From assembly GCA_004284765.1 (NCBI GenBank), contig NQJD01000040.1, forward strand, positions 1 to 21,875: DNA of 21,875 bases, in the 5' to 3' direction. Origin of the DNA: Candidatus Electronema aureum (GTDB lineage Bacteria; Desulfobacterota; Desulfobulbia; Desulfobulbales; Desulfobulbaceae). The notes below the pieces were generated by a model, which saw only the letters and a list, made by a program, of their open reading frames with translations, made no database searches and was not told the DNA's origin. This document shows, one piece after another, positions 1 through 21,875 of the stretch. Numbering within the stretch: position 1 is the first letter of the stretch; the number at the start of each line of letters is the position of its first letter. Position numbers and translations under genes: made by a program.

Positions 1-183
1 GTCTGATTCGTAAAATTTTGGCGCACACTGTTTGTGTCTTCCTTAATTTGGTCTATAACCGCCCTCCACTTGACTTGGATGGCTTGATTGCTGCCTAATC
101 AAGTTTAAAAGAGTTGCACATTAGGTAGGGTAGCCTGTTCCTCTTGTTCATCCCCCTATCGCCGCTTACCGGAAATCGCTCCT

Positions 184-1536
184 ATGCTGTGGAACACTGT
201 CAAAAAGACTTTATGCGCCGCACTCCCTGAAAGCGAGTACAGTCTCTGGATTCAACCCATAGTCTGTGTGCGGGAAACCAGCCAAGTATTGGAAATCGCT
301 TGTCCAGACCGCTTTTTCTGTGCTTGGATCAAAGATCGCTACTTAAAGCTGATTGAAGCTAGCCTTGGCAGCTTGACCGGTAGTCCGCCAGCCATTTCTC
401 TGACTGTTTCTGCTACTGTCGCACCTGTTCCTCAGCCAGAGCAGAATGGCTCTGGACAACTGCGCTTGCCGGGTCTGCCTCGCTTCAAGGCCACTGTCCG
501 CTCACTGCATCCTGGCTACACCTTTGAACAATTTATGGTCGGTGATTCAAACTTAATGGCGCGCGCTGCTTGCCGGGCTATTGCTGATGCTGATCCTGCT
601 TTTGGCAACAGTCTTTTTCTCACCTCCAGTACTGGTCTGGGCAAAAGTCATCTGACTCAGGCAGTGGTGCATCAGGTGATGAACAGTGCACCGCAGACTC
701 GGATGCACTATCTCACTGCCCAGCAATTTTCAGCAGAAATGGTGAAGTGCATCCGCGAGAACACAATGGAGCAATTCTCCGGCAAGTTCATTCAAGGCTG
801 TGATTTACTCTTGGTTGAGGATGTTCACACCTTGAGCGGCAAGACCAAGACCCAAGAAGAGCTGAACAACATTCTCGATTATCTGATTAAAGCAGGAAAA
901 CGAGTTATTCTGACTTCAGCAGTAGCCCCACGCTCGTTGAACGGTGTAGATGAGGATTTTCGTTCCCGCATGACTTCTGGCTTGGTTACGGACATTAAGG
1001 CCCCAGAATACAACACCAGGGCCGCAATCATCCGGCACAAGGCCGCTGGGAGCCGCTTACCCTTGGCAGACGAGCATATTCATCTCTTAGCCGAGCATCT
1101 TCAGGGTGACATTCGCCGAATTGAAAATGCGGTACTGGGCCTGCGGGCCAAGGCGAGCCTCTATAATGCGCCGTTAGACACCGACATGGTGCGTGAGGTG
1201 CTGGAGGGCTTAGTCAGTCTTGATTTGAGCAACCGGAAAAACCTCAGCGGTGAATCCATCCGTGAACTCGTGAGCAGCCAATTTCGGGTCTCGATTGATG
1301 AATTAGTCTCTCGCTCCCGCAAGCGTAACGTAACTTTTCCTCGGCAGATCGCTATGTATCTGACCAGAAAATATACCGAACAGTCTTTAGCAAACATCGG
1401 CAATCTGTACCAGCGCGATCATTCCACCGTGCTGTATGCGATCAAAACGGTCAGTCGTGACATTGTTCAGAAAAGCAGCGTTCGGCAGCAGGTGGAAATG
1501 TTGACGGATAAGCTGAGTACTCCTGATGCAAATTAA
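184..1536 (+). CDS. dnaA: Chromosomal replication initiator protein DnaA
   Basis: 450-aa ORF with an AAA+ Walker A 'SSTGLGKSHL' and Walker B-like 'LLLVEDVH'. The C-terminal DNA-binding helix region 'RQIAMYLTRKYT..SLANIG..YQRDHSTVLYA' is typical of DnaA domain IV. Confidence 0.95.
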   Translation: MLWNTVKKTLCAALPESEYSLWIQPIVCVRETSQVLEIACPDRFFCAWIKDRYLKLIEASLGSLTGSPPAISLTVSATVAPVPQPEQNGSGQLRLPGLPRFKATVRSLHPGYTFEQFMVGDSNLMARAACRAIADADPAFGNSLFLTSSTGLGKSHLTQAVVHQVMNSAPQTRMHYLTAQQFSAEMVKCIRENTMEQFSGKFIQGCDLLLVEDVHTLSGKTKTQEELNNILDYLIKAGKRVILTSAVAPRSLNGVDEDFRSRMTSGLVTDIKAPEYNTRAAIIRHKAAGSRLPLADEHIHLLAEHLQGDIRRIENAVLGLRAKASLYNAPLDTDMVREVLEGLVSLDLSNRKNLSGESIRELVSSQFRVSIDELVSRSRKRNVTFPRQIAMYLTRKYTEQSLANIGNLYQRDHSTVLYAIKTVSRDIVQKSSVRQQVEMLTDKLSTPDAN

Positions 1537-1632
1537 GAGTAGGCCGATTGCTCCCCAAGAGGCCTCCAAATCATTCCACCTGCAAATCCAACCCTTTTTC
1601 ACCCTATTTAGCATTTTCTCCGCAGCTCGCCC

Positions 1633-1661
1633 TTGACGAAGAGCTGTTCATTGATTAATAC
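1633..1661 (+). promoter_or_regulatory. Putative sigma70 promoter for tRNA-Leu
   Basis: TTGACG (1633-1638), 17-nt spacer, TAATAC (1656-1661). It ends 16 nt upstream of the tRNA 5' end. Confidence 0.4.
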
Positions 1662-1677
1662 TAGAGAATTAACGCGA

Positions 1678-1763
1678 GCGAGAGTGGCGAAACTGGCAGA
1701 CGCACTGGACTTAGGATCCAGCGCACCTAGTGTGTAGGGGTTCAAATCCCCTCTCTCGCACCA
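1678..1763 (+). tRNA. tRNA-Leu (anticodon TAG), type II with long variable arm, encoded CCA
   Basis: Hand-folded cloverleaf. The acceptor stem is GCGAGAG/CTCTCGC, the anticodon stem-loop is CTGGA-CTTAGGA-TCCAG, the T-arm is AGGGG-TTCAAAT-CCCCT, and the 3' end is ACCA. Confidence 0.9.
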
Positions 1764-1884
1764 TTTTCTTCAACAACACGATCCCATATTCAGGAGACGG
1801 GCAGCAGAGGATAACCAATGCTCCTGCCTGGATTGAGATAACTTCTGCCCAGGGCAGGCAATCCGAACTAAGGAATTTGAGTCG

Positions 1885-3216
1885 ATGGAAATAGCAGTCG
1901 AAGAACTGAGCGAATTGACCCGGAAGCTGACTGTCACCGTGCCTGCGGAGGACGTACAGAAGGAGCTTAACACTGCCTATGGCAAGCTGAAAAAGGATGT
2001 TCATCTCAAGGGATTTCGCAAGGGCAAGGCTCCCATGTCCATTCTAGAGAAGAACTACGGGGACAGGGTACAGGCTGAAGTTGCTGAGAAGCTGGTGCAG
2101 GACACCTATTTCGACGCAGTGGAGCAGAAAGAGTTGGATGTGGTGGTTCATCCTGAAATCCGTGAGACGAGTTTTGCGGATGATGGTACGTTTGTTTATG
2201 TCGCCTTAGTTGATGTCAAACCAGTATTCGAGATAAGCCAGTACAAGGGTTTGGAGATAGAGAAGCCTGCGATCAAAGTAACTGATGCTGATGTTGATCG
2301 TAAGCTGGAAGAACTGCGGCGCAACCATGCTGTGCTCAGAACCGCTGCTGACGATCATGGCGTGGCTGAGGATGACATCGTTACGGTTGATTTCCAAGGC
2401 TTCCACAACGAGAAGCCGATGAAGGAAGTGCATAACGAGAATTATTCTATCGACGTAGGTGCCAAGCGGCTGGGTGCGGAGTTTGAAGAGCAACTCACTG
2501 GTCTGAAGAAAGGTGAGTCTGCCCTCTACGAGACTGAGTTTCCTGCTGACTATCCTAACCCGGTAATGGCAGGTAAGACCATTGAGTTCAAGGTTGATGT
2601 CAAAGAGATCAAGGAACGGATCAAGCCTGCCCTTGATGATGAGTTTGCCAAAGATGTTGATGCGAAATATAGCAGTCTTGCTGATCTGCGGGCAGATATA
2701 GCGGAAGAGCTGCGCAAGCAGCGGGAAGCTGCCCAAGAAGGAGACTTGGCTGACCGTCTGATGCAAAAGCTAATCGCCATGAATCAATTCCCGGTGCCGG
2801 AACGGGCGGTGAACTACGAGATTCAGGAGATGATTAATCAGACCGAGGAGCGGCTGAAGCGCACTGGTCTGACCTTGGAGACTGCTGGTCTCAAGCGCGA
2901 AGAGCTGGCCAAGCAGCACCATGAGTCGGCGGAGAAGCGGGTATGTGGTGACTTCCTGCTCAAGAAAGTAGCCGAGCTGGAAGAAATCAAGCTGGCGGAC
3001 GAGGACATCGAGCGCGGCTATCAGCGCATCGCCATGCAGTACAAGATGACTGTGCCGGAAGTGAAGCAATATTTCCAGCGGCGTGAGGAGATCATGCCCT
3101 TCCTTGCCGAACTGCTGAACGAGAAAATCCTCCGCTTCCTGCTCGACGCGGCCAAGATCACCGAGGCGCAGGCGGCGGCAATGGAAGAGGAAGCTGCGGA
3201 AGCGCAGCAGGCATAG
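1885..3216 (+). CDS. tig: Trigger factor (ribosome-associated peptidyl-prolyl isomerase chaperone)
   Basis: 443-aa ORF whose N-terminus 'MEIAVEELSELTRKLTVTVPAEDV' and 'GFRKGKAP' ribosome-binding signature are typical of Tig. It sits in the conserved tig-clpP-clpX arrangement. Confidence 0.93.
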   Translation: MEIAVEELSELTRKLTVTVPAEDVQKELNTAYGKLKKDVHLKGFRKGKAPMSILEKNYGDRVQAEVAEKLVQDTYFDAVEQKELDVVVHPEIRETSFADDGTFVYVALVDVKPVFEISQYKGLEIEKPAIKVTDADVDRKLEELRRNHAVLRTAADDHGVAEDDIVTVDFQGFHNEKPMKEVHNENYSIDVGAKRLGAEFEEQLTGLKKGESALYETEFPADYPNPVMAGKTIEFKVDVKEIKERIKPALDDEFAKDVDAKYSSLADLRADIAEELRKQREAAQEGDLADRLMQKLIAMNQFPVPERAVNYEIQEMINQTEERLKRTGLTLETAGLKREELAKQHHESAEKRVCGDFLLKKVAELEEIKLADEDIERGYQRIAMQYKMTVPEVKQYFQRREEIMPFLAELLNEKILRFLLDAAKITEAQAAAMEEEAAEAQQA

Positions 3217-3243
3217 GCCGGAACCCTTTATTTTGTCTATGAG

Positions 3244-3274
3244 CCGGACAGACTGCTGTCCGGTTTTTTGTTTT
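3244..3274 (+). terminator. Rho-independent terminator after tig
   Basis: Stem CCGGACAG (3244-3251) / CTGTCCGG (3256-3263) with loop ACTG, followed by TTTTTTGTTTT. Confidence 0.7.
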
Positions 3275-3285
3275 AAGGAGCGATC

Positions 3286-3882
3286 ATGAATCTTGTGCCA
3301 ATGGTGGTTGAGCAGAGTCCGCGCGGCGAGCGGGCTTTTGACATTTACTCGCGCCTGCTGCGGGAGCGCATCGTCTTTCTCGGCACGCCGGTAAACGACG
3401 ATGTTTCCAGCCTGATTGTCGCCCAGCTGCTGTTTCTCGAAGCGGACGACCCGGACAAGGACATCACCTTCTACATCAACTCGCCCGGCGGCTCTGTCAC
3501 CGCAGGCATGGCCATTTACGACACCATGCAGTACATCCGCTGCGACGTGGCCACGCTCTGCATGGGCCAGGCGGCCTCAATGGGCGCGTTCCTGCTGGCT
3601 GCCGGCGCGGCGGGCAAACGCTATGCCTTGCCCAACTCGCGGATCATGATTCATCAGCCGATGGGCGGCTATCAGGGCCAAGCCACGGACATTGAGATTC
3701 ATGCCAAAGAAATTCTGCGGATGCGGGCTGATCTCAACACCATTTTGGCCAAACACACCGGCAAGCCGGTCAAGCAGATCGAGCAGGACACTGAGCGCGA
3801 CAACTTCATGGCCGCGCCGGAAGCGAAAGAATACGGCCTGATTGACAAGGTGCTGGAGCGCAGGGAGGAGGCCAAGGCATGA
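3286..3882 (+). CDS. clpP: ATP-dependent Clp protease proteolytic subunit ClpP
   Basis: 198-aa ORF with AAGGAG RBS at 3275-3280. Motifs 'RIVFLG..V.D', '[18 protein letters not shown]', '[14 protein letters not shown]' (catalytic Ser) and 'IMIHQP' (catalytic His) are present. Confidence 0.97.
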
Positions 3883-5156
3883 GCGACGAACTGACCGGCA
3901 GCTCCGCTGGCTCGCGCGCCTGCTCCTTCTGCGGTCGGGACGAGGCAGAAGTGGCGCGGCTGATTGCCGGGCCGGATGTCTATATTTGCAGCGAGTGCGT
4001 GGAAATCTGCAACGGGATGATCAAAGAGCCTGCTGACGGCGCGGCCCAGCCTGCGGCGGTCGAGCCGCCCAGCCTGCTCAAGCCCAAGGAGATTCACGCC
4101 CATTTGAATGATTACGTCATCGGCCAAGACTACGCCAAGCGGGTGCTGGCCGTGGCGGTGCATAATCATTACAAGCGGATCAGCTCCCGCATCGCTGGCA
4201 AGGGCGATGTGAACGCGGTGGAAATTCAGAAATCCAACATCGTTCTGATCGGCCCGACCGGCAGCGGCAAGACCCTGCTCGCGCAGACCTTGGCCCGCGT
4301 CCTCAACGTACCCTTCAGCATCGCCGACGCGACCACGCTGACTGAGGCGGGTTATGTCGGCGACGACGTGGAGACCATCCTTGTCGGCCTGCTTCAGGCG
4401 GCAGACTACGACGTGGAACGGGCGCAGCGCGGCATTGTCTATATTGACGAGATCGACAAAATCGCCCGCAAGTCCGACTCGCCCTCGCTGACCCGCGACG
4501 TGTCCGGCGAAGGCGTGCAGCAGGCCCTGCTCAAGATGATCGAGGGCACCACCGCCTCAGTGCCGCCCAAAGGCGGACGCAAGCATCCGCAGCAGGATTT
4601 GATCAAGATTGACACCACCGACATTCTTTTCATCGTCGGCGGGGCGTTTGTCGGCTTGGACAAGGTGATCAAGCGGCGCGGCGGCAAGAAGTCCATCGGC
4701 TTCGGCGCGAAAATCCACTTGGATAAGGAGAAGAGCGAGGGCGATCTGCTGGCTGAAGTGCAGCCGGAAGACCTGCTCAAGTTCGGCCTGATCCCGGAGC
4801 TGGTGGGCCGTCTGCCGGTCATTGCGCCGATGCGCGAGCTGCGCGAGGAGGACTTGATCCGCATCCTCAAGGAGCCGAAGAACGCCCTGACCAAGCAATA
4901 TATGAAGCTCTTCGAGCTGGAAGGCATCACGCTTCGCTTCACCGAAGAGGCCCTGAACGCCGCAGCCAAAAAGGCGCTGGAGCGCAAGGCCGGGGCGCGC
5001 GGGCTGCGCTCGGTGATGGAAAGCGCGATGCTCGATGTGATGTACGAGCTGCCCTCGGATGACTATGCGGTGGAATGCGTGATCAGCGAGGAGGTGATCA
5101 GCAAAGGCGAGCAGCCTGCTGTGACCCGCGATGAGAAGCGGCGGAAAGCGGCGTGA
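3879..5156 (+). CDS. clpX: ATP-dependent Clp protease ATP-binding subunit ClpX
   Basis: 425-aa ORF whose start overlaps the clpP stop as ATGA. It has an N-terminal C4 zinc finger 'CSFCG...CSEC', Walker A 'GPTGSGKT', Walker B 'IVYIDEIDK' and a C-terminal 'GARGLRS' motif. Confidence 0.97.
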
Positions 5157-5158
5157 AA

Positions 5159-5186
5159 GCAGGGGCGAAAGATTTTCCGCCCCTGC
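5159..5186 (+). terminator. Possible terminator hairpin after clpX
   Basis: GCAGGGGCG (5159-5167) pairs with CGCCCCTGC (5178-5186). Only a weak T-tract (TTCTATTG) follows. Confidence 0.4.
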
Positions 5187-5311
5187 TTCTATTGCAACGT
5201 TCAACTGAGGAGCAATGAGCTGCCTGAGCGGAGCCGAAGGCGGCGGCGGCGGTTTCGGCTCGCTCAACCGCCTTGTCCATTCAAGCAGGGCTGGGCGGCA
5301 AAGCAGGCCAA

Positions 5312-5710
5312 TTAACGAACAAGCTCAAACAGCGCAAAGCGAGCTGCTTTCCTGTCAAAGGTCATGACGACTTCACAGCCCTGCGCTTTGGCAGCATGAG
5401 CAATTAACAGATCAGAAAGATCGTATTTGCTCTCCTGCGCGGCTTGGATGAAATGATGCAGAACTGGACGATGCTCAAAGTTCAGCACCGGCATCAGGAG
5501 CAACTCCCGCAGCGCATCTAATATCTCATGCCTCGGTATTGCATAGACTGATTCCAGCACCCAGATCAATTCCAAGATGACCAGCAAAGGAACAAAGAGT
5601 TCGCTCCGGGCTGCTTCCGCCTTCTTGAACAGGTCGTACACCTTCCTTGCCTGTGTCTCGTCATCACCAACAAGAAAACGGACAAGGATGTTTGTGTCAA
5701 TGCCTTTCAC
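5312..5710 (-). CDS. vapC: PIN-domain toxin, VapC family
   Basis: 132-aa ORF starting 'MKGIDTNILVR' (PIN Asp in DTN). Later acidic positions occur in 'LSDLLIA' and 'TFD'. It overlaps the upstream antitoxin gene by 4 nt. Confidence 0.85.
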   Translation of the reverse strand: MKGIDTNILVRFLVGDDETQARKVYDLFKKAEAARSELFVPLLVILELIWVLESVYAIPRHEILDALRELLLMPVLNFEHRPVLHHFIQAAQESKYDLSDLLIAHAAKAQGCEVVMTFDRKAARFALFELVR

Positions 5711-5955
5711 TTGAAGCGTTCCTTGACGCGCTTTTTCACAGCCTCATCCATCTCTGCCAAGGTTGCCGCTTGTCTGCCCGGCTTATGCAGTTTGCAGAAC
5801 ACCTCGTCAACCTTCTTGGCAACAGGTCTGATCACCGCCTCCTGGTTCTCGTTGAGAACGATTTCCAGTTTGTCGCCAGGACGCAGCTTCATTGCGTCTC
5901 TGATGTGTTTTGGGATCGTCATCTGCCCCTTGGCAGTAAGTGTTGACAGCAGCAT
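5707..5955 (-). CDS. vapB: AbrB/SpoVT-fold antitoxin, VapB family
   Basis: 82-aa ORF with 'LTAKGQMTIPKHIRDAMKLRPGDKLEIV', a looped-hinge-helix AbrB/MazE-type motif. It lies directly upstream of the PIN gene and overlaps it. Confidence 0.8.
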   Translation of the reverse strand: MLLSTLTAKGQMTIPKHIRDAMKLRPGDKLEIVLNENQEAVIRPVAKKVDEVFCKLHKPGRQAATLAEMDEAVKKRVKERFK

Positions 5956-6159
5956 GTGTTCTCCTGTTCTGATAGGTGGTTAGGGATTACTGCGCTCTCC
6001 CCCAGCCTGCGTTAGGCTGTTTGCTCTGTGTAACCGTTTTCCCAGCATAGTGCAAGCAATTGCCGTTGCTTCAAGGAGAAATAACCACGCCTGCGCCATC
6101 GTTCTTGCAAGCCGGGCGAGAATCCCCAGCCCGGCTGCCAGCCGCTTACGGATCAAGCT

Positions 6160-6348
6160 CTATTCAATATTCCCTTTCCGCTGCACTCGTGCTTCGCAGT
6201 CTGCATCAATGTCCCATGCTCCACCGGTGTTGCCACGAAGATCATTGTCCTCGAAGGTGCCGCCTCCTTTGTCCAATACCGAAATACCCCCATAACCGTT
6301 CTTGGAGATACGGTCAGGGCGCGGCAAGGATGCAGCCGGTAGATCACC
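6160..6348 (-). pseudogene. C-terminal remnant of a right-handed parallel beta-helix (CASH-type) repeat protein
   Basis: My own translation of a minus-strand frame without a start codon gives 'GDLPAASLPRPDRISKNGYGGISVLDKGGGTFEDNDLRGNTGGAWDIDADCEARVQRKGNIE*'. The 'GI.V...G...ED N.L.GN..G' periodicity is typical of beta-helix repeats. No N-terminal part is present. Confidence 0.35.
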
Positions 6349-6361
6349 TCAATATTGCTCA

Positions 6362-7405
6362 TCACCCCTTCTTGCTGTGCAGGTCAAACGCCACCTCGTA
6401 GGACTTACCTTTCGCCAGCGCGGTCGCGGGCGGAACATACTTGAACAGCAACGCCGAGAACTCATACTCAAAATCCCCGACAAACTGCGGATCGTCATTG
6501 TTGACCGTAACTGTCCTGCCATTGACGCTGTGACTCGGCTGCGCGGCCTCGTGCCAATACTTGCTGATCACTCTGTCTGGGTAAAACGTCAACTGCCCTG
6601 TTTTCTGTCCATTCTGAAACTTCAGCGTGTCCGTCCGCGTTCGCTTAACCGTGCCGACCAGCCGGTACTCGCCGACCTTATATTCAATCTTGTCAAACAC
6701 CTCTCCGTCCGGGGGCTGGGCGAGGAAGTAGAACGGCTTGTTTTCCGTTTGCGTCCAGCCGCTGGTTCCATTTGTTTCCTCGTCCGGCTCCTGCACCCAG
6801 CCGGATGAGGAAGCTGCACCCGCTGCACTCTGCGGGTCGTTCTCAGGCTGCTTGCCCGCTGACTGCGCAGCAGCGGCGCGGGCAGCGTCAGCCTCGCTTC
6901 GCTCCAACGCCGCCACAATCTGCTCCGCTATCTTTGTAATAGCCTTGCGAAGCTGTGGCGAGGTAAATGGCTCATGGCGCAACTCCCTCCAGTCCGCATA
7001 CTGCCGGGCGGCGATAATCTGCGCCAGCGGGTCATGTTTCAGCTTCTCTTTGTCCTTCAGCACAGGACAGGTGGCATAATAGACCGGCAGAATCAAATCG
7101 CCTCGGCCCAGCTCCTCTTCCCGCTTGAGAAAACGCTCAAGCTCCGCACGGCAGGCGGTGCTTTTGAAGAATGCAGGCGTGATGATTGGTAGCAGAAAGG
7201 TGACGGCAGCAAGCGAGGTGTCCAGCCGCTCCTGCCACTGCTGGCCCCAGGCAATGTCCTTGCGGTCTTGAAAGATGTCGAACGCCTCGCCAGTCAGGAA
7301 ACGTACCTCGCCGCTCAAGCGTTCGCGGAACTGCGTCAAGTCCCCATAGTCATGCTGGTCGTTTAAATTCACATAGCTCAGAAAAGCAAGTGGTGTCCGG
7401 CTCAT
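6362..7405 (-). CDS. TIR-domain protein with low-complexity linker and unassigned beta-rich C-terminal domain
   Basis: 347-aa ORF with GGAGGA RBS 7 nt upstream. The N-terminal ~140 aa read as a TIR_2-type domain: 'LAFLSY....D', 'IFQDRKDIAWGQQW', 'LLPIITPAFFKSTACRAELERF'. An Ala/Ser/Gln-rich linker follows, then ~150 aa with no motif I recognise. Confidence 0.8.
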   Translation of the reverse strand: MSRTPLAFLSYVNLNDQHDYGDLTQFRERLSGEVRFLTGEAFDIFQDRKDIAWGQQWQERLDTSLAAVTFLLPIITPAFFKSTACRAELERFLKREEELGRGDLILPVYYATCPVLKDKEKLKHDPLAQIIAARQYADWRELRHEPFTSPQLRKAITKIAEQIVAALERSEADAARAAAAQSAGKQPENDPQSAAGAASSSGWVQEPDEETNGTSGWTQTENKPFYFLAQPPDGEVFDKIEYKVGEYRLVGTVKRTRTDTLKFQNGQKTGQLTFYPDRVISKYWHEAAQPSHSVNGRTVTVNNDDPQFVGDFEYEFSALLFKYVPPATALAKGKSYEVAFDLHSKKG

Positions 7406-7454
7406 CTCAACTTCCTCCGCAGCGGTGTTGGTTGTTTAGTCCTGCATCAGCCGT

Positions 7455-7483
7455 ATAATAACTGTGTTTCTGCCGCGCTGCAA
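7455..7483 (-). promoter_or_regulatory. Putative sigma70 promoter for the TIR gene
   Basis: On the minus strand: TTGCAG (7483-7478), 17-nt spacer, TATTAT (7460-7455). The same AT block reads TATAAT (7454-7459) on the plus strand with TTGTTT 16 nt upstream, so it may be bidirectional. Confidence 0.45.
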
Positions 7484-7508
7484 GCGGTTCAGATTGCGCT
7501 GCTGTTGG

Positions 7509-7623
7509 TGACAGCATGGTGTCATGATATGTGATAGCAGGCTGTCACTCTGAGCAACACTACGCTGTCACTTCCTGTGACACTATGCCGTCACCCTGAG
7601 TGACACTACGCTGTCACTGCACA
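7509..7623. repeat. Five head-to-tail 23-bp repeats, each with a GTGACA-N6-TGTCAC-type dyad
   Basis: Units read directly from the sequence: GACAGCATGGTGTCATGATATGT / GATAGCAGGCTGTCACTCTGAGC / AACACTACGCTGTCACTTCCTGT / GACACTATGCCGTCACCCTGAGT / GACACTACGCTGTCACTGCACAC. The period is exactly 23 bp and the array lies between divergent promoters. Confidence 0.85.
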
Positions 7624-7651
7624 CGCCACCGTAGTGGCACGACATGTCGTG
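7624..7651. promoter_or_regulatory. Two adjacent palindromes downstream of the repeat array
   Basis: GCCAC-CGTA-GTGGC (7624-7637) overlaps a perfect 16-bp palindrome GCACGACATGTCGTGC (7636-7651) that contains the same GACA/TGTC core. Confidence 0.6.
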
Positions 7652-7678
7652 CTCCTGCTCAAAAGGTCTGATAATCCT

Positions 7679-7707
7679 GTTGACAAATCATCTGGCGCGT
7701 CTTAGTT
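7679..7707 (+). promoter_or_regulatory. Putative sigma70 promoter for the HU-like/DUF4469-like gene
   Basis: TTGACA (7679-7684), 17-nt spacer, TAGTTT (7702-7707), about 60 nt upstream of the ATG at 7768. Confidence 0.4.
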
Positions 7708-7767
7708 TTGTCTTGATGCGCCACGACCTTCCTGCATCTCTTCCTTTCCTCTCACCGGAGAACAGTC

Positions 7768-8841
7768 ATGAGCATACAATATCGGATTGAACCGAATCCA
7801 CTCACCACGCCCCCATCCTACCGCATTCAAGCCGTGCCGCGCAACACCGCAGGCTATGCGGAGATGGCCGCTGACATCTCGTCGGCGCAGCCCATCTACA
7901 GTCCTGAGACCATCAGCAGCCTTGCCCCGCTGATCATGAAATGGATTCAGCAGCGGCTCATCAGCGGCGACAAAGTGACCTTGGAGGAGGCGTTCAGCTA
8001 CTATATCTCCTTCACCGGCAAGTTGGACAGCCCGGACGAGCCACTGCCAGAAGATGACGATATACTTCAGGTTAATGTGCGCGTGTCCCAGCCTTTTGTG
8101 AAAGAGATACGGCATCAGGCCAAACTTGAGCGGCTGCCCATGACCGAGAAGCTGCCCGTGATCACATCGACCGAGGACACCAAGCTCAAGCTGGCTGACG
8201 TGCTGTTCGCAGGTGGCGTGCTCAAGTTGACTGGCAGCAATCTCCTCTTTGATGAGAGCAGCCCGGACTGCGGTTGCGTGCTGGAAGGGACACGGAGCGG
8301 GCGGCAGAAGCAGAGCACCTACGCCTCGGTCGCCAACAGCGGCATACTGCTGGTGCCAGACATTCCTGTGCAGGATAATCCCTGGAATAACGAATACACG
8401 GTCACGCTCACCACCCAGTACAGCGAACACGGCACTCTGCGTAGCGGCACCAGCCGCCGGAAGCTGCGCTCGCCCCTGACCGTGCCGCTCTTCGGCCACC
8501 CGCATCCGCCAGAGACAGGGATACTGACCGGCAATGCCACTGCCCCGTATGTGAAGATCACTGGCGGCACGGTCTCAGCAGACGAAATGCTGCGCATTCA
8601 GGCGGTGATTGATTCCCGCAGCGGCCTGCTGCTGCTCAATTTGCTCGACATGGAAGAGGGCGGCAAGACAGGCGCGACTGTGACAGTCACCGCCAATGGG
8701 ACATACACCTTGGGCGGATTTGCAGGCTCGGCAGTGACCAGCTTAGAGCTGAAGGTGGAGAATCTTGCGGCGTTAGTCAGCCTGATCAGGAATAGCTATG
8801 CAGGCAGGATGGTGGATATTCTGGATATAAGTATGGCGTAA
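7768..8841 (+). CDS. HU-like (HU-HIG type) DNA-binding domain + DUF4469-like Ig-fold domain protein with ~110-aa unassigned C-terminal extension
   Basis: 357-aa ORF with GGAGA RBS. The N-terminus 'YRIEPNPLTTPPSYRIQAVPRNTAGYAEMAADIS....ETISSLAPLIMKWIQQRLISGDKVTLEEAFSYYISFTGKL' is followed by 'LPVITSTEDT...GGVLKLTGSNLLFDESSPDCGCVLE....ILLVPDIP....YTVTLTTQYS'. This matches my recollection of the Bacteroidota HU + DUF4469 architecture. I have not verified it by search. Confidence 0.6.
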   Translation: MSIQYRIEPNPLTTPPSYRIQAVPRNTAGYAEMAADISSAQPIYSPETISSLAPLIMKWIQQRLISGDKVTLEEAFSYYISFTGKLDSPDEPLPEDDDILQVNVRVSQPFVKEIRHQAKLERLPMTEKLPVITSTEDTKLKLADVLFAGGVLKLTGSNLLFDESSPDCGCVLEGTRSGRQKQSTYASVANSGILLVPDIPVQDNPWNNEYTVTLTTQYSEHGTLRSGTSRRKLRSPLTVPLFGHPHPPETGILTGNATAPYVKITGGTVSADEMLRIQAVIDSRSGLLLLNLLDMEEGGKTGATVTVTANGTYTLGGFAGSAVTSLELKVENLAALVSLIRNSYAGRMVDILDISMA

Positions 8842-8846
8842 GACAG

Positions 8847-8872
8847 GAGGCAGCTCTTGGGCGAGCTGCCTC
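8847..8872. terminator. Hairpin between convergent genes (possible bidirectional terminator)
   Basis: GAGGCAGCTC (8847-8856) / GAGCTGCCTC (8863-8872) with a 6-nt loop. There is no clear T-tract on either side. Confidence 0.4.
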
Positions 8873-8889
8873 AGTGGTAGAATCAGCAC

Positions 8890-9546
8890 TCAGGCTGCAT
8901 GGGCATGTTGCCAACGCGAGGCTTTCTCTTTCTTGATCTTGATGATTCTGGACCAGCCATAGTTGACTGATTTTACCTCAACGCTGGCATACCCCATTCT
9001 GTTGATGTATTGAATATACTTGTCGAGAGGGAAATAGACCCGGAAGCCGAGCTTTCTTTCCACTCGTTGCAGGAAGTCGTAATCAGCAAATTTTCGTAGT
9101 GTCTTCTTTTGACTGAAATGGTTAACGATGATCACCTCGCCACCTTCTTTGCAAACGCTAAAGGCTTTTTCCAGCAGGACTTCTGGGTTCGGCGTGACCG
9201 AAAGCACGTACATGATGATCACTTTGTCGAACTGATTCTGTTGGAATGCCATCTCCTCTGCATTTTCTATCTTGAGCTGCACGTTGGTCAAAGAGTATCT
9301 GTTGACCCGTTCCTTGGCCTTCTCCAGCATCTCTTTCGACAGATCAATACCGACGATATCCACTGTGCGTGGATATTTAATCAGACTGATTCCGGTTCCC
9401 ACTCCCACTTCCAGCACTTTCTCGTTACCATTGAGGGAAATCATTTTCAGTGCTTCGTTACGCCCATTCTCGAAAACAAGACCGAATATCTTGTCGTAAA
9501 CAGCAGAATACTGATTATAGACTTTCTCTACGCCATGTTTGTTCAT
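8890..9546 (-). CDS. Class I SAM-dependent methyltransferase (UbiE/PmtA-like)
   Basis: 218-aa ORF with SAM motif I 'VLEVGVGTGISL', then 'VGIDLSKEML' and 'FDKVIIMYVL'. The N-terminal 'YDKIFGLVFENGR' resembles phospholipid N-methyltransferase-type enzymes, which is a recollection only. The gene is visibly lower in GC than its neighbours. Confidence 0.8.
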   Translation of the reverse strand: MNKHGVEKVYNQYSAVYDKIFGLVFENGRNEALKMISLNGNEKVLEVGVGTGISLIKYPRTVDIVGIDLSKEMLEKAKERVNRYSLTNVQLKIENAEEMAFQQNQFDKVIIMYVLSVTPNPEVLLEKAFSVCKEGGEVIIVNHFSQKKTLRKFADYDFLQRVERKLGFRVYFPLDKYIQYINRMGYASVEVKSVNYGWSRIIKIKKEKASRWQHAHAA

Positions 9547-9651
9547 AATAGATTATTGCGTTGGACGGGTATCTTGTGCCGCCCTTCTGATGTGTTGACG
9601 GTATATAGGTCTATTCTGTTGCGTGCCGCAGAAAACAAACCATGCCTTCCT

Positions 9652-10551
9652 TCAATTTGAACATACTGTGCGCTGCCGCAACAGCACCATCTCACCTTCG
9701 CCTTTGAGTATTCCCGGAGCTAACTGCTGCCGCTCGGTGACGTGCTTGGCCACTTCAGCGCACTTGACCGTGAAGAGAAAAAAGATCGGGGCAGATACCT
9801 CAGACAGGGTTTCAAAATTACCCATGCCCTTGCTGATGATGATGTCTGCCGCCTGGAAATGCGCCTGAAACTCTTCGCTGCACTGTGCCAACGGTGTGCC
9901 AGGGCAGGCGGTGCCGTTACTGATCACCAGACAAAGCCTGTCCAACCCACAGAGGCGGGCATCCTCTAACGTGGCATCGTTGATGATGGGAAAGCCGCGC
10001 ACCGCTGCTGTGACCTGGCAGCCAAGCCGCTGAAGTTGCTCAATCAGCAGGGCATCAAAGACGATCTCGCCGCAGTTATCGCAGAGATAGAGAATCTTGC
10101 GCCCGGCCTTGCTGATTGCCTCCTGCAAGGCCGGATAATCGTCGATTGCAAATTCCCGCTGAAAGCAGTCCTGCATGGTCTGGGCCGCATCAAACGTATG
10201 CTGGGCAGCGTAATCAATAATATTGCCGCCAATTGCTGCTTGTACTGCCGCCCGCAGCGGATCGTCCGCCGCCGCAATCTGTGCTCTGATTGCATCGCGC
10301 AAGGACAAGGCCAGCTCGTTGCTTTCCCGCTTGACGCGAGCAAAGGGATCGCGGCTACCCAACACACGAGCAAACGTCTCGTAAAGCGCAATGGCGTTTT
10401 CCGGCGGGGAAAGATTGGTATCTGCCGCTGCGATGAACCGGCCAGCCTCGTTGCAAAGACACCGCTGCGTGGCCACATCAGCCCCAGCCAGCAGTCCGGT
10501 TGAACGAGCCTGTTTCATGAAGCAAACTAAGCAGTCAAGGGTGGTCTGCAT
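9652..10551 (-). CDS. DUF89 family protein (damage-control phosphatase, ARMT1-like)
   Basis: 299-aa ORF with N-terminal 'LDCLVCFMKQA' (family CxxC start), 'ILYLCDNCGEIVFD' and 'IISKGMGNFE' motifs characteristic of DUF89. Confidence 0.8.
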   Translation of the reverse strand: MQTTLDCLVCFMKQARSTGLLAGADVATQRCLCNEAGRFIAAADTNLSPPENAIALYETFARVLGSRDPFARVKRESNELALSLRDAIRAQIAAADDPLRAAVQAAIGGNIIDYAAQHTFDAAQTMQDCFQREFAIDDYPALQEAISKAGRKILYLCDNCGEIVFDALLIEQLQRLGCQVTAAVRGFPIINDATLEDARLCGLDRLCLVISNGTACPGTPLAQCSEEFQAHFQAADIIISKGMGNFETLSEVSAPIFFLFTVKCAEVAKHVTERQQLAPGILKGEGEMVLLRQRTVCSN

Positions 10552-11306
10552 GATCTTTTCGTCTCTTGGAGGAGCAAATATTCAGCCCGAACATTGCCCA
10601 GCGCGGCAAATATCTGCTCACGGCTGCCGGGAAGCTGCGCGTAAATATGCTGCAACAAGTCTCTGATATCTTTCCGCCGGGTCTGCTCGGCTAACGGACA
10701 CGTTGCAGGCACCGGCTCCAATCCCAACCGTTTGCCGATGGCGCGGATTTCCTCTTTCTCTAAATACGCTAAAGGTCGGATCAGGGCGATTCTGCCGGAG
10801 AACAGCTCTTGCTTGGGCCGCATAGTGCTGATATTGCCGCCAGACGTGAGGTTGATGAAAAAGGTCTCAACGATGTCGTCGCGGTGATGGCCAAAAGCTA
10901 ACTTGCCGCAGTCGCTCTGCCGGGCCTGCTCAAAGAGCTGCCGTCGTCGGTTGCGGGCGCAACGATGGCACAATCCTGCTGGGTCTGCGCCTTCCTCCAG
11001 CACTACTGGCTGCTCCGCAGGCAGAATTTGACAGGCAATGCCAAGTGCTGCTAACTGCGCTGCTGTCTGCTCTGCCCTGTTGCTATGTCGTCCGTTGTCA
11101 TCAGGCTGCATGTCAATATGCACCACCTCTACTTCGTAAGCAATCGGAGCTTTTCTCTGCCAATAATGCAACAGCCACGCCAGCACCAGTGAATCAATCC
11201 CGCCGGAAACCGCTGCCAGCACTCGATCGCCGTCAGCCAGCATCCCGTAATCCAGCATCGCTTGGGCCACGCGCCGGTTCTCTCCGACAGAAAGAATGCG
11301 TTTCAC
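10527..11306 (-). CDS. ttcA: tRNA 2-thiocytidine biosynthesis protein TtcA family (PP-loop ATPase)
   Basis: PP-loop 'SGGIDS', 'CHRCARNRR' Cys pair, 'GHHRDDIVETFF' and 'IRPLAY' are present. The ORF track extends to 11486, but that extension overlaps the upstream lipoprotein gene. I place the start at GTG 11306 (VKRILSVGENRRVAQAMLDYGM, which aligns with the TtcA N-terminus). The start is uncertain; alternatives are GTG 11270 and ATG 11258. Confidence 0.8.
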   Translation of the reverse strand: MKRILSVGENRRVAQAMLDYGMLADGDRVLAAVSGGIDSLVLAWLLHYWQRKAPIAYEVEVVHIDMQPDDNGRHSNRAEQTAAQLAALGIACQILPAEQPVVLEEGADPAGLCHRCARNRRRQLFEQARQSDCGKLAFGHHRDDIVETFFINLTSGGNISTMRPKQELFSGRIALIRPLAYLEKEEIRAIGKRLGLEPVPATCPLAEQTRRKDIRDLLQHIYAQLPGSREQIFAALGNVRAEYLLLQETKRSCRPPLTA

Positions 11307-11320
11307 GTCATGCGCAAAGA

Positions 11321-11956
11321 TTATTGCTTCCCAACAAGAAAGGAACAGTCGTTTAACTGTTCGCGTAAATTCTGCGAGAGGAGCTGTTCCGCCTTTACCC
11401 AAGTAAAGGAGTTTTCCGCACTGAGGCGAAACTTGAGTAAGTTGCTCATGAGCGGCTCTTGCTCTTCGTCCACTCTGCCACGACACAAAACCGTGCCTTC
11501 TGGCAGAGCCAACAGTCGGTACGAGAACGACACGGATGAAGGCTCTTTGGCCGTATATTCGCCACCAATCCGCTCTTTGTAGCGGTGCAGCGTGGTTTCC
11601 AGAATCGCATTGCAGCCTGCTTTTTCCGCTGCTGCCTTGGCTCCGGCCAACGATGTCCTTGGTTTGCCCGCTTCCTCAGCTTGTTCATCGCTGATCATGC
11701 GAATGTCTGTCCTGCTGCCAAAATAATCCCGCAGAGCTTGGTTCAGAGCTGTTGTGCCCTCATGCAGCGTTTTTTCTTCTCCCTCTGTCGACTTCCGGTC
11801 CAGATCAGTACCTTGGACTGCGGGCAGCACTGCCGCACAGCTCAGAGTAAAATCAGGCAACTGTGGTTCAGGCTGGGCTGTTGTTCCACCGCAGCCGCCG
11901 GACATTGCCGTCAGCCCCAGCAGTCCTGCCGTGATGATACGTCTCGTTGCGTTCAC
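11321..11956 (-). CDS. Probable lipoprotein of unknown function
   Basis: AGGAGGAG RBS, then GTG at 11956. The signal peptide 'VNATRRIITAGLLGLTAMSGGC' has a lipobox-like Cys. The longer tracked ORF (to 12289) runs through tRNA-Gly and is rejected. Confidence 0.65.
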   Translation of the reverse strand: MNATRRIITAGLLGLTAMSGGCGGTTAQPEPQLPDFTLSCAAVLPAVQGTDLDRKSTEGEEKTLHEGTTALNQALRDYFGSRTDIRMISDEQAEEAGKPRTSLAGAKAAAEKAGCNAILETTLHRYKERIGGEYTAKEPSSVSFSYRLLALPEGTVLCRGRVDEEQEPLMSNLLKFRLSAENSFTWVKAEQLLSQNLREQLNDCSFLVGKQ

Positions 11957-12005
11957 GCCGCTCCTCCTGAAGTGTAAGTCTCTCTCCTGCCGCCTTTGCC
12001 GAGCA

Positions 12006-12034
12006 ATAATATTCCGATGGCCTGCGCTTGGCAA
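12006..12034 (-). promoter_or_regulatory. Putative sigma70 promoter for the lipoprotein-ttcA-DUF89 cluster
   Basis: On the minus strand: TTGCCA (12034-12029), 17-nt spacer, TATTAT (12011-12006). Confidence 0.55.
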
Positions 12035-12100
12035 GAATTGCTTGACCAGCCTGCGTTTTTTCTTGTGCGAGAAGAAAAAAGCAGTCCTGCATTTTTTCTG

Positions 12101-12130
12101 TTGACAGCAGGGGTGTGGTTTTGATATAGT
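12101..12130 (+). promoter_or_regulatory. Putative sigma70 promoter for tRNA-Gly
   Basis: TTGACA (12101-12106), 18-nt spacer, TATAGT (12125-12130). It ends 18 nt upstream of the tRNA 5' end. Confidence 0.5.
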
Positions 12131-12147
12131 TCCACCGTTTCGTAAGA

Positions 12148-12222
<75 letters not shown>

Positions 12223-12236
12223 TATTTGAACAACGC

Positions 12237-12268
12237 AAGGTTCGGACGCTGTTCGAACCTTTTTTTAT
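12237..12268 (+). terminator. Rho-independent terminator after tRNA-Gly
   Basis: AAGGTTCG (12237-12244) / CGAACCTT (12254-12261) followed by a T-run (TTTTTTTATT). Confidence 0.6.
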
Positions 12269-12287
12269 TACACATTGAGGCGCGTAC

Positions 12288-12719
12288 ATGAAAACGTATT
12301 ATACGCCGGTGGACGAGATAGACCGCAAATGGTTTGTTGTTGACGCGGACGGCAAAGTTCTCGGTCGGATTGCCACGGAAATTGCTGATCGGCTGCGCGG
12401 CAAGCACAAGCCAACCTTCTGCAATTTCCAGGACAACGGCGACTTCATTATTGTTGTCAACGCAGAGCGGGTGCATCTGACCGGCAAAAAATGGGACGAC
12501 AAGACTTACTGGCGGCATACCGGCTGGCCAGGTGGTATTAAAAGTCGGACGGCCAAGGAAGTTAGGACTAAGTCCCCGGAAGAGCTAATCATGATGGCGG
12601 TCAAAGGCATGTTGCCCCATAACAAGATGGGCGCGGCGCAGCTGACGAAGCTCAAGGTTTATGCTGGAGCCGAACATCCCCACCAGGCACAGCAGCCTGA
12701 ACTTCTGGATATAAAATAA
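12288..12719 (+). CDS. rplM: 50S ribosomal protein L13
   Basis: 143-aa ORF with 'RKWFVVDADGKVLGRIATEIADRLRGKHKP' and 'GDFIIVVNAE', canonical L13 sequence. Confidence 0.97.
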   Translation: MKTYYTPVDEIDRKWFVVDADGKVLGRIATEIADRLRGKHKPTFCNFQDNGDFIIVVNAERVHLTGKKWDDKTYWRHTGWPGGIKSRTAKEVRTKSPEELIMMAVKGMLPHNKMGAAQLTKLKVYAGAEHPHQAQQPELLDIK

Positions 12720-12728
12720 CGGATCATC

Positions 12729-13121
12729 ATGGCAAACGAGCAGATATACGCCACCGGCAAACGGAAGAGCGCGATCGCCAGAGTCTGGATCACGCGCGGT
12801 ACAGGCAGTGTGGCTGTCAACAAAATGACTCCGCAGGATTATTTCGGTAATATTTTCTTTGAGCCGAAAGTAGCCCAGCCTTTTGCAGTTACGGAGACAG
12901 CAGAGCAGTACGATGTCAAAGCCACTGTTCAAGGCGGCGGCAAAACAGCTCAGGTAGATGCGTTGGTACATGGTATCTCTAAGGCTCTTCAGACCATGAA
13001 TCCTGAACTGCGCGACGCGCTGAAGAAGGCAGGTCTCTTGACCCGTGATTCTCGAGTCAAAGAGCGGAAGAAGTACGGCCAGCGCGGTGCTCGCGCTCGC
13101 TTCCAGTTCTCCAAGCGTTAA
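12729..13121 (+). CDS. rpsI: 30S ribosomal protein S9
   Basis: 130-aa ORF with '[15 protein letters not shown]', 'GGGKTAQ' and the C-terminal '[25 protein letters not shown]', canonical S9 sequence. Confidence 0.97.
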
Positions 13122-13162
13122 CTGGACGGACTGCGGCACTTCTGCATCTCGCATTTTTTGCT

Positions 13163-13201
13163 GGGGAACAACGAGCGAACTCTCGTTGTTCCCCTTTTTT
13201 T
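13163..13201 (+). terminator. Rho-independent terminator after rpsI
   Basis: 13-bp perfect stem GGGGAACAACGAG / CTCGTTGTTCCCC with a 6-nt loop, followed by TTTTTTT. Confidence 0.85.
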
Positions 13202-13224
13202 ATTTGCTGAACAAGGAGCGCATC

Positions 13225-14265
13225 ATGCTGAACGTTGGCATCATCGGGGCCTCCGGCTACACCGGCGTTGAACTGGCCCGCATTCTCTCGATCCATCCTG
13301 AAGTCAAGCTGACCGTGGCCACTTCACGTCAGTATGCGGGCAAACCGCTTTCCGCCGTCTTTCCTAACTTGCGCAAGCGGGTGGATTTGCTCTGCGAGGA
13401 CTTGACCCCGGAGCAGCTTGTTGACCGCGCCGATTTCTTTTTCGCCGCTGTGCCGCATAAGACTGCCATGGCCCTTGTGCCGACGCTTCTGGCGGCTGGC
13501 AAGAAGGTCGTTGATCTGAGTGCGGATTTCCGCATCCGCGATGCCGCAGTGTACGAGCAGTGGTATCAGCCGCACACATGCCCGGAGCTGATCGCTGAGG
13601 CTGTCTACGGTCTGCCGGAGCTGTACCGCGAGCAGGTGAAGCAGGCCCGGCTGGTCGCCAATCCTGGCTGCTATCCCACCTCAATCATTCTTGGCCTCGC
13701 TCCGCTGCTGCGCGAAAAGCTGATCGACCCATCCACGTTGATCATTGACTCCAAATCCGGCACCTCCGGCGCAGGACGCTCGGCCAGCGTGGACACTCTT
13801 TATTGTGAGGTGGCCGACGGCTTCCGGGCCTACAAGGTCGGCGGCACGCACCGCCACATCCCGGAGATTGAGCAGGAGCTGTCCGTGCTGGCCGGAAGCG
13901 CAGTGACGATCTCCTTCACCCCGCATTTGCTGCCGATTTCACGCGGCATTCTCAGCACCATCTACGCCACATTGAGCAGCGCAGTCAGCGAGCAGGACAT
14001 TCAGGCGTTGTACGAAAGCGCGTACAAGGACGAGAGCTTTGTCCGCGTCTGCCCTGCCGGAACCTTCCCGGCCACCCAGCATGTGCGCGGCAGCAACTGC
14101 TGTGACATCGGCGTGAAGGTTGATGCCAGAACCGGGCGGGTTATTGTCATGTCGGCGATTGACAACATCGCCAAAGGCGCGTCCGGTCAAGCAGTGCAGA
14201 ATATGAACCTCATGAACGGCTTTGCCGAAGACTGCGCCATCCGAGGAGCCGCTTTCTTCCCGTGA
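13225..14265 (+). CDS. argC: N-acetyl-gamma-glutamyl-phosphate reductase
   Basis: AAGGAG RBS (13213-13218), then ATG at 13225. Motifs '[17 protein letters not shown]', 'NPGCYPTS' (catalytic Cys) and '[16 protein letters not shown]' are present. The tracked upstream extension to 13045 overlaps rpsI and is rejected. Confidence 0.95.
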
Positions 14266-14266
14266 G
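14256..14266. repeat. Core copy 1 of an 11-bp direct repeat CTTCCC[G/A]TGA[G/C]
   Basis: CTTCCCGTGAG spans the argC stop codon. Identical-class copies lie at 15889-15899 and 18025-18035. Confidence 0.75.
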
Positions 14267-14280
14267 GCGGAGGAAGATAC

Positions 14281-14316
14281 GCCTGCGCCTAACCTTTGAT
14301 CCGGGTTGGCGCAGGC
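14281..14316. other. Imperfect 13-bp-stem hairpin at the left edge of the islet
   Basis: GCCTGCGCC(T)AACC (14281-14294) pairs with GGTTGGCGCAGGC (14304-14316), with one bulged T and a 9-nt loop. No T-tract follows. Confidence 0.5.
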
Positions 14317-14320
14317 CGAT

Positions 14321-15100
14321 ATGTCTAACTATTTATCATTAAATGCAATTATGGTTTGCCGTTTATGCCAACAAGACTTGGAACTGAGGAATTCGCATAT
14401 AATTCCTGAGTTGTTATGGAGCAGCATATACAATAAAAAGCACCAAGCTCTTCCTATGTCTATAGGAAACAACAAATTAAAGATAATTCAAAAAGGTATT
14501 CGAGAAAAATTACTCTGTCAAGGATGCGAGACTAAACTTTCAAGATGGGAAAATTCTCTAAAAAGGCATCTCGTAGATTTAGGAGATCTTGCCAGTGATT
14601 TTTTAGAGATAGATCGTATGAATGCTGATCTGATAAGGGTGAAAAATATTGAATACAGGATATTTAAACTGGCGATACTGTCCATATTTTGGAGAATGTC
14701 TGTCTCAACTAATCATGTTTATTCAGATTATCAGTTGGGACCTTACGAAGAGATAATAAGAGATATTTTGTTTACCGAAGCGCATGTACCAGAAAAACAT
14801 TTTCCTGTATTAATTTATAGATACGAATTAGATGGTATGTTTTATCCAGATATTATGATGCATTTTCCTTGTCGTAAATTAGATCAAACCTATACTATTC
14901 AACAGGTTATATTTTATGGACATCTCTTCTGTATCATTATTAATAACAAAAAACTTCCTGTTGATATACAGAAAGAGATTATTCTCAGCGAAACAGGAGA
15001 GATATTCATCAGTGTGAGAAGTTTGGTTGAGCTTGCATCTCCTGTCAGTGTTTTCACAAGACTCCTTGATGATGATGTAAAACGATTTTATGGGAAATAG
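14321..15100 (+). CDS. AT-rich orphan protein with N-terminal CxxC...SHIIPE...CxxC (HNH-like / zinc-ribbon-like) motif
   Basis: The ORF runs 14306-15100. I take the first ATG at 14321, with ATG 14351 (MVCRLCQQ...) also possible. The motif string is 'CRLCQQDLELRNSHIIPELLW....LLCQGCETKLSRWE', and the remaining ~180 aa are unassigned. Hand counts of single lines give roughly 28-38% G+C versus about 55% in argC. Confidence 0.6.
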   Translation: MSNYLSLNAIMVCRLCQQDLELRNSHIIPELLWSSIYNKKHQALPMSIGNNKLKIIQKGIREKLLCQGCETKLSRWENSLKRHLVDLGDLASDFLEIDRMNADLIRVKNIEYRIFKLAILSIFWRMSVSTNHVYSDYQLGPYEEIIRDILFTEAHVPEKHFPVLIYRYELDGMFYPDIMMHFPCRKLDQTYTIQQVIFYGHLFCIIINNKKLPVDIQKEIILSETGEIFISVRSLVELASPVSVFTRLLDDDVKRFYGK

Positions 15101-15175
15101 CGATGGCACTAGACGATATTGAGCTATCACGGCAGGATGGCGGATATTTTTGAGATGGGGATGTGGCACTGCTGA

Positions 15176-15203
15176 TTGACAGCACGATACCATGACATAA
15201 TGC
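15176..15203 (+). promoter_or_regulatory. Possible promoter for the RHH/RelE-like pair
   Basis: TTGACA (15176-15181) with a weak -10 candidate TAATGC (15198-15203) at 16-nt spacing. The -10 assignment is ambiguous. Confidence 0.35.
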
Positions 15204-15229
15204 AAGAACCTCAGCCAAGGAGGCAGGCC

Positions 15230-15487
15230 ATGCTGGCAGGAACGAAAAAACGGCTGGTCATTGAACTCGACCCGCAAGAGCACGGAGCTATCAAAGCGCA
15301 AGCCCTGCGGCTCGGCATTTCTATGAAAGAGTATGTCTTGCGGCAGCTGCGCGACAGGCGGGAGAACCCAGTCTCGGATGATCTGACCGCTGCTCTTGCC
15401 GCTGCCCTTAACGAAGTGAAAGCGCACAAAGAGGGCAAGATGAACGCGCCGCCGGAAAGCGCGCGCGCTTTTTTCAGCAGACTTTGA
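15230..15487 (+). CDS. Ribbon-helix-helix (CopG/Arc-like) antitoxin
   Basis: AAGGAGG RBS (15217-15223), then ATG at 15230. 'KKRLVIELDPQEHGAIKAQALRLGISMKEYVLRQL' fits a beta-strand/helix/helix RHH pattern. The stop overlaps the toxin ATG as TGATG. Confidence 0.7.
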   Translation: MLAGTKKRLVIELDPQEHGAIKAQALRLGISMKEYVLRQLRDRRENPVSDDLTAALAAALNEVKAHKEGKMNAPPESARAFFSRL

Positions 15488-15819
15488 TGCGCGTTGTCAA
15501 CACCACCTTGAGCTTCCGCAAGGTTTTCCGCAAGTTCCTGAAGCCGTATCCGCATTTGCAAGAAGATTTCCTTCCGCTGCTGGAGCAGCTTGAACACGGC
15601 CCGCTGCCCGGCGTTCCTCTCGTTGGTTTTGCTGGAAAAATCTGGAAGGCCCGCCTTGCCTCGTCAGATCAGCGCAAAGGCAGAAGCGGCGGCTTCAGGC
15701 TGATCTATCTTACTGACGAGAAGGCGCAGGAGCTTTGGCTGCTGACGCTGTATGCAAAATCAGAGCAGACCGACATCCGCGCTGGCGAGATTCAGAAAAT
15801 TCTTGATTCGCTACCCTGA
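15487..15819 (+). CDS. RelE/ParE-superfamily toxin (HigB/RelE-like)
   Basis: 110-aa ORF. 'GKIWKARLASSDQRKGRSGGFRLIYL....LWLLTLYAKSEQTDI' matches the K(G/R)KSGG(Y/F)R(V/L)IY...YaKnE pattern of RelE-like addiction toxins. It is translationally coupled to the RHH gene. Confidence 0.75.
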   Translation: MRVVNTTLSFRKVFRKFLKPYPHLQEDFLPLLEQLEHGPLPGVPLVGFAGKIWKARLASSDQRKGRSGGFRLIYLTDEKAQELWLLTLYAKSEQTDIRAGEIQKILDSLP

Positions 15820-15888
15820 GTTGCAGTTGAGCAGCAGGGCAATTCCCCGCATGTTGACCATTTCAGTGCAAATGTTCCTTGTTGCAAC

Positions 15889-15969
15889 CTTCCCATGACC
15901 CAACGCAACATCCGCCTGCACGTCGCCTACGACGGCACAGACTTCTGCGGCTGCGGGCATACTCATTGA
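15889..15969 (+). pseudogene. Diverged 5' fragment of truA (includes core copy 2)
   Basis: 15889-15953 aligns by hand to 18025-18089 with 58/65 identities. It would encode MTQRNIRLHVAYDGTDFCG, compared with truA MSQRNIRLHIAYDGTGFCG. Homology then ends and a stop follows at 15967-15969. Confidence 0.8.
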
Positions 15970-15971
15970 CG

Positions 15972-16005
15972 AACAGCACTTTCTGCTGTTACTCTTGCAA
16001 GAGTA
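15972..16005. promoter_or_regulatory. Dyad symmetries upstream of brnT (candidate operator)
   Basis: AACAGCA-N5-TGCTGTT (15972-15990) abuts a perfect 16-bp palindrome TACTCTTGCAAGAGTA (15990-16005), 25 nt upstream of the brnT ATG. Confidence 0.5.
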
Positions 16006-16030
16006 AGATTGTTGTTTCTGCCGGGTGATT

Positions 16031-16327
16031 ATGAAACTTGTCTTTGAATGGAATGCGCAGAAGGCGCGGTCGAACGTGCAAAAGCACGGCATCAGCTTTG
16101 AGGAAGCCAAGACTGTCTTTGGTGATCCCTTACTTCTCACATATCCTGACGAGCTGCATTCGGAGAACGAGGAACGGTATATCAGCATAGGCCGATCTGG
16201 GTGCGGGCAGACTCTTCTTGTCGTGCATACCGAACAGGAGACCGAAAGAAAGCATGTAGTCCGCATCATCAGCAGTCGCAAAGCAACAAACCTTGAACGG
16301 GAAACGTATGAAAACGCAGAAGAGTAA
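16031..16327 (+). CDS. brnT: BrnT-family toxin (DUF497 ribonuclease)
   Basis: 'FEWNAQKARSNVQKHGISFEEAKTVFGDP', 'HSENEERYISIG' and '[16 protein letters not shown]' are hallmark BrnT/DUF497 motifs. I place the start at ATG 16031. Confidence 0.85.
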   Translation: MKLVFEWNAQKARSNVQKHGISFEEAKTVFGDPLLLTYPDELHSENEERYISIGRSGCGQTLLVVHTEQETERKHVVRIISSRKATNLERETYENAEE

Positions 16328-16583
16328 AACAGACCCGGACATGCTCCCGGAATACGATTTCAGCGGCAAAAAAGGTGTGCGCGGCAAGTATTATGATGCG
16401 TATCAGCAGGGTCATGCTGTCCGCGTGCGGCAGGAGGACGGAACTGTTATCACCCACTGTTTCACGCTGGAAGACGGAGCCGTGCTGCTGACACCGGACG
16501 TACGGGAGTATTTCCCTGACTCGGAGAGCGTCAACCGTGCCCTGCGCGGGCTGATTGCTCTGGTGCCGCATAAAGTGGTCTGA
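16308..16583 (+). CDS. BrnT-associated antitoxin (BrnA position; non-canonical, no obvious RHH)
   Basis: The gene overlaps the brnT 3' end. '[16 protein letters not shown]' and the C-terminal '[14 protein letters not shown]' are motifs I recognise from small antitoxin partners of DUF497 toxins. The start could be 16293, 16308 or 16341. Confidence 0.65.
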
Positions 16584-16645
16584 TATTATTCTGTTATGTA
16601 ACCTTGCATCAAACCCAGCCACCCTTGAACGAAGAGGCCGCACTC

Positions 16646-16876
16646 ATGCAGACAGCCAAGCTATTTGTCAACGGACGCAGTCAAGCCGTCAGACTGCCCA
16701 GAGGATTCAAATTCAAAGGAACAGATGTCTTTATTCAGAAAGTGGGTGATTCTGTCATTCTATTTCCAAAGGACAAGGTTTGGGAAACGTTCCTCAGCGG
16801 TCTCAACAGGTTCACAGACGACTTCATGGAAAATGGACGCGAGCAGCCTGAGATGCAGGAACGGGATGAGCTGTAA
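16646..16876 (+). CDS. vapB: VapB antitoxin (AbrB/SpoVT fold)
   Basis: '[41 protein letters not shown]' is the canonical VapB N-terminus. The stop overlaps the vapC ATG as TAATG. Confidence 0.85.
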
Positions 16877-17271
16877 TGTACCTTCTTGACACGAACACGT
16901 GCATCTTCATCAAGAACCGGAAGCCTGTTCATGTCCTCGAACGGCTCCGAACTTCCCTCGACAAGGGTGTCTTTTTGTCAAGTGTTTCAGTTGCTGAGAT
17001 GCAGTATGGAGTTTACAACAGCAGCAACATCGAAAAGAACAGAATTGCCCTGACAGAGTTTCTTGCTCCCTTTGAGATTCTCAACTTCGATGATGCGGAT
17101 GCGGAATTATTTGGCAGGCTGCGTGCTGACCTTAAAAGCAAGGGGACGATCATTGGGGCGTATGACATGCTGATTGCAGCGCAGGCACTCGCCCGCAACC
17201 TCATCTTAGTCACCAACAATACAGGCGAGTTCAAAAGAATTGCTGGCCTCAAGCTGGAAGACTGGAAATAA
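16876..17271 (+). CDS. vapC: VapC PIN-domain toxin (enterobacterial VapC/MvpT-like type)
   Basis: '[11 protein letters not shown]', 'SVAEMQYG', 'GAYDMLIAAQA' and 'LVTNNTGEFKRIAGLKLEDW' place all four PIN acidic positions in the expected context. Confidence 0.9.
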   Translation: MYLLDTNTCIFIKNRKPVHVLERLRTSLDKGVFLSSVSVAEMQYGVYNSSNIEKNRIALTEFLAPFEILNFDDADAELFGRLRADLKSKGTIIGAYDMLIAAQALARNLILVTNNTGEFKRIAGLKLEDWK

Positions 17272-17498
17272 TCGATTGATAGGCTCTCGCCTCTACTTAT
17301 TCCCTTCCACTCTGCCGGGCTGAGAAAGGCAAGGTCGGAGCTGACCAACACGCTGCTCCATCCTTATAGCTGACGCAATAGTTCCGGTTTCTGACGCATC
17401 AGGCCCTTATATAAGCAATCGGCATAGTGTATTCTATCTCTTAGATCATGGGATGATATTGGTTCGTCCCGCCAACTGACCTTTCAAAGGAGTTTATC

Positions 17499-17627
17499 AT
17501 GACTAAGAAGATCGTTCTGTTTGCATCGCTTTGCTTGTTTGCTCTTAATTTAAGCGCAGCATTAGCGGAACCTACTGGAAGTGACACATGCCCAAGTGGA
17601 TGCCATGTAGGAGGAAGCGGTAAATAA
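17499..17627 (+). CDS. Small secreted Cys-containing peptide (42 aa), hypothetical
   Basis: This ORF is too short for the ORF track. An AAAGGAG RBS sits 7 nt upstream. The product is MTKKIVLFASLCLFALNLSAALA|EPTGSDTCPSGCHVGGSGK, with a clear signal-peptide pattern and an A-L-A cleavage motif. A strong terminator follows. Confidence 0.45.
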   Translation: MTKKIVLFASLCLFALNLSAALAEPTGSDTCPSGCHVGGSGK

Positions 17628-17689
17628 ACAGAAAAAACGGTGCAAAGGATAGGCTAATGACCTATTGTTTAGCAGCATCGTTTACCAAA

Positions 17690-17727
17690 CAGCCCGGATT
17701 TCATTCCATCCGGGCTGCCTTATTTTT
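17690..17727 (+). terminator. Rho-independent terminator
   Basis: CAGCCCGGAT (17690-17699) / ATCCGGGCTG (17708-17717) with an 8-nt loop, followed by CCTTATTTTT. Confidence 0.7.
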
Positions 17728-17756
17728 CAACATCCCCCCTCCCCACCAACGCACAC

Positions 17757-17848
17757 AAGTCCCTCGGACTTACCTACGTTAGTCCCAAAGACTTGTATAT
17801 ACAAGTCCGCCGGACTTATGCACGTAAGTCTTGCGGATTTATATACGT
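17757..17848. repeat. Four head-to-tail 23-bp repeats, each with an AAGTCC-N3-GGACTT dyad
   Basis: Units: AAGTCCCTCGGACTTACCTACGT / TAGTCCCAAAGACTTGTATATAC / AAGTCCGCCGGACTTATGCACGT / AAGTCTTGCGGATTTATATACGT. The period is exactly 23 bp. The array lies between a terminator and the truA-proximal promoter. Confidence 0.8.
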
Positions 17849-17869
17849 TCCTCCCCGCCACCTTTCCTC

Positions 17870-17898
17870 TTGACAGGCCGGGCCGCGCTCCGTATGCT
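17870..17898 (+). promoter_or_regulatory. Putative sigma70 promoter upstream of truA
   Basis: TTGACA (17870-17875), 17-nt spacer, TATGCT (17893-17898). Confidence 0.5.
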
Positions 17899-17968
17899 TG
17901 CCTTTTTAGTAAGGTAGAACCCCAATCCAGAGATTTCTCTCATTGATTCTGTCCGCATCAGAATAAAA

Positions 17969-18034
17969 AACATGAACGTGCTGAACGTCTTTGCCGAGGA
18001 CTGCGCCATCCGAGGAGCCGCCTTCTTCCCATGA
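17969..18034 (+). pseudogene. Diverged duplicate of the argC 3' end (includes core copy 3)
   Basis: 17990-18035 matches 14221-14266 at 43/46 by hand, with weaker homology back to about 17969. It encodes [21 protein letters not shown], compared with arg[22 protein letters not shown]. Its TGA overlaps the truA ATG as ATGA. Confidence 0.8.
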
Positions 18035-18852
18035 GCCAGCGCAACATTCGCCTGCACATCGCCTACGACGGCACTGGTTTCTGCGGCTGGCAGAAGCAGA
18101 AGAACGGGACGACCATTCAGGGGCTGCTGGAGGCCGCGCTTGCCCGCATCACCAAGGAGGCGACGGAGGTCAGCGGCGCGGGCCGCACGGATGCGGGCGT
18201 TCATGCAGAGGGAATGACCGCCAATTTCTATACGGGCGCGGCCATGCCAGCGGCAGCCTTTCAGCGGGCACTGAATTCCATGCTGCCCAAGGCGGTGCGC
18301 ATTCTTGAGGCCGCCGAGGCCGCGCCCGACTTCCACGCCCGCTTTTCCGCGCTCGGCAAAACCTACCGCTACGACTTCTTCACCGGCGCAGTGCAGCTGC
18401 CCGCCGAACGCCTTTACCGCGCCCACGCGCCCTGCGTCTTCATGCCGGAGCGCGTCCAGCCTTGTCTGGAACTGCTCATCGGCAGCCACGACTTCTCCAG
18501 CTTTGAGGCCGTTGGCACCCGCGACCGCAGCAAGACCGGGGGCCGGGGCGCAGTGCGCACCATCTTCCGCGCCGAATGCGTCGCCGATCCAGCCCGGCCT
18601 GAGCATTTTTCCTTCCGCTTCAGCGGCGACGGCTTTCTTCGCTGCATGGTGCGCAATCTGTCTGGAACCCTGATCTGGGCTGGCGCAGGCAAAGTAAGCT
18701 GCGAGCAGTTCGCCAGTATTCTTGCGGCAAAAGACCGCACACAGGCAGGCCCGACTGCCCAAGCTTGCGGGTTGTTCTTAGAGAAAGTGGATTACCGGGA
18801 CTGTTTTTTTAGCAAAGGACTGGTCTCCGGGAACAGCTTGGGGTGTGCTTGA
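18031..18852 (+). CDS. truA: tRNA pseudouridine(38-40) synthase TruA
   Basis: 273-aa ORF with 'IRLHIAYDGTGFCGWQKQ' and 'GAGRTDAGVHA' (catalytic Asp), plus the later 'FLRCMVRNL' motif. Confidence 0.93.
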   Translation: MSQRNIRLHIAYDGTGFCGWQKQKNGTTIQGLLEAALARITKEATEVSGAGRTDAGVHAEGMTANFYTGAAMPAAAFQRALNSMLPKAVRILEAAEAAPDFHARFSALGKTYRYDFFTGAVQLPAERLYRAHAPCVFMPERVQPCLELLIGSHDFSSFEAVGTRDRSKTGGRGAVRTIFRAECVADPARPEHFSFRFSGDGFLRCMVRNLSGTLIWAGAGKVSCEQFASILAAKDRTQAGPTAQACGLFLEKVDYRDCFFSKGLVSGNSLGCA

Positions 18853-19024
18853 GTCGCCACTAGCCGTCGGCAAAAAACAGTCCGCTTTGTCACTTTATAG
18901 CATACGCAGGTGGACTGAACTTTGCAATTTTACAGAAAAAATATCGCACAACTTGGATTAGATAATACTATTTGTTGCCAACATAGTCACGAATAATTTA
19001 AAAAGCGCAGTTCGGCAATCGCTG

Positions 19025-19063
19025 AAATAAAAAAGGGAATCAGCATAGAATACGCTGATTCCC
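19025..19063 (-). terminator. Rho-independent terminator after tRNA-Arg
   Basis: GGGAATCAGC (19035-19044) / GCTGATTCCC (19054-19063). On the minus strand the hairpin is followed by CTTTTTTATTTC. Confidence 0.7.
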
Positions 19064-19072
19064 TGAATTTCT

Positions 19073-19149
19073 TGGTGCGCCAAGCAGGATTCGAACCTGC
19101 GGCCTACGGCTTAGAAGGCCGTTGCTCTATCCAGCTGAGCTATTGGCGC
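19073..19149 (-). tRNA. tRNA-Arg (anticodon TCT), encoded CCA
   Basis: The reverse complement reads GCGCCAATAGCTCAGCTGGATAGAGCAACGGCCTTCTAAGCCGTAGGCCGCAGGTTCGAATCCTGCTTGGCGCACCA. The anticodon loop is CTTCTAA. Confidence 0.9.
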
Positions 19150-19200
19150 GGATGCGGCGGGATGAACCGAAAACAAATATACCGTGCCGGGCGGCGAAAA

Positions 19201-21552
19201 TCAACCCTGATTTCGAGCTGCCTTATCGCAGACCCGGCAGACTTCGTTCTGCTCCCAGACCGGGCCGCTGGCAGTGTCATGCACGGTCACGCCCCGGCGG
19301 AGCAGCTCAGAGCGGGCCTCATCAGCAGCGGCCCAGTCCTTGCGGCGGCGGGCTTCCTCACGCTGCTGAATCAGGCGGTTGATCTCTGGGGCTAAGGCGC
19401 ATTCGTCCAAGCGGAGGAAGCCCAGCACCAGATTCATCCGGCGCAGGCAGGCAAAAACTTCATTCTTCTGCGCCAAATCGAGCGAACCGGCAATCAGGGC
19501 CGGGTTGGCTTTCTTGATGAACTCGAACAGCGCGCCGATGGCCCCGGAAATATTGAGGTCATCATTCATTGCGGCGGTGAACTGCTCCTCCAGCTCGGCG
19601 GTGAGCTGGCTGATCAAGCGGTGCGGCAGGCCCGGCGGCAGGCAGAGCAGCTTGCGGGTGAATTCATCAATCCGTTTTAGGGCGTTGCGGAAGGCATCGA
19701 GCTTGCGGTAGCTGAACTCGATGGACTTGCGGTAATGCACGCCCACGAGCATGAAACGAATCTCGCGCCCGGTGTAGCCTTTGTCCAGCACCTCTTGCAG
19801 CGTGACCACGTTGCCGGATTCCTGCGCCATCTTCTTGCCGTTGTGCAGCAGCAGGCCGGAATGCAGCCAATACTGCGCCAGCGGCTTGCCGGTCAGCGAC
19901 TCGGCAATGGCGATCTCGTTCTCGTGATGCGGGAAAAGCAGCTCTTGGCCGCCGGTGTGAATGTCAATGGTCTCGCCGAGATGCCGGGTGGACATGGCCG
20001 TACATTCGATATGCCAGCCGGGCCGCACATTGCCCCAGTCGGTGGCGAAAAAGATGCCTTTCTTCAGCTCGCCAAGTGTGGAACGCTTGAGCAGGGTGAA
20101 ATCACGGGGATTGTCCTTGTCGTAGTTGTCGAGATCAACCGTGCAGCCGGTCTGTATCTTGCTCAGGTCAATCCCGGACAGCCGCCTATATCGCTTGAAC
20201 TTCGAGATGTCGAAATAGATCGAGCCGTGCTTCTCGTAGGCATAGCCCTTGTGAATCAGCTTGTGGGCGATGTCAATCATCTCGGCCACCTGCTCTGAGG
20301 CACGCGGATAGCCGGAGAAGTCGTTGATGCCGAGGATGCCCATGGCCTCGCGGAAAAGGGAAATATGGCGTTCGGTGAAGGCGGCCAGCGGCTGCCCGGC
20401 TTTCTCCGCGCCAGCAATGGTTTTGTCGTCCAGATCAGTGAAATTCATCAACGACTGCACCTCGAAGCCGCTGAAGCGGAGATGGCGGATCATCAAGTCC
20501 GCTGCTGCCATGCGGCGGCAGTGCGCCAAGTTCGGCGGCTCGCAGGCAGTGGGGCCGCAGGCGTAGAAGGTCACGCTCTTCGCATCCGCCGGTTTGAAGA
20601 TCTCCTTCTTGCGGCTCATTGAGTTGTGATAGCGGATTTTCCCCTCCAGGCTTTCCTCCTTCTCCTTGCGGACAAAGAGCGTCGTGCTCAGGTAGCGTTC
20701 GCCGCCGTCCGGGAATATCGCCACCACGTAACTGTCTTTCACCTTGGCCGCCTGCTCCATCGCTGCAAACATCGCCGCGCCAGAACTCATGCCGACCAGA
20801 AGACCTTCGCGCTGGGCCAGCAGCCGGGCGGTGCGGAAGGCATCCTCATCCGCCACGTTGACAATCTGATGCGGCAGCGTCTTGTCAAAGATCTCTGGGC
20901 GGTAGGACTCCTTCATGTTCTTGAGGCCCTGAATCTTGTGCCCGTAGTACGGCTCCACCGCGACCACCCGCACGTCCGGGTGATGCTCGCGGAACCAGCG
21001 CGACAGCCCCATCGCCGTGCCCGACGTGCCCAGCGTGGTGACGATGTGTGTCACCTTGCCCTCGCTCTGCCGCCAGATTTCCGGGGCCGTGCTCTTGCAG
21101 TGCGCCTGCCAGTTGGCCGGGTTGTTGAACTGGTCGGTGAGGAAGTACAGCTCCGGCTGCGCCAGGGCGAGGGAGTAGGCTTTCTCAATCGCGCCGTCGG
21201 TGCTGCGGCGGGCCGGAGTGAGGATAAGTTCCGCGCCGTAGGCCCGCATGATCTGCCGCCGCTCCATGCTCGCTGACTCCGGCATGACGAGGCAGCAGCG
21301 GTAGCCCTTGGCCGCGCAGACCATCGCCAAGCCGATGCCGGTGTTGCCGCTGGTGGCTTCGAGCACGATCTTGTCCGGGGTCAGCAGGCCGCTTTCCTCT
21401 CCGGTCTCGATCATGTTCAGCGCGGGCCGGTCTTTCACCGAGCCGCCGGGGTTCATGGCTTCGAGCTTGGCGAAGATCGCGCCGCCTTCAGGCGATGCCA
21501 GCCGCCGCAGCGGGACTATGGGCGTGTTGCCGATCAGGGAGAGGAGGTTCAT
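19201..21552 (-). CDS. Fusion protein: PLP-dependent cysteine synthase (CysK/CysM-like) + full-length cysteinyl-tRNA synthetase-like module with non-canonical HIGH/KMSKS motifs
   Basis: Continuous 783-aa ORF. The N-terminal ~300 aa carry 'IGNTPIVPL', 'NPGGSVKDR' (PLP Lys), 'TSGNTGIGLA' and 'GHKIQG'. The C-terminal ~470 aa align by eye to E. coli CysRS, with 'FYACGPT', 'RPGWHIECTAM', 'IHTGGQELLFPHHENEIA', 'DDLNISGA' and the C-terminal 'LIQQREEARRRKDWAAADEAR'. HIGH reads NLAH and KMSKS reads KMAQE. Confidence 0.85.
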   Translation of the reverse strand: MNLLSLIGNTPIVPLRRLASPEGGAIFAKLEAMNPGGSVKDRPALNMIETGEESGLLTPDKIVLEATSGNTGIGLAMVCAAKGYRCCLVMPESASMERRQIMRAYGAELILTPARRSTDGAIEKAYSLALAQPELYFLTDQFNNPANWQAHCKSTAPEIWRQSEGKVTHIVTTLGTSGTAMGLSRWFREHHPDVRVVAVEPYYGHKIQGLKNMKESYRPEIFDKTLPHQIVNVADEDAFRTARLLAQREGLLVGMSSGAAMFAAMEQAAKVKDSYVVAIFPDGGERYLSTTLFVRKEKEESLEGKIRYHNSMSRKKEIFKPADAKSVTFYACGPTACEPPNLAHCRRMAAADLMIRHLRFSGFEVQSLMNFTDLDDKTIAGAEKAGQPLAAFTERHISLFREAMGILGINDFSGYPRASEQVAEMIDIAHKLIHKGYAYEKHGSIYFDISKFKRYRRLSGIDLSKIQTGCTVDLDNYDKDNPRDFTLLKRSTLGELKKGIFFATDWGNVRPGWHIECTAMSTRHLGETIDIHTGGQELLFPHHENEIAIAESLTGKPLAQYWLHSGLLLHNGKKMAQESGNVVTLQEVLDKGYTGREIRFMLVGVHYRKSIEFSYRKLDAFRNALKRIDEFTRKLLCLPPGLPHRLISQLTAELEEQFTAAMNDDLNISGAIGALFEFIKKANPALIAGSLDLAQKNEVFACLRRMNLVLGFLRLDECALAPEINRLIQQREEARRRKDWAAADEARSELLRRGVTVHDTASGPVWEQNEVCRVCDKAARNQG

Positions 21553-21718
21553 CAGAACGAGGGTGGAAAGAGTTCGTGCGGGGGATGTGGGTTTAAGCGG
21601 TGATAGGATGCGCCTTGCTTGGCGGCATGTCTATATTTTTTTGAGAAGTCGGCAACCTAGTTTTTTTTCTCCGTACCTGACAGCTAATGCTTCTGTGATC
21701 TCATACCAGCCTTGGTGA

Positions 21719-21774
21719 TTGCCACTCCCATGATTAGCACCCAAACATGGGTAATGGTGAACCATGAGTGGCAA
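21719..21774 (-). other. Compact structured element in the putative 5' leader of the fusion gene
   Basis: A 9-bp outer stem TTGCCACTC (21719-21727) / GAGTGGCAA (21766-21774) encloses the hairpin ACCCA-AACA-TGGGT (21739-21752) and an alternative pairing CCCATG/CATGGG. It lies about 170-220 nt upstream of the ATG at 21552. Confidence 0.3.
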
Positions 21775-21875
21775 AGCGAACGGCTCCCTAAAAAACACAT
21801 TGAATTTACCATTAAAAACAATATAATATTGAAAAAGTTGACTTCCGACTTGGTCTCAGTTTTCAGAGGGCGAAT

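Follow-up and report, generated by a model that had tools for sequence, protein, structure and literature searches.

TIR NADases are activated by self-association, and in those known to have this activity the residue four positions before the catalytic glutamate is usually a tryptophan. Thoeris is recognized by a ThsA-type effector (SIR2, TM, or Macro with SLOG) encoded next to the TIR gene, the TIR effectors of CBASS and type III CRISPR by TIR-STING or TIR-SAVED architectures, SPARTA by a TIR-APAZ protein with a pAgo, and FxsC, whose N-terminal domain is TIR-like, by the radical-SAM, FxsA, and FxsB genes of the FxSxx-COOH system. TRIMCyp, the primate TRIM5-cyclophilin A fusion, arose by retrotransposition, the captured gene being that of a host cofactor. 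Phage tail components act as triggers or ligands of two bacterial systems: DSR2 combines a SIR2 effector with a sensor and is triggered by a phage tail tube protein (PMC11290490), and the Ig-like sensor of the Schlafen protein pSlfn5 binds a phage tail assembly chaperone (PMC13056530).

The window (the whole 21,875-nt stretch of DNA that was analyzed) carries a gene for a chimeric protein that is identical to P0001 of Ca. Electronema aureum (OW818638.1, about 697.9 to 698.9 kb). The gene and its parts are as follows.

6362 to 7405, minus strand: chimeric gene consisting of TIR head, linker, and phage-derived domain, 347 amino acids (ORF translation)
6902 to 7405, minus strand: TIR head, residues 1 to 168 (Pfam TIR_2, conservation of E88, profile alignment)
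6821 to 6901, minus strand: Ala/Ser/Gln-rich linker, residues 169 to 195 (sequence comparison)
6362 to 6820, minus strand: phage-derived domain, residues 196 to 347 plus the stop codon (64 to 77% identity to P0121 to P0134)

The open reading frame and the motifs quoted for it in the preliminary description are real (FLSY at residue 8, DIAWGQQW at residue 50, FFKSTACRAELERF at residue 79, and FYFLAQ at residue 225), as is the linker reported to follow the TIR head. The TIR assignment itself was borne out by Pfam TIR_2 (PF13676; 45.2 bits, E = 1.6e-11, residues 37 to 142; gathering cutoff, 28 bits), and the family profile matched the TIR structures 7uxr, L6, and AtTIR. The glutamate suggested to occupy the catalytic position, E88 (codon at 7142 to 7144), aligned by two routes, phmmer and the family profile, with the glutamate of 7uxr and with that of WCLxEL in flax L6 and AtTIR, so that it stands in a motif equivalent to WCLxEL of plants or WxxxE; all 120 of 120 relatives have it, and the CRxE motif varies little or not at all across the family. 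By motif position, the TIR head is a candidate NADase, its E88 aligning with the catalytic glutamate of plant and bacterial TIR NADases. The alignment places no aromatic residue four positions before this glutamate: position 84 is Ala here and in 97 of the 120 family members. Two conserved head positions carry changes specific to the window, N15 (Asp in 114 of 120) and A66 (Asp in 102 of 120). A conserved Shine-Dalgarno sequence, GGAGGA, lies upstream of the gene.

No ThsA, SIR2, SLOG, STING, SAVED, or Argonaute partner is found among the neighbors, in line with the absence of known TIR-system partners noted earlier, and the Macro and TM types of adjacent Thoeris effector were not found there either. 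The protein contains no STING, SAVED, or APAZ domain, no CD-NTase or pAgo gene adjoins it, and the neighbors include neither a radical-SAM gene nor FxsA or FxsB. ThsB models match weakly (PADLOC ThsB1, 12.7 bits), the PADLOC candidate PDC-S66 reaches 32.7 bits, and the NCBIfam models for Thoeris type III ThcB4 and for FxsC_Nterm score 29 bits against a cutoff of 220 and 51 bits against a cutoff of 130, respectively. The likeness to ThsB, to the N-terminal TIR-like domain of FxsC, and to PDC-S66 is at the level of the TIR fold, the FxsC and ThcB4 scores being far below the curated cutoffs.

The head and the shared linker motif place the chimera in another family, with 47 to 92% identity to more than 100 members. 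This TIR-beta-helix family is large, occurs in cable bacteria (several paralogs per genome) and in other phyla, and combines a highly conserved N-terminal TIR head, a low-complexity linker, which in some members contains a transmembrane helix, and a right-handed beta-helix. More than 860 relatives have a head with 47 to 92% identity and differing tails; the 92% is reached by P0008 of Ca. Electronema sp. V4. The family members are uncharacterized and are annotated as "right-handed parallel beta-helix repeat-containing protein" or "F-box protein 11," and we found no paper in the literature that links cable bacteria with TIR domains. Unlike these proteins, the chimera has a phage-derived all-beta domain in place of the beta-helix: a domain search detected no C-terminal right-handed beta-helix (Beta_helix/NosD) in it, and about 50 beta-helix codons remain, untranslated, as a relic downstream of the stop. 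TIR-only truncated relatives are common, others are reduced to the TIR domain plus a transmembrane helix, and in the same genome an IS element interrupts another paralog, P0007; the Ca. Electronema aureum genome is tolerant of damaged copies of this family.

The gene order around the chimera is also that of the family. The neighbors named in the preliminary description (a VapBC pair, a decayed gene, a repeat array, and an HU-like protein) are all present, and three of them are given here.

5312 to 5955: VapB/VapC pair (Pfam)
7508 to 7617: five imperfect 18-bp palindromes (GTGACAGCGTAGTGTCAC type) with a spacing of exactly 23 bp (motif count, TRF)
7768 to 8841, plus strand: HU-HIG-like/DUF4469 (Ig-like) protein of 357 amino acids, divergently transcribed (Pfam)

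The array lies between the two divergent genes, upstream of the TIR gene, and is real (8 matches versus 0.1 expected by chance; TRF period, 23); arrays of the same 23-bp period were found at loci L005, L007, L013, and L017. The HU-like neighbor matches DUF4469 (28.8 bits) and, under its cutoff, HU-HIG (19.1 bits), and it has a 77%-identical ortholog beside an intact TIR-beta-helix gene in L013, an arrangement repeated in L017; with both loci the window shares the divergent neighbor and the array. The HU-like gene and the array thus accompany the ancestral TIR-beta-helix gene in other Electronema-like genomes and are conserved companions of that gene, not specific to the chimera. The proposal of an accessory or defense island did not hold: the gene lies between clpX/clpP/tig/dnaA and housekeeping genes with one VapBC pair adjoining, and PADLOC returned a generic methyltransferase-domain match and nothing else on the neighbors. 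The well-conserved sequence behind the stop codon was considered as an RNA element or a terminator, and this was rejected (z = -0.66, no Rfam match, and no convincing terminator).

The C-terminal domain, first described as unassigned, is indeed absent from the domain libraries (no match in Pfam, PHROGs, NCBIfam, or PADLOC), yet it is no bacterial orphan but part of a phage tail-module gene that was captured. Residues ∼196 to 347 are 64 to 77% identical over 152 residues to standalone proteins of ∼167 amino acids (P0121 to P0134), and the captured part corresponds to codon ∼17 through the stop codon of the tail-module gene, the first ∼16 residues of the phage protein being absent from the chimera. 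The stop codon is the same as in the standalone phage genes, and so is its overlap with the start of the next gene. The standalone genes sit after a tape-measure gene and a run of large tail genes, at the distal end of tail modules, on contigs that include two IMG/VR viral contigs; they belong to no Pfam or PHROG family, and PHROGs hold no family for their phage neighbors either. The chimeric gene, unlike them, is not located in a phage tail block after a large distal tail protein; it is chromosomal, lies among housekeeping genes with no other phage gene nearby, and is fused to a TIR domain. In P0141 (within a module of similar gene order) and P0145, a domain of the captured type is fused to the C terminus of the large upstream tail protein, suggesting that in the phage the 167-amino-acid protein probably docks onto the large tail protein encoded just upstream. 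Pfam and PDB searches with the phage tail proteins gave an N-terminal SPRY domain in this ∼690-amino-acid upstream protein as the sole match.

A tblastn search of 50,697 records of cultured phages gave no match, no prophage carrying a captured-type domain or the 690-amino-acid protein was found in GTDB representative genomes, and a metagenome scan added only one further phage contig. One source run of the metagenome data comes from a study of Swedish waters. An exhaustive HMM search and a profile word search revealed no other effector fused to a captured-type domain; matches in giant repetitive proteins looked compositional and were rejected as further fusions.

For the captured domain, a first AF2 model built on 16 close homologs was poor (pLDDT 45.6) and was discarded, and a second model with distant homologs added (pLDDT 92, pTM 0.82) gave an all-beta fold, in line with the beta-rich character ascribed to the domain before. 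The model has no PDB match and is similar only to unnamed viral proteins. Going by this model, the domain probably folds, and the loss of its first strand does not spoil the predicted fold. Kinship with the DUF4469/HU-like neighbor was rejected (hhalign probability, 0.3%).

The decayed gene noted at about 6160 to 6362 exists, and it is in fact the scar of the capture, consisting of phage codons followed by the tail of a beta-helix; a third feature concerns the other end of the gene.

6312 to 6362, minus strand: nonfunctional fragment: codons 1 to 17 (MSNIEVIYRLHPCRALT) of the gene that comes after the 167-amino-acid gene in phages
6160 to 6311, minus strand: final ∼50 codons (RISKNGYGG...CEARVQRKGNIE and stop) of the displaced beta-helix domain, left as a relic
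6858 to 8064: 1.2-kb tract, 98 to 100% identical to L007, a second locus on the same chromosome about 677 kb away

The ATG of the 17-codon fragment overlaps the stop codon of the chimera, as in phages, and the relic matches the C terminus of the intact TIR-beta-helix proteins P0008 and P0057 (83.5% identity to the L007 paralog and 80% to L013). We are highly confident that the chimera arose from a TIR-beta-helix gene by recombination with phage DNA, in which a ∼530-nt phage fragment took the place of nearly the whole beta-helix. The fragment reaches from codon ∼17 of the ∼167-amino-acid gene into the next phage gene, as far as its codon 17; the 17 codons of that next gene, with the beta-helix relic behind them, fix the direction of transfer. 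Because the fragment is in frame, the reading frame continues from the TIR head into the phage protein, which has become the C-terminal domain, and ends at the phage stop codon. On the 5′ side, the phage DNA joins at the end of the linker, between ...PQSAAG and AASSSGW, and the linker is a remnant of the family linker, shorter than in L005. The capture edges are not domain precise, with ∼16 N-terminal residues lost and a piece of the next gene gained, and look accidental.

The same two junctions occur in the independent assemblies L005, L006, and L010, which excludes an assembly artifact. The counterparts of the window locus are L013 and L017, which lie next to an HU-HIG gene and have intact beta-helix genes; L005 and L010 show synteny with one another and lie beside GatB, as does the Electrothrix TIR-beta-helix locus L018. 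A cassette with identical junctions is also present in a non-orthologous TIR paralog beside GatB in another organism, indicating that it moved between paralogs or genomes by homologous recombination. Only two independent intact copies of the chimera are known, and the third, L010, is frameshifted in the domain by a 67-nt deletion. Gene conversion by a further paralog of this genome was shown to have recently overwritten the TIR head in the window: the 1.2-kb tract reaches from the 5′ part of the HU-like gene across the array and through the TIR head, and the TIR coding sequence has 0 mismatches to L007 over its first 485 nt.

We favor, tentatively, the reading that the chimera is a one-protein NAD-degrading abortive-infection sensor-effector that senses the phage tail partner of its captured domain. 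In an infected cell, this domain would bind or co-assemble with the large multimeric tail protein encoded upstream in the phage, the TIR heads would thereby be brought together, and NAD+ cleavage through Glu88 would halt the cell ahead of phage release. As proposed, the protein would work by the logic of DSR2 and pSlfn5, in which the N-terminal effector is conserved, the beta-rich sensor at the C terminus varies, and the trigger is a tail-assembly protein; it differs from them in that the effector is a TIR domain and the putative sensor a recent copy of a phage gene, with no sequence relationship to either. The Ala in place of the usual Trp before E88, the changes N15 and A66, and the tolerance of damaged paralogs speak against a sensor.

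Nearly as likely, and quite conceivable in our view, is a recombination scar without sensor function, in which a TIR-beta-helix gene was lost to illegitimate recombination with phage DNA and an in-frame read-through (a 1-in-3 chance) is tolerated, does nothing, spreads only by gene conversion between paralogs, and is heading to decay. The rarity of the fusion, the imprecise capture edges with relics on the 3′ side, and the frameshifting deletion in L010 count for such a scar and against a sensor; the IS-cut P0007 and the many relatives that consist of a TIR domain only or of TIR plus a transmembrane helix fit a scar as well. The state of the sequence counts against a scar and, as a sign of constraint, for a sensor. 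The ORF is intact in two lineages, between which the domain differs at 25% of third codon positions, and in a neutral simulation both ORFs stay open with P = 0.0004. Between the window and L005, dN/dS is 0.165, and the polarized changes (synonymous/nonsynonymous, 11/15 for the window and 13/7 for L005) are depleted of nonsynonymous ones on both branches compared with the share of about 78% expected under neutrality (P = 0.016 and P = 4e-5, respectively). The identity between the two chimeras is, however, blocky and mosaic, and their last 25 codons correspond to two different phage allele types, so that much of the low dN/dS and ORF retention could reflect imported variation, that is, phage alleles already filtered by selection in phages. 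Also against a scar are the predicted good fold of the domain without its first strand, the perfectly kept promoter region, ribosome-binding site, and TIR head (no mismatch to the paralog), and the retention of the cassette at two different paralog loci.

An improbable alternative is that the captured domain acts as a dominant-negative decoy that poisons assembly, competing with the phage 167-amino-acid protein for docking on the tail protein and blocking tail or fiber maturation, with the TIR head serving only as a bulky cap or for multimerization and NAD+ cleavage being unneeded. The domain is a near-complete copy of the tail-module protein, and its N-terminal strand, the link to the upstream protein in the fused versions, is replaced by the TIR-linker; virus-derived dominant-negative restriction factors are established in eukaryotes (Fv1 and Fv4). 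The extreme conservation of the TIR head, including E88, suggests instead that selection maintains an enzymatic or signaling role, and the arguments from rarity and decay apply here as well. Least probable of all is a Thoeris-like TIR that responds to phage by producing a signal of the cyclic ADP-ribose type, with the gene of the receiving effector at another place in the genome: the glutamate at the catalytic position and the weak partial matches to ThsB-type models (ThsB1 and ThcB4) are compatible with it, but every match is far under its family cutoff, and no ThsA, SLOG, Macro, or other receptor-effector gene occurs among the examined neighbors or at six related loci.

We put forward as a rather unlikely further possibility that bacteria can make new immune receptors from captured phage structural genes; here the tail domain would be an integrated bait that binds the tail protein of the phage itself, switches on the TIR head, and is refreshed by recombination with infecting phages. 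Such refreshing would explain the two phage allele types in the last 25 codons as well as the GDFE patch, and with the conserved head and the remaining beta-helix tail the cassette would be able to move from one TIR paralog to another. The arrangement is like TRIMCyp in that an N-terminal immune-effector module is kept, the C-terminal recognition domain is swapped for a foreign ORF, and the old domain persists as a downstream relic; TRIMCyp is, in contrast, eukaryotic, was retrotransposed, and captured a host and not a viral gene, so that the likeness is an analogy only.

Were the chimera functional, it would mean that prokaryotes can obtain immune sensors by capturing a phage structural gene directly, in parallel to the integrated decoys in plant NLRs and to TRIMCyp in primates, and together with the ∼690-amino-acid phage tail protein known from metagenomes it would be a ready-made effector-trigger pair. 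The structure prediction assigns a confident new all-beta fold to an unannotated family of phage tail-module proteins. Function aside, the near-invariant head, the swapped tails, and the gene conversion between loci 677 kb apart indicate that an uncharacterized TIR family of multicellular cable bacteria evolves by modular recombination.

The open reading frame at positions 6362 to 7405 of the window (minus strand) is genuine; with its product of 347 amino acids, it is here termed the chimera (TIR head, residues 1 to 168; linker, 169 to 195; C-terminal domain, 196 to 347). Its product is identical to a protein known from the freshwater cable bacterium Candidatus Electronema aureum, and the gene lies at ∼698 kb on the closed chromosome OW818638.1. 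The preliminary description had assigned the N-terminal part to the TIR domains, which was confirmed by a match of residues 37 to 142 to Pfam TIR_2 (45.2 bits; gathering cutoff, 28). The glutamate that it had placed at the catalytic position is E88, which indeed aligned, from the single sequence and from the family profile alike, with the glutamate of WCLxEL in flax L6 and Arabidopsis AtTIR and with its equivalent in the bacterial TIR structure 7uxr, and is invariant (120 of 120 relatives). In TIR NADases, the catalytic residue is the glutamate at this position. Known NADase TIRs usually carry a tryptophan four positions N-terminal to it; the chimera and most of its family have alanine, not tryptophan, there.

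More than 860 relatives of the TIR head were found in the databases, with heads 47 to 92% identical over ∼170 residues and divergent tails. The majority carry a right-handed beta-helix tail (Beta_helix/NosD), in some separated from the head by a transmembrane helix; some consist of a TIR domain only or of a TIR domain with a transmembrane helix, and some bear WD40 or NB-ARC domains or tandem TIR heads. The TIR head is thus one of a large modular family. In four metagenomic proteins of ∼540 amino acids (P0004, P0005, P0006, and P0015), two tandem heads of this type precede a third TIR domain that differs from them. Cable-bacterium genomes (Electronema and Electrothrix) contain several paralogs each, and the family also occurs in Cyanobacteria, Acidobacteria, Verrucomicrobia, and Alphaproteobacteria. 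A literature search found no paper connecting cable bacteria with TIR domains.

Residues 170 to 347 had been described as unassigned, and they have no match among Pfam, NCBIfam, PADLOC, or PHROGs models, but residues ∼196 to 347 proved to be 64 to 77% identical, over the full length, to standalone phage proteins of 166 to 171 amino acids (P0121 to P0134). The genes of these proteins lie within phage tail modules, behind a tape-measure gene (PhageMin_Tail) and a series of large genes that lack annotation; directly upstream is a gene for a ∼690-amino-acid protein with an N-terminal SPRY domain, and downstream is a ∼120-amino-acid gene whose start overlaps their stop. Two of the contigs carrying them are IMG/VR viral contigs. 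The C-terminal domain is a captured phage gene. When 1.84 billion representative proteins were searched exhaustively with a profile, only 19 relatives of the captured domain came up, some of them more distant standalone proteins (165 to 173 amino acids). In P0141 (phage contig L014, positions 9001 to 11022, where the tail module has a similar gene order) and P0145, the domain is joined to the C terminus of the large upstream tail protein, which argues that the 167-amino-acid protein normally works attached to that protein; these natural fusions mark the two as partners. AlphaFold2 with a diverse alignment predicted that the domain, although it lacks the first strand of the phage protein, adopts a compact all-beta fold (pLDDT 92, pTM 0.82). 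Foldseek found no significant match to this model in the PDB (best E value, 0.058); in BFVD, the best matches were two unnamed viral proteins of 169 to 171 amino acids (TM 0.71 to 0.76), with tail-fiber, tailspike, and tip-attachment proteins further down the list at weak scores. The 167-amino-acid family has no counterpart in PHROGs or in cultured phages. The captured domain is fused to no other effector in the databases searched, and the TIR-phage-domain fusion is rare.

Right after the stop codon of the chimera, the window reads MSNIEVIYRLHPCRALT, the start of the phage's next gene (gene B, which begins MNNIEVVYRLPPCRALT... in phage contig L001 and MSNIEVICRLYPCRALT... in phage contig L016), and then switches to RISKNGYGGISVLDKGGGTFEDNDLRGNTGGAWDIDADCEARVQRKGNIE and a stop, which corresponds to the C terminus of the beta-helix in this family (compare the intact TIR-beta-helix proteins P0008 and P0057). 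The 5' junction lies within the linker motif of the family, where GGQSIGQG joined to KGAIGTQ in intact proteins is replaced by PQS(I/A)AG joined to AASSSGW in the chimeras. A ∼530-nt phage fragment (the cassette) therefore took the place of almost all of the beta-helix together with the end of the linker, and the piece of a second phage gene that it brought along shows that the transfer went from phage to chromosome. The same junctions are present in three further assemblies, L005 (NCBI assembly GCA_976560315.1), L006 (an independent read-set assembly), and L010 (a JGI metagenome); the chimera is neither an artifact nor an accident of one genome.

The chimera is flanked by vapBC-clpX-clpP-tig-dnaA on one side and by an HU-like gene on the other, past which lie genes for a methyltransferase, an ARMT1-like phosphatase, a PP-loop ATPase, and ribosomal proteins. 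PADLOC found no system in this neighborhood, and the earlier suggestion of a defense island was not upheld. A toxin-antitoxin cluster (∼15230 to 17271) comprises a ParD-like protein with a 110-amino-acid partner, BrnT with a partner, and a PIN protein with a 76-amino-acid partner; beside it is a low-GC stretch (41 to 42% GC, 14.0 to 15.5 kb) with a 264-amino-acid ORF without a match. The HU-like gene and a 23-bp repeat array recur at intact TIR-beta-helix loci (L013 and L017) and at a second locus on the window's chromosome (L007):

Window 7768-8841, plus strand: ∼357-amino-acid protein with a weak HU-HIG N terminus and a DUF4469 Ig-like domain, divergent from the TIR gene
L013 6567-7637; L017 3560-4636; L007 9246-9593 (truncated copy): HU-HIG/DUF4469 counterparts
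Window 7508-7617; L007 9788-9902; L013 7766-7897; L017 4766-4910; L005 7055-7213: palindrome arrays with a 23-bp period

Both are conserved companions of one TIR-beta-helix paralog lineage; the array lies between the two genes in four loci but downstream of the beta-helix relic in L005. Each array consists of five or six imperfect palindromes of 17 to 18 bp in strict period; the half-sites vary by locus (GTGACA..TGTCAC versus GAGAC..GTCTC) while the period stays constant, and the arrays look like putative co-evolving protein-binding sites. The HU-HIG/DUF4469 gene diverges from a TIR-beta-helix gene in at least four loci with unlike outer flanks. HU-HIG proteins have a proposed role in biological conflicts and were reported with almost no conserved gene linkages (PMC5499826); the two genes may therefore form a two-gene module, and their pairing is a lead of its own.

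L005 and L010 are mutually syntenic and share a GatB-adjacent position with the intact TIR-beta-helix gene of Electrothrix aestuarii (L018). The counterparts of the window locus are not L018 but L013 (Electronema sp. V4) and L017 (another genome), where an intact TIR-beta-helix gene diverges from a DUF4469/HU-HIG gene, 77% identical to the window's in L013. The cassette thus occupies two non-orthologous paralogs and must have been carried between them by homologous recombination, for which the TIR-linker and the beta-helix relic (the last ∼50 codons, 6160 to 6311) served as homology arms. The window and L007, ∼677 kb apart, share a 1.2-kb tract that is 98 to 100% identical (window 6858 to 8064; L007 9297 to 10548) and runs from the 5' part of the HU-like gene through the repeat array and the TIR head, the TIR coding sequence being free of mismatches over its first 485 nt, whereas their relics are only 83.5% identical; this pattern indicates recent gene conversion between paralogous loci. 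The TIR gene of L007 keeps the transmembrane helix and the beta-helix start and is then cut by an IS element. A DDE_Tnp_1 family IS, present in several copies in the genome, flanks or interrupts L007, and window positions 1 to 126 and 21750 to 21875 are 100% identical to ends of its copies.

Recombination is widespread here. The cassettes of L005 and L010 are almost the same (dS 0.026), but their heads are very different (dS 0.8), and identity between the window and L005 is blocky across the five regions compared:

Window 7405-6902: TIR head, 57-90% identical to L005
Window 6822-6643: 5' two-fifths of the cassette, 90-95%
Window 6522-6373: last third of the cassette, 67-77%
Window 6347-6258: ∼110 nt past the stop (gene-B fragment and start of the beta-helix relic), 95-98%
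Window 6257-6110: relic tail, 50-62%

The ∼110 nt past the stop are more conserved than the upstream domain is at its third codon positions, 25% of which differ, and no RNA structure, Rfam family, or terminator was found in 6258 to 6347 to account for this. The final 25 codons of the two chimeras represent two allele types, both segregating among phages. At 6463 to 6474 (codons 310 to 313), eight changes in 12 nt, specific to the window, put GDFE where all close homologs have LTVT; the G-D pair of this patch fits the pattern of distant phage homologs (xGDxSY), suggesting a micro-conversion from an unsampled phage allele. The simplest reading of the mosaic is repeated patch-wise exchange with phage alleles and beta-helix paralogs from unsampled donors.

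Between the window and L005, dN/dS is 0.165 (dS 0.57). When changes were polarized with phage outgroups, 11 synonymous and 15 nonsynonymous changes fell on the window branch (P = 0.016) and 13 and 7, respectively, on the L005 branch (P = 4e-5), against a neutral expectation of ∼78% nonsynonymous; in a neutral simulation at the observed synonymous divergence, both ORFs remained open with P = 0.0004. Given the mosaic pattern, part of this constraint may be imported from phage alleles. In L010 (∼1128 to 1175), the end of the captured domain carries a 67-nt deletion that shifts the frame and, compared with the other copies, another gap of 27 nt; the outcome is read-through into the relic, a sign of decay in that lineage. 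That the fusion is a functionless scar is a serious possibility, nearly as likely as the reading favored below.

The anatomy of the chimera and its origin are clear. For its function we tentatively favor, as the likeliest of several readings, a one-chain sensor-effector. TIR NADases are activated by self-association. The captured domain could act as bait that docks onto the multimeric phage tail protein, which would cluster the TIR heads late in infection, and the resulting NAD+ loss would cause abortive infection. Single-chain effectors triggered by a tail-morphogenesis protein have precedents in DSR2 (PMC11290490) and pSlfn5 (PMC13056530). A dominant-negative poison of assembly is unlikely, and a Thoeris-like signal generator is more improbable still, since no partner gene was found among the neighbors.

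The chimera is a TIR effector whose C-terminal module can be exchanged, the new one being a phage tail-module protein captured recently. As an evolutionary event, the capture is both clean and unusual, and with the sensor-effector function as a prediction, it yields an effector-trigger pair open to direct test.

Follow-up and report, generated by a model that had tools for sequence, protein, structure and literature searches.

The intergenic region between two divergent genes of a freshwater cable bacterium contains six palindromic units repeated with an exact 23-bp period, and these stop 40 bp upstream of the -35 element of the predicted promoter of a gene for a protein with an HU-like N-terminal domain followed by an Ig-like domain (HU-Ig protein). 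The region is part of a 21,875-nt stretch of DNA that was analysed as a whole and is referred to as the window. The genome includes ~20 paralog loci of the HU-Ig gene, and most of the paralogs have a 23-bp array of their own, each built from a different palindrome. The array is best interpreted, with an about even chance of being right, as a phased cognate operator array that is bound cooperatively by the adjacent HU-Ig protein.

Anatomy of the array

The array units, to which no strand is assigned, are 18-bp dyads, each followed by a 5-bp linker, with starts exactly 23 bp apart. Unit 1 (GTGACAgcatggTGTCAt, 7508-7525) reads GTGACA-gcatgg-TGTCAt and, as judged by its central hexamer, is inverted relative to units 3-5, such that both orientations occur within the array. 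Unit 2 (GTGAtAgcaggcTGTCAC, 7531-7548) reads GTGAtA-gcaggc-TGTCAC, and unit 3 (GcaACActacgcTGTCAC, 7554-7571), which reads GcaACA-ctacgc-TGTCAC, has the most degenerate left arm. Unit 4 (GTGACActatgcCGTCAC, 7577-7594) reads GTGACA-ctatgc-cGTCAC, and unit 5 (GTGACActacgcTGTCAC, 7600-7617), GTGACA-ctacgc-TGTCAC, is a perfect dyad. When the whole window was searched with the pattern GTGACANNNNNNTGTCAC, allowing for up to 2 mismatches, five sites were found, all in the array, as compared with 0.61 expected from shuffled sequences. The period-23 array was reported by both TRF and a separate repeat search. Hence, the five 23-bp GTGACA-N6-TGTCAC repeats described in an earlier, sequence-only reading of this DNA were confirmed.

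The GCCAC-N4-GTGGC motif that was said to follow the repeats is present at 7625-7638 and belongs to a sixth unit (7623-7640, no strand), which is in phase, inverted and degenerate, matching the consensus at 13 of 18 positions in the reverse orientation. In the ortholog from genome G001, the slot of unit 6 is occupied by a full unit. A perfect 16-bp palindrome, GCACGACATGTCGTGC, lies at 7637-7652 (no strand), as claimed previously; relative to the register of the array, its dyad is displaced by 11.5 bp, or half a period. Changed versions of this palindrome are retained in the orthologs L035, L067 and L069, and L037 and L006 lack it. The proposal that a period of 23 bp places the units on the same face of the helix holds only approximately, with a rotation of ~70 degrees per unit at 10.5 bp/turn. 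A CRISPR array was rejected, in line with the earlier view, as the units are contiguous with 5-bp linkers and there are no unique spacers of similar length.

The adjacent HU-Ig protein

As described previously, the array is located between a TIR gene and an HU-like gene. These are a gene for a protein with a TIR_2 domain (Pfam; 6362-7405, minus strand) and the divergent HU-HIG-like/DUF4469 (Ig) protein gene (7768-8841, plus strand), which encodes 357 amino acids including a further C-terminal beta-rich domain. The DUF4469 Ig-like domain (PF14734) was identified at residues 132-223 with 28.8 bits against a gathering cut-off of 22.6. The HU-HIG domain (PF18291) scored 19.1 bits, under its gathering cut-off of 26.2; the match is full length (1-121 vs 1-124/125), and several close homologs carry a precomputed PF18291 match. 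A family profile search identified PDB 4FMR (4fmr_A, E 7.8e-4, residues 36-223), and the top four Foldseek matches were all 4FMR chains (E 3e-11). The TM-scores of these matches were only 0.25-0.38, because the domain arrangement differs from that in 4FMR; the AF2 model of the 357-aa protein has a pLDDT of 89. As judged by these profile and model comparisons, the protein is a remote HU-HIG/Ig relative of 4FMR, the Bacteroides vulgatus protein BVU_2165, which has the same order of an HU-like N-terminal domain and a DUF4469 Ig-like domain (PF18291 and PF14734).

Like the Ig-fused subclade of HU-HIG proteins, the family in cable bacteria is a lineage-specific expansion of many fast-diverging paralogs without conserved operon partners. 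However, it is found in Desulfobulbaceae and not in Bacteroidetes, its members are ~100 aa longer and have the extra C-terminal beta-rich domain, and its HU-HIG domain does not reach the Pfam gathering cut-off. Members of the family were found in 8/8 genomes of the genus, 1/9 other genera of the family Desulfobulbaceae and 0/12 genomes from other families of the order. In the only comparative study of the family, the Ig domain of 4FMR was noted to sit in the DNA saddle, and a role of HU-HIG proteins as sequence-specific transcription factors was considered unlikely (Burroughs, Kaur, Zhang & Aravind 2017, PMC5499826). The upstream repeat arrays found here are absent from that description of HU-HIG (PMC5499826).

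The 357-aa protein is acidic, with a pI of 5.2 (4.6-6.2 across the family), and the segment corresponding to the DNA-clamping arm of HU, DSPDEPLPEDDD, is acidic as well; both features count against the operator reading. The N-terminal beta-hairpin (residues 1-28) is basic. A search for specificity residues gave a flat dN/dS profile (0.1-0.35) between the window gene and L006, and the L007 mosaic was uninformative in this respect. In the L068 chimera, the first ~30 residues go with the array type, and this pairing is explained by linkage, because the codons concerned physically adjoin the array.

Promoter position and register

For the HU-Ig gene, a promoter is predicted at 7680-7708 (plus strand), with a -35 element TTGACA (7680-7685), a 17-bp spacer and a -10 element TAGTTT (7703-7708); transcription would start near 7715, and a Shine-Dalgarno sequence GGAGAA (7757-7762, plus strand) follows. 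The assignment is based on conservation across 48 family loci rather than on a generic scan. An exact TTGACA is present 77-110 nt before the ATG in 42 of the 48 family upstream regions, and 41 of these 42 have TAnnnT 17 bp after it. A generic promoter/terminator scan of 7300-7900 returned nothing, terminator-like sites included; it was silent on promoters because the -10 TAGTTT and both -35 boxes in the left flank (see below) score only 3/6. As the array is upstream of the conserved TTGACA-N17-TAnnnT promoter, it lies outside the predicted transcript of the HU-Ig gene.

If the phase of the array is extended to a virtual unit at 7669-7686, the right-arm slot of that unit coincides with the -35 element to within 1 bp. 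In most array types, the distance from the dyad centre to the -35 is 2-4 mod 23 (26, 48, 49, 71, 94, 95, 141 and 209 bp), and a second register class is shifted by 11.5. The register was measured by phase-summed scoring; a strict palindrome-run detector failed on degenerate units. Thus, phased repeats upstream of the promoter of the presumed binder, as expected of an operator array, were found (promoter conserved at 42/48 loci, register 2-4 mod 23).

On the other side of the array, a conserved left flank (7406-7505, no strand) is ~89% identical in a 74% identical ortholog and is therefore more conserved than synonymous sites; it is retained even where the left neighbour gene is different, namely TIR-NosD/beta-helix or CN_hydrolase genes at orthologous loci. 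The flank includes a candidate leftward promoter on the minus strand (-35 TTGCAG, 7483-7478; N17; -10 TATTAT, 7460-7455; predicted start near 7448), which overlaps a candidate rightward promoter on the plus strand (TTGTTT, 7432-7437; N16; TATAAT, 7454-7459). The TATAAT sequence pointed out previously is therefore present, and the array could in principle be transcribed rightward from TTGTTT-N16-TATAAT (7432-7459) to give a structured RNA, folded as tandem hairpins or as one long hairpin, which might function as an sRNA or, in the manner of a type III antitoxin, as a repeat RNA directed at the downstream protein. This explanation is considered very unlikely. Consistent with it, the consensus TATAAT, with a 3/6 -35, is 50 bp upstream of unit 1 in the strongly conserved flank, and the RNA predicted from the plus strand at 7500-7660 has a folding energy of -69.6 kcal/mol, better than that of shuffles (z = -4.2). 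However, any run of repeated palindromes will fold well as RNA, and hence the fold is not evidence for an RNA; the minus strand folds almost equally well. The predicted structure is one long inter-unit hairpin and not the tandem hairpins ahead of a terminal hairpin that had been envisaged. Mismatches in the dyads show no strand bias: in two units they are compatible with G:U pairing on the plus strand, and in two units on the minus strand. The arrays of other paralogs have no conserved promoter upstream, the shared promoter being downstream, and on the opposite strand the TATAAT sequence reads TATTAT, which, together with TTGCAG at a spacing of 17 bp, would be the promoter of the TIR gene. An Rfam scan of the whole window revealed three tRNAs only and no match at the array.

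The array directly upstream of a protein gene is reminiscent of ToxIN, CptIN and TenpIN, where tandem short repeats are likewise followed by a protein gene, and a type III toxin-antitoxin locus had been suggested on this ground. At those loci the repeats have their promoter upstream and are separated from the toxin gene by a terminator, whereas here the conserved promoter comes after the array and before the gene, and the repeats are not followed by a terminator-like site; in addition, the units are palindromic and occur in both orientations. As had already been recognised, the downstream protein is not ToxN-like, and no ToxN/AbiQ/CptN-type endoribonuclease was found in Pfam, PADLOC or NCBIfam. 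The type III assignment is therefore not supported.

Private arrays of the paralogs

The ~20 paralog loci encode proteins that are 46-61% identical and share a common layout: a private 23-bp palindrome array, TTGACA-N17-TAnnnT, a ~60-nt leader, GGAG and ATG. The array of one sister paralog, for example, is GAGCATAG..CTATGCTC (C8:78890-79010). Upstream of family genes, the mean maximum lag-23 identity is 0.57, as compared with 0.32-0.36 across lags 19-27 and 0.34 in control upstream regions, and it exceeds the control 95th percentile at 15/19 loci of the genome itself and at 23/29 loci of relatives. Genome-wide, TRF reported 57 rows at period 23 vs 4-10 for periods 22 and 24. Self-similar windows at lag 23 numbered 16 under strict and 34 under lenient settings, and those at other non-coding lags 0-2 and 0-3, respectively; lag 21, a multiple of three, gave 11 under the lenient setting. 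Of five distant relatives examined outside the cable bacteria, only L071 carries a 23-bp array; the other four, which are low in GC, lack one, and this counts against the operator reading.

In total, ~50 arrays are spread over the chromosome and fall into 30 or more sequence types, as grouped by consensus-unit matching, which is imperfect for alternating unit orientation; an earlier k-mer clustering merged nearly all of the arrays and was replaced. The presence of a private palindrome at each sister gene suggests, from the sequences, that each protein reads its own DNA sites. Against the operator reading, the array types outnumber the ~20 paralogs. In the 92%-complete assembly, about half of the satellite types, found away from the HU-Ig genes, have a cognate paralog, and many have no paralog-adjacent copy.

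The number and spread of the arrays also bear on the proposal of replication-origin iterons or, alternatively, of a partition centromere, which appears extremely improbable. The repeats are tandem, phased, short and non-coding, and dnaA is on the same contig (184-1536). However, dnaA is 6 kb away, beyond tig-clpP-clpX and a VapBC pair, and there is no adjacent ParA/ParM-type partner. A chromosome-wide distribution of so many arrays and types is not in keeping with an origin or a centromere, and no homolog of the HU-Ig protein was found in phage or plasmid collections. As the flanking genes encode TIR_2 and DUF4469 proteins and no Rep initiator is adjacent, the earlier suggestion of iterons, if taken to mean replication, finds no support.

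Concerted change in orthologs

The array was looked for at orthologous loci and is present there. In orthologs with 91, 89, 83 and 77% identity, the GTGACA/TGTCAC arms are kept, and the centres and linkers drift. In the syntenic 74% ortholog (G001), the arms are rewritten: all six units are of the form GAGAC-N8-GTCTC, the changes T2>A and A17>T being symmetric and present in every unit, and the array flanks are ~89% identical though the dS of the gene is ~0.96. Co-inheritance of array and gene, which is expected from linkage alone, was counted against the operator reading.

These data help to assess the possibility that the arrays function in cis with a reader other than the HU-Ig protein, either as structural DNA (cruciform-prone or curved, an upstream insulator or topological barrier for a promoter with a strong -35 and a weak -10) or through another factor. 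The targets of the HU-Ig protein would then be proteins or RNA, in line with what has been proposed for HU-HIG members fused to Ig. We regard this as rather unlikely. It would agree with the acidic nature of the protein and of its 'arm', and with the published argument against sequence-specific DNA reading by HU-HIG (PMC5499826). Palindrome geometry varies among the paralogs (6-N6-6, 7-N2-7 and 5-N8-5), which is unexpected for one conserved dimer geometry, and the variable arms and spacers at a constant period fit a structural need better; many arrays are also just 3' of genes or between co-oriented genes. However, a purely structural role leaves unexplained the different and internally homogeneous sequence at every paralog, the joint symmetric change of all units, and the satellites that match the master type of each genome. 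As for another factor, none of the other genes accompanies the arrays consistently, and the left neighbours vary.

Satellite copies

Arrays of the GTGACA type were found in the window (C40), at C2:56303-56440 and at C11:35995-36058, and a decayed copy is located at C8:69265-69351. Satellites follow the arms of their own genome, GTGACA here and the new GAGAC-type arms in G001. The C2 satellite, which sits in the pycA-pycB intergenic site, is 75% identical to the window array over 115 nt, ungapped and with the linkers included. At the corresponding site, G001 has no insert and six other species of the genus have different ones; the sequence of an eighth locus was too short to judge. Arrays are nearly all intergenic, often directly after stop codons or between co-oriented genes, and cluster near STAND NB-ARC/TPR, TIR and restriction-modification-like genes; those 3' of STAND genes may have been duplicated together with these genes. 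There are 1-7 satellites and 1-8 arrays per type, and satellite positions vary between species. The satellite arrays are out of promoter register, and one is inside a likely operon, which counts against the operator reading.

The copying of whole arrays to unrelated sites, including the variable occupancy of the pycA-pycB site, the intergenic location in variable regions and the units in both orientations raise the question of self-propagating extragenic palindromes in the style of REP/BIME or REPIN, with the master copy beside a cognate maintenance or mobilisation protein (HU-Ig) and transcriptional control secondary. Clustered, dispersed extragenic palindromes in alternating orientation are common to REP/BIME, REPIN-RAYT and the arrays described here. 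In REPIN-RAYT systems, as at the HU-Ig loci, each sequence family is located beside a cognate gene flanked by its own repeats. However, the RAYT gene encodes a Y1 (HUH) transposase, and no such gene is linked to these arrays; the adjacent gene encodes the HU-Ig protein, in which no recognisable nuclease, transposase or recombinase domain was found with Pfam and NCBIfam. REP/REPIN sequences occur in tens to hundreds of copies, far more than here, and some satellites are plain segmental duplicates (C8:69115-69370, which includes the 5' end of the TIR gene). Furthermore, the arrays are strictly 23-bp tandem, and their fixed register to a conserved promoter points to regulation. Propagation of this kind is thus judged unlikely.

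A proposed phased cognate operator array

The suggestion of a cooperative operator array made in the sequence-only reading is retained as the leading reading, at an even probability, on the basis of the position upstream of the promoter, the mostly fixed register and the recurrence at most paralogs. We infer that the adjacent protein is the binder and that binding is cooperative, leading to either repression or activation. Indirect evidence for specific binding comes from the private sequence at each paralog and from the symmetric, concerted change in the 74% ortholog. Dimers of the 357-aa protein would recognise the 18-bp palindromes and would bind cooperatively at 23-bp intervals, forming a nucleoprotein filament that would complete about one superhelical turn every 5 units on B-DNA. 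The filament would reach the -35 in a fixed register and would regulate the promoter from which the protein is expressed (7680-7708), probably along with the divergent left promoter. Array and protein would change together via concerted evolution of all units, and whole arrays would occasionally be copied into intergenic regions elsewhere and might be acted on there by the same protein.

Small dimeric proteins that coat phased repeats near their own promoter include ParR of type II plasmid partition systems, which acts at parC, and the omega repressor of pSM19035, which acts at heptad arrays. Both bind cooperatively, are autoregulatory and form superhelical nucleoprotein filaments, and omega tolerates repeats in either orientation. 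The window array resembles these systems in its short phased repeats upstream of or around the promoter of the presumed binder. However, ParR and omega have a ribbon-helix-helix fold, which differs from that of HU-Ig, and their repeat periods are 7-20 bp rather than 23 bp. They are plasmid-borne, single-copy and accompanied by ParM or ParA, whereas here there are ~20 chromosomal paralogs and no partition partner.

A more far-reaching interpretation, which is put forward only tentatively and is doubtful at present, is that each cable-bacterium genome possesses ~20-30 orthogonal, self-recognising protein-DNA 'address' pairs. These would consist of HU-derived, Ig-fused paralogs with rapidly re-assignable specificity and private 18-bp palindromes in 23-bp arrays and would co-evolve in a concerted manner, and their arrays would give rise to satellites beside conflict genes (STAND NB-ARC/TPR, TIR and restriction-modification-like).

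Implications

No published description of such arrays was found, nor any papers on 'DUF4469', and the titles and abstracts listed in a search of the cable-bacteria literature include no reference to these repeats. The HU-HIG/DUF4469 proteins form a large family that diversifies rapidly; one structure has been solved (4FMR) and a function is yet to be assigned. The layout of the arrays offers a first testable clue to what the proteins do, namely binding of each protein to its own array as compared with the arrays of its sisters. If such binding proves false, the arrays would still constitute a class of strictly 23-bp-phased palindromic repeats that has not been described before and has to be explained in another way. 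If each protein binds its own array, the family would provide, on an unusual fold, a library of naturally occurring protein-operator pairs that are orthogonal to each other. It would also be a clear case of concerted co-evolution of a protein and its sites, since the 74% ortholog rewrote every unit symmetrically. The existence of address pairs, if true, would overturn the published view of HU-HIG proteins as non-readers of DNA sequence. For the cable bacteria, own-array binding would point to a regulatory layer specific to them and placed beside defence and conflict genes.

Anatomy of the array and the predicted promoter

The contig carrying the window is chromosomal and encodes dnaA, a tRNA, tig, clpP, clpX, a VapBC pair, a TIR_2-domain gene (6362-7405, minus strand, assigned by domain match), the array of 23-bp units (7508-7640) and the HU-Ig gene (7768-8841), which is followed by methyltransferase, ARMT1-like and PP-loop genes. 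The 357-aa HU-Ig product scores above the Pfam cut-off for DUF4469 but below that for HU-HIG. At 184-5156, the tRNA and tig-clpP-clpX, rather than dnaN, follow dnaA, and a 783-aa ORF at 19201-21552 (minus strand) consists of a PLP-dependent, cysteine-synthase-type PALP domain fused to a complete class I cysteinyl-tRNA synthetase (tRNA-synt_1e, DALR_2 and CysS_C domains).

Reading of 7200-7900 identified five 18-bp dyads starting at 7508, 7531, 7554, 7577 and 7600, each followed by a 5-bp linker to give a period of exactly 23 bp, with the consensus GTGACA-CTAYGC-TGTCAC. The pattern GTGACANNNNNNTGTCAC, with up to two mismatches, matched the five array sites and no others in the 21.9-kb window, where 0.61 matches were expected from dinucleotide shuffles, and TRF and a repeat finder both recovered the array at the same place. 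The five exact-phase repeats with GTGACA-N6-TGTCAC dyads described in the sequence-only reading are therefore present, as are the GCCAC-N4-GTGGC element (7625-7638) and the perfect 16-bp palindrome GCACGACATGTCGTGC (7637-7652) that it reported, and its view that the array is not CRISPR holds, the defining feature tested for being absent. The slot at 7623-7640 is a sixth in-phase unit; in reverse reading it agrees with the consensus in 13 of its 18 bases, and a full unit occupies the equivalent slot in G001, the closest genome-level ortholog. As the central hexamer of unit 1 is inverted relative to those of units 3-5, array orientation is mixed while phase is strict.

Across 48 upstream regions of HU-Ig family loci from this genome and its relatives, an exact TTGACA was found 77-110 nt (mode 89) before the ATG in 42, and in 41 of these TAnnnT follows after 17 bp. 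The corresponding predicted promoter in the window has its -35 at 7680-7685 and its -10 at 7703-7708, hence the array lies upstream of it and outside the predicted transcript. Transcription of the array as a structured RNA had been envisaged from a rightward candidate promoter in the left flank (TTGTTT 7432-7437, N16, TATAAT 7454-7459). This overlaps, on the opposite strand, a leftward candidate based on consensus (TTGCAG 7483-7478, N17, TATTAT 7460-7455, minus strand), and consensus alone would favour neither. A structured RNA is very improbable, and the type III toxin-antitoxin version of it lacks the defining feature tested.

In most independent array types, the dyad centre lies 2-4 bp modulo 23 from the start of the -35, for absolute distances of 26, 48, 49, 71, 94, 95, 141 and 209 bp, and a second register class is offset by half a period. 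In the window, the -35 and the right-arm slot that a virtual eighth unit (7669-7686) would have coincide to within 1 bp. The ortholog locus L035 has ~138 bp (six periods) more than the window between array and promoter, with the register kept (209 = 9 x 23 + 2). The fixed register could reflect selection for helical phase, or length changes that are mostly gains and losses of whole units. The dyad of the 16-bp palindrome (7637-7652), ~70 bp upstream of the predicted start site, is 11.5 bp, exactly half a period, off the array register, the same offset that defines the second class in other paralogs.

The left flank (7406-7505, ~100 bp from the TIR start codon to unit 1) is ~89% identical in the 74% ortholog, despite near saturation of synonymous sites in the HU-Ig gene (dS ~0.96). 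It is also kept beside other left neighbours, namely TIR-NosD in L037 and L069 and CN_hydrolase in L035.

Period-23 arrays across the genome and in orthologs

TRF analysis of the whole genome returned 57 rows of period 23 compared with 4-10 at periods 22 and 24. Lag-23 self-similar windows numbered 16 under strict and 34 under lenient settings, other non-coding lags giving 0-2 and 0-3, respectively. At lag 21, which is a multiple of three, the lenient setting gave 11. Further TRF rows included 62 of period 65-67, possibly CRISPR, and leucine-rich-repeat-like coding repeats of period 69. Unit sequence varies from array to array, most units being an ~18-bp palindrome with an ~5-bp linker. HU-Ig paralogs occupy ~20 loci (46-61% identity), and nearly all intact ones share a layout of private array, TTGACA-N17-TAnnnT, ~60-nt leader, GGAG and ATG. 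Mean maximum lag-23 identity upstream of family genes is 0.57; lags 19-27 give 0.32-0.36, and control upstream regions 0.34. Lag-23 identity exceeds the control 95th percentile at 15 of 19 own loci and 23 of 29 loci of relatives. Array types (at least 30) outnumber the paralogs, and only about half have a paralog-adjacent copy in the 92%-complete assembly.

The sequence-only reading had raised the question of whether the array occurs in orthologous loci. Its GTGACA/TGTCAC arms and phase are kept at 91% (L037), 89% (L035), 83% (L067) and 77% (L069) protein identity. The central hexamers and linkers drift, as does the number of units (5-6). Altered versions of the 16-bp palindrome persist in orthologs L035, L067 and L069, but it is missing from L037 and L006, and GCCAC-N4-GTGGC is not conserved as such among the orthologs compared. 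The syntenic 74% ortholog of G001 has six units of GAGAC-N8-GTCTC, which differ from those of the window by a symmetric T2>A with A17>T in all units and without an indel, a case of concerted, dyad-preserving evolution. The metagenome contig L068 carries a natural chimera, 81% identical overall to the window protein, in which the promoter, the array (TCACTCGCTCGAGTGA type) and the first ~30 residues are of the L008 lineage and the remaining gene is of the window lineage. A specificity determinant located in the basic N-terminal hairpin would account for this combination, and linkage explains it equally well.

Satellite arrays

In this genome the GTGACA type is also present at sites distant from any paralog. 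One satellite (contig C2, 56303-56440) lies between co-oriented genes resembling pyruvate carboxylase subunits (pycA and pycB, labels read from sequence). Given its ungapped 75% identity to the window array over 115 nt, including linkers TCTGA and CCTGA in the same order, it is a copy by descent and not a convergent site. Between the same two genes, G001 has no insert and six further species of the genus have unrelated ones, an eighth locus being too short to read. Across the genus, this region (C2:56268-56497; L059-L066) is a hot spot for insertions; by their translations, inserts resemble a RAYT/IS200-type transposase in one species and, by sequence, HepT/MntA-type toxin-antitoxin genes in two others.

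A shorter GTGACA-type copy is at C11:35995-36058, and at C8:69115-69370 a decayed duplicate spans the TIR 5' end, left flank and array, with truncation after the array; its post-array sequence is also that of orthologs L035 and L067. The G001 satellites (C35:27386-27472 and C87:25117-25272) bear the new GAGAC arms of that genome at positions not orthologous to those here. Arrays genome-wide are almost all intergenic, often directly past stop codons. Ten, of various types, adjoin genes of the NB-ARC/TPR STAND family, mostly just 3' of them; further arrays lie beside a TIR-NosD gene and beside a 927-aa gene resembling, as read from sequence, a restriction-modification methyltransferase. The STAND family is multi-copy (C59:5079-7223, C20:8624-10693, C9:59929-61287, C4:109274-111343, C42:5739-7103 and others), with GGxQNIxQGD repeats in its N-termini.

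An unlikely alternative reading takes the arrays as propagating repeats of a REP/REPIN-like kind whose partner is the HU-Ig protein.

The HU-Ig protein and its family

A profile of 65 homologs matched the Bacteroides vulgatus HU-Ig structure 4FMR (E 7.8e-4), and the best four Foldseek matches of the AlphaFold2 model (pLDDT 89) were all 4FMR chains (E 3e-11). The protein is thus a remote member of the Ig-fused HU-HIG clade defined by Burroughs et al. 2017 (PMC5499826), from which it differs in an additional C-terminal beta-rich domain. With pI values of 4.6-6.2, the family is acidic. Where HU has its DNA-clamping arm, the corresponding segment is DSPDEPLPEDDD, and only the N-terminal beta-hairpin (residues 1-28) is basic.

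The family was found in all eight genomes of the genus and in one further genus of the same taxonomic family, at 7-32 copies per genome. No member was found in the other eight genera of that family, nor in 12 genomes representing other families of the order. Searching 1.84 billion representatives with a profile gave 702 matches at E <=1e-3, and homologs of the window protein bear the names Candidatus Electronema and Electrothrix. The distant relative L071 has 4-5 units of a 23-bp array, CCTGAC-ACTG-GTCAGG, and no such array was seen in four low-GC distant relatives examined. One of these four, L075, a distant 250-aa relative on a low-GC metagenome contig, has tandem 9-bp ACCGAGTAA repeats with one inverted copy ~130-250 nt ahead of its gene (at about 1250-1370 in the locus), and no 23-bp palindromes. 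The phage and plasmid collections searched contained no HU-Ig homolog. The array, which had been likened to iterons, lacks the defining iteron feature tested for, and an iteron or centromere role is scarcely credible.

Proposed role of the array

The most economical reading, held with middling confidence, is that the array comprises phased cognate recognition sites for the adjacent HU-Ig protein. The protein would bind the units and control its own promoter and probably also the divergent one. Support comes from the private sequence of each paralog's array, the strict 23-bp phasing, the conserved promoter in fixed register, the symmetric rewriting of all units in one ortholog, and the match of satellites to the master type of their own genome. 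There are real objections, however: the protein and its arm are acidic, half-site geometry varies from paralog to paralog, some array types lack a cognate paralog, and satellites lie out of any promoter register. A cis-element with another reader, or one with a structural role, is a minority possibility.

The HU-HIG paper describes family expansions and a lack of operon partners and argues against sequence-specific DNA reading; upstream arrays are absent from its account (PMC5499826). No mention of DUF4469 was found in the literature searched, and such repeats are absent from the titles and abstracts that a literature search on cable bacteria listed. What the window adds is a graded ortholog series with a symmetric arm switch, evidence for copying of whole arrays to new sites, the caveat of an acidic protein, the anatomy of a divergent promoter, and a link of the arrays to conflict-gene neighbourhoods.

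What the first reader, a model, noticed from the sequence alone, without database searches (positions are those of the whole stretch)
14256..18035. Two-module, integrase-less islet at the argC|truA junction, bounded by three copies of an 11-bp core
argC and truA look like formerly overlapping genes. At 18021-18036 an argC-like reading frame still ends in a TGA that overlaps the truA ATG as ATGA. The core CTTCCC[G/A]TGA[G/C] occurs three times, at 14256-14266, 15889-15899 and 18025-18035. Copy 2 runs into a diverged copy of the truA 5' end (58/65 by hand). Copy 3 is preceded by a diverged copy of the argC 3' end (43/46 in the best 46 bp). This is the attL/attR geometry expected if module B (15954-17968) integrated by site-specific recombination carrying its own argC'-core-truA' attP. 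Module A (14267-15888), flanked only by the short core, would then have entered the same core later. Neither module encodes a recombinase, so a trans-acting enzyme or a cassette-like mobilisation mechanism is implied. The cargo is an orphan AT-rich gene plus three TA pairs, which is typical of defence or addiction hotspots.
Basis: partly seen in the sequence, partly recalled or inferred. Interest (0 to 1): 0.75.

Follow-up and report, generated by a model that had tools for sequence, protein, structure and literature searches.

The report
Stacked gene islet splitting argC–truA
In the cable bacterium Candidatus Electronema aureum, two small toxin-antitoxin gene blocks that sit alone at this site in sister species are stacked between argC and truA; each is bounded by leftover copies of the old gene junction, and no recombinase is present, so this is a tidy but fairly ordinary genomic islet.

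Summary
The 11-bp core occurs three times (0.05 expected), and the partial argC and truA copies are highly significant. Relatives show empty sites (argC/truA overlapping or up to about 50 bp apart in some 60 Desulfobulbales loci) and alternative cargo in at least seven Electronema-type lineages.

The interpretation needs correcting in four ways.
- The "core" is the conserved ArgC C-terminus (F-F-P-stop) plus the truA start. It is not the crossover.
- Electronema sp. V4 carries ParD-RelE, the same spacer and core, then a functional truA. This stretch is collinear at 96.3% with window 15179-15953. The truA' fragment is therefore a formerly functional truA cut after nucleotide +59, and the A|B boundary is 15953/15954, not core 2.
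- Module B arrived with its own arm: the argC tail, the core and at least 44 nt of truA, identical over those 44 nt to a lineage (L179) that carries B alone. It was probably added to a V4-like A islet, not the reverse.
- Core 1 is also followed by an older, decayed truA relic shared across Electronema.

Best reading: stacking of modules at truA codon ~20, each supplying a replacement truA 5' end. No integrase was found anywhere. Host homologous recombination and a lost or trans-acting site-specific integrase remain nearly equally likely.

The parts
13225..14265 (+). argC, full length. Its native 3' end finishes CCG-TGA, and core copy 1 lies at 14256-14266.
   Evidence: Pfam Semialdhyde_dh domains. 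The 3' end matches the Electronema JC, V4, L179 and L180 alleles.
14262..14317 (+). J1 relic: the oldest, decayed truA 5' end (GTG start, AGG-type allele, internal deletions). It forms the outer left boundary of the islet.
   Evidence: In register 22/34 against truA, 0/20000 shuffles. Gapped score 18 with 1/2000 shuffles reaching it. Equivalent relics follow argC in V4 and L180 with significant scores; L179, L009 and L125 show weaker resemblance at the same position.
14333..15100 (+). Orphan cassette: an AT-rich (about 31-36% GC) 249-aa gene (14351-15100) of a phage-associated family of unknown function.
   Evidence: PHROG 19960, E=1e-19. 69 homologues. The same cassette sits at another locus in Electronema JC (L168) and in L169 and L170. 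GC profile.
15101..15166 (+). Relic of the 3' end of an HU-HIG/DUF4469 gene. The intact paralogue is at 7768-8841. The relic travelled with the orphan cassette.
   Evidence: Alignment A1. In JC and L169 the cassette lies directly after the full DUF4469 gene and is followed by this relic.
15230..15819 (+). ParD antitoxin (15230-15487) and RelE-like toxin (15487-15819).
   Evidence: Pfam ParD E=1.6e-8. RelE scores 24.5 bits, below the 27-bit cutoff. The block is 96.3% identical to the V4 islet.
15820..15953 (+). Former right junction of the A-type islet: a 69-nt spacer, core copy 2 (15889-15899) and a truA 5' end truncated after nt +59 (15895-15953).
   Evidence: Collinear with V4 spacer-core-functional truA. 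The relic matches V4 truA at 56/59, L179 at 54/59 and the resident truA at 52/59.
15954..17271 (+). Module B cargo: an 18-bp palindrome TTACTCTTGCAAGAGTAA (15989-16006), BrnT (16031-16327), putative BrnA (16308-16583), VapB (16646-16876) and VapC-PIN (16876-17271).
   Evidence: Pfam BrnT E=1e-25 and PIN E=7e-18. 94.4% identical to L179, where it directly follows argC. Inverted repeat.
17368..17627 (+). Remnant of the 5' part of a secreted-protein gene. The 42-aa ORF at 17499-17627 is its truncated start.
   Evidence: Window 17368-17518 is 92.7% identical to L168 7125-7275, upstream of and into a 131-aa gene.
17690..17898 (+). Intrinsic terminator (17690-17727), four AAGTCC-N3-GGACTT palindromes spaced 23 bp apart (17757-17840), and a sigma-70-like promoter TTGACA-17-TATGCT (17870-17898) that now faces truA.
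   Evidence: In L179, L180, L182 and L168 the same block sits upstream of the HU-HIG/DUF4469 gene.
17969..18035 (+). B's arm: an argC 3'-end relic (17969-18030) that forms a 20-codon mini-ORF (17972-18034). Its stop overlaps the truA ATG. Core copy 3 lies at 18025-18035.
   Evidence: Nearly identical to the L179 right junction from about -30 to +44.
18031..18852 (+). truA, functional. Its first 44 nt are of L179 (donor) type. A dyad TTCTGC-GGCTG-GCAGAA lies at 18079-18095, and the position equivalent to the A|B breakpoint is 18089/18090.
   Evidence: Pfam PseudoU_synth_1. Allele comparison. Dyad.

Best explanation
The islet is a tandem stack of two alternative 'islet alleles' that occupy the same site singly in sister Electronema lineages.
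- The A-type allele is J1 relic ... ParD-RelE - core - truA, as in Electronema sp. V4.
- The B-type allele is BrnTA-VapBC ... argC relic - core - truA, as in metagenomic lineage L179.

How the insertions are built:
- The insertion point is not the 11-bp core. It lies inside truA at about nucleotide +59/+60 (codon 20, ...F-C-G-W|Q...).
- Each incoming unit carries an arm that copies the chromosomal junction: up to about 100 nt of the argC tail, the stop/start overlap, and truA nt 1-59.
- A single crossover therefore cuts the resident truA 5' end, leaving a relic on the left, and supplies a new truA 5' end on the right. That new end comes with the argC-derived mini-ORF needed for translational coupling and, in this genome, a promoter.
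- Repetition of this process yields J1 relic | A | core 2 + truA' relic | B | argC relic + core 3 + truA.

Shown: the architecture, the breakpoint, the donor-like and recipient-like alleles, empty sites, alternative cargo, and the absence of any recombinase gene.

Inferred: the enzyme. I commit to host (RecA-type) homologous recombination between junction copies as the driver of gain and loss. The forms would be Campbell-type integration of circles excised by recombination between two junction copies, or unequal pairing of junction copies. The reasons are that the arms are simply the chromosomal junction alleles of sister lineages, and that none of the islet variants carries an integrase. What created the very first junction duplication stays open. 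The cargo (three type II toxin-antitoxin pairs plus a phage-family orphan) probably acts as addiction or defence genes. That role is inferred from family membership only.
For: - Empty ancestral site. argC and truA overlap (ATGA, GTGA or TGATG) or lie up to about 50 bp apart in about 35 Desulfobulbales genomes and about 25 metagenome contigs.
- V4 arrangement. It reads argC | J1 relic | 508-aa gene | argC relic | ParDE | spacer | core | functional truA. The V4 stretch is 96.3% identical to window 15179-15953, running straight through core 2 to +59. The J2 relic matches V4 truA at 56/59 and the resident truA at 52/59.
- L179 arrangement. It reads argC | BrnTA-VapBC ... | argC relic - core | truA, with no module A. 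Its cargo is 94.4% identical to window 15956-17334, whereas the flanks are 86.8% and 87.5% identical. The window J3 junction is near-identical to the L179 right junction, and the first 44 nt of truA are identical.
- Crossover position. The left copy carries the V4-type base at every diagnostic site through +48, and the right copy is L179-type through +44. The crossover therefore lies between +48 and +59.
- Junction copies recur inside other islets. L009 has an 86-nt argC relic (score 111 against a shuffle maximum of 24). V4 has an internal argC relic (score 25 against a maximum of 17).
- Relics next to argC are significant in L180, V4 and the window.
- No integrase, resolvase or transposase was found in the 21.9-kb window or in any islet.
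- Modules are more similar between lineages than the flanking core genes are. ParDE is 96.3% identical against 89.8% and 91.6% for the flanks, which implies exchange between lineages.
Against: - The inferred crossover falls in the last 11 of roughly 70 homologous nucleotides. Under uniform homologous recombination that has a chance of only about 15%.
- It coincides with a dyad, CTTCTGC-GGCTG-GCAGAAG (perfect 7-bp arms in the V4 allele). Clearly scored relic ends lie at +59 (window J2), +60 (V4 J1) and +62 (L180 left relic); the window J1 relic runs to about +70. This pattern fits a site-specific recombinase better.
- Homologous recombination cannot explain the first duplication of the junction.
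- RecA would have had to work on 60-170 nt of only 87-95% identical DNA.
- No mechanism of DNA transfer between cable-bacterium lineages is known to me.
- The direction of events is not resolved. Gain of B in the window lineage and loss of B in V4 plus loss of A in L179 both fit.
- The rest of the genome could not be searched for recombinases.
Confidence: 0.45

Rival explanations
1. The modules are remnants of, or passengers on, site-specific integrative elements whose attachment site lies inside the truA 5' end, at the dyad at +48..+66. They would resemble dusA- or prfC-targeting islands, which replace the 5' end of their target gene. The tyrosine-type integrase would have been lost or would act in trans, as for cis-mobilizable elements. 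Successive integrations next to truA would build the array.
For: - The geometry matches dusA islands exactly: the old 5' end forms the outer boundary and the island provides a new 5' end (PMC4482086).
- Breakpoints cluster at +59/+60/+62, at the edge of the spacer of a 6-7-bp inverted repeat.
- The crossover for B is confined to +48..+59.
- This model explains the first duplication and why every module has its own arm.
- The cargo is typical of mobile elements.
Against: - None of at least seven islet variants, and none of their 4-10-kb flanks, encodes an integrase or excisionase. That includes the apparently recent B unit.
- The arms are 87-100% identical to chromosomal alleles of sister lineages rather than being element-specific.
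- The dyad lies in the conserved coding motif F-C-G-W-Q-K/R-Q. Its folding energy is not unusual (z = -1.4 to -1.8), and 7-bp inverted repeats occur about 1.1 times per kb.
- The orphan cassette carries a relic of a different gene, so other processes also act here.
- No attP-like sequence was found in IMG/VR.
Confidence: 0.35
2. An 11-bp core, CTTCCC[G/A]TGA[G/C], is the crossover site. Module B integrated first with an argC'-core-truA' attP, and module A later entered the same core flanked only by the core.
For: Three core copies. attL/attR-like flanks. L179 and L180 carry B-type cargo next to argC without A.
Against: - Homology with V4 runs uninterrupted through core 2 into the truA' fragment, so the joint is at +59 and not at the core.
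- Core 2 carries ATG, the state seen at junctions in front of a functional truA, while every junction directly after argC carries CCG-TGA.
- The relic at the left of B in L179 and L180 is the old AGG type, like window J1 and unlike J2.
- Core 1 is followed by its own old truA relic.
- The core is conserved because it encodes PFFP-stop.
Confidence: 0.03
3. A purely local origin. A tandem duplication of the roughly 170-bp junction in the Electronema ancestor created a neutral landing pad. The present content arose by in-situ illegitimate insertions and deletions, without transfer of units between lineages.
For: - It explains the first duplication and the shared old J1 relic.
- Many boundaries are not at junction copies. 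Examples are the L180 deletion into brnA, the truncated 131-aa gene, and the orphan cassette with a foreign relic.
Against: - Modules are more similar between lineages than the flanking core genes are.
- The J2 relic and the J3 arm carry alleles of other lineages.
- Each module has its own junction copy.
Confidence: 0.07

Closest known systems
Genomic islands and prophages integrated in the 5' end of dusA (DusA-associated integrases; Farrugia et al. 2015, PMC4482086). SXT/R391 elements in the 5' end of prfC are a similar case, recalled from my own knowledge.
   Same: The insertion lies inside the 5' coding end of a tRNA-modification gene. The island supplies a replacement 5' end. The original 5' end is left as a relic at the outer boundary. 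Empty sites exist in relatives.
   Different: Those islands always carry their integrase next to the new 5' end and have a short att core (about 21 bp). Here no integrase occurs in any variant. The arm is 60-170 nt long, is nearly identical to sister-lineage chromosomal alleles, and includes the upstream gene's tail, which keeps the stop/start overlap.
Cis-mobilizable elements (CIMEs) and accretion arrays of integrative elements, such as the Streptococcus ICESt1/3 site in fda and the Dehalococcoides ssrA islands (PMC5704250, PMC3146451; listed, not read)
   Same: Tandem modules are separated by internal copies of the attachment region. The modules lack recombination genes.
   Different: CIMEs coexist with related integrase-bearing elements that use the same att site. 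None was found here. The internal boundary lies at the end of the duplicated segment, and no demonstrated att core exists.
Minimal mobile elements of Neisseria (islets exchanged by homologous recombination between conserved flanking genes; PMC3787668 and PMC1797815; listed, not read)
   Same: Different small cassettes sit between the same two conserved genes in different lineages. There are no mobility genes. Exchange by homologous recombination is inferred.
   Different: To my knowledge MMEs are replaced allele for allele and are not flanked by duplicated gene ends. Here junction copies allow stacking rather than replacement.
Integron cassette arrays
   Same: Small, co-oriented, mostly single-function cassettes lie in a row. 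Toxin-antitoxin cassettes are common cargo.
   Different: There is no IntI, no attI and no attC hairpins. The repeated unit derives from coding sequence.

Membership tests
Site-specific integrative island (tyrosine-integrase type, 5'-end-replacing, dusA/prfC-like) | Direct repeats made of the target gene end flank the inserted DNA, and the old 5' end lies at the outer boundary | tested here: met
Site-specific integrative island (tyrosine-integrase type, 5'-end-replacing, dusA/prfC-like) | An integrase (with or without an excisionase) is encoded in the element, usually next to one att site | tested here: not met
   No Phage_integrase, Resolvase or DDE hit in the window or in the islets of V4, L179, L180/181 and L125. 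The rest of the genome was not searchable.
Site-specific integrative island (tyrosine-integrase type, 5'-end-replacing, dusA/prfC-like) | Crossover at one fixed short core with dyad symmetry | tested here: inconclusive
   The crossover for B lies between +48 and +59. Relic ends lie at +59, +60, +62 and about +70. A dyad lies at +48..+66, but it is in conserved coding sequence and its folding energy is unremarkable.
Site-specific integrative island (tyrosine-integrase type, 5'-end-replacing, dusA/prfC-like) | Precise excision to a circle and a restored empty site | not testable with these tools
   This needs read-level data or PCR.
Cis-mobilizable element / accretion array | att-flanked module without a recombination module | tested here: met
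   Junction copies bound A and B, and no recombinase is present.
Cis-mobilizable element / accretion array | A related autonomous element with the same att specificity in the same or related genomes | tested here: not met
   None at argC/truA in the Electronema-type loci examined, and the viral-contig scan for the predicted attP found nothing. Sampling is limited.
Integron cassette array | An intI gene, attI, and attC hairpin sites bounding cassettes | tested here: not met
   No integrase. The repeats are argC/truA coding relics. No Rfam or structured element in the islet.
Islets exchanged by homologous recombination between conserved flanks (Neisseria MME-like) | Different cargo between the same conserved genes in different lineages, with no mobility genes | tested here: met
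   Window, V4, JM (L009), L125, L179 and L180 all differ in cargo.
Islets exchanged by homologous recombination between conserved flanks (Neisseria MME-like) | Exchange by homologous recombination in the flanks or junction copies | tested here: inconclusive
   Module identity exceeds flank identity, and alleles are mosaic. The enzyme is not shown.
Type II toxin-antitoxin modules (cargo) | Adjacent small toxin and antitoxin genes with family-level domain hits | tested here: met
   BrnT, PIN and ParD score above the Pfam cutoffs. RelE (24.5 < 27) and the MazE-like VapB (21.3 < 24.7) score below them, and BrnA has no hit. Activity was not tested.

The most novel reading that the evidence does not exclude
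The junction copy (argC tail, stop/start overlap, truA nt 1-59) acts as a portable, self-healing attachment arm. It would let integrase-less cassettes excise and re-integrate at truA codon 20. The agent would be either host recombination alone or an unrecognised recombinase acting at the CTTCTGC-GGCTG-GCAGAAG dyad. The only recurrent non-toxin-antitoxin protein of these islets is the HU-HIG/DUF4469 DNA-binding protein, which comes with a four-palindrome operator array. This would be a cassette system specific to cable bacteria that preserves translational coupling of the target gene.
Probability: 0.2. Interest if true: 0.6.

Novelty: new member of a known kind. Interest (0 to 1): 0.35.

Why it matters
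The locus gives a clean, nucleotide-level reconstruction of how a small defence or addiction islet is assembled. Two alternative islets from sister species are stacked at one site, and each restores the gene it interrupts. It also shows that a short repeated "core" can be a by-product of conserved coding sequence rather than a recombination site.

If integrase-free mobility through junction arms were demonstrated, it would add a simple route for cassette exchange in uncultured, multicellular cable bacteria, where gene-transfer mechanisms are unknown. As it stands, this is a well-resolved example of a known phenomenon, not a new system.

Tried and rejected
- **Orphan gene as an HNH-like nuclease or mobilising enzyme.** The idea came from its CxxC...SHIIP...CxxC pattern. 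Pfam, NCBIfam and PADLOC gave no hit. A PDB profile search gave nothing. The AF2 model is confident (pLDDT 91), but Foldseek found no PDB match with E below 0.001 and only one uncharacterised myovirus protein in BFVD. Distant homologues are not flanked by gene-end repeats as a rule. The orphan is also absent from the other islets. Rejected as the mobiliser.
- **Phage- or element-borne attP.** An exact degenerate scan of IMG/VR for the predicted junction found nothing.
- **A third, older truA relic at 15954-15994, and an L179 left relic beyond 18 nt.** Neither is significant (P about 0.1 and 0.4). Dropped.
- **HU-HIG/DUF4469 protein as a hidden recombinase.** Pfam shows only HU-like and Ig-like domains. 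There is no PDB sequence match. The single-sequence AF2 model is unusable (pLDDT 36). Unresolved.
- **Integron-like or other structured-RNA sites.** Nothing was found in the islet. Xer/dif-like sites were judged absent by eye only; no dif scan was run.
- **Free local alignment of the sequence after core 1, and of the sequence before core 2.** Neither was significant. Only the in-register and gapped tests recovered the J1 relic.
- **L084 (arsR-acr3 between argC and truA)** has no repeats and is an unrelated insertion.

Full report
**Source and reality of the sequence.** The window is identical to GCA_942492785.1 (OW818638.1, 2.94 Mb). A source name for one of its proteins is Candidatus Electronema aureum. 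This is probably the closed GS genome described in PMC10030654. An independent short-read contig of 6,960 nt covers rplM-rpsI-argC-islet-truA at 100% identity. The arrangement is therefore not an assembly artefact.

**The observation.**
- The pattern CTTCCCRTGAS occurs at 14256, 15889 and 18025 only, with 0.05 expected.
- The argC tail (14200-14266) is repeated at 17969-18035, and the truA head (18025-18089) at 15889-15953 with 58/65 identity.
- Local alignment scores are 104 and 95 against shuffle maxima of 26 and 34.
- Pfam confirms argC, truA, ParD, BrnT and a PIN toxin. The RelE-like and MazE-like partners score below their cutoffs, and the AT-rich gene has no hit.

**What the "core" is.** In about 35 Desulfobulbales genomes and about 25 metagenome contigs, argC is followed directly by truA. 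ArgC ends ...P-F-F-P-stop everywhere, and its TGA overlaps the truA start as ATGA, GTGA or TGATG. In Electrothrix the two genes lie 7-19 nt apart. The 11-mer is thus the last argC codons plus the truA start. Its conservation among copies needs no recombinase.

**The site is a hotspot only in Electronema-type lineages.** Cargo differs in every lineage.

| Lineage | Arrangement between argC and truA |
|---|---|
| L125 | argC, decayed truA relic, one AT-rich HEPN-like gene, ~21-nt argC relic + core, truA |
| JM (L009) | argC, relic, 593-aa gene, 86-nt argC relic (score 111 vs maximum 24), further sequence to contig end |
| V4 (L184) | argC, relic, 508-aa homologue of the JM gene, argC relic, ParD-RelE, core, truA |
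| L179 | argC, BrnTA-VapBC, RNase T2, HU-HIG/DUF4469, chalcone-synthase-like gene, ~30-nt argC relic + core, truA |
| L180/181 | argC, 62-nt truA relic, brnA remnant, VapBC, HU-HIG, core, truA |
| JC (L008) | synteny breaks 8 nt after the argC stop |

**The decisive comparison.**
- V4 positions 3288-4065 (reverse complement of L184 15401-20324) align to window 15179-15953 at 96.3%.
- This stretch runs from ParD through RelE, the 69-nt spacer and core 2 into the truA' fragment. In V4 that fragment is the start of the functional truA.
- The fragment matches V4 truA at 56/59 and the resident truA at 52/59. Its three amino-acid differences from the resident (S2T, I10V, G16D) are conservative, and T2 and D16 recur in other truA alleles (V4; L088 and L084).
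- The fragment is therefore a formerly functional truA cut after +59. The A|B joint is 15953/15954, not core 2.
- On the other side, the window junction in front of the living truA is near-identical to the right junction of L179 from about -30. It is identical to L179 over truA nt 1-44.
- B cargo is 94.4% identical to L179, although the flanking argC and truA are only 86.8% and 87.5% identical.
- B therefore came as a unit with its own arm: argC tail, core and truA 5' end.
- Diagnostic sites place the crossover between +48 and +59.

**The left boundary.** Right of core 1 lies an older truA relic (14262-14317). It matches truA at 22/34 in register with 0/20000 shuffles, and a gapped alignment gives 1/2000. 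It shares the GTG start and an AGG arginine codon with the relics that follow argC in V4, L180 and L179 and with the living truA allele of L180. This first truncation therefore predates the split of these lineages. Junctions directly after argC all read CCG-TGA. Junctions in front of a functional truA read CC-ATG-A, and core 2 is of this second type.

**Module A is composite.**
- The orphan gene (true start 14351, 249 aa) belongs to a phage-associated family (PHROG 19960; 69 homologues).
- In Electronema JC and in contig L169 the same cassette lies at another locus. There it sits directly after an HU-HIG/DUF4469 gene and is followed by a relic of that gene's last 45-70 nt.
- The window carries the same foreign relic at 15101-15166, although its own HU-HIG gene is at 7768-8841.
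- Homology with V4 resumes just after the relic, at about 15171-15179.

**The right part of B is also a patchwork.**
- Window 17368-17518, running into the 42-aa ORF that starts at 17499, is the start of a 131-aa secreted-protein gene of JC.
- The terminator, four palindromes and promoter at 17690-17898 normally precede the HU-HIG gene in L179, L180, L182 and JC. Here that gene is missing and the promoter faces the argC-relic mini-ORF and truA.

**Mechanism.** The architecture is what a single crossover produces between a resident truA 5' end and an incoming unit that carries a copy of the junction. The old 5' end stays as a relic and a new one is supplied. This geometry is described for islands in the 5' end of dusA (PMC4482086).

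Two engines fit.
- *Host homologous recombination between junction copies.* In favour: the arms are simply the chromosomal alleles of sister lineages. Junction copies flank modules, so circles with one copy can form. None of the islet variants or their flanks encodes a recombinase.
- *A site-specific integrase.* In favour: the crossover sits in the last 11 of about 70 homologous nucleotides. Relic ends lie at +59, +60 and +62. There the gene reads CTTCTGC-GGCTG-GCAGAAG, an inverted repeat with a 5-nt spacer. Against this signal: the repeat lies in the conserved F-C-G-W-Q-K/R-Q motif, its folding energy is ordinary, and such repeats occur about once per kb.

I put host recombination at 0.45 and a lost or trans-acting integrase at 0.35. 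Whether B was gained in the window lineage or lost in V4 cannot be fixed. The near-intact state of the J2 relic favours a recent event.

**Comparison and verdict.** The locus works like a 5'-end-replacing island or an accretion array. It fails the membership tests that require an integrase or a related autonomous element. It resembles Neisseria minimal mobile elements in lacking mobility genes, but it differs in having junction copies that permit stacking. I class it as a new member of a known kind: a small defence or addiction islet at a new target (truA codon 20), with an arm that preserves the stop/start overlap (a role in translational coupling is inferred, not tested). Interest is moderate.

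Noticed in passing
window 14351-15100; L168 9869-10618; L169 819-1577: The AT-rich orphan belongs to a phage-linked family (PHROG 19960) found in cable bacteria, cyanobacteria and others. Residues C3, C6, S15, H16, E20, C56, C59, E60 and E67 are invariant or nearly so. The AF2 model is confident (pLDDT 91), yet it has no PDB fold match and only one uncharacterised myovirus match in BFVD. Its function is unknown.
   Followed up: partly
window 17757-17898; also L179 4251-4441, L180 4325-4466, L182 2358-2549, L168 8589-8628 (promoter part only): Four copies of the palindrome AAGTCC-N3-GGACTT lie exactly 23 bp apart, just upstream of a strong sigma-70-like promoter. In other lineages the block precedes the HU-HIG/DUF4469 gene. 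It looks like a multi-site operator.
   Followed up: partly
window 5312-8841: A second islet lies between clpX and a methyltransferase gene. It holds a VapBC pair and a TIR-domain protein on the minus strand, and a 357-aa HU-HIG/DUF4469 DNA-binding protein. Homologues of that protein recur inside the argC-truA islets of L179 and L180 and next to the orphan cassette in JC.
   Followed up: partly
L008 11039-11160 (Ca. Electronema sp. JC): Synteny breaks 8 nt after the argC stop. GAGCCCAG, resembling the start of truA, is followed by valS and other core genes, with no truA within 10 kb. This is either a chromosomal rearrangement with a breakpoint at this junction or a MAG mis-join.
   Followed up: no
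L171 3535-3552 and 5219-5236: A 17/18-identical direct repeat brackets a 1.7-kb stretch holding a peptidase-M15 fragment and an orphan homologue. The left copy lies inside the 3' end of a peptidase M16 gene. By my estimate the chance expectation is about 0.002. It may be another small integrated islet in an unrelated bacterium.
   Followed up: no
L084 820-2471: A Desulfocapsaceae MAG has arsR plus an ACR3-type arsenite pump inserted between argC and truA. There are no flanking repeats, so this is an independent use of the same intergenic position.
   Followed up: partly
window 19201-21552 (minus strand): A 783-aa ORF combines a cysteine-synthase (PALP) domain with cysteinyl-tRNA synthetase domains. 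This appears to be a cysK-cysS fusion.
   Followed up: no
window 184-1536: dnaA lies at the start of the window, followed by tRNA-Leu, tig, clpP and clpX. The islets therefore sit within about 18 kb of dnaA.
   Followed up: no
L009 13062-13402: A unit of about 220 bp (an AT-rich promoter-like stretch plus the start of a small ORF) is repeated in tandem where the JM contig ends. This probably explains the assembly break inside that islet.
   Followed up: no
window 15989-16006: A perfect 18-bp palindrome, TTACTCTTGCAAGAGTAA, lies about 25 nt upstream of brnT and is conserved in L179. It is probably the BrnA operator.
   Followed up: no

Follow-up and report, generated by a model that had tools for sequence, protein, structure and literature searches.

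A mobile single-gene family of predicted zinc proteins, putatively nucleases, represented by the AT-rich cargo of an argC|truA hotspot in Candidatus Electronema aureum

Introduction

An AT-rich open reading frame lies between argC and truA in a 21,875-nt stretch of Candidatus Electronema aureum DNA (contig NQJD01000040.1, the whole of which is referred to as the window), and its presence raises the question of what kind of protein it encodes and how it came to reside at this junction. The initial annotation, made from the letters alone, described an orphan gene with an HNH-like Cys motif and proposed a single-gene anti-phage or abortive-infection effector. The analysis reported here shows that the gene is widespread, moves alone and carries rigid motifs. 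The reading preferred here, to which a probability of about 0.4 is assigned, is that of a stand-alone mobile zinc protein of ~250 residues that works as a single unit and is a metal-dependent nuclease, either defensive or selfish; its zinc binding, nuclease chemistry and defence role are putative.

Reading frame and base composition

Positions 14321-15100 of the forward strand form an open reading frame without interruption, of 259 aa counted from the ATG at 14321, in agreement with the ~260 aa first proposed; an alternative TTG start codon is located upstream of this ATG, at 14306. The homologues begin with M-[VIK]-C-x-L-C, equivalent to the Met at ATG 14351, and the DNA homology with relatives begins only at 14333-14346, indicating that the first ten codons derive from the junction; the native protein probably excludes them. 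The two parts of the reading frame are:

14351..15100, forward strand: conserved CDS of the unnamed zinc-protein family, 249 aa plus stop, a functional gene
14321..14350, forward strand: in-frame 10-codon extension from the upstream ATG, absent from homologues, with pLDDT <50 at residues 1-5

The G+C content over the gene (0.31-0.36 in 400-nt windows) is the lowest of the window, the next lowest value being 0.443, and the CDS has a G+C content of 0.336 vs 0.552 elsewhere in the window. The composition is thus foreign to the host, as had been noted; the values for argC are 0.59-0.62 in 400-nt windows. Comparison of the gene with three relatives gives dN/dS values of 0.21-0.24 (about 0.22) at dS of 0.2-0.67: the frame is conserved as a coding sequence, and the gene is real and under selection.

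A large family without a name

The description of the gene as an orphan does not survive a profile search, which retrieves at least 8,213 homologue clusters at E<=1e-3 (a lower bound, with clusters defined at 50% identity) and 1,821 at E<=1e-30; close homologues number 69. The members, almost all of 230-260 aa, span >15 phyla and thousands of environmental lineages, and their carriers include relatives of the cable bacteria, cyanobacteria, Verrucomicrobiota and Pseudomonas.

This very large family is unnamed in Pfam, NCBIfam and PADLOC. Specifically, Pfam and NCBIfam return nothing at threshold for the protein, no housekeeping family being matched, and the 5,027 models of PADLOC-DB v2.0.0 give zero matches at E<=1, which agrees with the initial placement of the gene outside every named defence family. 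Searches of PDB sequences are empty, whether started from the single sequence or from the profile, and the sub-alignment of the N-terminal part, used to look for distant homologues, recovers nothing but fragments of this family that lack annotation, with no bridge to a named one. A description of the family was not found in the literature.

Conserved residues and predicted fold

The N-terminal motif reads C13-R-L-C16, 8 residues, S25-H26-I-I-P-E30, 35 residues, C66-Q-G-C69-E70. The Cys motif with SHIIPE reported at first is therefore present, with a spacer of eight residues instead of nine, and the second CxxC is followed by Glu, consistent with the reported lack of a His there. The conserved elements are:

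14357..14368, forward strand: first C-x2-C (C13, C16), proposed first half of a zinc knuckle; C13 in 200/202 and C16 in 201/203 members
14393..14410, forward strand: S25-H26-I-I-P-E30 motif; S25 in 208/208, H26 in 208/208 and E30 in 205/208 members
14489..14551, forward strand: Q57-K58-G59-x-R61-E62-x-L-L-C66-x2-C69-E70…E77, covering strand 61-66, the remaining half of the proposed knuckle and the start of helix 67-89
14654..14695, forward strand: second conserved block, Y112-x3-K116-x4-S121-x2-W124-R125, on helix 112-128, the lowest-entropy block

The proposed ligands C13, C16, C66 and C69 are conserved in at least 99% of the 212 members (C69 in 212/212, C66 in 210/212), and G59 and E77 are likewise found in 212/212, while the position of E70 is occupied by Glu in 206 members and by Asp in 6. 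The C-terminal part, in which nothing had been recognised, contains nearly invariant Y112 (205/212), K116, S121 (210/212), W124 (201/212) and R125 (209/212). Altogether, ~15 polar or charged residues are invariant in the family, including one His and four acidic residues.

The AlphaFold2 (AF2) model of the protein (pLDDT 89.4, pTM 0.87) orders its N-terminal elements as strand 22-26, strand 61-66 and helix 67-89, the two strands being separated by a 35-residue loop with its own helix. H26 is placed at the C-terminal end of strand 22-26, which makes it a candidate general base, and C66-x2-C69-E70 covers the transition from strand 61-66 to helix 67-89, a position in which the acidic E70 could bind a metal. 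The N-terminal module modelled alone has a lower confidence (pLDDT 71).

Comparison with the His-Me finger nucleases

The core of the His-Me finger is a β-hairpin followed by an α-helix, and its first strand ends in a catalytic His that is almost invariant; many members, EndoVII, Cas9 and CAD among them, have a treble-clef zinc knuckle made of two CxxC motifs, one ahead of the finger and one where the helix starts. An Asp, Glu or His immediately preceding the catalytic His is frequent but not obligatory, as is a polar residue at helix position +4 or +8 (PMC5714182). The family shares the invariant His, which ends predicted strand 22-26, and, in sequence layout, the knuckle, with predicted zinc binding by C13/C16 and C66/C69; E70, in turn, stands where the same source places the metal ligand of the helix. 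The residue before H26 is Ser in 208/208 members and not Asp, Glu or His; the residue directly after the second CxxC is Glu or Asp, never the Asn or His of the His-Me helix; and the acidic helix residue E77 lies at +7, not at +4 or +8.

The closest likeness is to T4 EndoVII (Endonuclease_7) and HNH_5, with which the family shares the succession of a C-x2-C, a strand ended by His, a loop, a second strand, a C-x2-C at the start of the helix and a metal-ligand position, as well as a further acidic residue along the helix. Specifically, C23/C26…D40-H41…C58-x2-C61-N62…E65 of EndoVII can be set against C13/C16…S25-H26…C66-x2-C69-E70…E77 of the family, and 'RGLLCNLCN' of EndoVII resembles 'REKLLCQGCE' of the gene product, with which it is in register. 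Conversely, the family differs from EndoVII and HNH in having Ser for Asp/Glu/His and Glu/Asp for Asn/His, the canonical residues occurring in no member, in its inter-strand loop of 35 residues with its own helix, and in a module that is not autonomous, being built into a globule of ~250 residues together with the Y-x3-K-x4-S-x2-W-R block.

Significant profile or structural similarity to an accepted His-Me member was not found. Alignment with hhalign to the T4 EndoVII profile has a probability of 22-24% (P 9e-4); it pairs both CxxC pairs and 'R-x-x-L-L-C-x-x-C-[N/E]', and matches DHDH to the Y-D-x-K-H41 of the family, not to S-H26. Against the canonical HNH profiles (PF01844/PF13395/PF14279) the probability is 2.6% and the alignment is out of register. 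The HNH-like core first described is retained in that the Cys/His motif is arranged like a His-Me core of the zinc-knuckle type whose last residue is non-canonical; membership in HNH is not supported by these comparisons. The structure check proposed at that stage did not recover a nuclease either, since the full model compared with the PDB by Foldseek gives TM <0.2 and no nuclease fold; for residues 11-92, the best match is the non-catalytic ZAD zinc domain (E 2.4, TM 0.44). Among weak Pfam matches, HNH_5 is the most recurrent (5/44 members, all sub-threshold, best E 0.006) and zf-AD appears in 3/44; the recurrent weak matches (HNH_5, zf-AD, DUF4428) may reflect just the common C4 zinc pattern.

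The ZAD match bears on a different, rather unlikely reading, in which the protein is a C4 treble-clef zinc protein other than a nuclease: a Ser/His/Glu hydrolase, a nucleotide- or NAD-modifying enzyme, or a DNA- or RNA-binding regulator. The absence of a significant link to any nuclease among these searches, the replacement of the canonical His-Me metal ligands by Ser and Glu, and the low confidence with which the isolated N-terminal module folds all speak for it, as does the existence of inactive His-Me derivatives such as Smad MH1 and the nuclease-like domain of ENPP (PMC5714182). ZAD resembles the module in combining a treble-clef C4 zinc fold with a long helix after it, and the domain recurs both as the best, though weak, fold match and as zf-AD in Pfam; however, ZAD is a eukaryotic dimerisation domain devoid of catalytic residues, whereas the family is prokaryotic and has an invariant His together with acidic residues. 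Moreover, the number of invariant polar or charged residues far exceeds the needs of a structural zinc finger, the invariant His stands at the position of the catalytic His of the fold, and the pattern of mobility described below is like that of restriction genes. Even if the protein is not a nuclease, structural and functional work would be worthwhile on a family that is so large, keeps so many polar residues invariant and lacks a known relative in fold.

If the family is instead a metal-dependent nuclease, as preferred here, C13, C16, C66 and C69 would form a structural treble-clef zinc knuckle that places the active site, with H26 closing the first strand and, on the helix that follows, E70 in the opening turn and E77 two turns further on. 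The site would be completed by E30, E62, K58, R61 and Y37, as well as by Y112, K116, S121 and R125 from the later helix. Such a layout would correspond to a one-metal nuclease of the His-Me finger type (HNH/EndoVII superfamily) in which two residues are exchanged, namely Ser for the Asp/Glu/His before the catalytic His and Glu for the Asn/His on the helix, and in which the loop is enlarged to 35 residues. The remainder of the protein would pack onto the module as opposed to forming a separate domain, and the variable C-terminal ~100 residues could determine the specificity for a substrate or a trigger. If this proves true, the S-H/C-x2-C-E/E signature would broaden what is known of the chemistry of His-Me nucleases with one metal.

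The argC|truA hotspot

The window contains three incomplete copies of the argC-3'/truA-5' junction, with two cargo modules between them, confirming the recombination hotspot recognised by the initial annotation. The elements of the locus are:

14200..14295, forward strand: junction copy 1, made up of the 3' end of the functional argC and ~30 nt from the truA 5' end in degenerate form; direct repeat D1, sharing 81% identity with 17969-18064
14281..14316, no strand assigned: imperfect palindrome of 14 nt at the left junction, shortly before the gene; inverted repeat I3, 86% complementary, 8-nt spacer
15101..15162, forward strand: hitch-hiking 3'-end remnant of a DUF4469-family gene, found also after the stop in the homologue loci L113, L114 and L001
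15230..15819, forward strand: ParD-like/RelE-like toxin-antitoxin (TA) pair, a separate cargo unit with a host-like G+C content of 0.55-0.57
15889..15953, forward strand: junction copy 2, in which the final ~10 nt of argC are followed by a 62-nt truA 5' pseudo-fragment; direct repeat D2, 89% identical to 18025-18089
17969..18089, forward strand: junction copy 3, a ~62-nt argC 3' remnant with its stop overlapping ATG 18031 of the intact truA

Cargo module 1 is bounded on the left by junction copy 1 and divided from module 2 by junction copy 2, and the truA gene that follows copy 3 is intact (PF01416, E 1.2e-36). The palindrome at 14281-14316 lacks a T-run and is therefore no typical terminator; it looks like an insertion scar. 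The remnant at 15101-15162 has a counterpart at 8794-8828, where a DUF4469 gene carried by the window itself ends. In the proposed scenario, a unit of ~830 nt (14333-15162) would have been inserted at the argC|truA junction without a native promoter, and its transcription would probably occur by read-through from argC.

As first noted, the gene adjoins a RelE-like TA pair within the hotspot cargo: the ParD-like antitoxin matches PF09386 (E 9.7e-9) and the RelE-like toxin matches PF06296 (E 3.4e-5, under the Pfam cutoff), and BrnT/BrnA-like and VapB/VapC pairs come next, so that the gene has three TA pairs in its vicinity. Its location on the same strand and immediately upstream of the ParD/RelE-like pair would be compatible with a third gene or a toxin of that TA locus, an extremely unlikely assignment that is effectively refuted by the absence of a conserved partner. 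The pair is not the partner of the gene, given that no neighbour is conserved in about 85 homologue loci and that the DNA homology of the transferred unit ends at 15162, short of the TA promoter region; the G+C content of the pair, moreover, is that of the host.

A 40-60-nt element common to window positions 17849-17909 and an Electronema locus was considered as a recombination site and corresponds to a TTGACA-N17-TATGCT promoter.

Mobility as a single gene

Among 620 flanking proteins of the homologues, no neighbour is conserved, and no neighbour family occurs in >3 of about 85 loci. Where relatives from different taxa are compared, their DNA identity is lost within ~10-200 nt of the CDS: it extends from -8 to +9 around the CDS in one pair (92.6% identity) and is confined to the CDS between the Pseudomonas and Nitrosomonas copies (79.5%), and further pairs of close homologues have unrelated flanks. 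Close relatives of the gene (76-89% identical) sit after a DUF4469 gene or elsewhere, as opposed to the argC|truA junction of the window copy. The G+C content of the gene is below that of its flanks in 77/82 loci, by a mean of 9.6 points, and the gene is the one with the lowest G+C content of the locus in 45/82. At L114 and L001, direct repeats of the target of ~40 nt bracket the gene, with no recombinase nearby.

Two classes of mobile gene do not account for this pattern. Integron gene cassettes are promoterless ORFs that travel with an attC of about 57-141 nt. The DNA shared by close pairs ends 9-130 nt past the stop (+9 in two pairs, 92%), so close to it that no room is left for an attC, and the AAC/GTT boxes of the palindrome at 14281-14316 are innermost and not outermost when compared with attC. 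A site-specific homing endonuclease, for its part, is not indicated, as close homologues occupy different, unrelated sites.

[quoted passage not shown] The resemblance extends to the solitary type IV-like restriction endonucleases, in that a putative nuclease stands alone without a methyltransferase partner, and to the occasional location of family copies within BREX or other defence islands. Unlike restriction enzymes, the gene product matches no PADLOC restriction model, and an SRA/EVE-like domain for the binding of modified bases was not found by Foldseek. Mobility on the scale of the CDS accompanied by such target duplications offers a concrete case in which to study the recombinase-free movement of nuclease genes, a question raised earlier for restriction-modification genes. 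More specifically, and more doubtfully, the family may represent an unrecognised group of stand-alone nucleases, immune or selfish, with a new S-H…C-x2-C-E…E version of the treble-clef His-Me finger in a fold that lacks a solved relative, and may spread as a bare CDS by long target duplication, possibly self-catalysed.

This mobility could also be the whole function of the gene. In this rather unlikely alternative, a purely selfish mobile nuclease, homing-endonuclease-like or 'restriction-gene-like', would cut the DNA of the recipient, be copied or inserted during repair, and so spread and persist as a unit of CDS size with no benefit to the host. A mobile unit that is essentially the CDS, the target duplications at L114 and L001, the duplicated junction fragments and the junction palindrome in the hotspot of the window, the frequent lone insertion between conserved housekeeping genes and the only slight enrichment of known defence genes nearby are all consistent with it, whereas close homologues lie at unrelated sites without a conserved target gene, several reside in defence islands, a BREX operon and prophage moron slots, and the nuclease activity is itself only putative. 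The clear purifying selection also argues against pure selfishness, although homing enzymes can show it too. Since restriction genes are both selfish and defensive, this alternative overlaps with the preferred reading of a mobile metal-dependent nuclease, defensive or selfish.

Genomic contexts and association with defence

On the defensive side of the preferred reading, the protein would cut nucleic acid as a solitary nuclease of the type IV-restriction-like or abortive-infection kind, and bacteria, prophages and transposons would acquire the gene as accessory cargo. The contexts of some homologues are in line with this: one is inside a BREX operon, directly after pglX; one is in an island with SIR2-HerA, TIR, nSTAND and caspase genes; one is the cargo of a Tn7-like element together with Wadjet; and one adjoins an integrase and a TA pair. 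Conversely, among the matches listed, the immediate neighbours are mostly housekeeping genes, with lone insertions at rpoC, ribosomal-protein operons, GlnRS and argC|truA, and defence or mobile genes were not found in 5 of the 11 Pfam-annotated homologue contexts (twelve including the window). In a comparison of neighbours at E<=1e-8, 49 and 56 PADLOC families were counted among two sets of 118 proximal proteins vs 30 among 118 distal ones (6-10 kb), the comparison resting on totals of families and on lists of the best 25 families per set, and not on counts of proteins with hits.

The defence context initially suggested thus holds for the minority of copies found in defence islands, transposon cargo and moron slots, and is tempered by an enrichment that is only modest and by the prevalence of housekeeping neighbours. 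By the same token, the single-gene anti-phage or abortive-infection effector proposed at the outset is borne out as regards a foreign, AT-rich, stand-alone cargo gene and only in part as regards the association with defence. The gene resembles known single-gene effectors of this kind in its size (one gene of ~250 aa), its low G+C content, its variable surroundings and its presence in prophage slots and Tn7-like cargo, and differs from them in matching no PADLOC model and in its partial association with known defence genes. Should its product prove to be a nuclease with a protective effect against phages or plasmids, the gene would constitute a compact single-gene system that goes undetected by Pfam, NCBIfam and PADLOC.

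Lastly, the occurrence of the family on viral DNA bears on whether it belongs to the phage life cycle, the bacterial copies being prophage remnants. Matches to PHROG families phrog_19960, 7075 and 26326 (E 1e-19 to 6e-11), a structural homologue in BFVD from a Myoviridae contig (E 6e-12, TM 0.69) and relatives on ten viral contigs point in that direction; nevertheless, such an origin is very unlikely, because phage records match only weakly and in just 2/50,697 cases, the copies in prophages hold accessory moron positions outside the conserved modules, and phage genes are absent from the 10-kb surroundings of most bacterial copies. Plasmid records match in 5/72,556 cases, and the matches in both phage and plasmid records are annotated only as 'hypothetical protein'. 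On the five viral contigs that were scanned, the G+C content of the gene is 16-25 points below that of the prophage in L091, L093, L095 and L096, and ~3 points below it in L097.

The AT-rich zinc-motif gene and its family

The AT-rich gene is real, selected and widespread, moves as a single-gene unit and carries a rigid zinc/His/acidic signature, and its family has no solved or named relative. Its open reading frame runs without interruption at 14321-15100 on the + strand, and its G+C content (0.31-0.36 in 400-nt windows, 0.336 for the CDS) is the minimum within the window, against a mean of 0.552 for the rest, 0.59-0.62 for argC, and 0.443 for the second-lowest 400-nt window, in agreement with the initial annotation. 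The Cys/His motif reported there is likewise found in the frame, as C13-x2-C16, 8 residues, S25-H26-I-I-P-E30, 35 residues, and C66-x2-C69-E70 (numbered from ATG 14321). The start, initially placed at 14321, is corrected to the conserved ATG 14351, since homologues begin with M-[VIK]-C-x-L-C and the DNA homology to relatives starts at 14333-14346; the first ten codons are thus junction-derived. Compared with three relatives (76-89% protein identity, dS 0.2-0.67), the gene has a dN/dS of 0.21-0.24, indicating a functional coding sequence that is conserved as such.

The description of the gene as an orphan does not hold. An initial search for homologues yielded 69 proteins, each about 250 aa long and labelled "hypothetical", among them those of Candidatus Electronema sp. 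JC (77%) and of cyanobacterial MAGs. When a profile was run against 1.84 billion cluster representatives, 8,213 clusters matched at E<=1e-3, of which 1,821 at E<=1e-30, and almost all are 230-260 aa long. Reference genomes with a copy belong to Desulfobacterota, Cyanobacteria, Verrucomicrobiota, Planctomycetota, Latescibacterota, Acidobacteriota, and Chloroflexota, and further to Pseudomonas, Shewanella, Hydrogenovibrio, Nitrosomonas, and Methylocystis. The family is rare in sequenced phages (2/50,697 records) and plasmids (5/72,556). It has no model in Pfam, NCBIfam or PADLOC, consistent with the earlier failure to place it in a named defence family, and PHROGs holds it only as three function-unknown families.

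Protein architecture and likeness to His-Me finger nucleases

The AlphaFold2 model, built with a 44-sequence alignment, is a confident single unit (pLDDT 89.4, pTM 0.87) comprising strand 22-26, helix 30-36, strand 61-66, a long helix 67-89, a hairpin 96-108, helices 112-128 and 142-152, and then a sheet with short helices. Among 212 family members, S25, H26, G59, C69, and E77 are invariant, position 70 is acidic throughout (206 E, 6 D), C13, C16, and C66 are conserved at >=99%, and E30, Y37, Q57, K58, E62, Y112, S121, W124, and R125 at >=94%. Conservation peaks at residues 11-80 and 111-130, so the C-terminal part is not featureless, as had been thought; its last ~100 residues are the most variable. 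Modelled separately, the N-terminal 82 residues reach a pLDDT of 71, below the full-length model, so the zinc module appears to be packed against the rest of the protein and not to form an independent domain.

His-Me finger nucleases are defined by a β-hairpin plus helix, with a nearly invariant catalytic His ending the first strand and a metal bound by Asn/His in the first turn of the helix; often an Asp/Glu/His precedes the catalytic His and a polar residue occupies helix position +4 or +8, the inter-strand loop ranges from short to very elaborate, and in many members two CxxC pairs, the first preceding the finger and the second where the helix begins, form a treble-clef zinc knuckle (PMC5714182). 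The target family agrees in the positions: H26 ends strand 22-26, C66-x2-C69 spans the boundary of strand 61-66 and helix 67-89, the last Cys is immediately followed by an invariant acidic residue, and a second one lies two turns on. The residue types differ: Ser precedes the His, Glu/Asp stands for Asn/His, and the canonical residues occur in no family member. The Asn/His helix ligand, a defining residue type, was looked for in the family and is absent, and since membership is not demonstrated either, the gene is not filed as a His-Me member.

In T4 endonuclease VII, the zinc ligands are C23/C26/C58/C61, the catalytic pair is D40-H41, and N62 directly follows the last Cys. A ten-sequence EndoVII profile, whose T4 query was 157/157 identical to deposited endonuclease VII genes, aligned with the target family with both CxxC pairs and "R-x-x-L-L-C-x-x-C-[N/E]" in register (pairwise P 9e-4), yet at a probability of only 22-24%, and it pairs DHDH with Y-D-x-K-H41 of the target family instead of S-H26. 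Of the likeness to a degenerate HNH core suggested initially, the positions are borne out, as is the lack of the usual His in the second motif. Our conclusion is a zinc-knuckle His-Me finger layout whose active site is a new version, and we put the probability that the protein works like such a nuclease at slightly above one half (about 0.55). All similarity tests to nucleases were sub-significant, so a non-nuclease function is possible. For the nuclease reading, we infer that the Zn site is structural and that H26 and E70/E77 serve a one-metal phosphodiesterase centre.

Mobility of the single gene

The 620 proteins encoded up to four genes away from the target gene (about 85 loci) include no family that occurs in more than 3 loci. 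Homologues are below their flanks in G+C in 77 of 82 loci (mean -9.6 points) and are the lowest-G+C gene of the locus in 45. DNA similarity of the window to its three closest relatives is limited to 14333-15162, 14346-15104, and 14343-15150, and between different organisms, with 3 kb of flank compared per side, identity ends about 10-200 nt from the CDS.

Shared DNA around target-family genes (organisms, identity, extent relative to the CDS)
Hydrogenovibrio vs gammaproteobacterial MAG, 92.6%, -8 to +9
Two Latescibacterota, 92.4%, -15 to +9
Three cyanobacteria, 85-89%, about -122 to +90
Pseudomonas vs Nitrosomonas, 79.5%, CDS alone

No recombinase was found accompanying the gene, and an integron attC site was rejected because the shared DNA ends too near the CDS to leave room. 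In all four close relatives, the stop is directly followed by what remains of the 3' end of a DUF4469-family gene, and in the Electronema sp. JC locus (L001) and a second relative (L114) such a gene stands directly upstream, the homologue being flanked by ~40-nt direct repeats of its end. This is the same insertion type as the "insertion with long target duplication" that PMC2853133 describes for type I-IV restriction genes in the absence of other mobile elements. Of the two repeats, the window copy retains just the downstream one, and of the native AT-rich upstream region just 18 nt, so it was relocated secondarily; its expression now probably relies on read-through from argC. A paralogue of the DUF4469-family gene lies in the window:

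7768-8841 (+), DUF4469 (Ig-like) gene
8890-9546 (-), class I methyltransferase gene directly after it, of lower G+C (0.44-0.47)

As the 3' flank of this gene family hosts the target in L001 and L114, that of the window gene may be a second insertion hotspot.

The argC/truA hotspot

In the ancestral arrangement, the argC stop overlaps the truA start. Three partial copies of this junction, 81-89% identical, bracket two cargo modules:

14200-14295, junction copy 1, functional argC end and degenerate truA start
Module 1, target unit (34% G+C) and a compositionally separate ParD/RelE unit (56%)
15889-15953, junction copy 2, truA 5' fragment
Module 2, BrnT/BrnA-like pair, VapB/VapC, and about 0.7 kb without assignment
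17969-18089, junction copy 3, argC 3' remnant and intact truA (PF01416)

No integrase was found between the copies, and the arrangement points to successive insertions, with long duplications, into a single intergenic hotspot. The target unit is its first cargo, as initially proposed, and the adjacent RelE-like pair was also recognized correctly; the ParD-like/RelE-like, BrnT/BrnA-like, and VapB/VapC pairs all lie on the target's strand. An imperfect 14-nt palindrome (GCCTGCGCCTAACC / GGGTTGGCGCAGGC, 14281-14316) sits exactly on the left junction of the inserted unit, with the degenerate truA 5' remnant as one arm, and looks like a repair or insertion scar. A near-consensus promoter, TTGACA-N17-TATGCT (17870-17898, with a conserved upstream CCTTTCCTC), immediately precedes the argC remnant and truA; two similar copies precede unrelated genes of L001 (8589-8628, 10751-10810).

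Genomic context of homologues and possible role

Contexts are mixed among the eleven homologue loci with Pfam labels on every gene, plus the window. One homologue (contig L111) lies inside a type 1 BREX operon, 21 nt past pglX and beside two AAA_15-type pairs, one shares an island with SIR2-HerA, TIR, nSTAND, and a caspase-like protease, one (L110) is carried as cargo by a Tn7-like element together with Wadjet and mer genes, one adjoins an integrase and a DUF433/DUF5615 pair, and the window is TA-rich with a TIR-domain gene 7 kb away; 5 of the eleven are alone between housekeeping genes. The L111 operon (1-12973; brxA, brxB, brxC, pglX) has three embedded inserts, in order an AAA_15 gene with a 173-aa gene in the brxC/pglX gap, the target-family gene, and an AAA_15/AAA_21 gene with a 216-aa gene. 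The L110 element (1-15113) has genes for a Mu-transposase C-terminal domain, TniB, and TniQ, with Wadjet genes (MksF, JetD) and a mer operon on its flanks; its target-family gene is directly 3' of a small Xre/ParS-like protein gene.

On viral contigs, homologues occupy accessory positions (a HicB-like antitoxin/baseplate gap, a lipase moron/transposase gap, near a lysis module, beside a terminase), with a G+C 16-25 points under the prophage in 4 of 5 prophage contigs and about 3 under in L097. An Acinetobacter prophage-like contig (L094) also has a TIGR02646-type HNH endonuclease (PF01844/PF13395/PF14279; 1884-2576, -) adjoining a 429-aa gene, ~4 kb from the homologue; this endonuclease served only as a comparison family.

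In reference genomes, the 236 proteins within two genes of the target are mostly housekeeping by Pfam, no family occurring in more than 2. At E<=1e-8, PADLOC families matched numbered 49 and 56 in two proximal sets (2 x 118) vs 30 in 118 genes 6-10 kb away, a modest difference; the proximal matches include TIR effectors, BrxA, SoFic, MADS, MkoA, TmtA, and PDC candidates. The defence context suggested initially is partly supported, by the BREX, SIR2-HerA/TIR, and Tn7-like loci, and weakened by the mostly housekeeping neighbours and the modest difference. The role we propose is that of a stand-alone conflict nuclease, for which the nearest model at present is a solitary enzyme of restriction-like or abortive-infection type. 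What stands of the anti-phage or abortive-infection effector first proposed is a mobile single gene with a zinc/His signature; its role may be defence, and the main rival reading assigns the same chemistry to a purely selfish gene that spreads by cutting and is patched into new sites.

Other features of the window

A stretch of about 12 kb in the window contains four toxin-like genes and one TIR gene, the following two about 7-9 kb upstream of the target:

6362-7405 (-), TIR-domain protein, 347 aa (TIR_2, E 1.6e-11)
5312-5710 (-), further PIN-domain toxin

The stretch 17368-17518 covers a non-coding leader of ~130 nt and the beginning of a small signal-peptide-like ORF (17499-17627, 42 aa). 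It shares 92.7% identity, far exceeding the surrounding similarity, with L001 7125-7275, which lies upstream of a 131-aa gene without annotation; no Rfam match was found, and it may be a conserved cis-regulatory element. Lastly, 19201-21552 (-) is one 783-aa ORF fusing a cysteine-synthase-type PLP domain (PALP) to a complete cysteinyl-tRNA synthetase (tRNA-synt_1e, DALR_2, CysS_C).

Follow-up and report, generated by a model that had tools for sequence, protein, structure and literature searches.

A cysteine synthase fused to a CysRS-like module with an altered ATP site in Electronema and other Desulfobacterota

In the window (the whole 21,875-nucleotide stretch of Candidatus Electronema aureum DNA that was analysed), a single minus-strand ORF (19201..21552, with an ATG start and the stop codon at 19201-19203) encodes a 783-aa protein in which a complete CysK/CysM domain is joined to a full-length CysRS homolog, as the first-pass annotation of this DNA had proposed and as Pfam and NCBIfam searches bear out. 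The fusion represents an old protein lineage, widespread in Desulfobacterota and uncharacterised in the literature searched, whose members regularly receive the name of an ordinary tRNA ligase in annotation. The best reading of the sequences, which we hold with slightly less than even confidence, is that the protein is a bifunctional synthase-ligase in which the ATP site of the CysRS-like module has been remodelled and which would still charge tRNACys.

Domain architecture and the cysteine synthase half

The CysK/CysM-type PLP domain (aa 1-295, 20668..21552; this and all other features given below are on the minus strand) matches Pfam PALP at aa 5-282 (E 1.8e-75) and the NCBIfam model TIGR01136 (cysKM) with 371 bits against a cut-off of 344. 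It is followed, between the Pfam domains, by a short linker, KEKEESLEGK (aa 296-305, 20638..20667); the predicted structure has a pLDDT below 50 at aa 284-301. The remainder of the protein (aa 306-783, 19204..20637) is the CysRS-like module, which consists of a Rossmann fold, a CP domain, a helical bundle and an anticodon-binding domain, with Pfam matches to tRNA-synt_1e (PF01406, aa 319-619, E 3e-85), DALR_2 (aa 657-713) and CysS_C (aa 720-761). The score of this module against TIGR00435 (cysS, NCBIfam; aa 309-768) is 378.3 bits, above the cut-off of 340, which counts in favour of tRNA charging. An identical fusion protein is called on chromosome OW818638.1, and the N-terminus of the fusion agrees with the family consensus.

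The synthase half contains the SVKDR motif with the PLP Schiff-base lysine K40 (21427..21441) and the TSGNTG substrate (Asn) loop (aa 67-72, 21337..21354), the latter in 121 of the 121 sequences of the family set, i.e., the query and its 120 closest homologs; K40, T67-G72, Q141, G175-T179 and S256 are all invariant in this set. The closest fold is E. coli CysM (2bhs, TM 0.91), and the best resemblance overall is to CysM-type structures (2bhs, 2jc3 and 2v03). With the O-acetylserine sulfhydrylases CysK/CysM (E. coli CysM, 2BHS; M. tuberculosis CysK1, 2Q3B), to which it is 46-48% identical, this half shares the PLP lysine, the Asn loop, Q141, the phosphate loop and S256; unlike these enzymes, it is covalently linked to a CysRS-like module and falls below both equivalog cut-offs (CysM, 348 against 394; CysK, 337 against 351). 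CysM-type enzymes take thiosulfate or larger sulfur donors. Full conservation of the catalytic residues suggests that the domain would combine an activated serine with reduced sulfur to give L-cysteine. A tRNA-bound substrate for this domain was also considered and appears unlikely, given that the Asn loop, which binds the carboxylate, does not vary.

The cysteine pocket and the tRNA-binding regions

The motifs of the module were placed by aligning it, with phmmer, to three CysRS of solved structure (8qhp, 3tqo and E. coli 1li5), with E. coli numbering taken from the aligned sequence (H37-I-G-H40, K73, K266-M-S-K269-S270; Zn ligands C28, C209, H234 and E238), and the window was translated again to check the coordinates of every motif. 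The Zn- and cysteine-binding positions are intact, in agreement with the first-pass annotation: C332 in YACGPT (20557..20559) is the equivalent of C28, GWHIEC (20002..20019) supplies the W205 and C209 equivalents of the cysteine/Zn pocket, and FPHHENE (19915..19935) supplies the H234 and E238 equivalents. The five residues concerned (C332, W513, C517, H542 and E546) are invariant among the 121 sequences. The presence of the anticodon-binding and C-terminal regions is likewise upheld by the DALR_2 and CysS_C matches and by a fold match over 480 columns to 1u0b_B, the CysRS-tRNACys complex, which is the closest fold to the module. Comparison with 105 canonical CysRS points in the same direction: 60 of the 72 positions that are conserved in at least 90% of them are retained in the module, as are 25 of 26 canonical-consensus positions in the tRNA-binding C-terminal half and all 10 in the C-terminal anticodon-binding alpha/beta domain (aa 716-768, 19249..19407; Pfam CysS_C). 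Each of these observations counts for charging.

The module shares the full domain set of canonical CysRS (E. coli CysS, PDB 1LI5/1LI7/1U0B), with 36% identity and a TM of 0.79 to 1u0b. It differs from them in having NLAH, KMAQE, KTIA (for KIIK) and an extra Arg after the HIGH position, and canonical CysRS lack the 300-aa N-terminal CysK domain.

The ATP site

HMM and structure-guided alignments agree in pairing NLAH with HIGH (aa 341-344; within NLAH-C-RR, 20512..20532, where the clade-specific Arg-Arg occupies aa 346-347), KMAQE with KMSKS (19819..19833; the second Lys is lost and the fifth residue is acidic) and DDKTIA with DDKIIK (20413..20430). The first-pass annotation had read both class I signatures as degenerate from a hand alignment, and the alignments to the three solved CysRS give the same result: neither HIGH nor KMSKS is conserved.

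These changes are a property of the family. The first position of HIGH (H37) is N in 113 of the 121 members and H in 99% of the 105 canonical CysRS; G39, which is G in 100% of the latter, is A or S in most family members, and the query lacks the HIGH signature (H-x-G-H/N). The K269 equivalent, present in 100% of canonical CysRS, is kept by a single family member out of 121, having been lost across the clade in three orders, so that the KMSKS signature is absent. The fourth position of this motif is hypervariable and the fifth is acidic (E or D for S270) in 118/121, near the phosphate-binding place; both features count against charging. Electronema aureum-type sequences retain the K73 equivalent, whereas 119/121 members (98%) have Asn there; the K76 equivalent is lost (A in the family); and W184L, G201V and Q241I are common to all fusions. 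The losses in the synthetase half are concentrated at the ATP site and in the CP domain. The lost residues, H37, G39, K269 and S270, together with G226/G227 in most relatives, weigh against charging because class I enzymes use them to stabilise the transition state of adenylate formation. An apparent reversion to the canonical ATP site in cable bacteria, the 'GG' of HTGGQEL, was dropped from consideration because it is accompanied by D229E.

Several other features of the site count for charging. Throughout the family, the equivalents of K266 and H40 do not vary, nor does R347, the Arg after the HIGH-equivalent, and position 573, preceding K574, is always K or R. Furthermore, the K266A and K269A mutants of E. 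coli CysRS and the double mutant still supported protein synthesis when assayed cell-free (PMC5660078), so that loss of K269 alone need not abolish charging.

Spread, selection and phylogeny

The fusion is found across Desulfobacterota, in Desulfobulbaceae, Desulfobacterales and Thermodesulfobacteria, with the same frame and architecture in more than 120 protein clusters and in about 45 species genomes, closed chromosomes included. The dN/dS in the module is 0.05-0.10, equal to that in the CysK half, indicating strong purifying selection on both, which counts for charging, and the mean column identity in the family is 77%. The degenerate motifs are the only feature that might suggest an assembly error at the junction or a cysS pseudogene joined to cysK; recurrence, selection and column identity refute such an artefact or decaying gene, to which we assign practically no probability. 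The first-pass annotation had allowed that the fusion might be a widespread, already characterised housekeeping form. Widespread it is, but literature searches for a CysK-CysRS fusion found nothing relevant.

The hosts include sulfur oxidisers and disproportionators (cable bacteria, Caldimicrobium thiodismutans, Desulfolithobacter) as well as the ordinary sulfate reducers Desulfosarcina, Desulfosudis and Desulfatibacillum. Members from Desulfobacterales, Thermodesulfobacteria and Desulfovibrio ferrophilus have far more degraded loops or have lost Zn ligands, which counts against charging; e.g., WP_126381224 from D. ferrophilus carries a module that lacks Zn ligands on an intact CysK and is annotated as 'cysteine synthase'. 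Judging from their motifs, some modules of the family are clearly dead. In an NJ tree, the fusion lineage falls outside the canonical CysRS radiation, in a paralog-like position that also counts against charging.

A cysteine-biosynthesis enzyme and CysRS are likewise combined in one polypeptide in a CysK-CysRS from a Nanoarchaeota MAG (P0123) and in CysE-CysRS of Nitrospirota/Thermodesulfovibrio. These fusions have canonical HIGN/HIGH and KMSKS/KLSKK motifs and are nested among canonical CysRS, neither of which holds for the Desulfobacterota lineage. Given that such canonical-motif fusions exist, enzyme-CysRS coupling recurs in working synthetases, and this counts for charging. Taken together, these proteins form a graded series that runs from the canonical-motif fusions of Nanoarchaeota and Nitrospirota through KMSRS forms, of which P0136 and P0138 are standalone, and NLAH/KMxxE forms to fully dead modules.

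Gene neighbourhood

A tRNA-Arg gene was previously noted 51 bp downstream on the same strand; it is confirmed as tRNA-Arg(TCT) (19073-19149, 51 bp after the stop codon of the fusion), and a consensus scan places a terminator-like hairpin with a T-run after it (19034..19064). The adjacency of the fusion and tRNA-Arg is conserved across Desulfobulbaceae. Synteny of the fusion gene is seen within orders only: DciA or AbiTii/Tpt1 is encoded upstream in Desulfobulbaceae, whereas the neighbours are thymidylate kinase/SurE/LptD in Desulfobacterales and LpxC/pyrC/pyrB in Thermodesulfobacteria. No partner from a cysteine or sulfur pathway occurs among the neighbours of the fusion loci examined, and an Rfam search found no regulatory RNA near the fusion gene.

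Is there a second, canonical cysS?

For seven closed cable-bacteria genomes, a published Roary core list (PMC13293266 supplement) includes 20 'tRNA ligase' rows; no cysteine row occurs among the 15 of these 20 rows that were covered, and no SepRS row was seen in the covered part of the same core list. The absent cysteine row counts, though indirectly, for charging, and specifically for the fusion as sole CysRS, because a canonical cysS less than 50% identical to the module should cluster separately. A tblastn search with canonical CysRS against 81 loci and the window (about 1.2 Mb) did not find a second cysS; querying the protein database with P0144, the canonical CysRS nearest to the module, gave only relatives from Omnitrophota and Aminicenantes; and the matches listed for a profile built from three canonical CysRS of Desulfobacterota are all from Desulfobacterales, at 66% identity or more, with no Desulfobulbaceae among them.

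Other observations count against charging by the fusion. It is absent from the expressed-gene list of E. aureum GS / E. communis, which has 18 aaRS rows; Desulfolithobacter dissulfuricans expresses a CysRS of 487 aa, and other Desulfolithobacter genomes carry the same fusion with NLAH/KMSAE; and Desulfobacterales have a canonical CysRS with HIGH and KMSKS.

Proposed function and alternatives

Given the conservation of the Zn site and of the anticodon domain, the CysRS-like module would be expected to bind cysteine at the former and tRNACys through the latter. The ATP site would have been remodelled: the equivalents of H37 and K269 are gone, R347 is new and a basic residue sits before K574. In Electronema, such a module most probably continues to charge tRNACys, if perhaps at a low rate, and may serve as the sole CysRS of the cell. 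Cysteine would be delivered in cis by the synthase to which the module is fused, so that cysteine synthesis would be coupled to tRNA charging, possibly through channelling. Among the three functional options listed in the first-pass annotation, a weakened ligase fed by the fused synthase is thus the best-supported. The stronger proposal, that cable bacteria lack a canonical CysRS and translate their cysteine codons with the fusion alone, R347 and K/R573 replacing the lost charge and the fusion's own synthase feeding the module, is tentative, and on balance we would lean slightly against it.

The selective erosion of ATP-site residues, with retention of the Cys pocket and the anticodon domain, is also compatible with a pseudo-synthetase sensor, i.e., a module that does not aminoacylate but binds cysteine, tRNACys or both and controls or positions the synthase, while a canonical CysRS encoded elsewhere charges the tRNA. 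This main alternative, which we consider somewhat less likely than charging, accommodates the loss of K269 in three orders, the gradation down to forms without Zn ligands that still sit on an intact CysK, the position of the clade in the tree, and the canonical CysRS of Desulfobacterales and Desulfolithobacter. According to the published list, E. aureum GS also expresses a 'cysteine synthase A' distinct from the fusion, which suggests that the fused CysK is specialised, in line with a sensor. However, the invariant equivalents of K266, H40, D229/E and R346 would not be needed by a pure sensor, the fusion and a canonical cysS were never directly seen here in the same genome, and no cysteine--tRNA ligase row occurs among the covered ones of the 20 aaRS rows in the cable-bacteria core list. 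The logic of the sensor is that of HisZ-HisG, where a paralog with weakened motifs is physically coupled to the biosynthetic enzyme of the same amino acid. HisZ, the HisRS paralog that regulates HisG, belongs to class II, forms a subunit of its own and has no anticodon domain; GCN2, with its HisRS-like domain, is a second analogue. Unlike HisZ, the module in the fusion belongs to class I, is fused in cis and retains the anticodon domain, and a regulatory role for it is only hypothetical.

Repurposed cysteine chemistry, in which the module would use its Zn-bound cysteine for MshC-like transfer of Cys to a non-tRNA acceptor or for forming or loading cysteine persulfide or S-sulfocysteine from the CysM-like domain, is improbable. 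The resemblance of the CysK half to CysM-type enzymes, the many hosts that oxidise or disproportionate sulfur and the persulfide synthase activity reported for E. coli CysRS are in keeping with it, but ordinary sulfate reducers carry the fusion as well, and the neighbouring genes suggest no thiol-cofactor or sulfur-relay pathway. MshC (Cys:GlcN-Ins ligase; PDB 3C8Z, 8HFM), a CysRS paralog, shares with the module the Zn-cysteine-binding core derived from CysRS; however, MshC chains are about 413 aa long and match only aa 18-323 of the module, leaving the anticodon domain uncovered. The MshC-type ligase raised in the first-pass annotation is not supported, since the score with TIGR03447 is 186 bits where the cut-off is 485, the CysRS match (E 1e-87) is far better than the MshC match (1.7e-40), and the anticodon domain is retained. 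The persulfide-forming activity raised there lacks support in its published form. A PLP-dependent persulfide synthase activity has been reported for E. coli CysRS, with K73, K76, K266 and K269 as the PLP-holding lysines (PMC5660078), but K73, K76 and K269, reportedly needed for this activity, are lost family-wide, leaving only the K266 equivalent; the query itself keeps K73 and K266.

Coupling of cysteine formation to tRNACys charging by the proposed synthase-ligase would have a parallel in the SepRS-SepCysS(-SepCysE) transsulfursome of methanogens, likewise sulfide-rich anaerobes (PMC8762117, PMC5688128). The proteins of the transsulfursome are unrelated to the fusion, being a class II SepRS and a fold-type I PLP enzyme that makes cysteine on the tRNA; by contrast, the loop of the fused CysK that recognises a free carboxylate is intact.

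Implications

Annotation pipelines name the fusions 'cysteine--tRNA ligase', because the HMM score passes the cut-off, and their more degraded relatives 'cysteine synthase', and neither name reflects the sequence. If a non-charging paralog passes as cysS, pathway reconstructions and marker-gene sets would be affected; such a module would correspond, within class I, to HisZ, being a sensor of cysteine or tRNACys derived from a synthetase and mounted on a biosynthetic enzyme. In either case, the graded series of modules is a natural experiment on the loss or change of function of a synthetase. Charging of tRNA by the module, if it occurs, would mean that a class I active site has been rebuilt without two textbook catalytic residues, and the fusion would be the second natural way, besides SepRS/SepCysS, in which sulfide-rich anaerobes link cysteine synthesis to tRNACys. 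Should cable bacteria rely on the fusion alone, they would represent the bacterial counterpart of this coupling between synthesis and charging.

Domain architecture and motifs of the fusion protein

A single ORF with an ATG start (window positions 19201-21552, minus strand) encodes a 783-aa protein in which Pfam identifies a PLP-dependent enzyme domain (aa 5-282), a CysRS catalytic domain (aa 319-619), the DALR_2 helical domain and the CysS_C anticodon-binding domain. In NCBIfam, the N-terminal 295 aa score 371 bits with the cysKM subfamily model, above the cut-off of 344, and reach neither the CysK nor the CysM equivalog cut-off; the C-terminal 460 aa score 378 bits with the cysS equivalog, above the trusted cut-off of 340. 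Phmmer comparison with three solved CysRS aligns NLAH with HIGH, KMAQE with KMSKS and DDKTIA with DDKIIK, and shows that YACGPT, GWHIEC and FPHHENE match the Zn/cysteine ligands C28, C209, H234 and E238 (E. coli CysRS numbering). All motif positions were checked by re-translation from the window coordinates. Thus, the in-frame fusion of a PLP cysteine synthase to a CysRS homolog, the altered HIGH and KMSKS motifs, the intact Zn/cysteine-binding motifs and the presence of the anticodon-binding and C-terminal regions, all proposed in the first-pass annotation, are confirmed.

Distribution and relatives

Each of the best 120 database matches is a fusion, 771-849 aa long (in most cases 772-785) and 67-98% identical; their sources are Electronema, Electrothrix, Desulfobulbus and Desulfolithobacter, and the majority bear the name 'cysteine--tRNA ligase'. 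Among these matches, the HIGH motif reads N-[LMI]-[AGS]-H, KIIK reads NTIA and KMSKS reads K-M-[AST]-x-[ED], its fourth residue being hypervariable; no variation is seen at the Zn ligands, the PLP lysine or the TSGNTG loop. The motif HTGGQEL (window 19942-19962, aa 531-537) occurs only in cable-bacteria fusions, with the counterparts HTASQDL in other Desulfobulbaceae and HGGGxDL in canonical CysRS; in this nucleotide-binding glycine motif, the replacement of AS by GG appears to be coupled to that of D by E.

When one genome per species was scanned, the fusion turned up in three groups, namely Desulfobulbaceae, Desulfobacterales (Desulfosarcina, Desulfosudis oleivorans, Desulfatibacillum and an Olavius symbiont; identity about 52%) and Thermodesulfobacteria (Caldimicrobium, Thermodesulfatator and Thermodesulfobacterium; identity 44-53%). 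All these fusions share an Arg-Arg after the HIGH motif, W184L, G201V and Q241I, and K269 is missing from every one of them. In the Desulfobacterales proteins, the motifs are H[LV]GE and SWHIQC and the loop is shortened to GKKVD-EQG; those of Thermodesulfobacteria carry H[LI]G[LIF], TWHIHC, FPHHENT and GKKLS--SEN.

A search among 50%-identity representatives yields the KMSRS forms P0121 and P0280 as well as two standalone CysRS-like proteins, P0136 (468 aa, in a cluster of 58 members) and P0138 (484 aa), with HIGL/HIGT and KMSRS/KMARS. It also yields fusions whose module is fully dead, e.g., a 'cysteine synthase' of Desulfovibrio ferrophilus with SWFMQM and FPHMENL. In a neighbour-joining distance tree, in which long-branch effects are possible, the Desulfobacterota fusions and the KMSRS forms are placed outside the canonical radiation, and P0136 and P0138 cluster with the fusion clade, not with canonical CysRS. 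The CysK-CysRS fusion P0123 (768 aa, Nanoarchaeota MAG, MFW6014224.1), with canonical HIGN and KMSKS, falls inside canonical CysRS and apparently arose independently. In Nitrospirota/Thermodesulfovibrio genomes, the CysRS ORF is 706-735 aa long and begins in frame with a serine acetyltransferase (SATase_N and hexapeptide repeats), which makes it a CysE-CysRS fusion, with the canonical motifs H[IL]GH and K[ML]SK[SRK] (fetched loci L051, L054, L055, L060, L062, L064, L066, L071, L077 and L078; e.g., L064:9362-11500 (+)).

Conservation and predicted structure

The family (the 120 closest homologs and the query) retains 60 of the 72 positions that are at least 90% conserved in 105 canonical CysRS. 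The 12 lost positions (Y33, H37, G39, K73, W184, W194, G201, G226, G227, Q241, K269 and S270) map to the ATP/adenylate site and the CP domain; the C-terminal half of the module keeps 25 of 26 consensus positions and the anticodon domain 10 of 10. In comparisons with two other Electronema species, dN/dS is 0.05-0.10 for both halves of the fusion. The AlphaFold model (pLDDT 79, pTM 0.56) best matches the E. coli CysRS-tRNA complex 1u0b_B, and its N-terminal half is closest to CysM (2bhs, TM 0.91); no PDB chain covers both halves. Position retention, low dN/dS and the fold match together indicate that the module (aa 306-783) is a constrained, folded CysRS-type protein. Judging from the conserved residues, binding of cysteine and tRNACys has very probably been retained, and the predicted nucleotide site is unlike that of every characterised CysRS.

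Genomic context

The tRNA-Arg(TCT) gene (window 19073-19149, minus strand), followed by a terminator-like hairpin, lies 51 bp downstream of the fusion on the same strand, so that the first-pass description is right in every detail. The same tRNA gene follows the fusion by about 45-100 bp in loci L001, L002, L003, L005, L007, L011, L019, L034 and L047, and lies farther away in L009; this adjacency is kept in Electronema, Electrothrix, Desulfobulbus MAGs and a 59%-identical relative, and no such gene directly follows the fusion in the loci of Desulfobacterales and Thermodesulfobacteria. Between the fusion and the tRNA gene there is a promoter-like site. OW818638.1 (GCA_942492785.1, 2.94 Mb) encodes an identical 783-aa protein, and its gene order is that of E. 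aureum GS in a published table: NTP transferase, phosphogluconate dehydratase, fusion, truA, argC, rpsI, rplM, ARMT1-like, on to dnaA. The neighbours are housekeeping genes and PIN and TIR cassettes, with no cysteine- or sulfur-related genes in the neighbourhood. The two PIN genes and one TIR gene near dnaA (window 5312-5710 (-), 6362-7405 (-) and 16876-17271 (+)) are probably toxin-antitoxin or defence cassettes; BrnT and ParD-like genes are also called in this stretch. A DUF4469 protein is encoded at 7768-8841 (+), and several such proteins are among the abundant ones in a cable-bacteria proteome table. In Electronema sp. PJ (L001:8068-9884 (+)), genes for a Tpt1/KptA RNA 2'-phosphotransferase and an AbiTii abortive-infection protein immediately precede the fusion; in E. 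aureum GS, small ORFs occupy that place, hence the upstream flank is variable.

Search for a second CysRS

The core genome of seven closed cable-bacteria genomes (1215 clusters; Roary at 50% identity with paralog splitting; supplement of PMC13293266) includes 20 'tRNA ligase' rows and lists neither CysRS nor SepRS, given that all seven occurrences of 'cysteine' are other proteins (CoaBC, four YkgJ, NifS and a PxxKW protein). The fusion itself is encoded in these genomes, so that it must be missing from the list for a technical reason; we infer that it was first clustered together with standalone CysK and split off afterwards, because 'cysteine synthase' is missing as well. A canonical cysS, which shares only about 36% identity with the module, would be expected to form its own core cluster, like other synthetases. 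The core list thus speaks against a second CysRS in cable bacteria. The E. aureum/E. communis expressed-gene list (18 aaRS rows) contains no CysRS of either type and includes a separate 'cysteine synthase A'. Data on relatives speak for a second CysRS there: canonical HIGH/KMSKS CysRS is common in Desulfobacterales; for Desulfolithobacter dissulfuricans GF1, a proteome table includes a 487-aa cysteine--tRNA ligase (GF1_07220), and other Desulfolithobacter genomes encode a 792-aa NLAH/KMSAE fusion.

Possible functions

We tentatively favour a bifunctional enzyme, in which the CysK domain would make cysteine and the module would charge tRNACys via a rebuilt ATP site. The invariance of the K266 and H40 equivalents, the new invariant R347 and always-basic position 573 (fusion numbering), and the canonical-motif CysK-CysRS and CysE-CysRS fusions elsewhere all speak for the feasibility of charging, and cell-free protein synthesis reportedly still proceeds with the K266A, K269A and double mutants of E. 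coli CysRS (PMC5660078). The main rival, a HisZ-like pseudo-synthetase that would sense cysteine or tRNACys and control the fused synthase, accounts best for the motif erosion throughout the clade and for the relatives with dead modules; we consider it a serious if rather doubtful possibility. The MshC-type repurposed ligase suggested in the first-pass annotation is not borne out by the NCBIfam model scores and the closeness to CysRS, nor do the motif states and lost lysine positions fit the persulfide chemistry of CysRS-type cysteine persulfide synthases in its published form (PMC5660078). Some different sulfur-related role of the module appears improbable.

Synthetase paralogs and synthetase fusions as such are already known. 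No description of a CysK-CysRS or CysE-CysRS fusion was found in the open-access full-text literature and, as far as could be found, the CysK-CysRS architecture with its motif pattern is uncharacterised. For Electronema, the cysteine-making and tRNACys-charging enzyme tentatively favoured here may be the sole CysRS.
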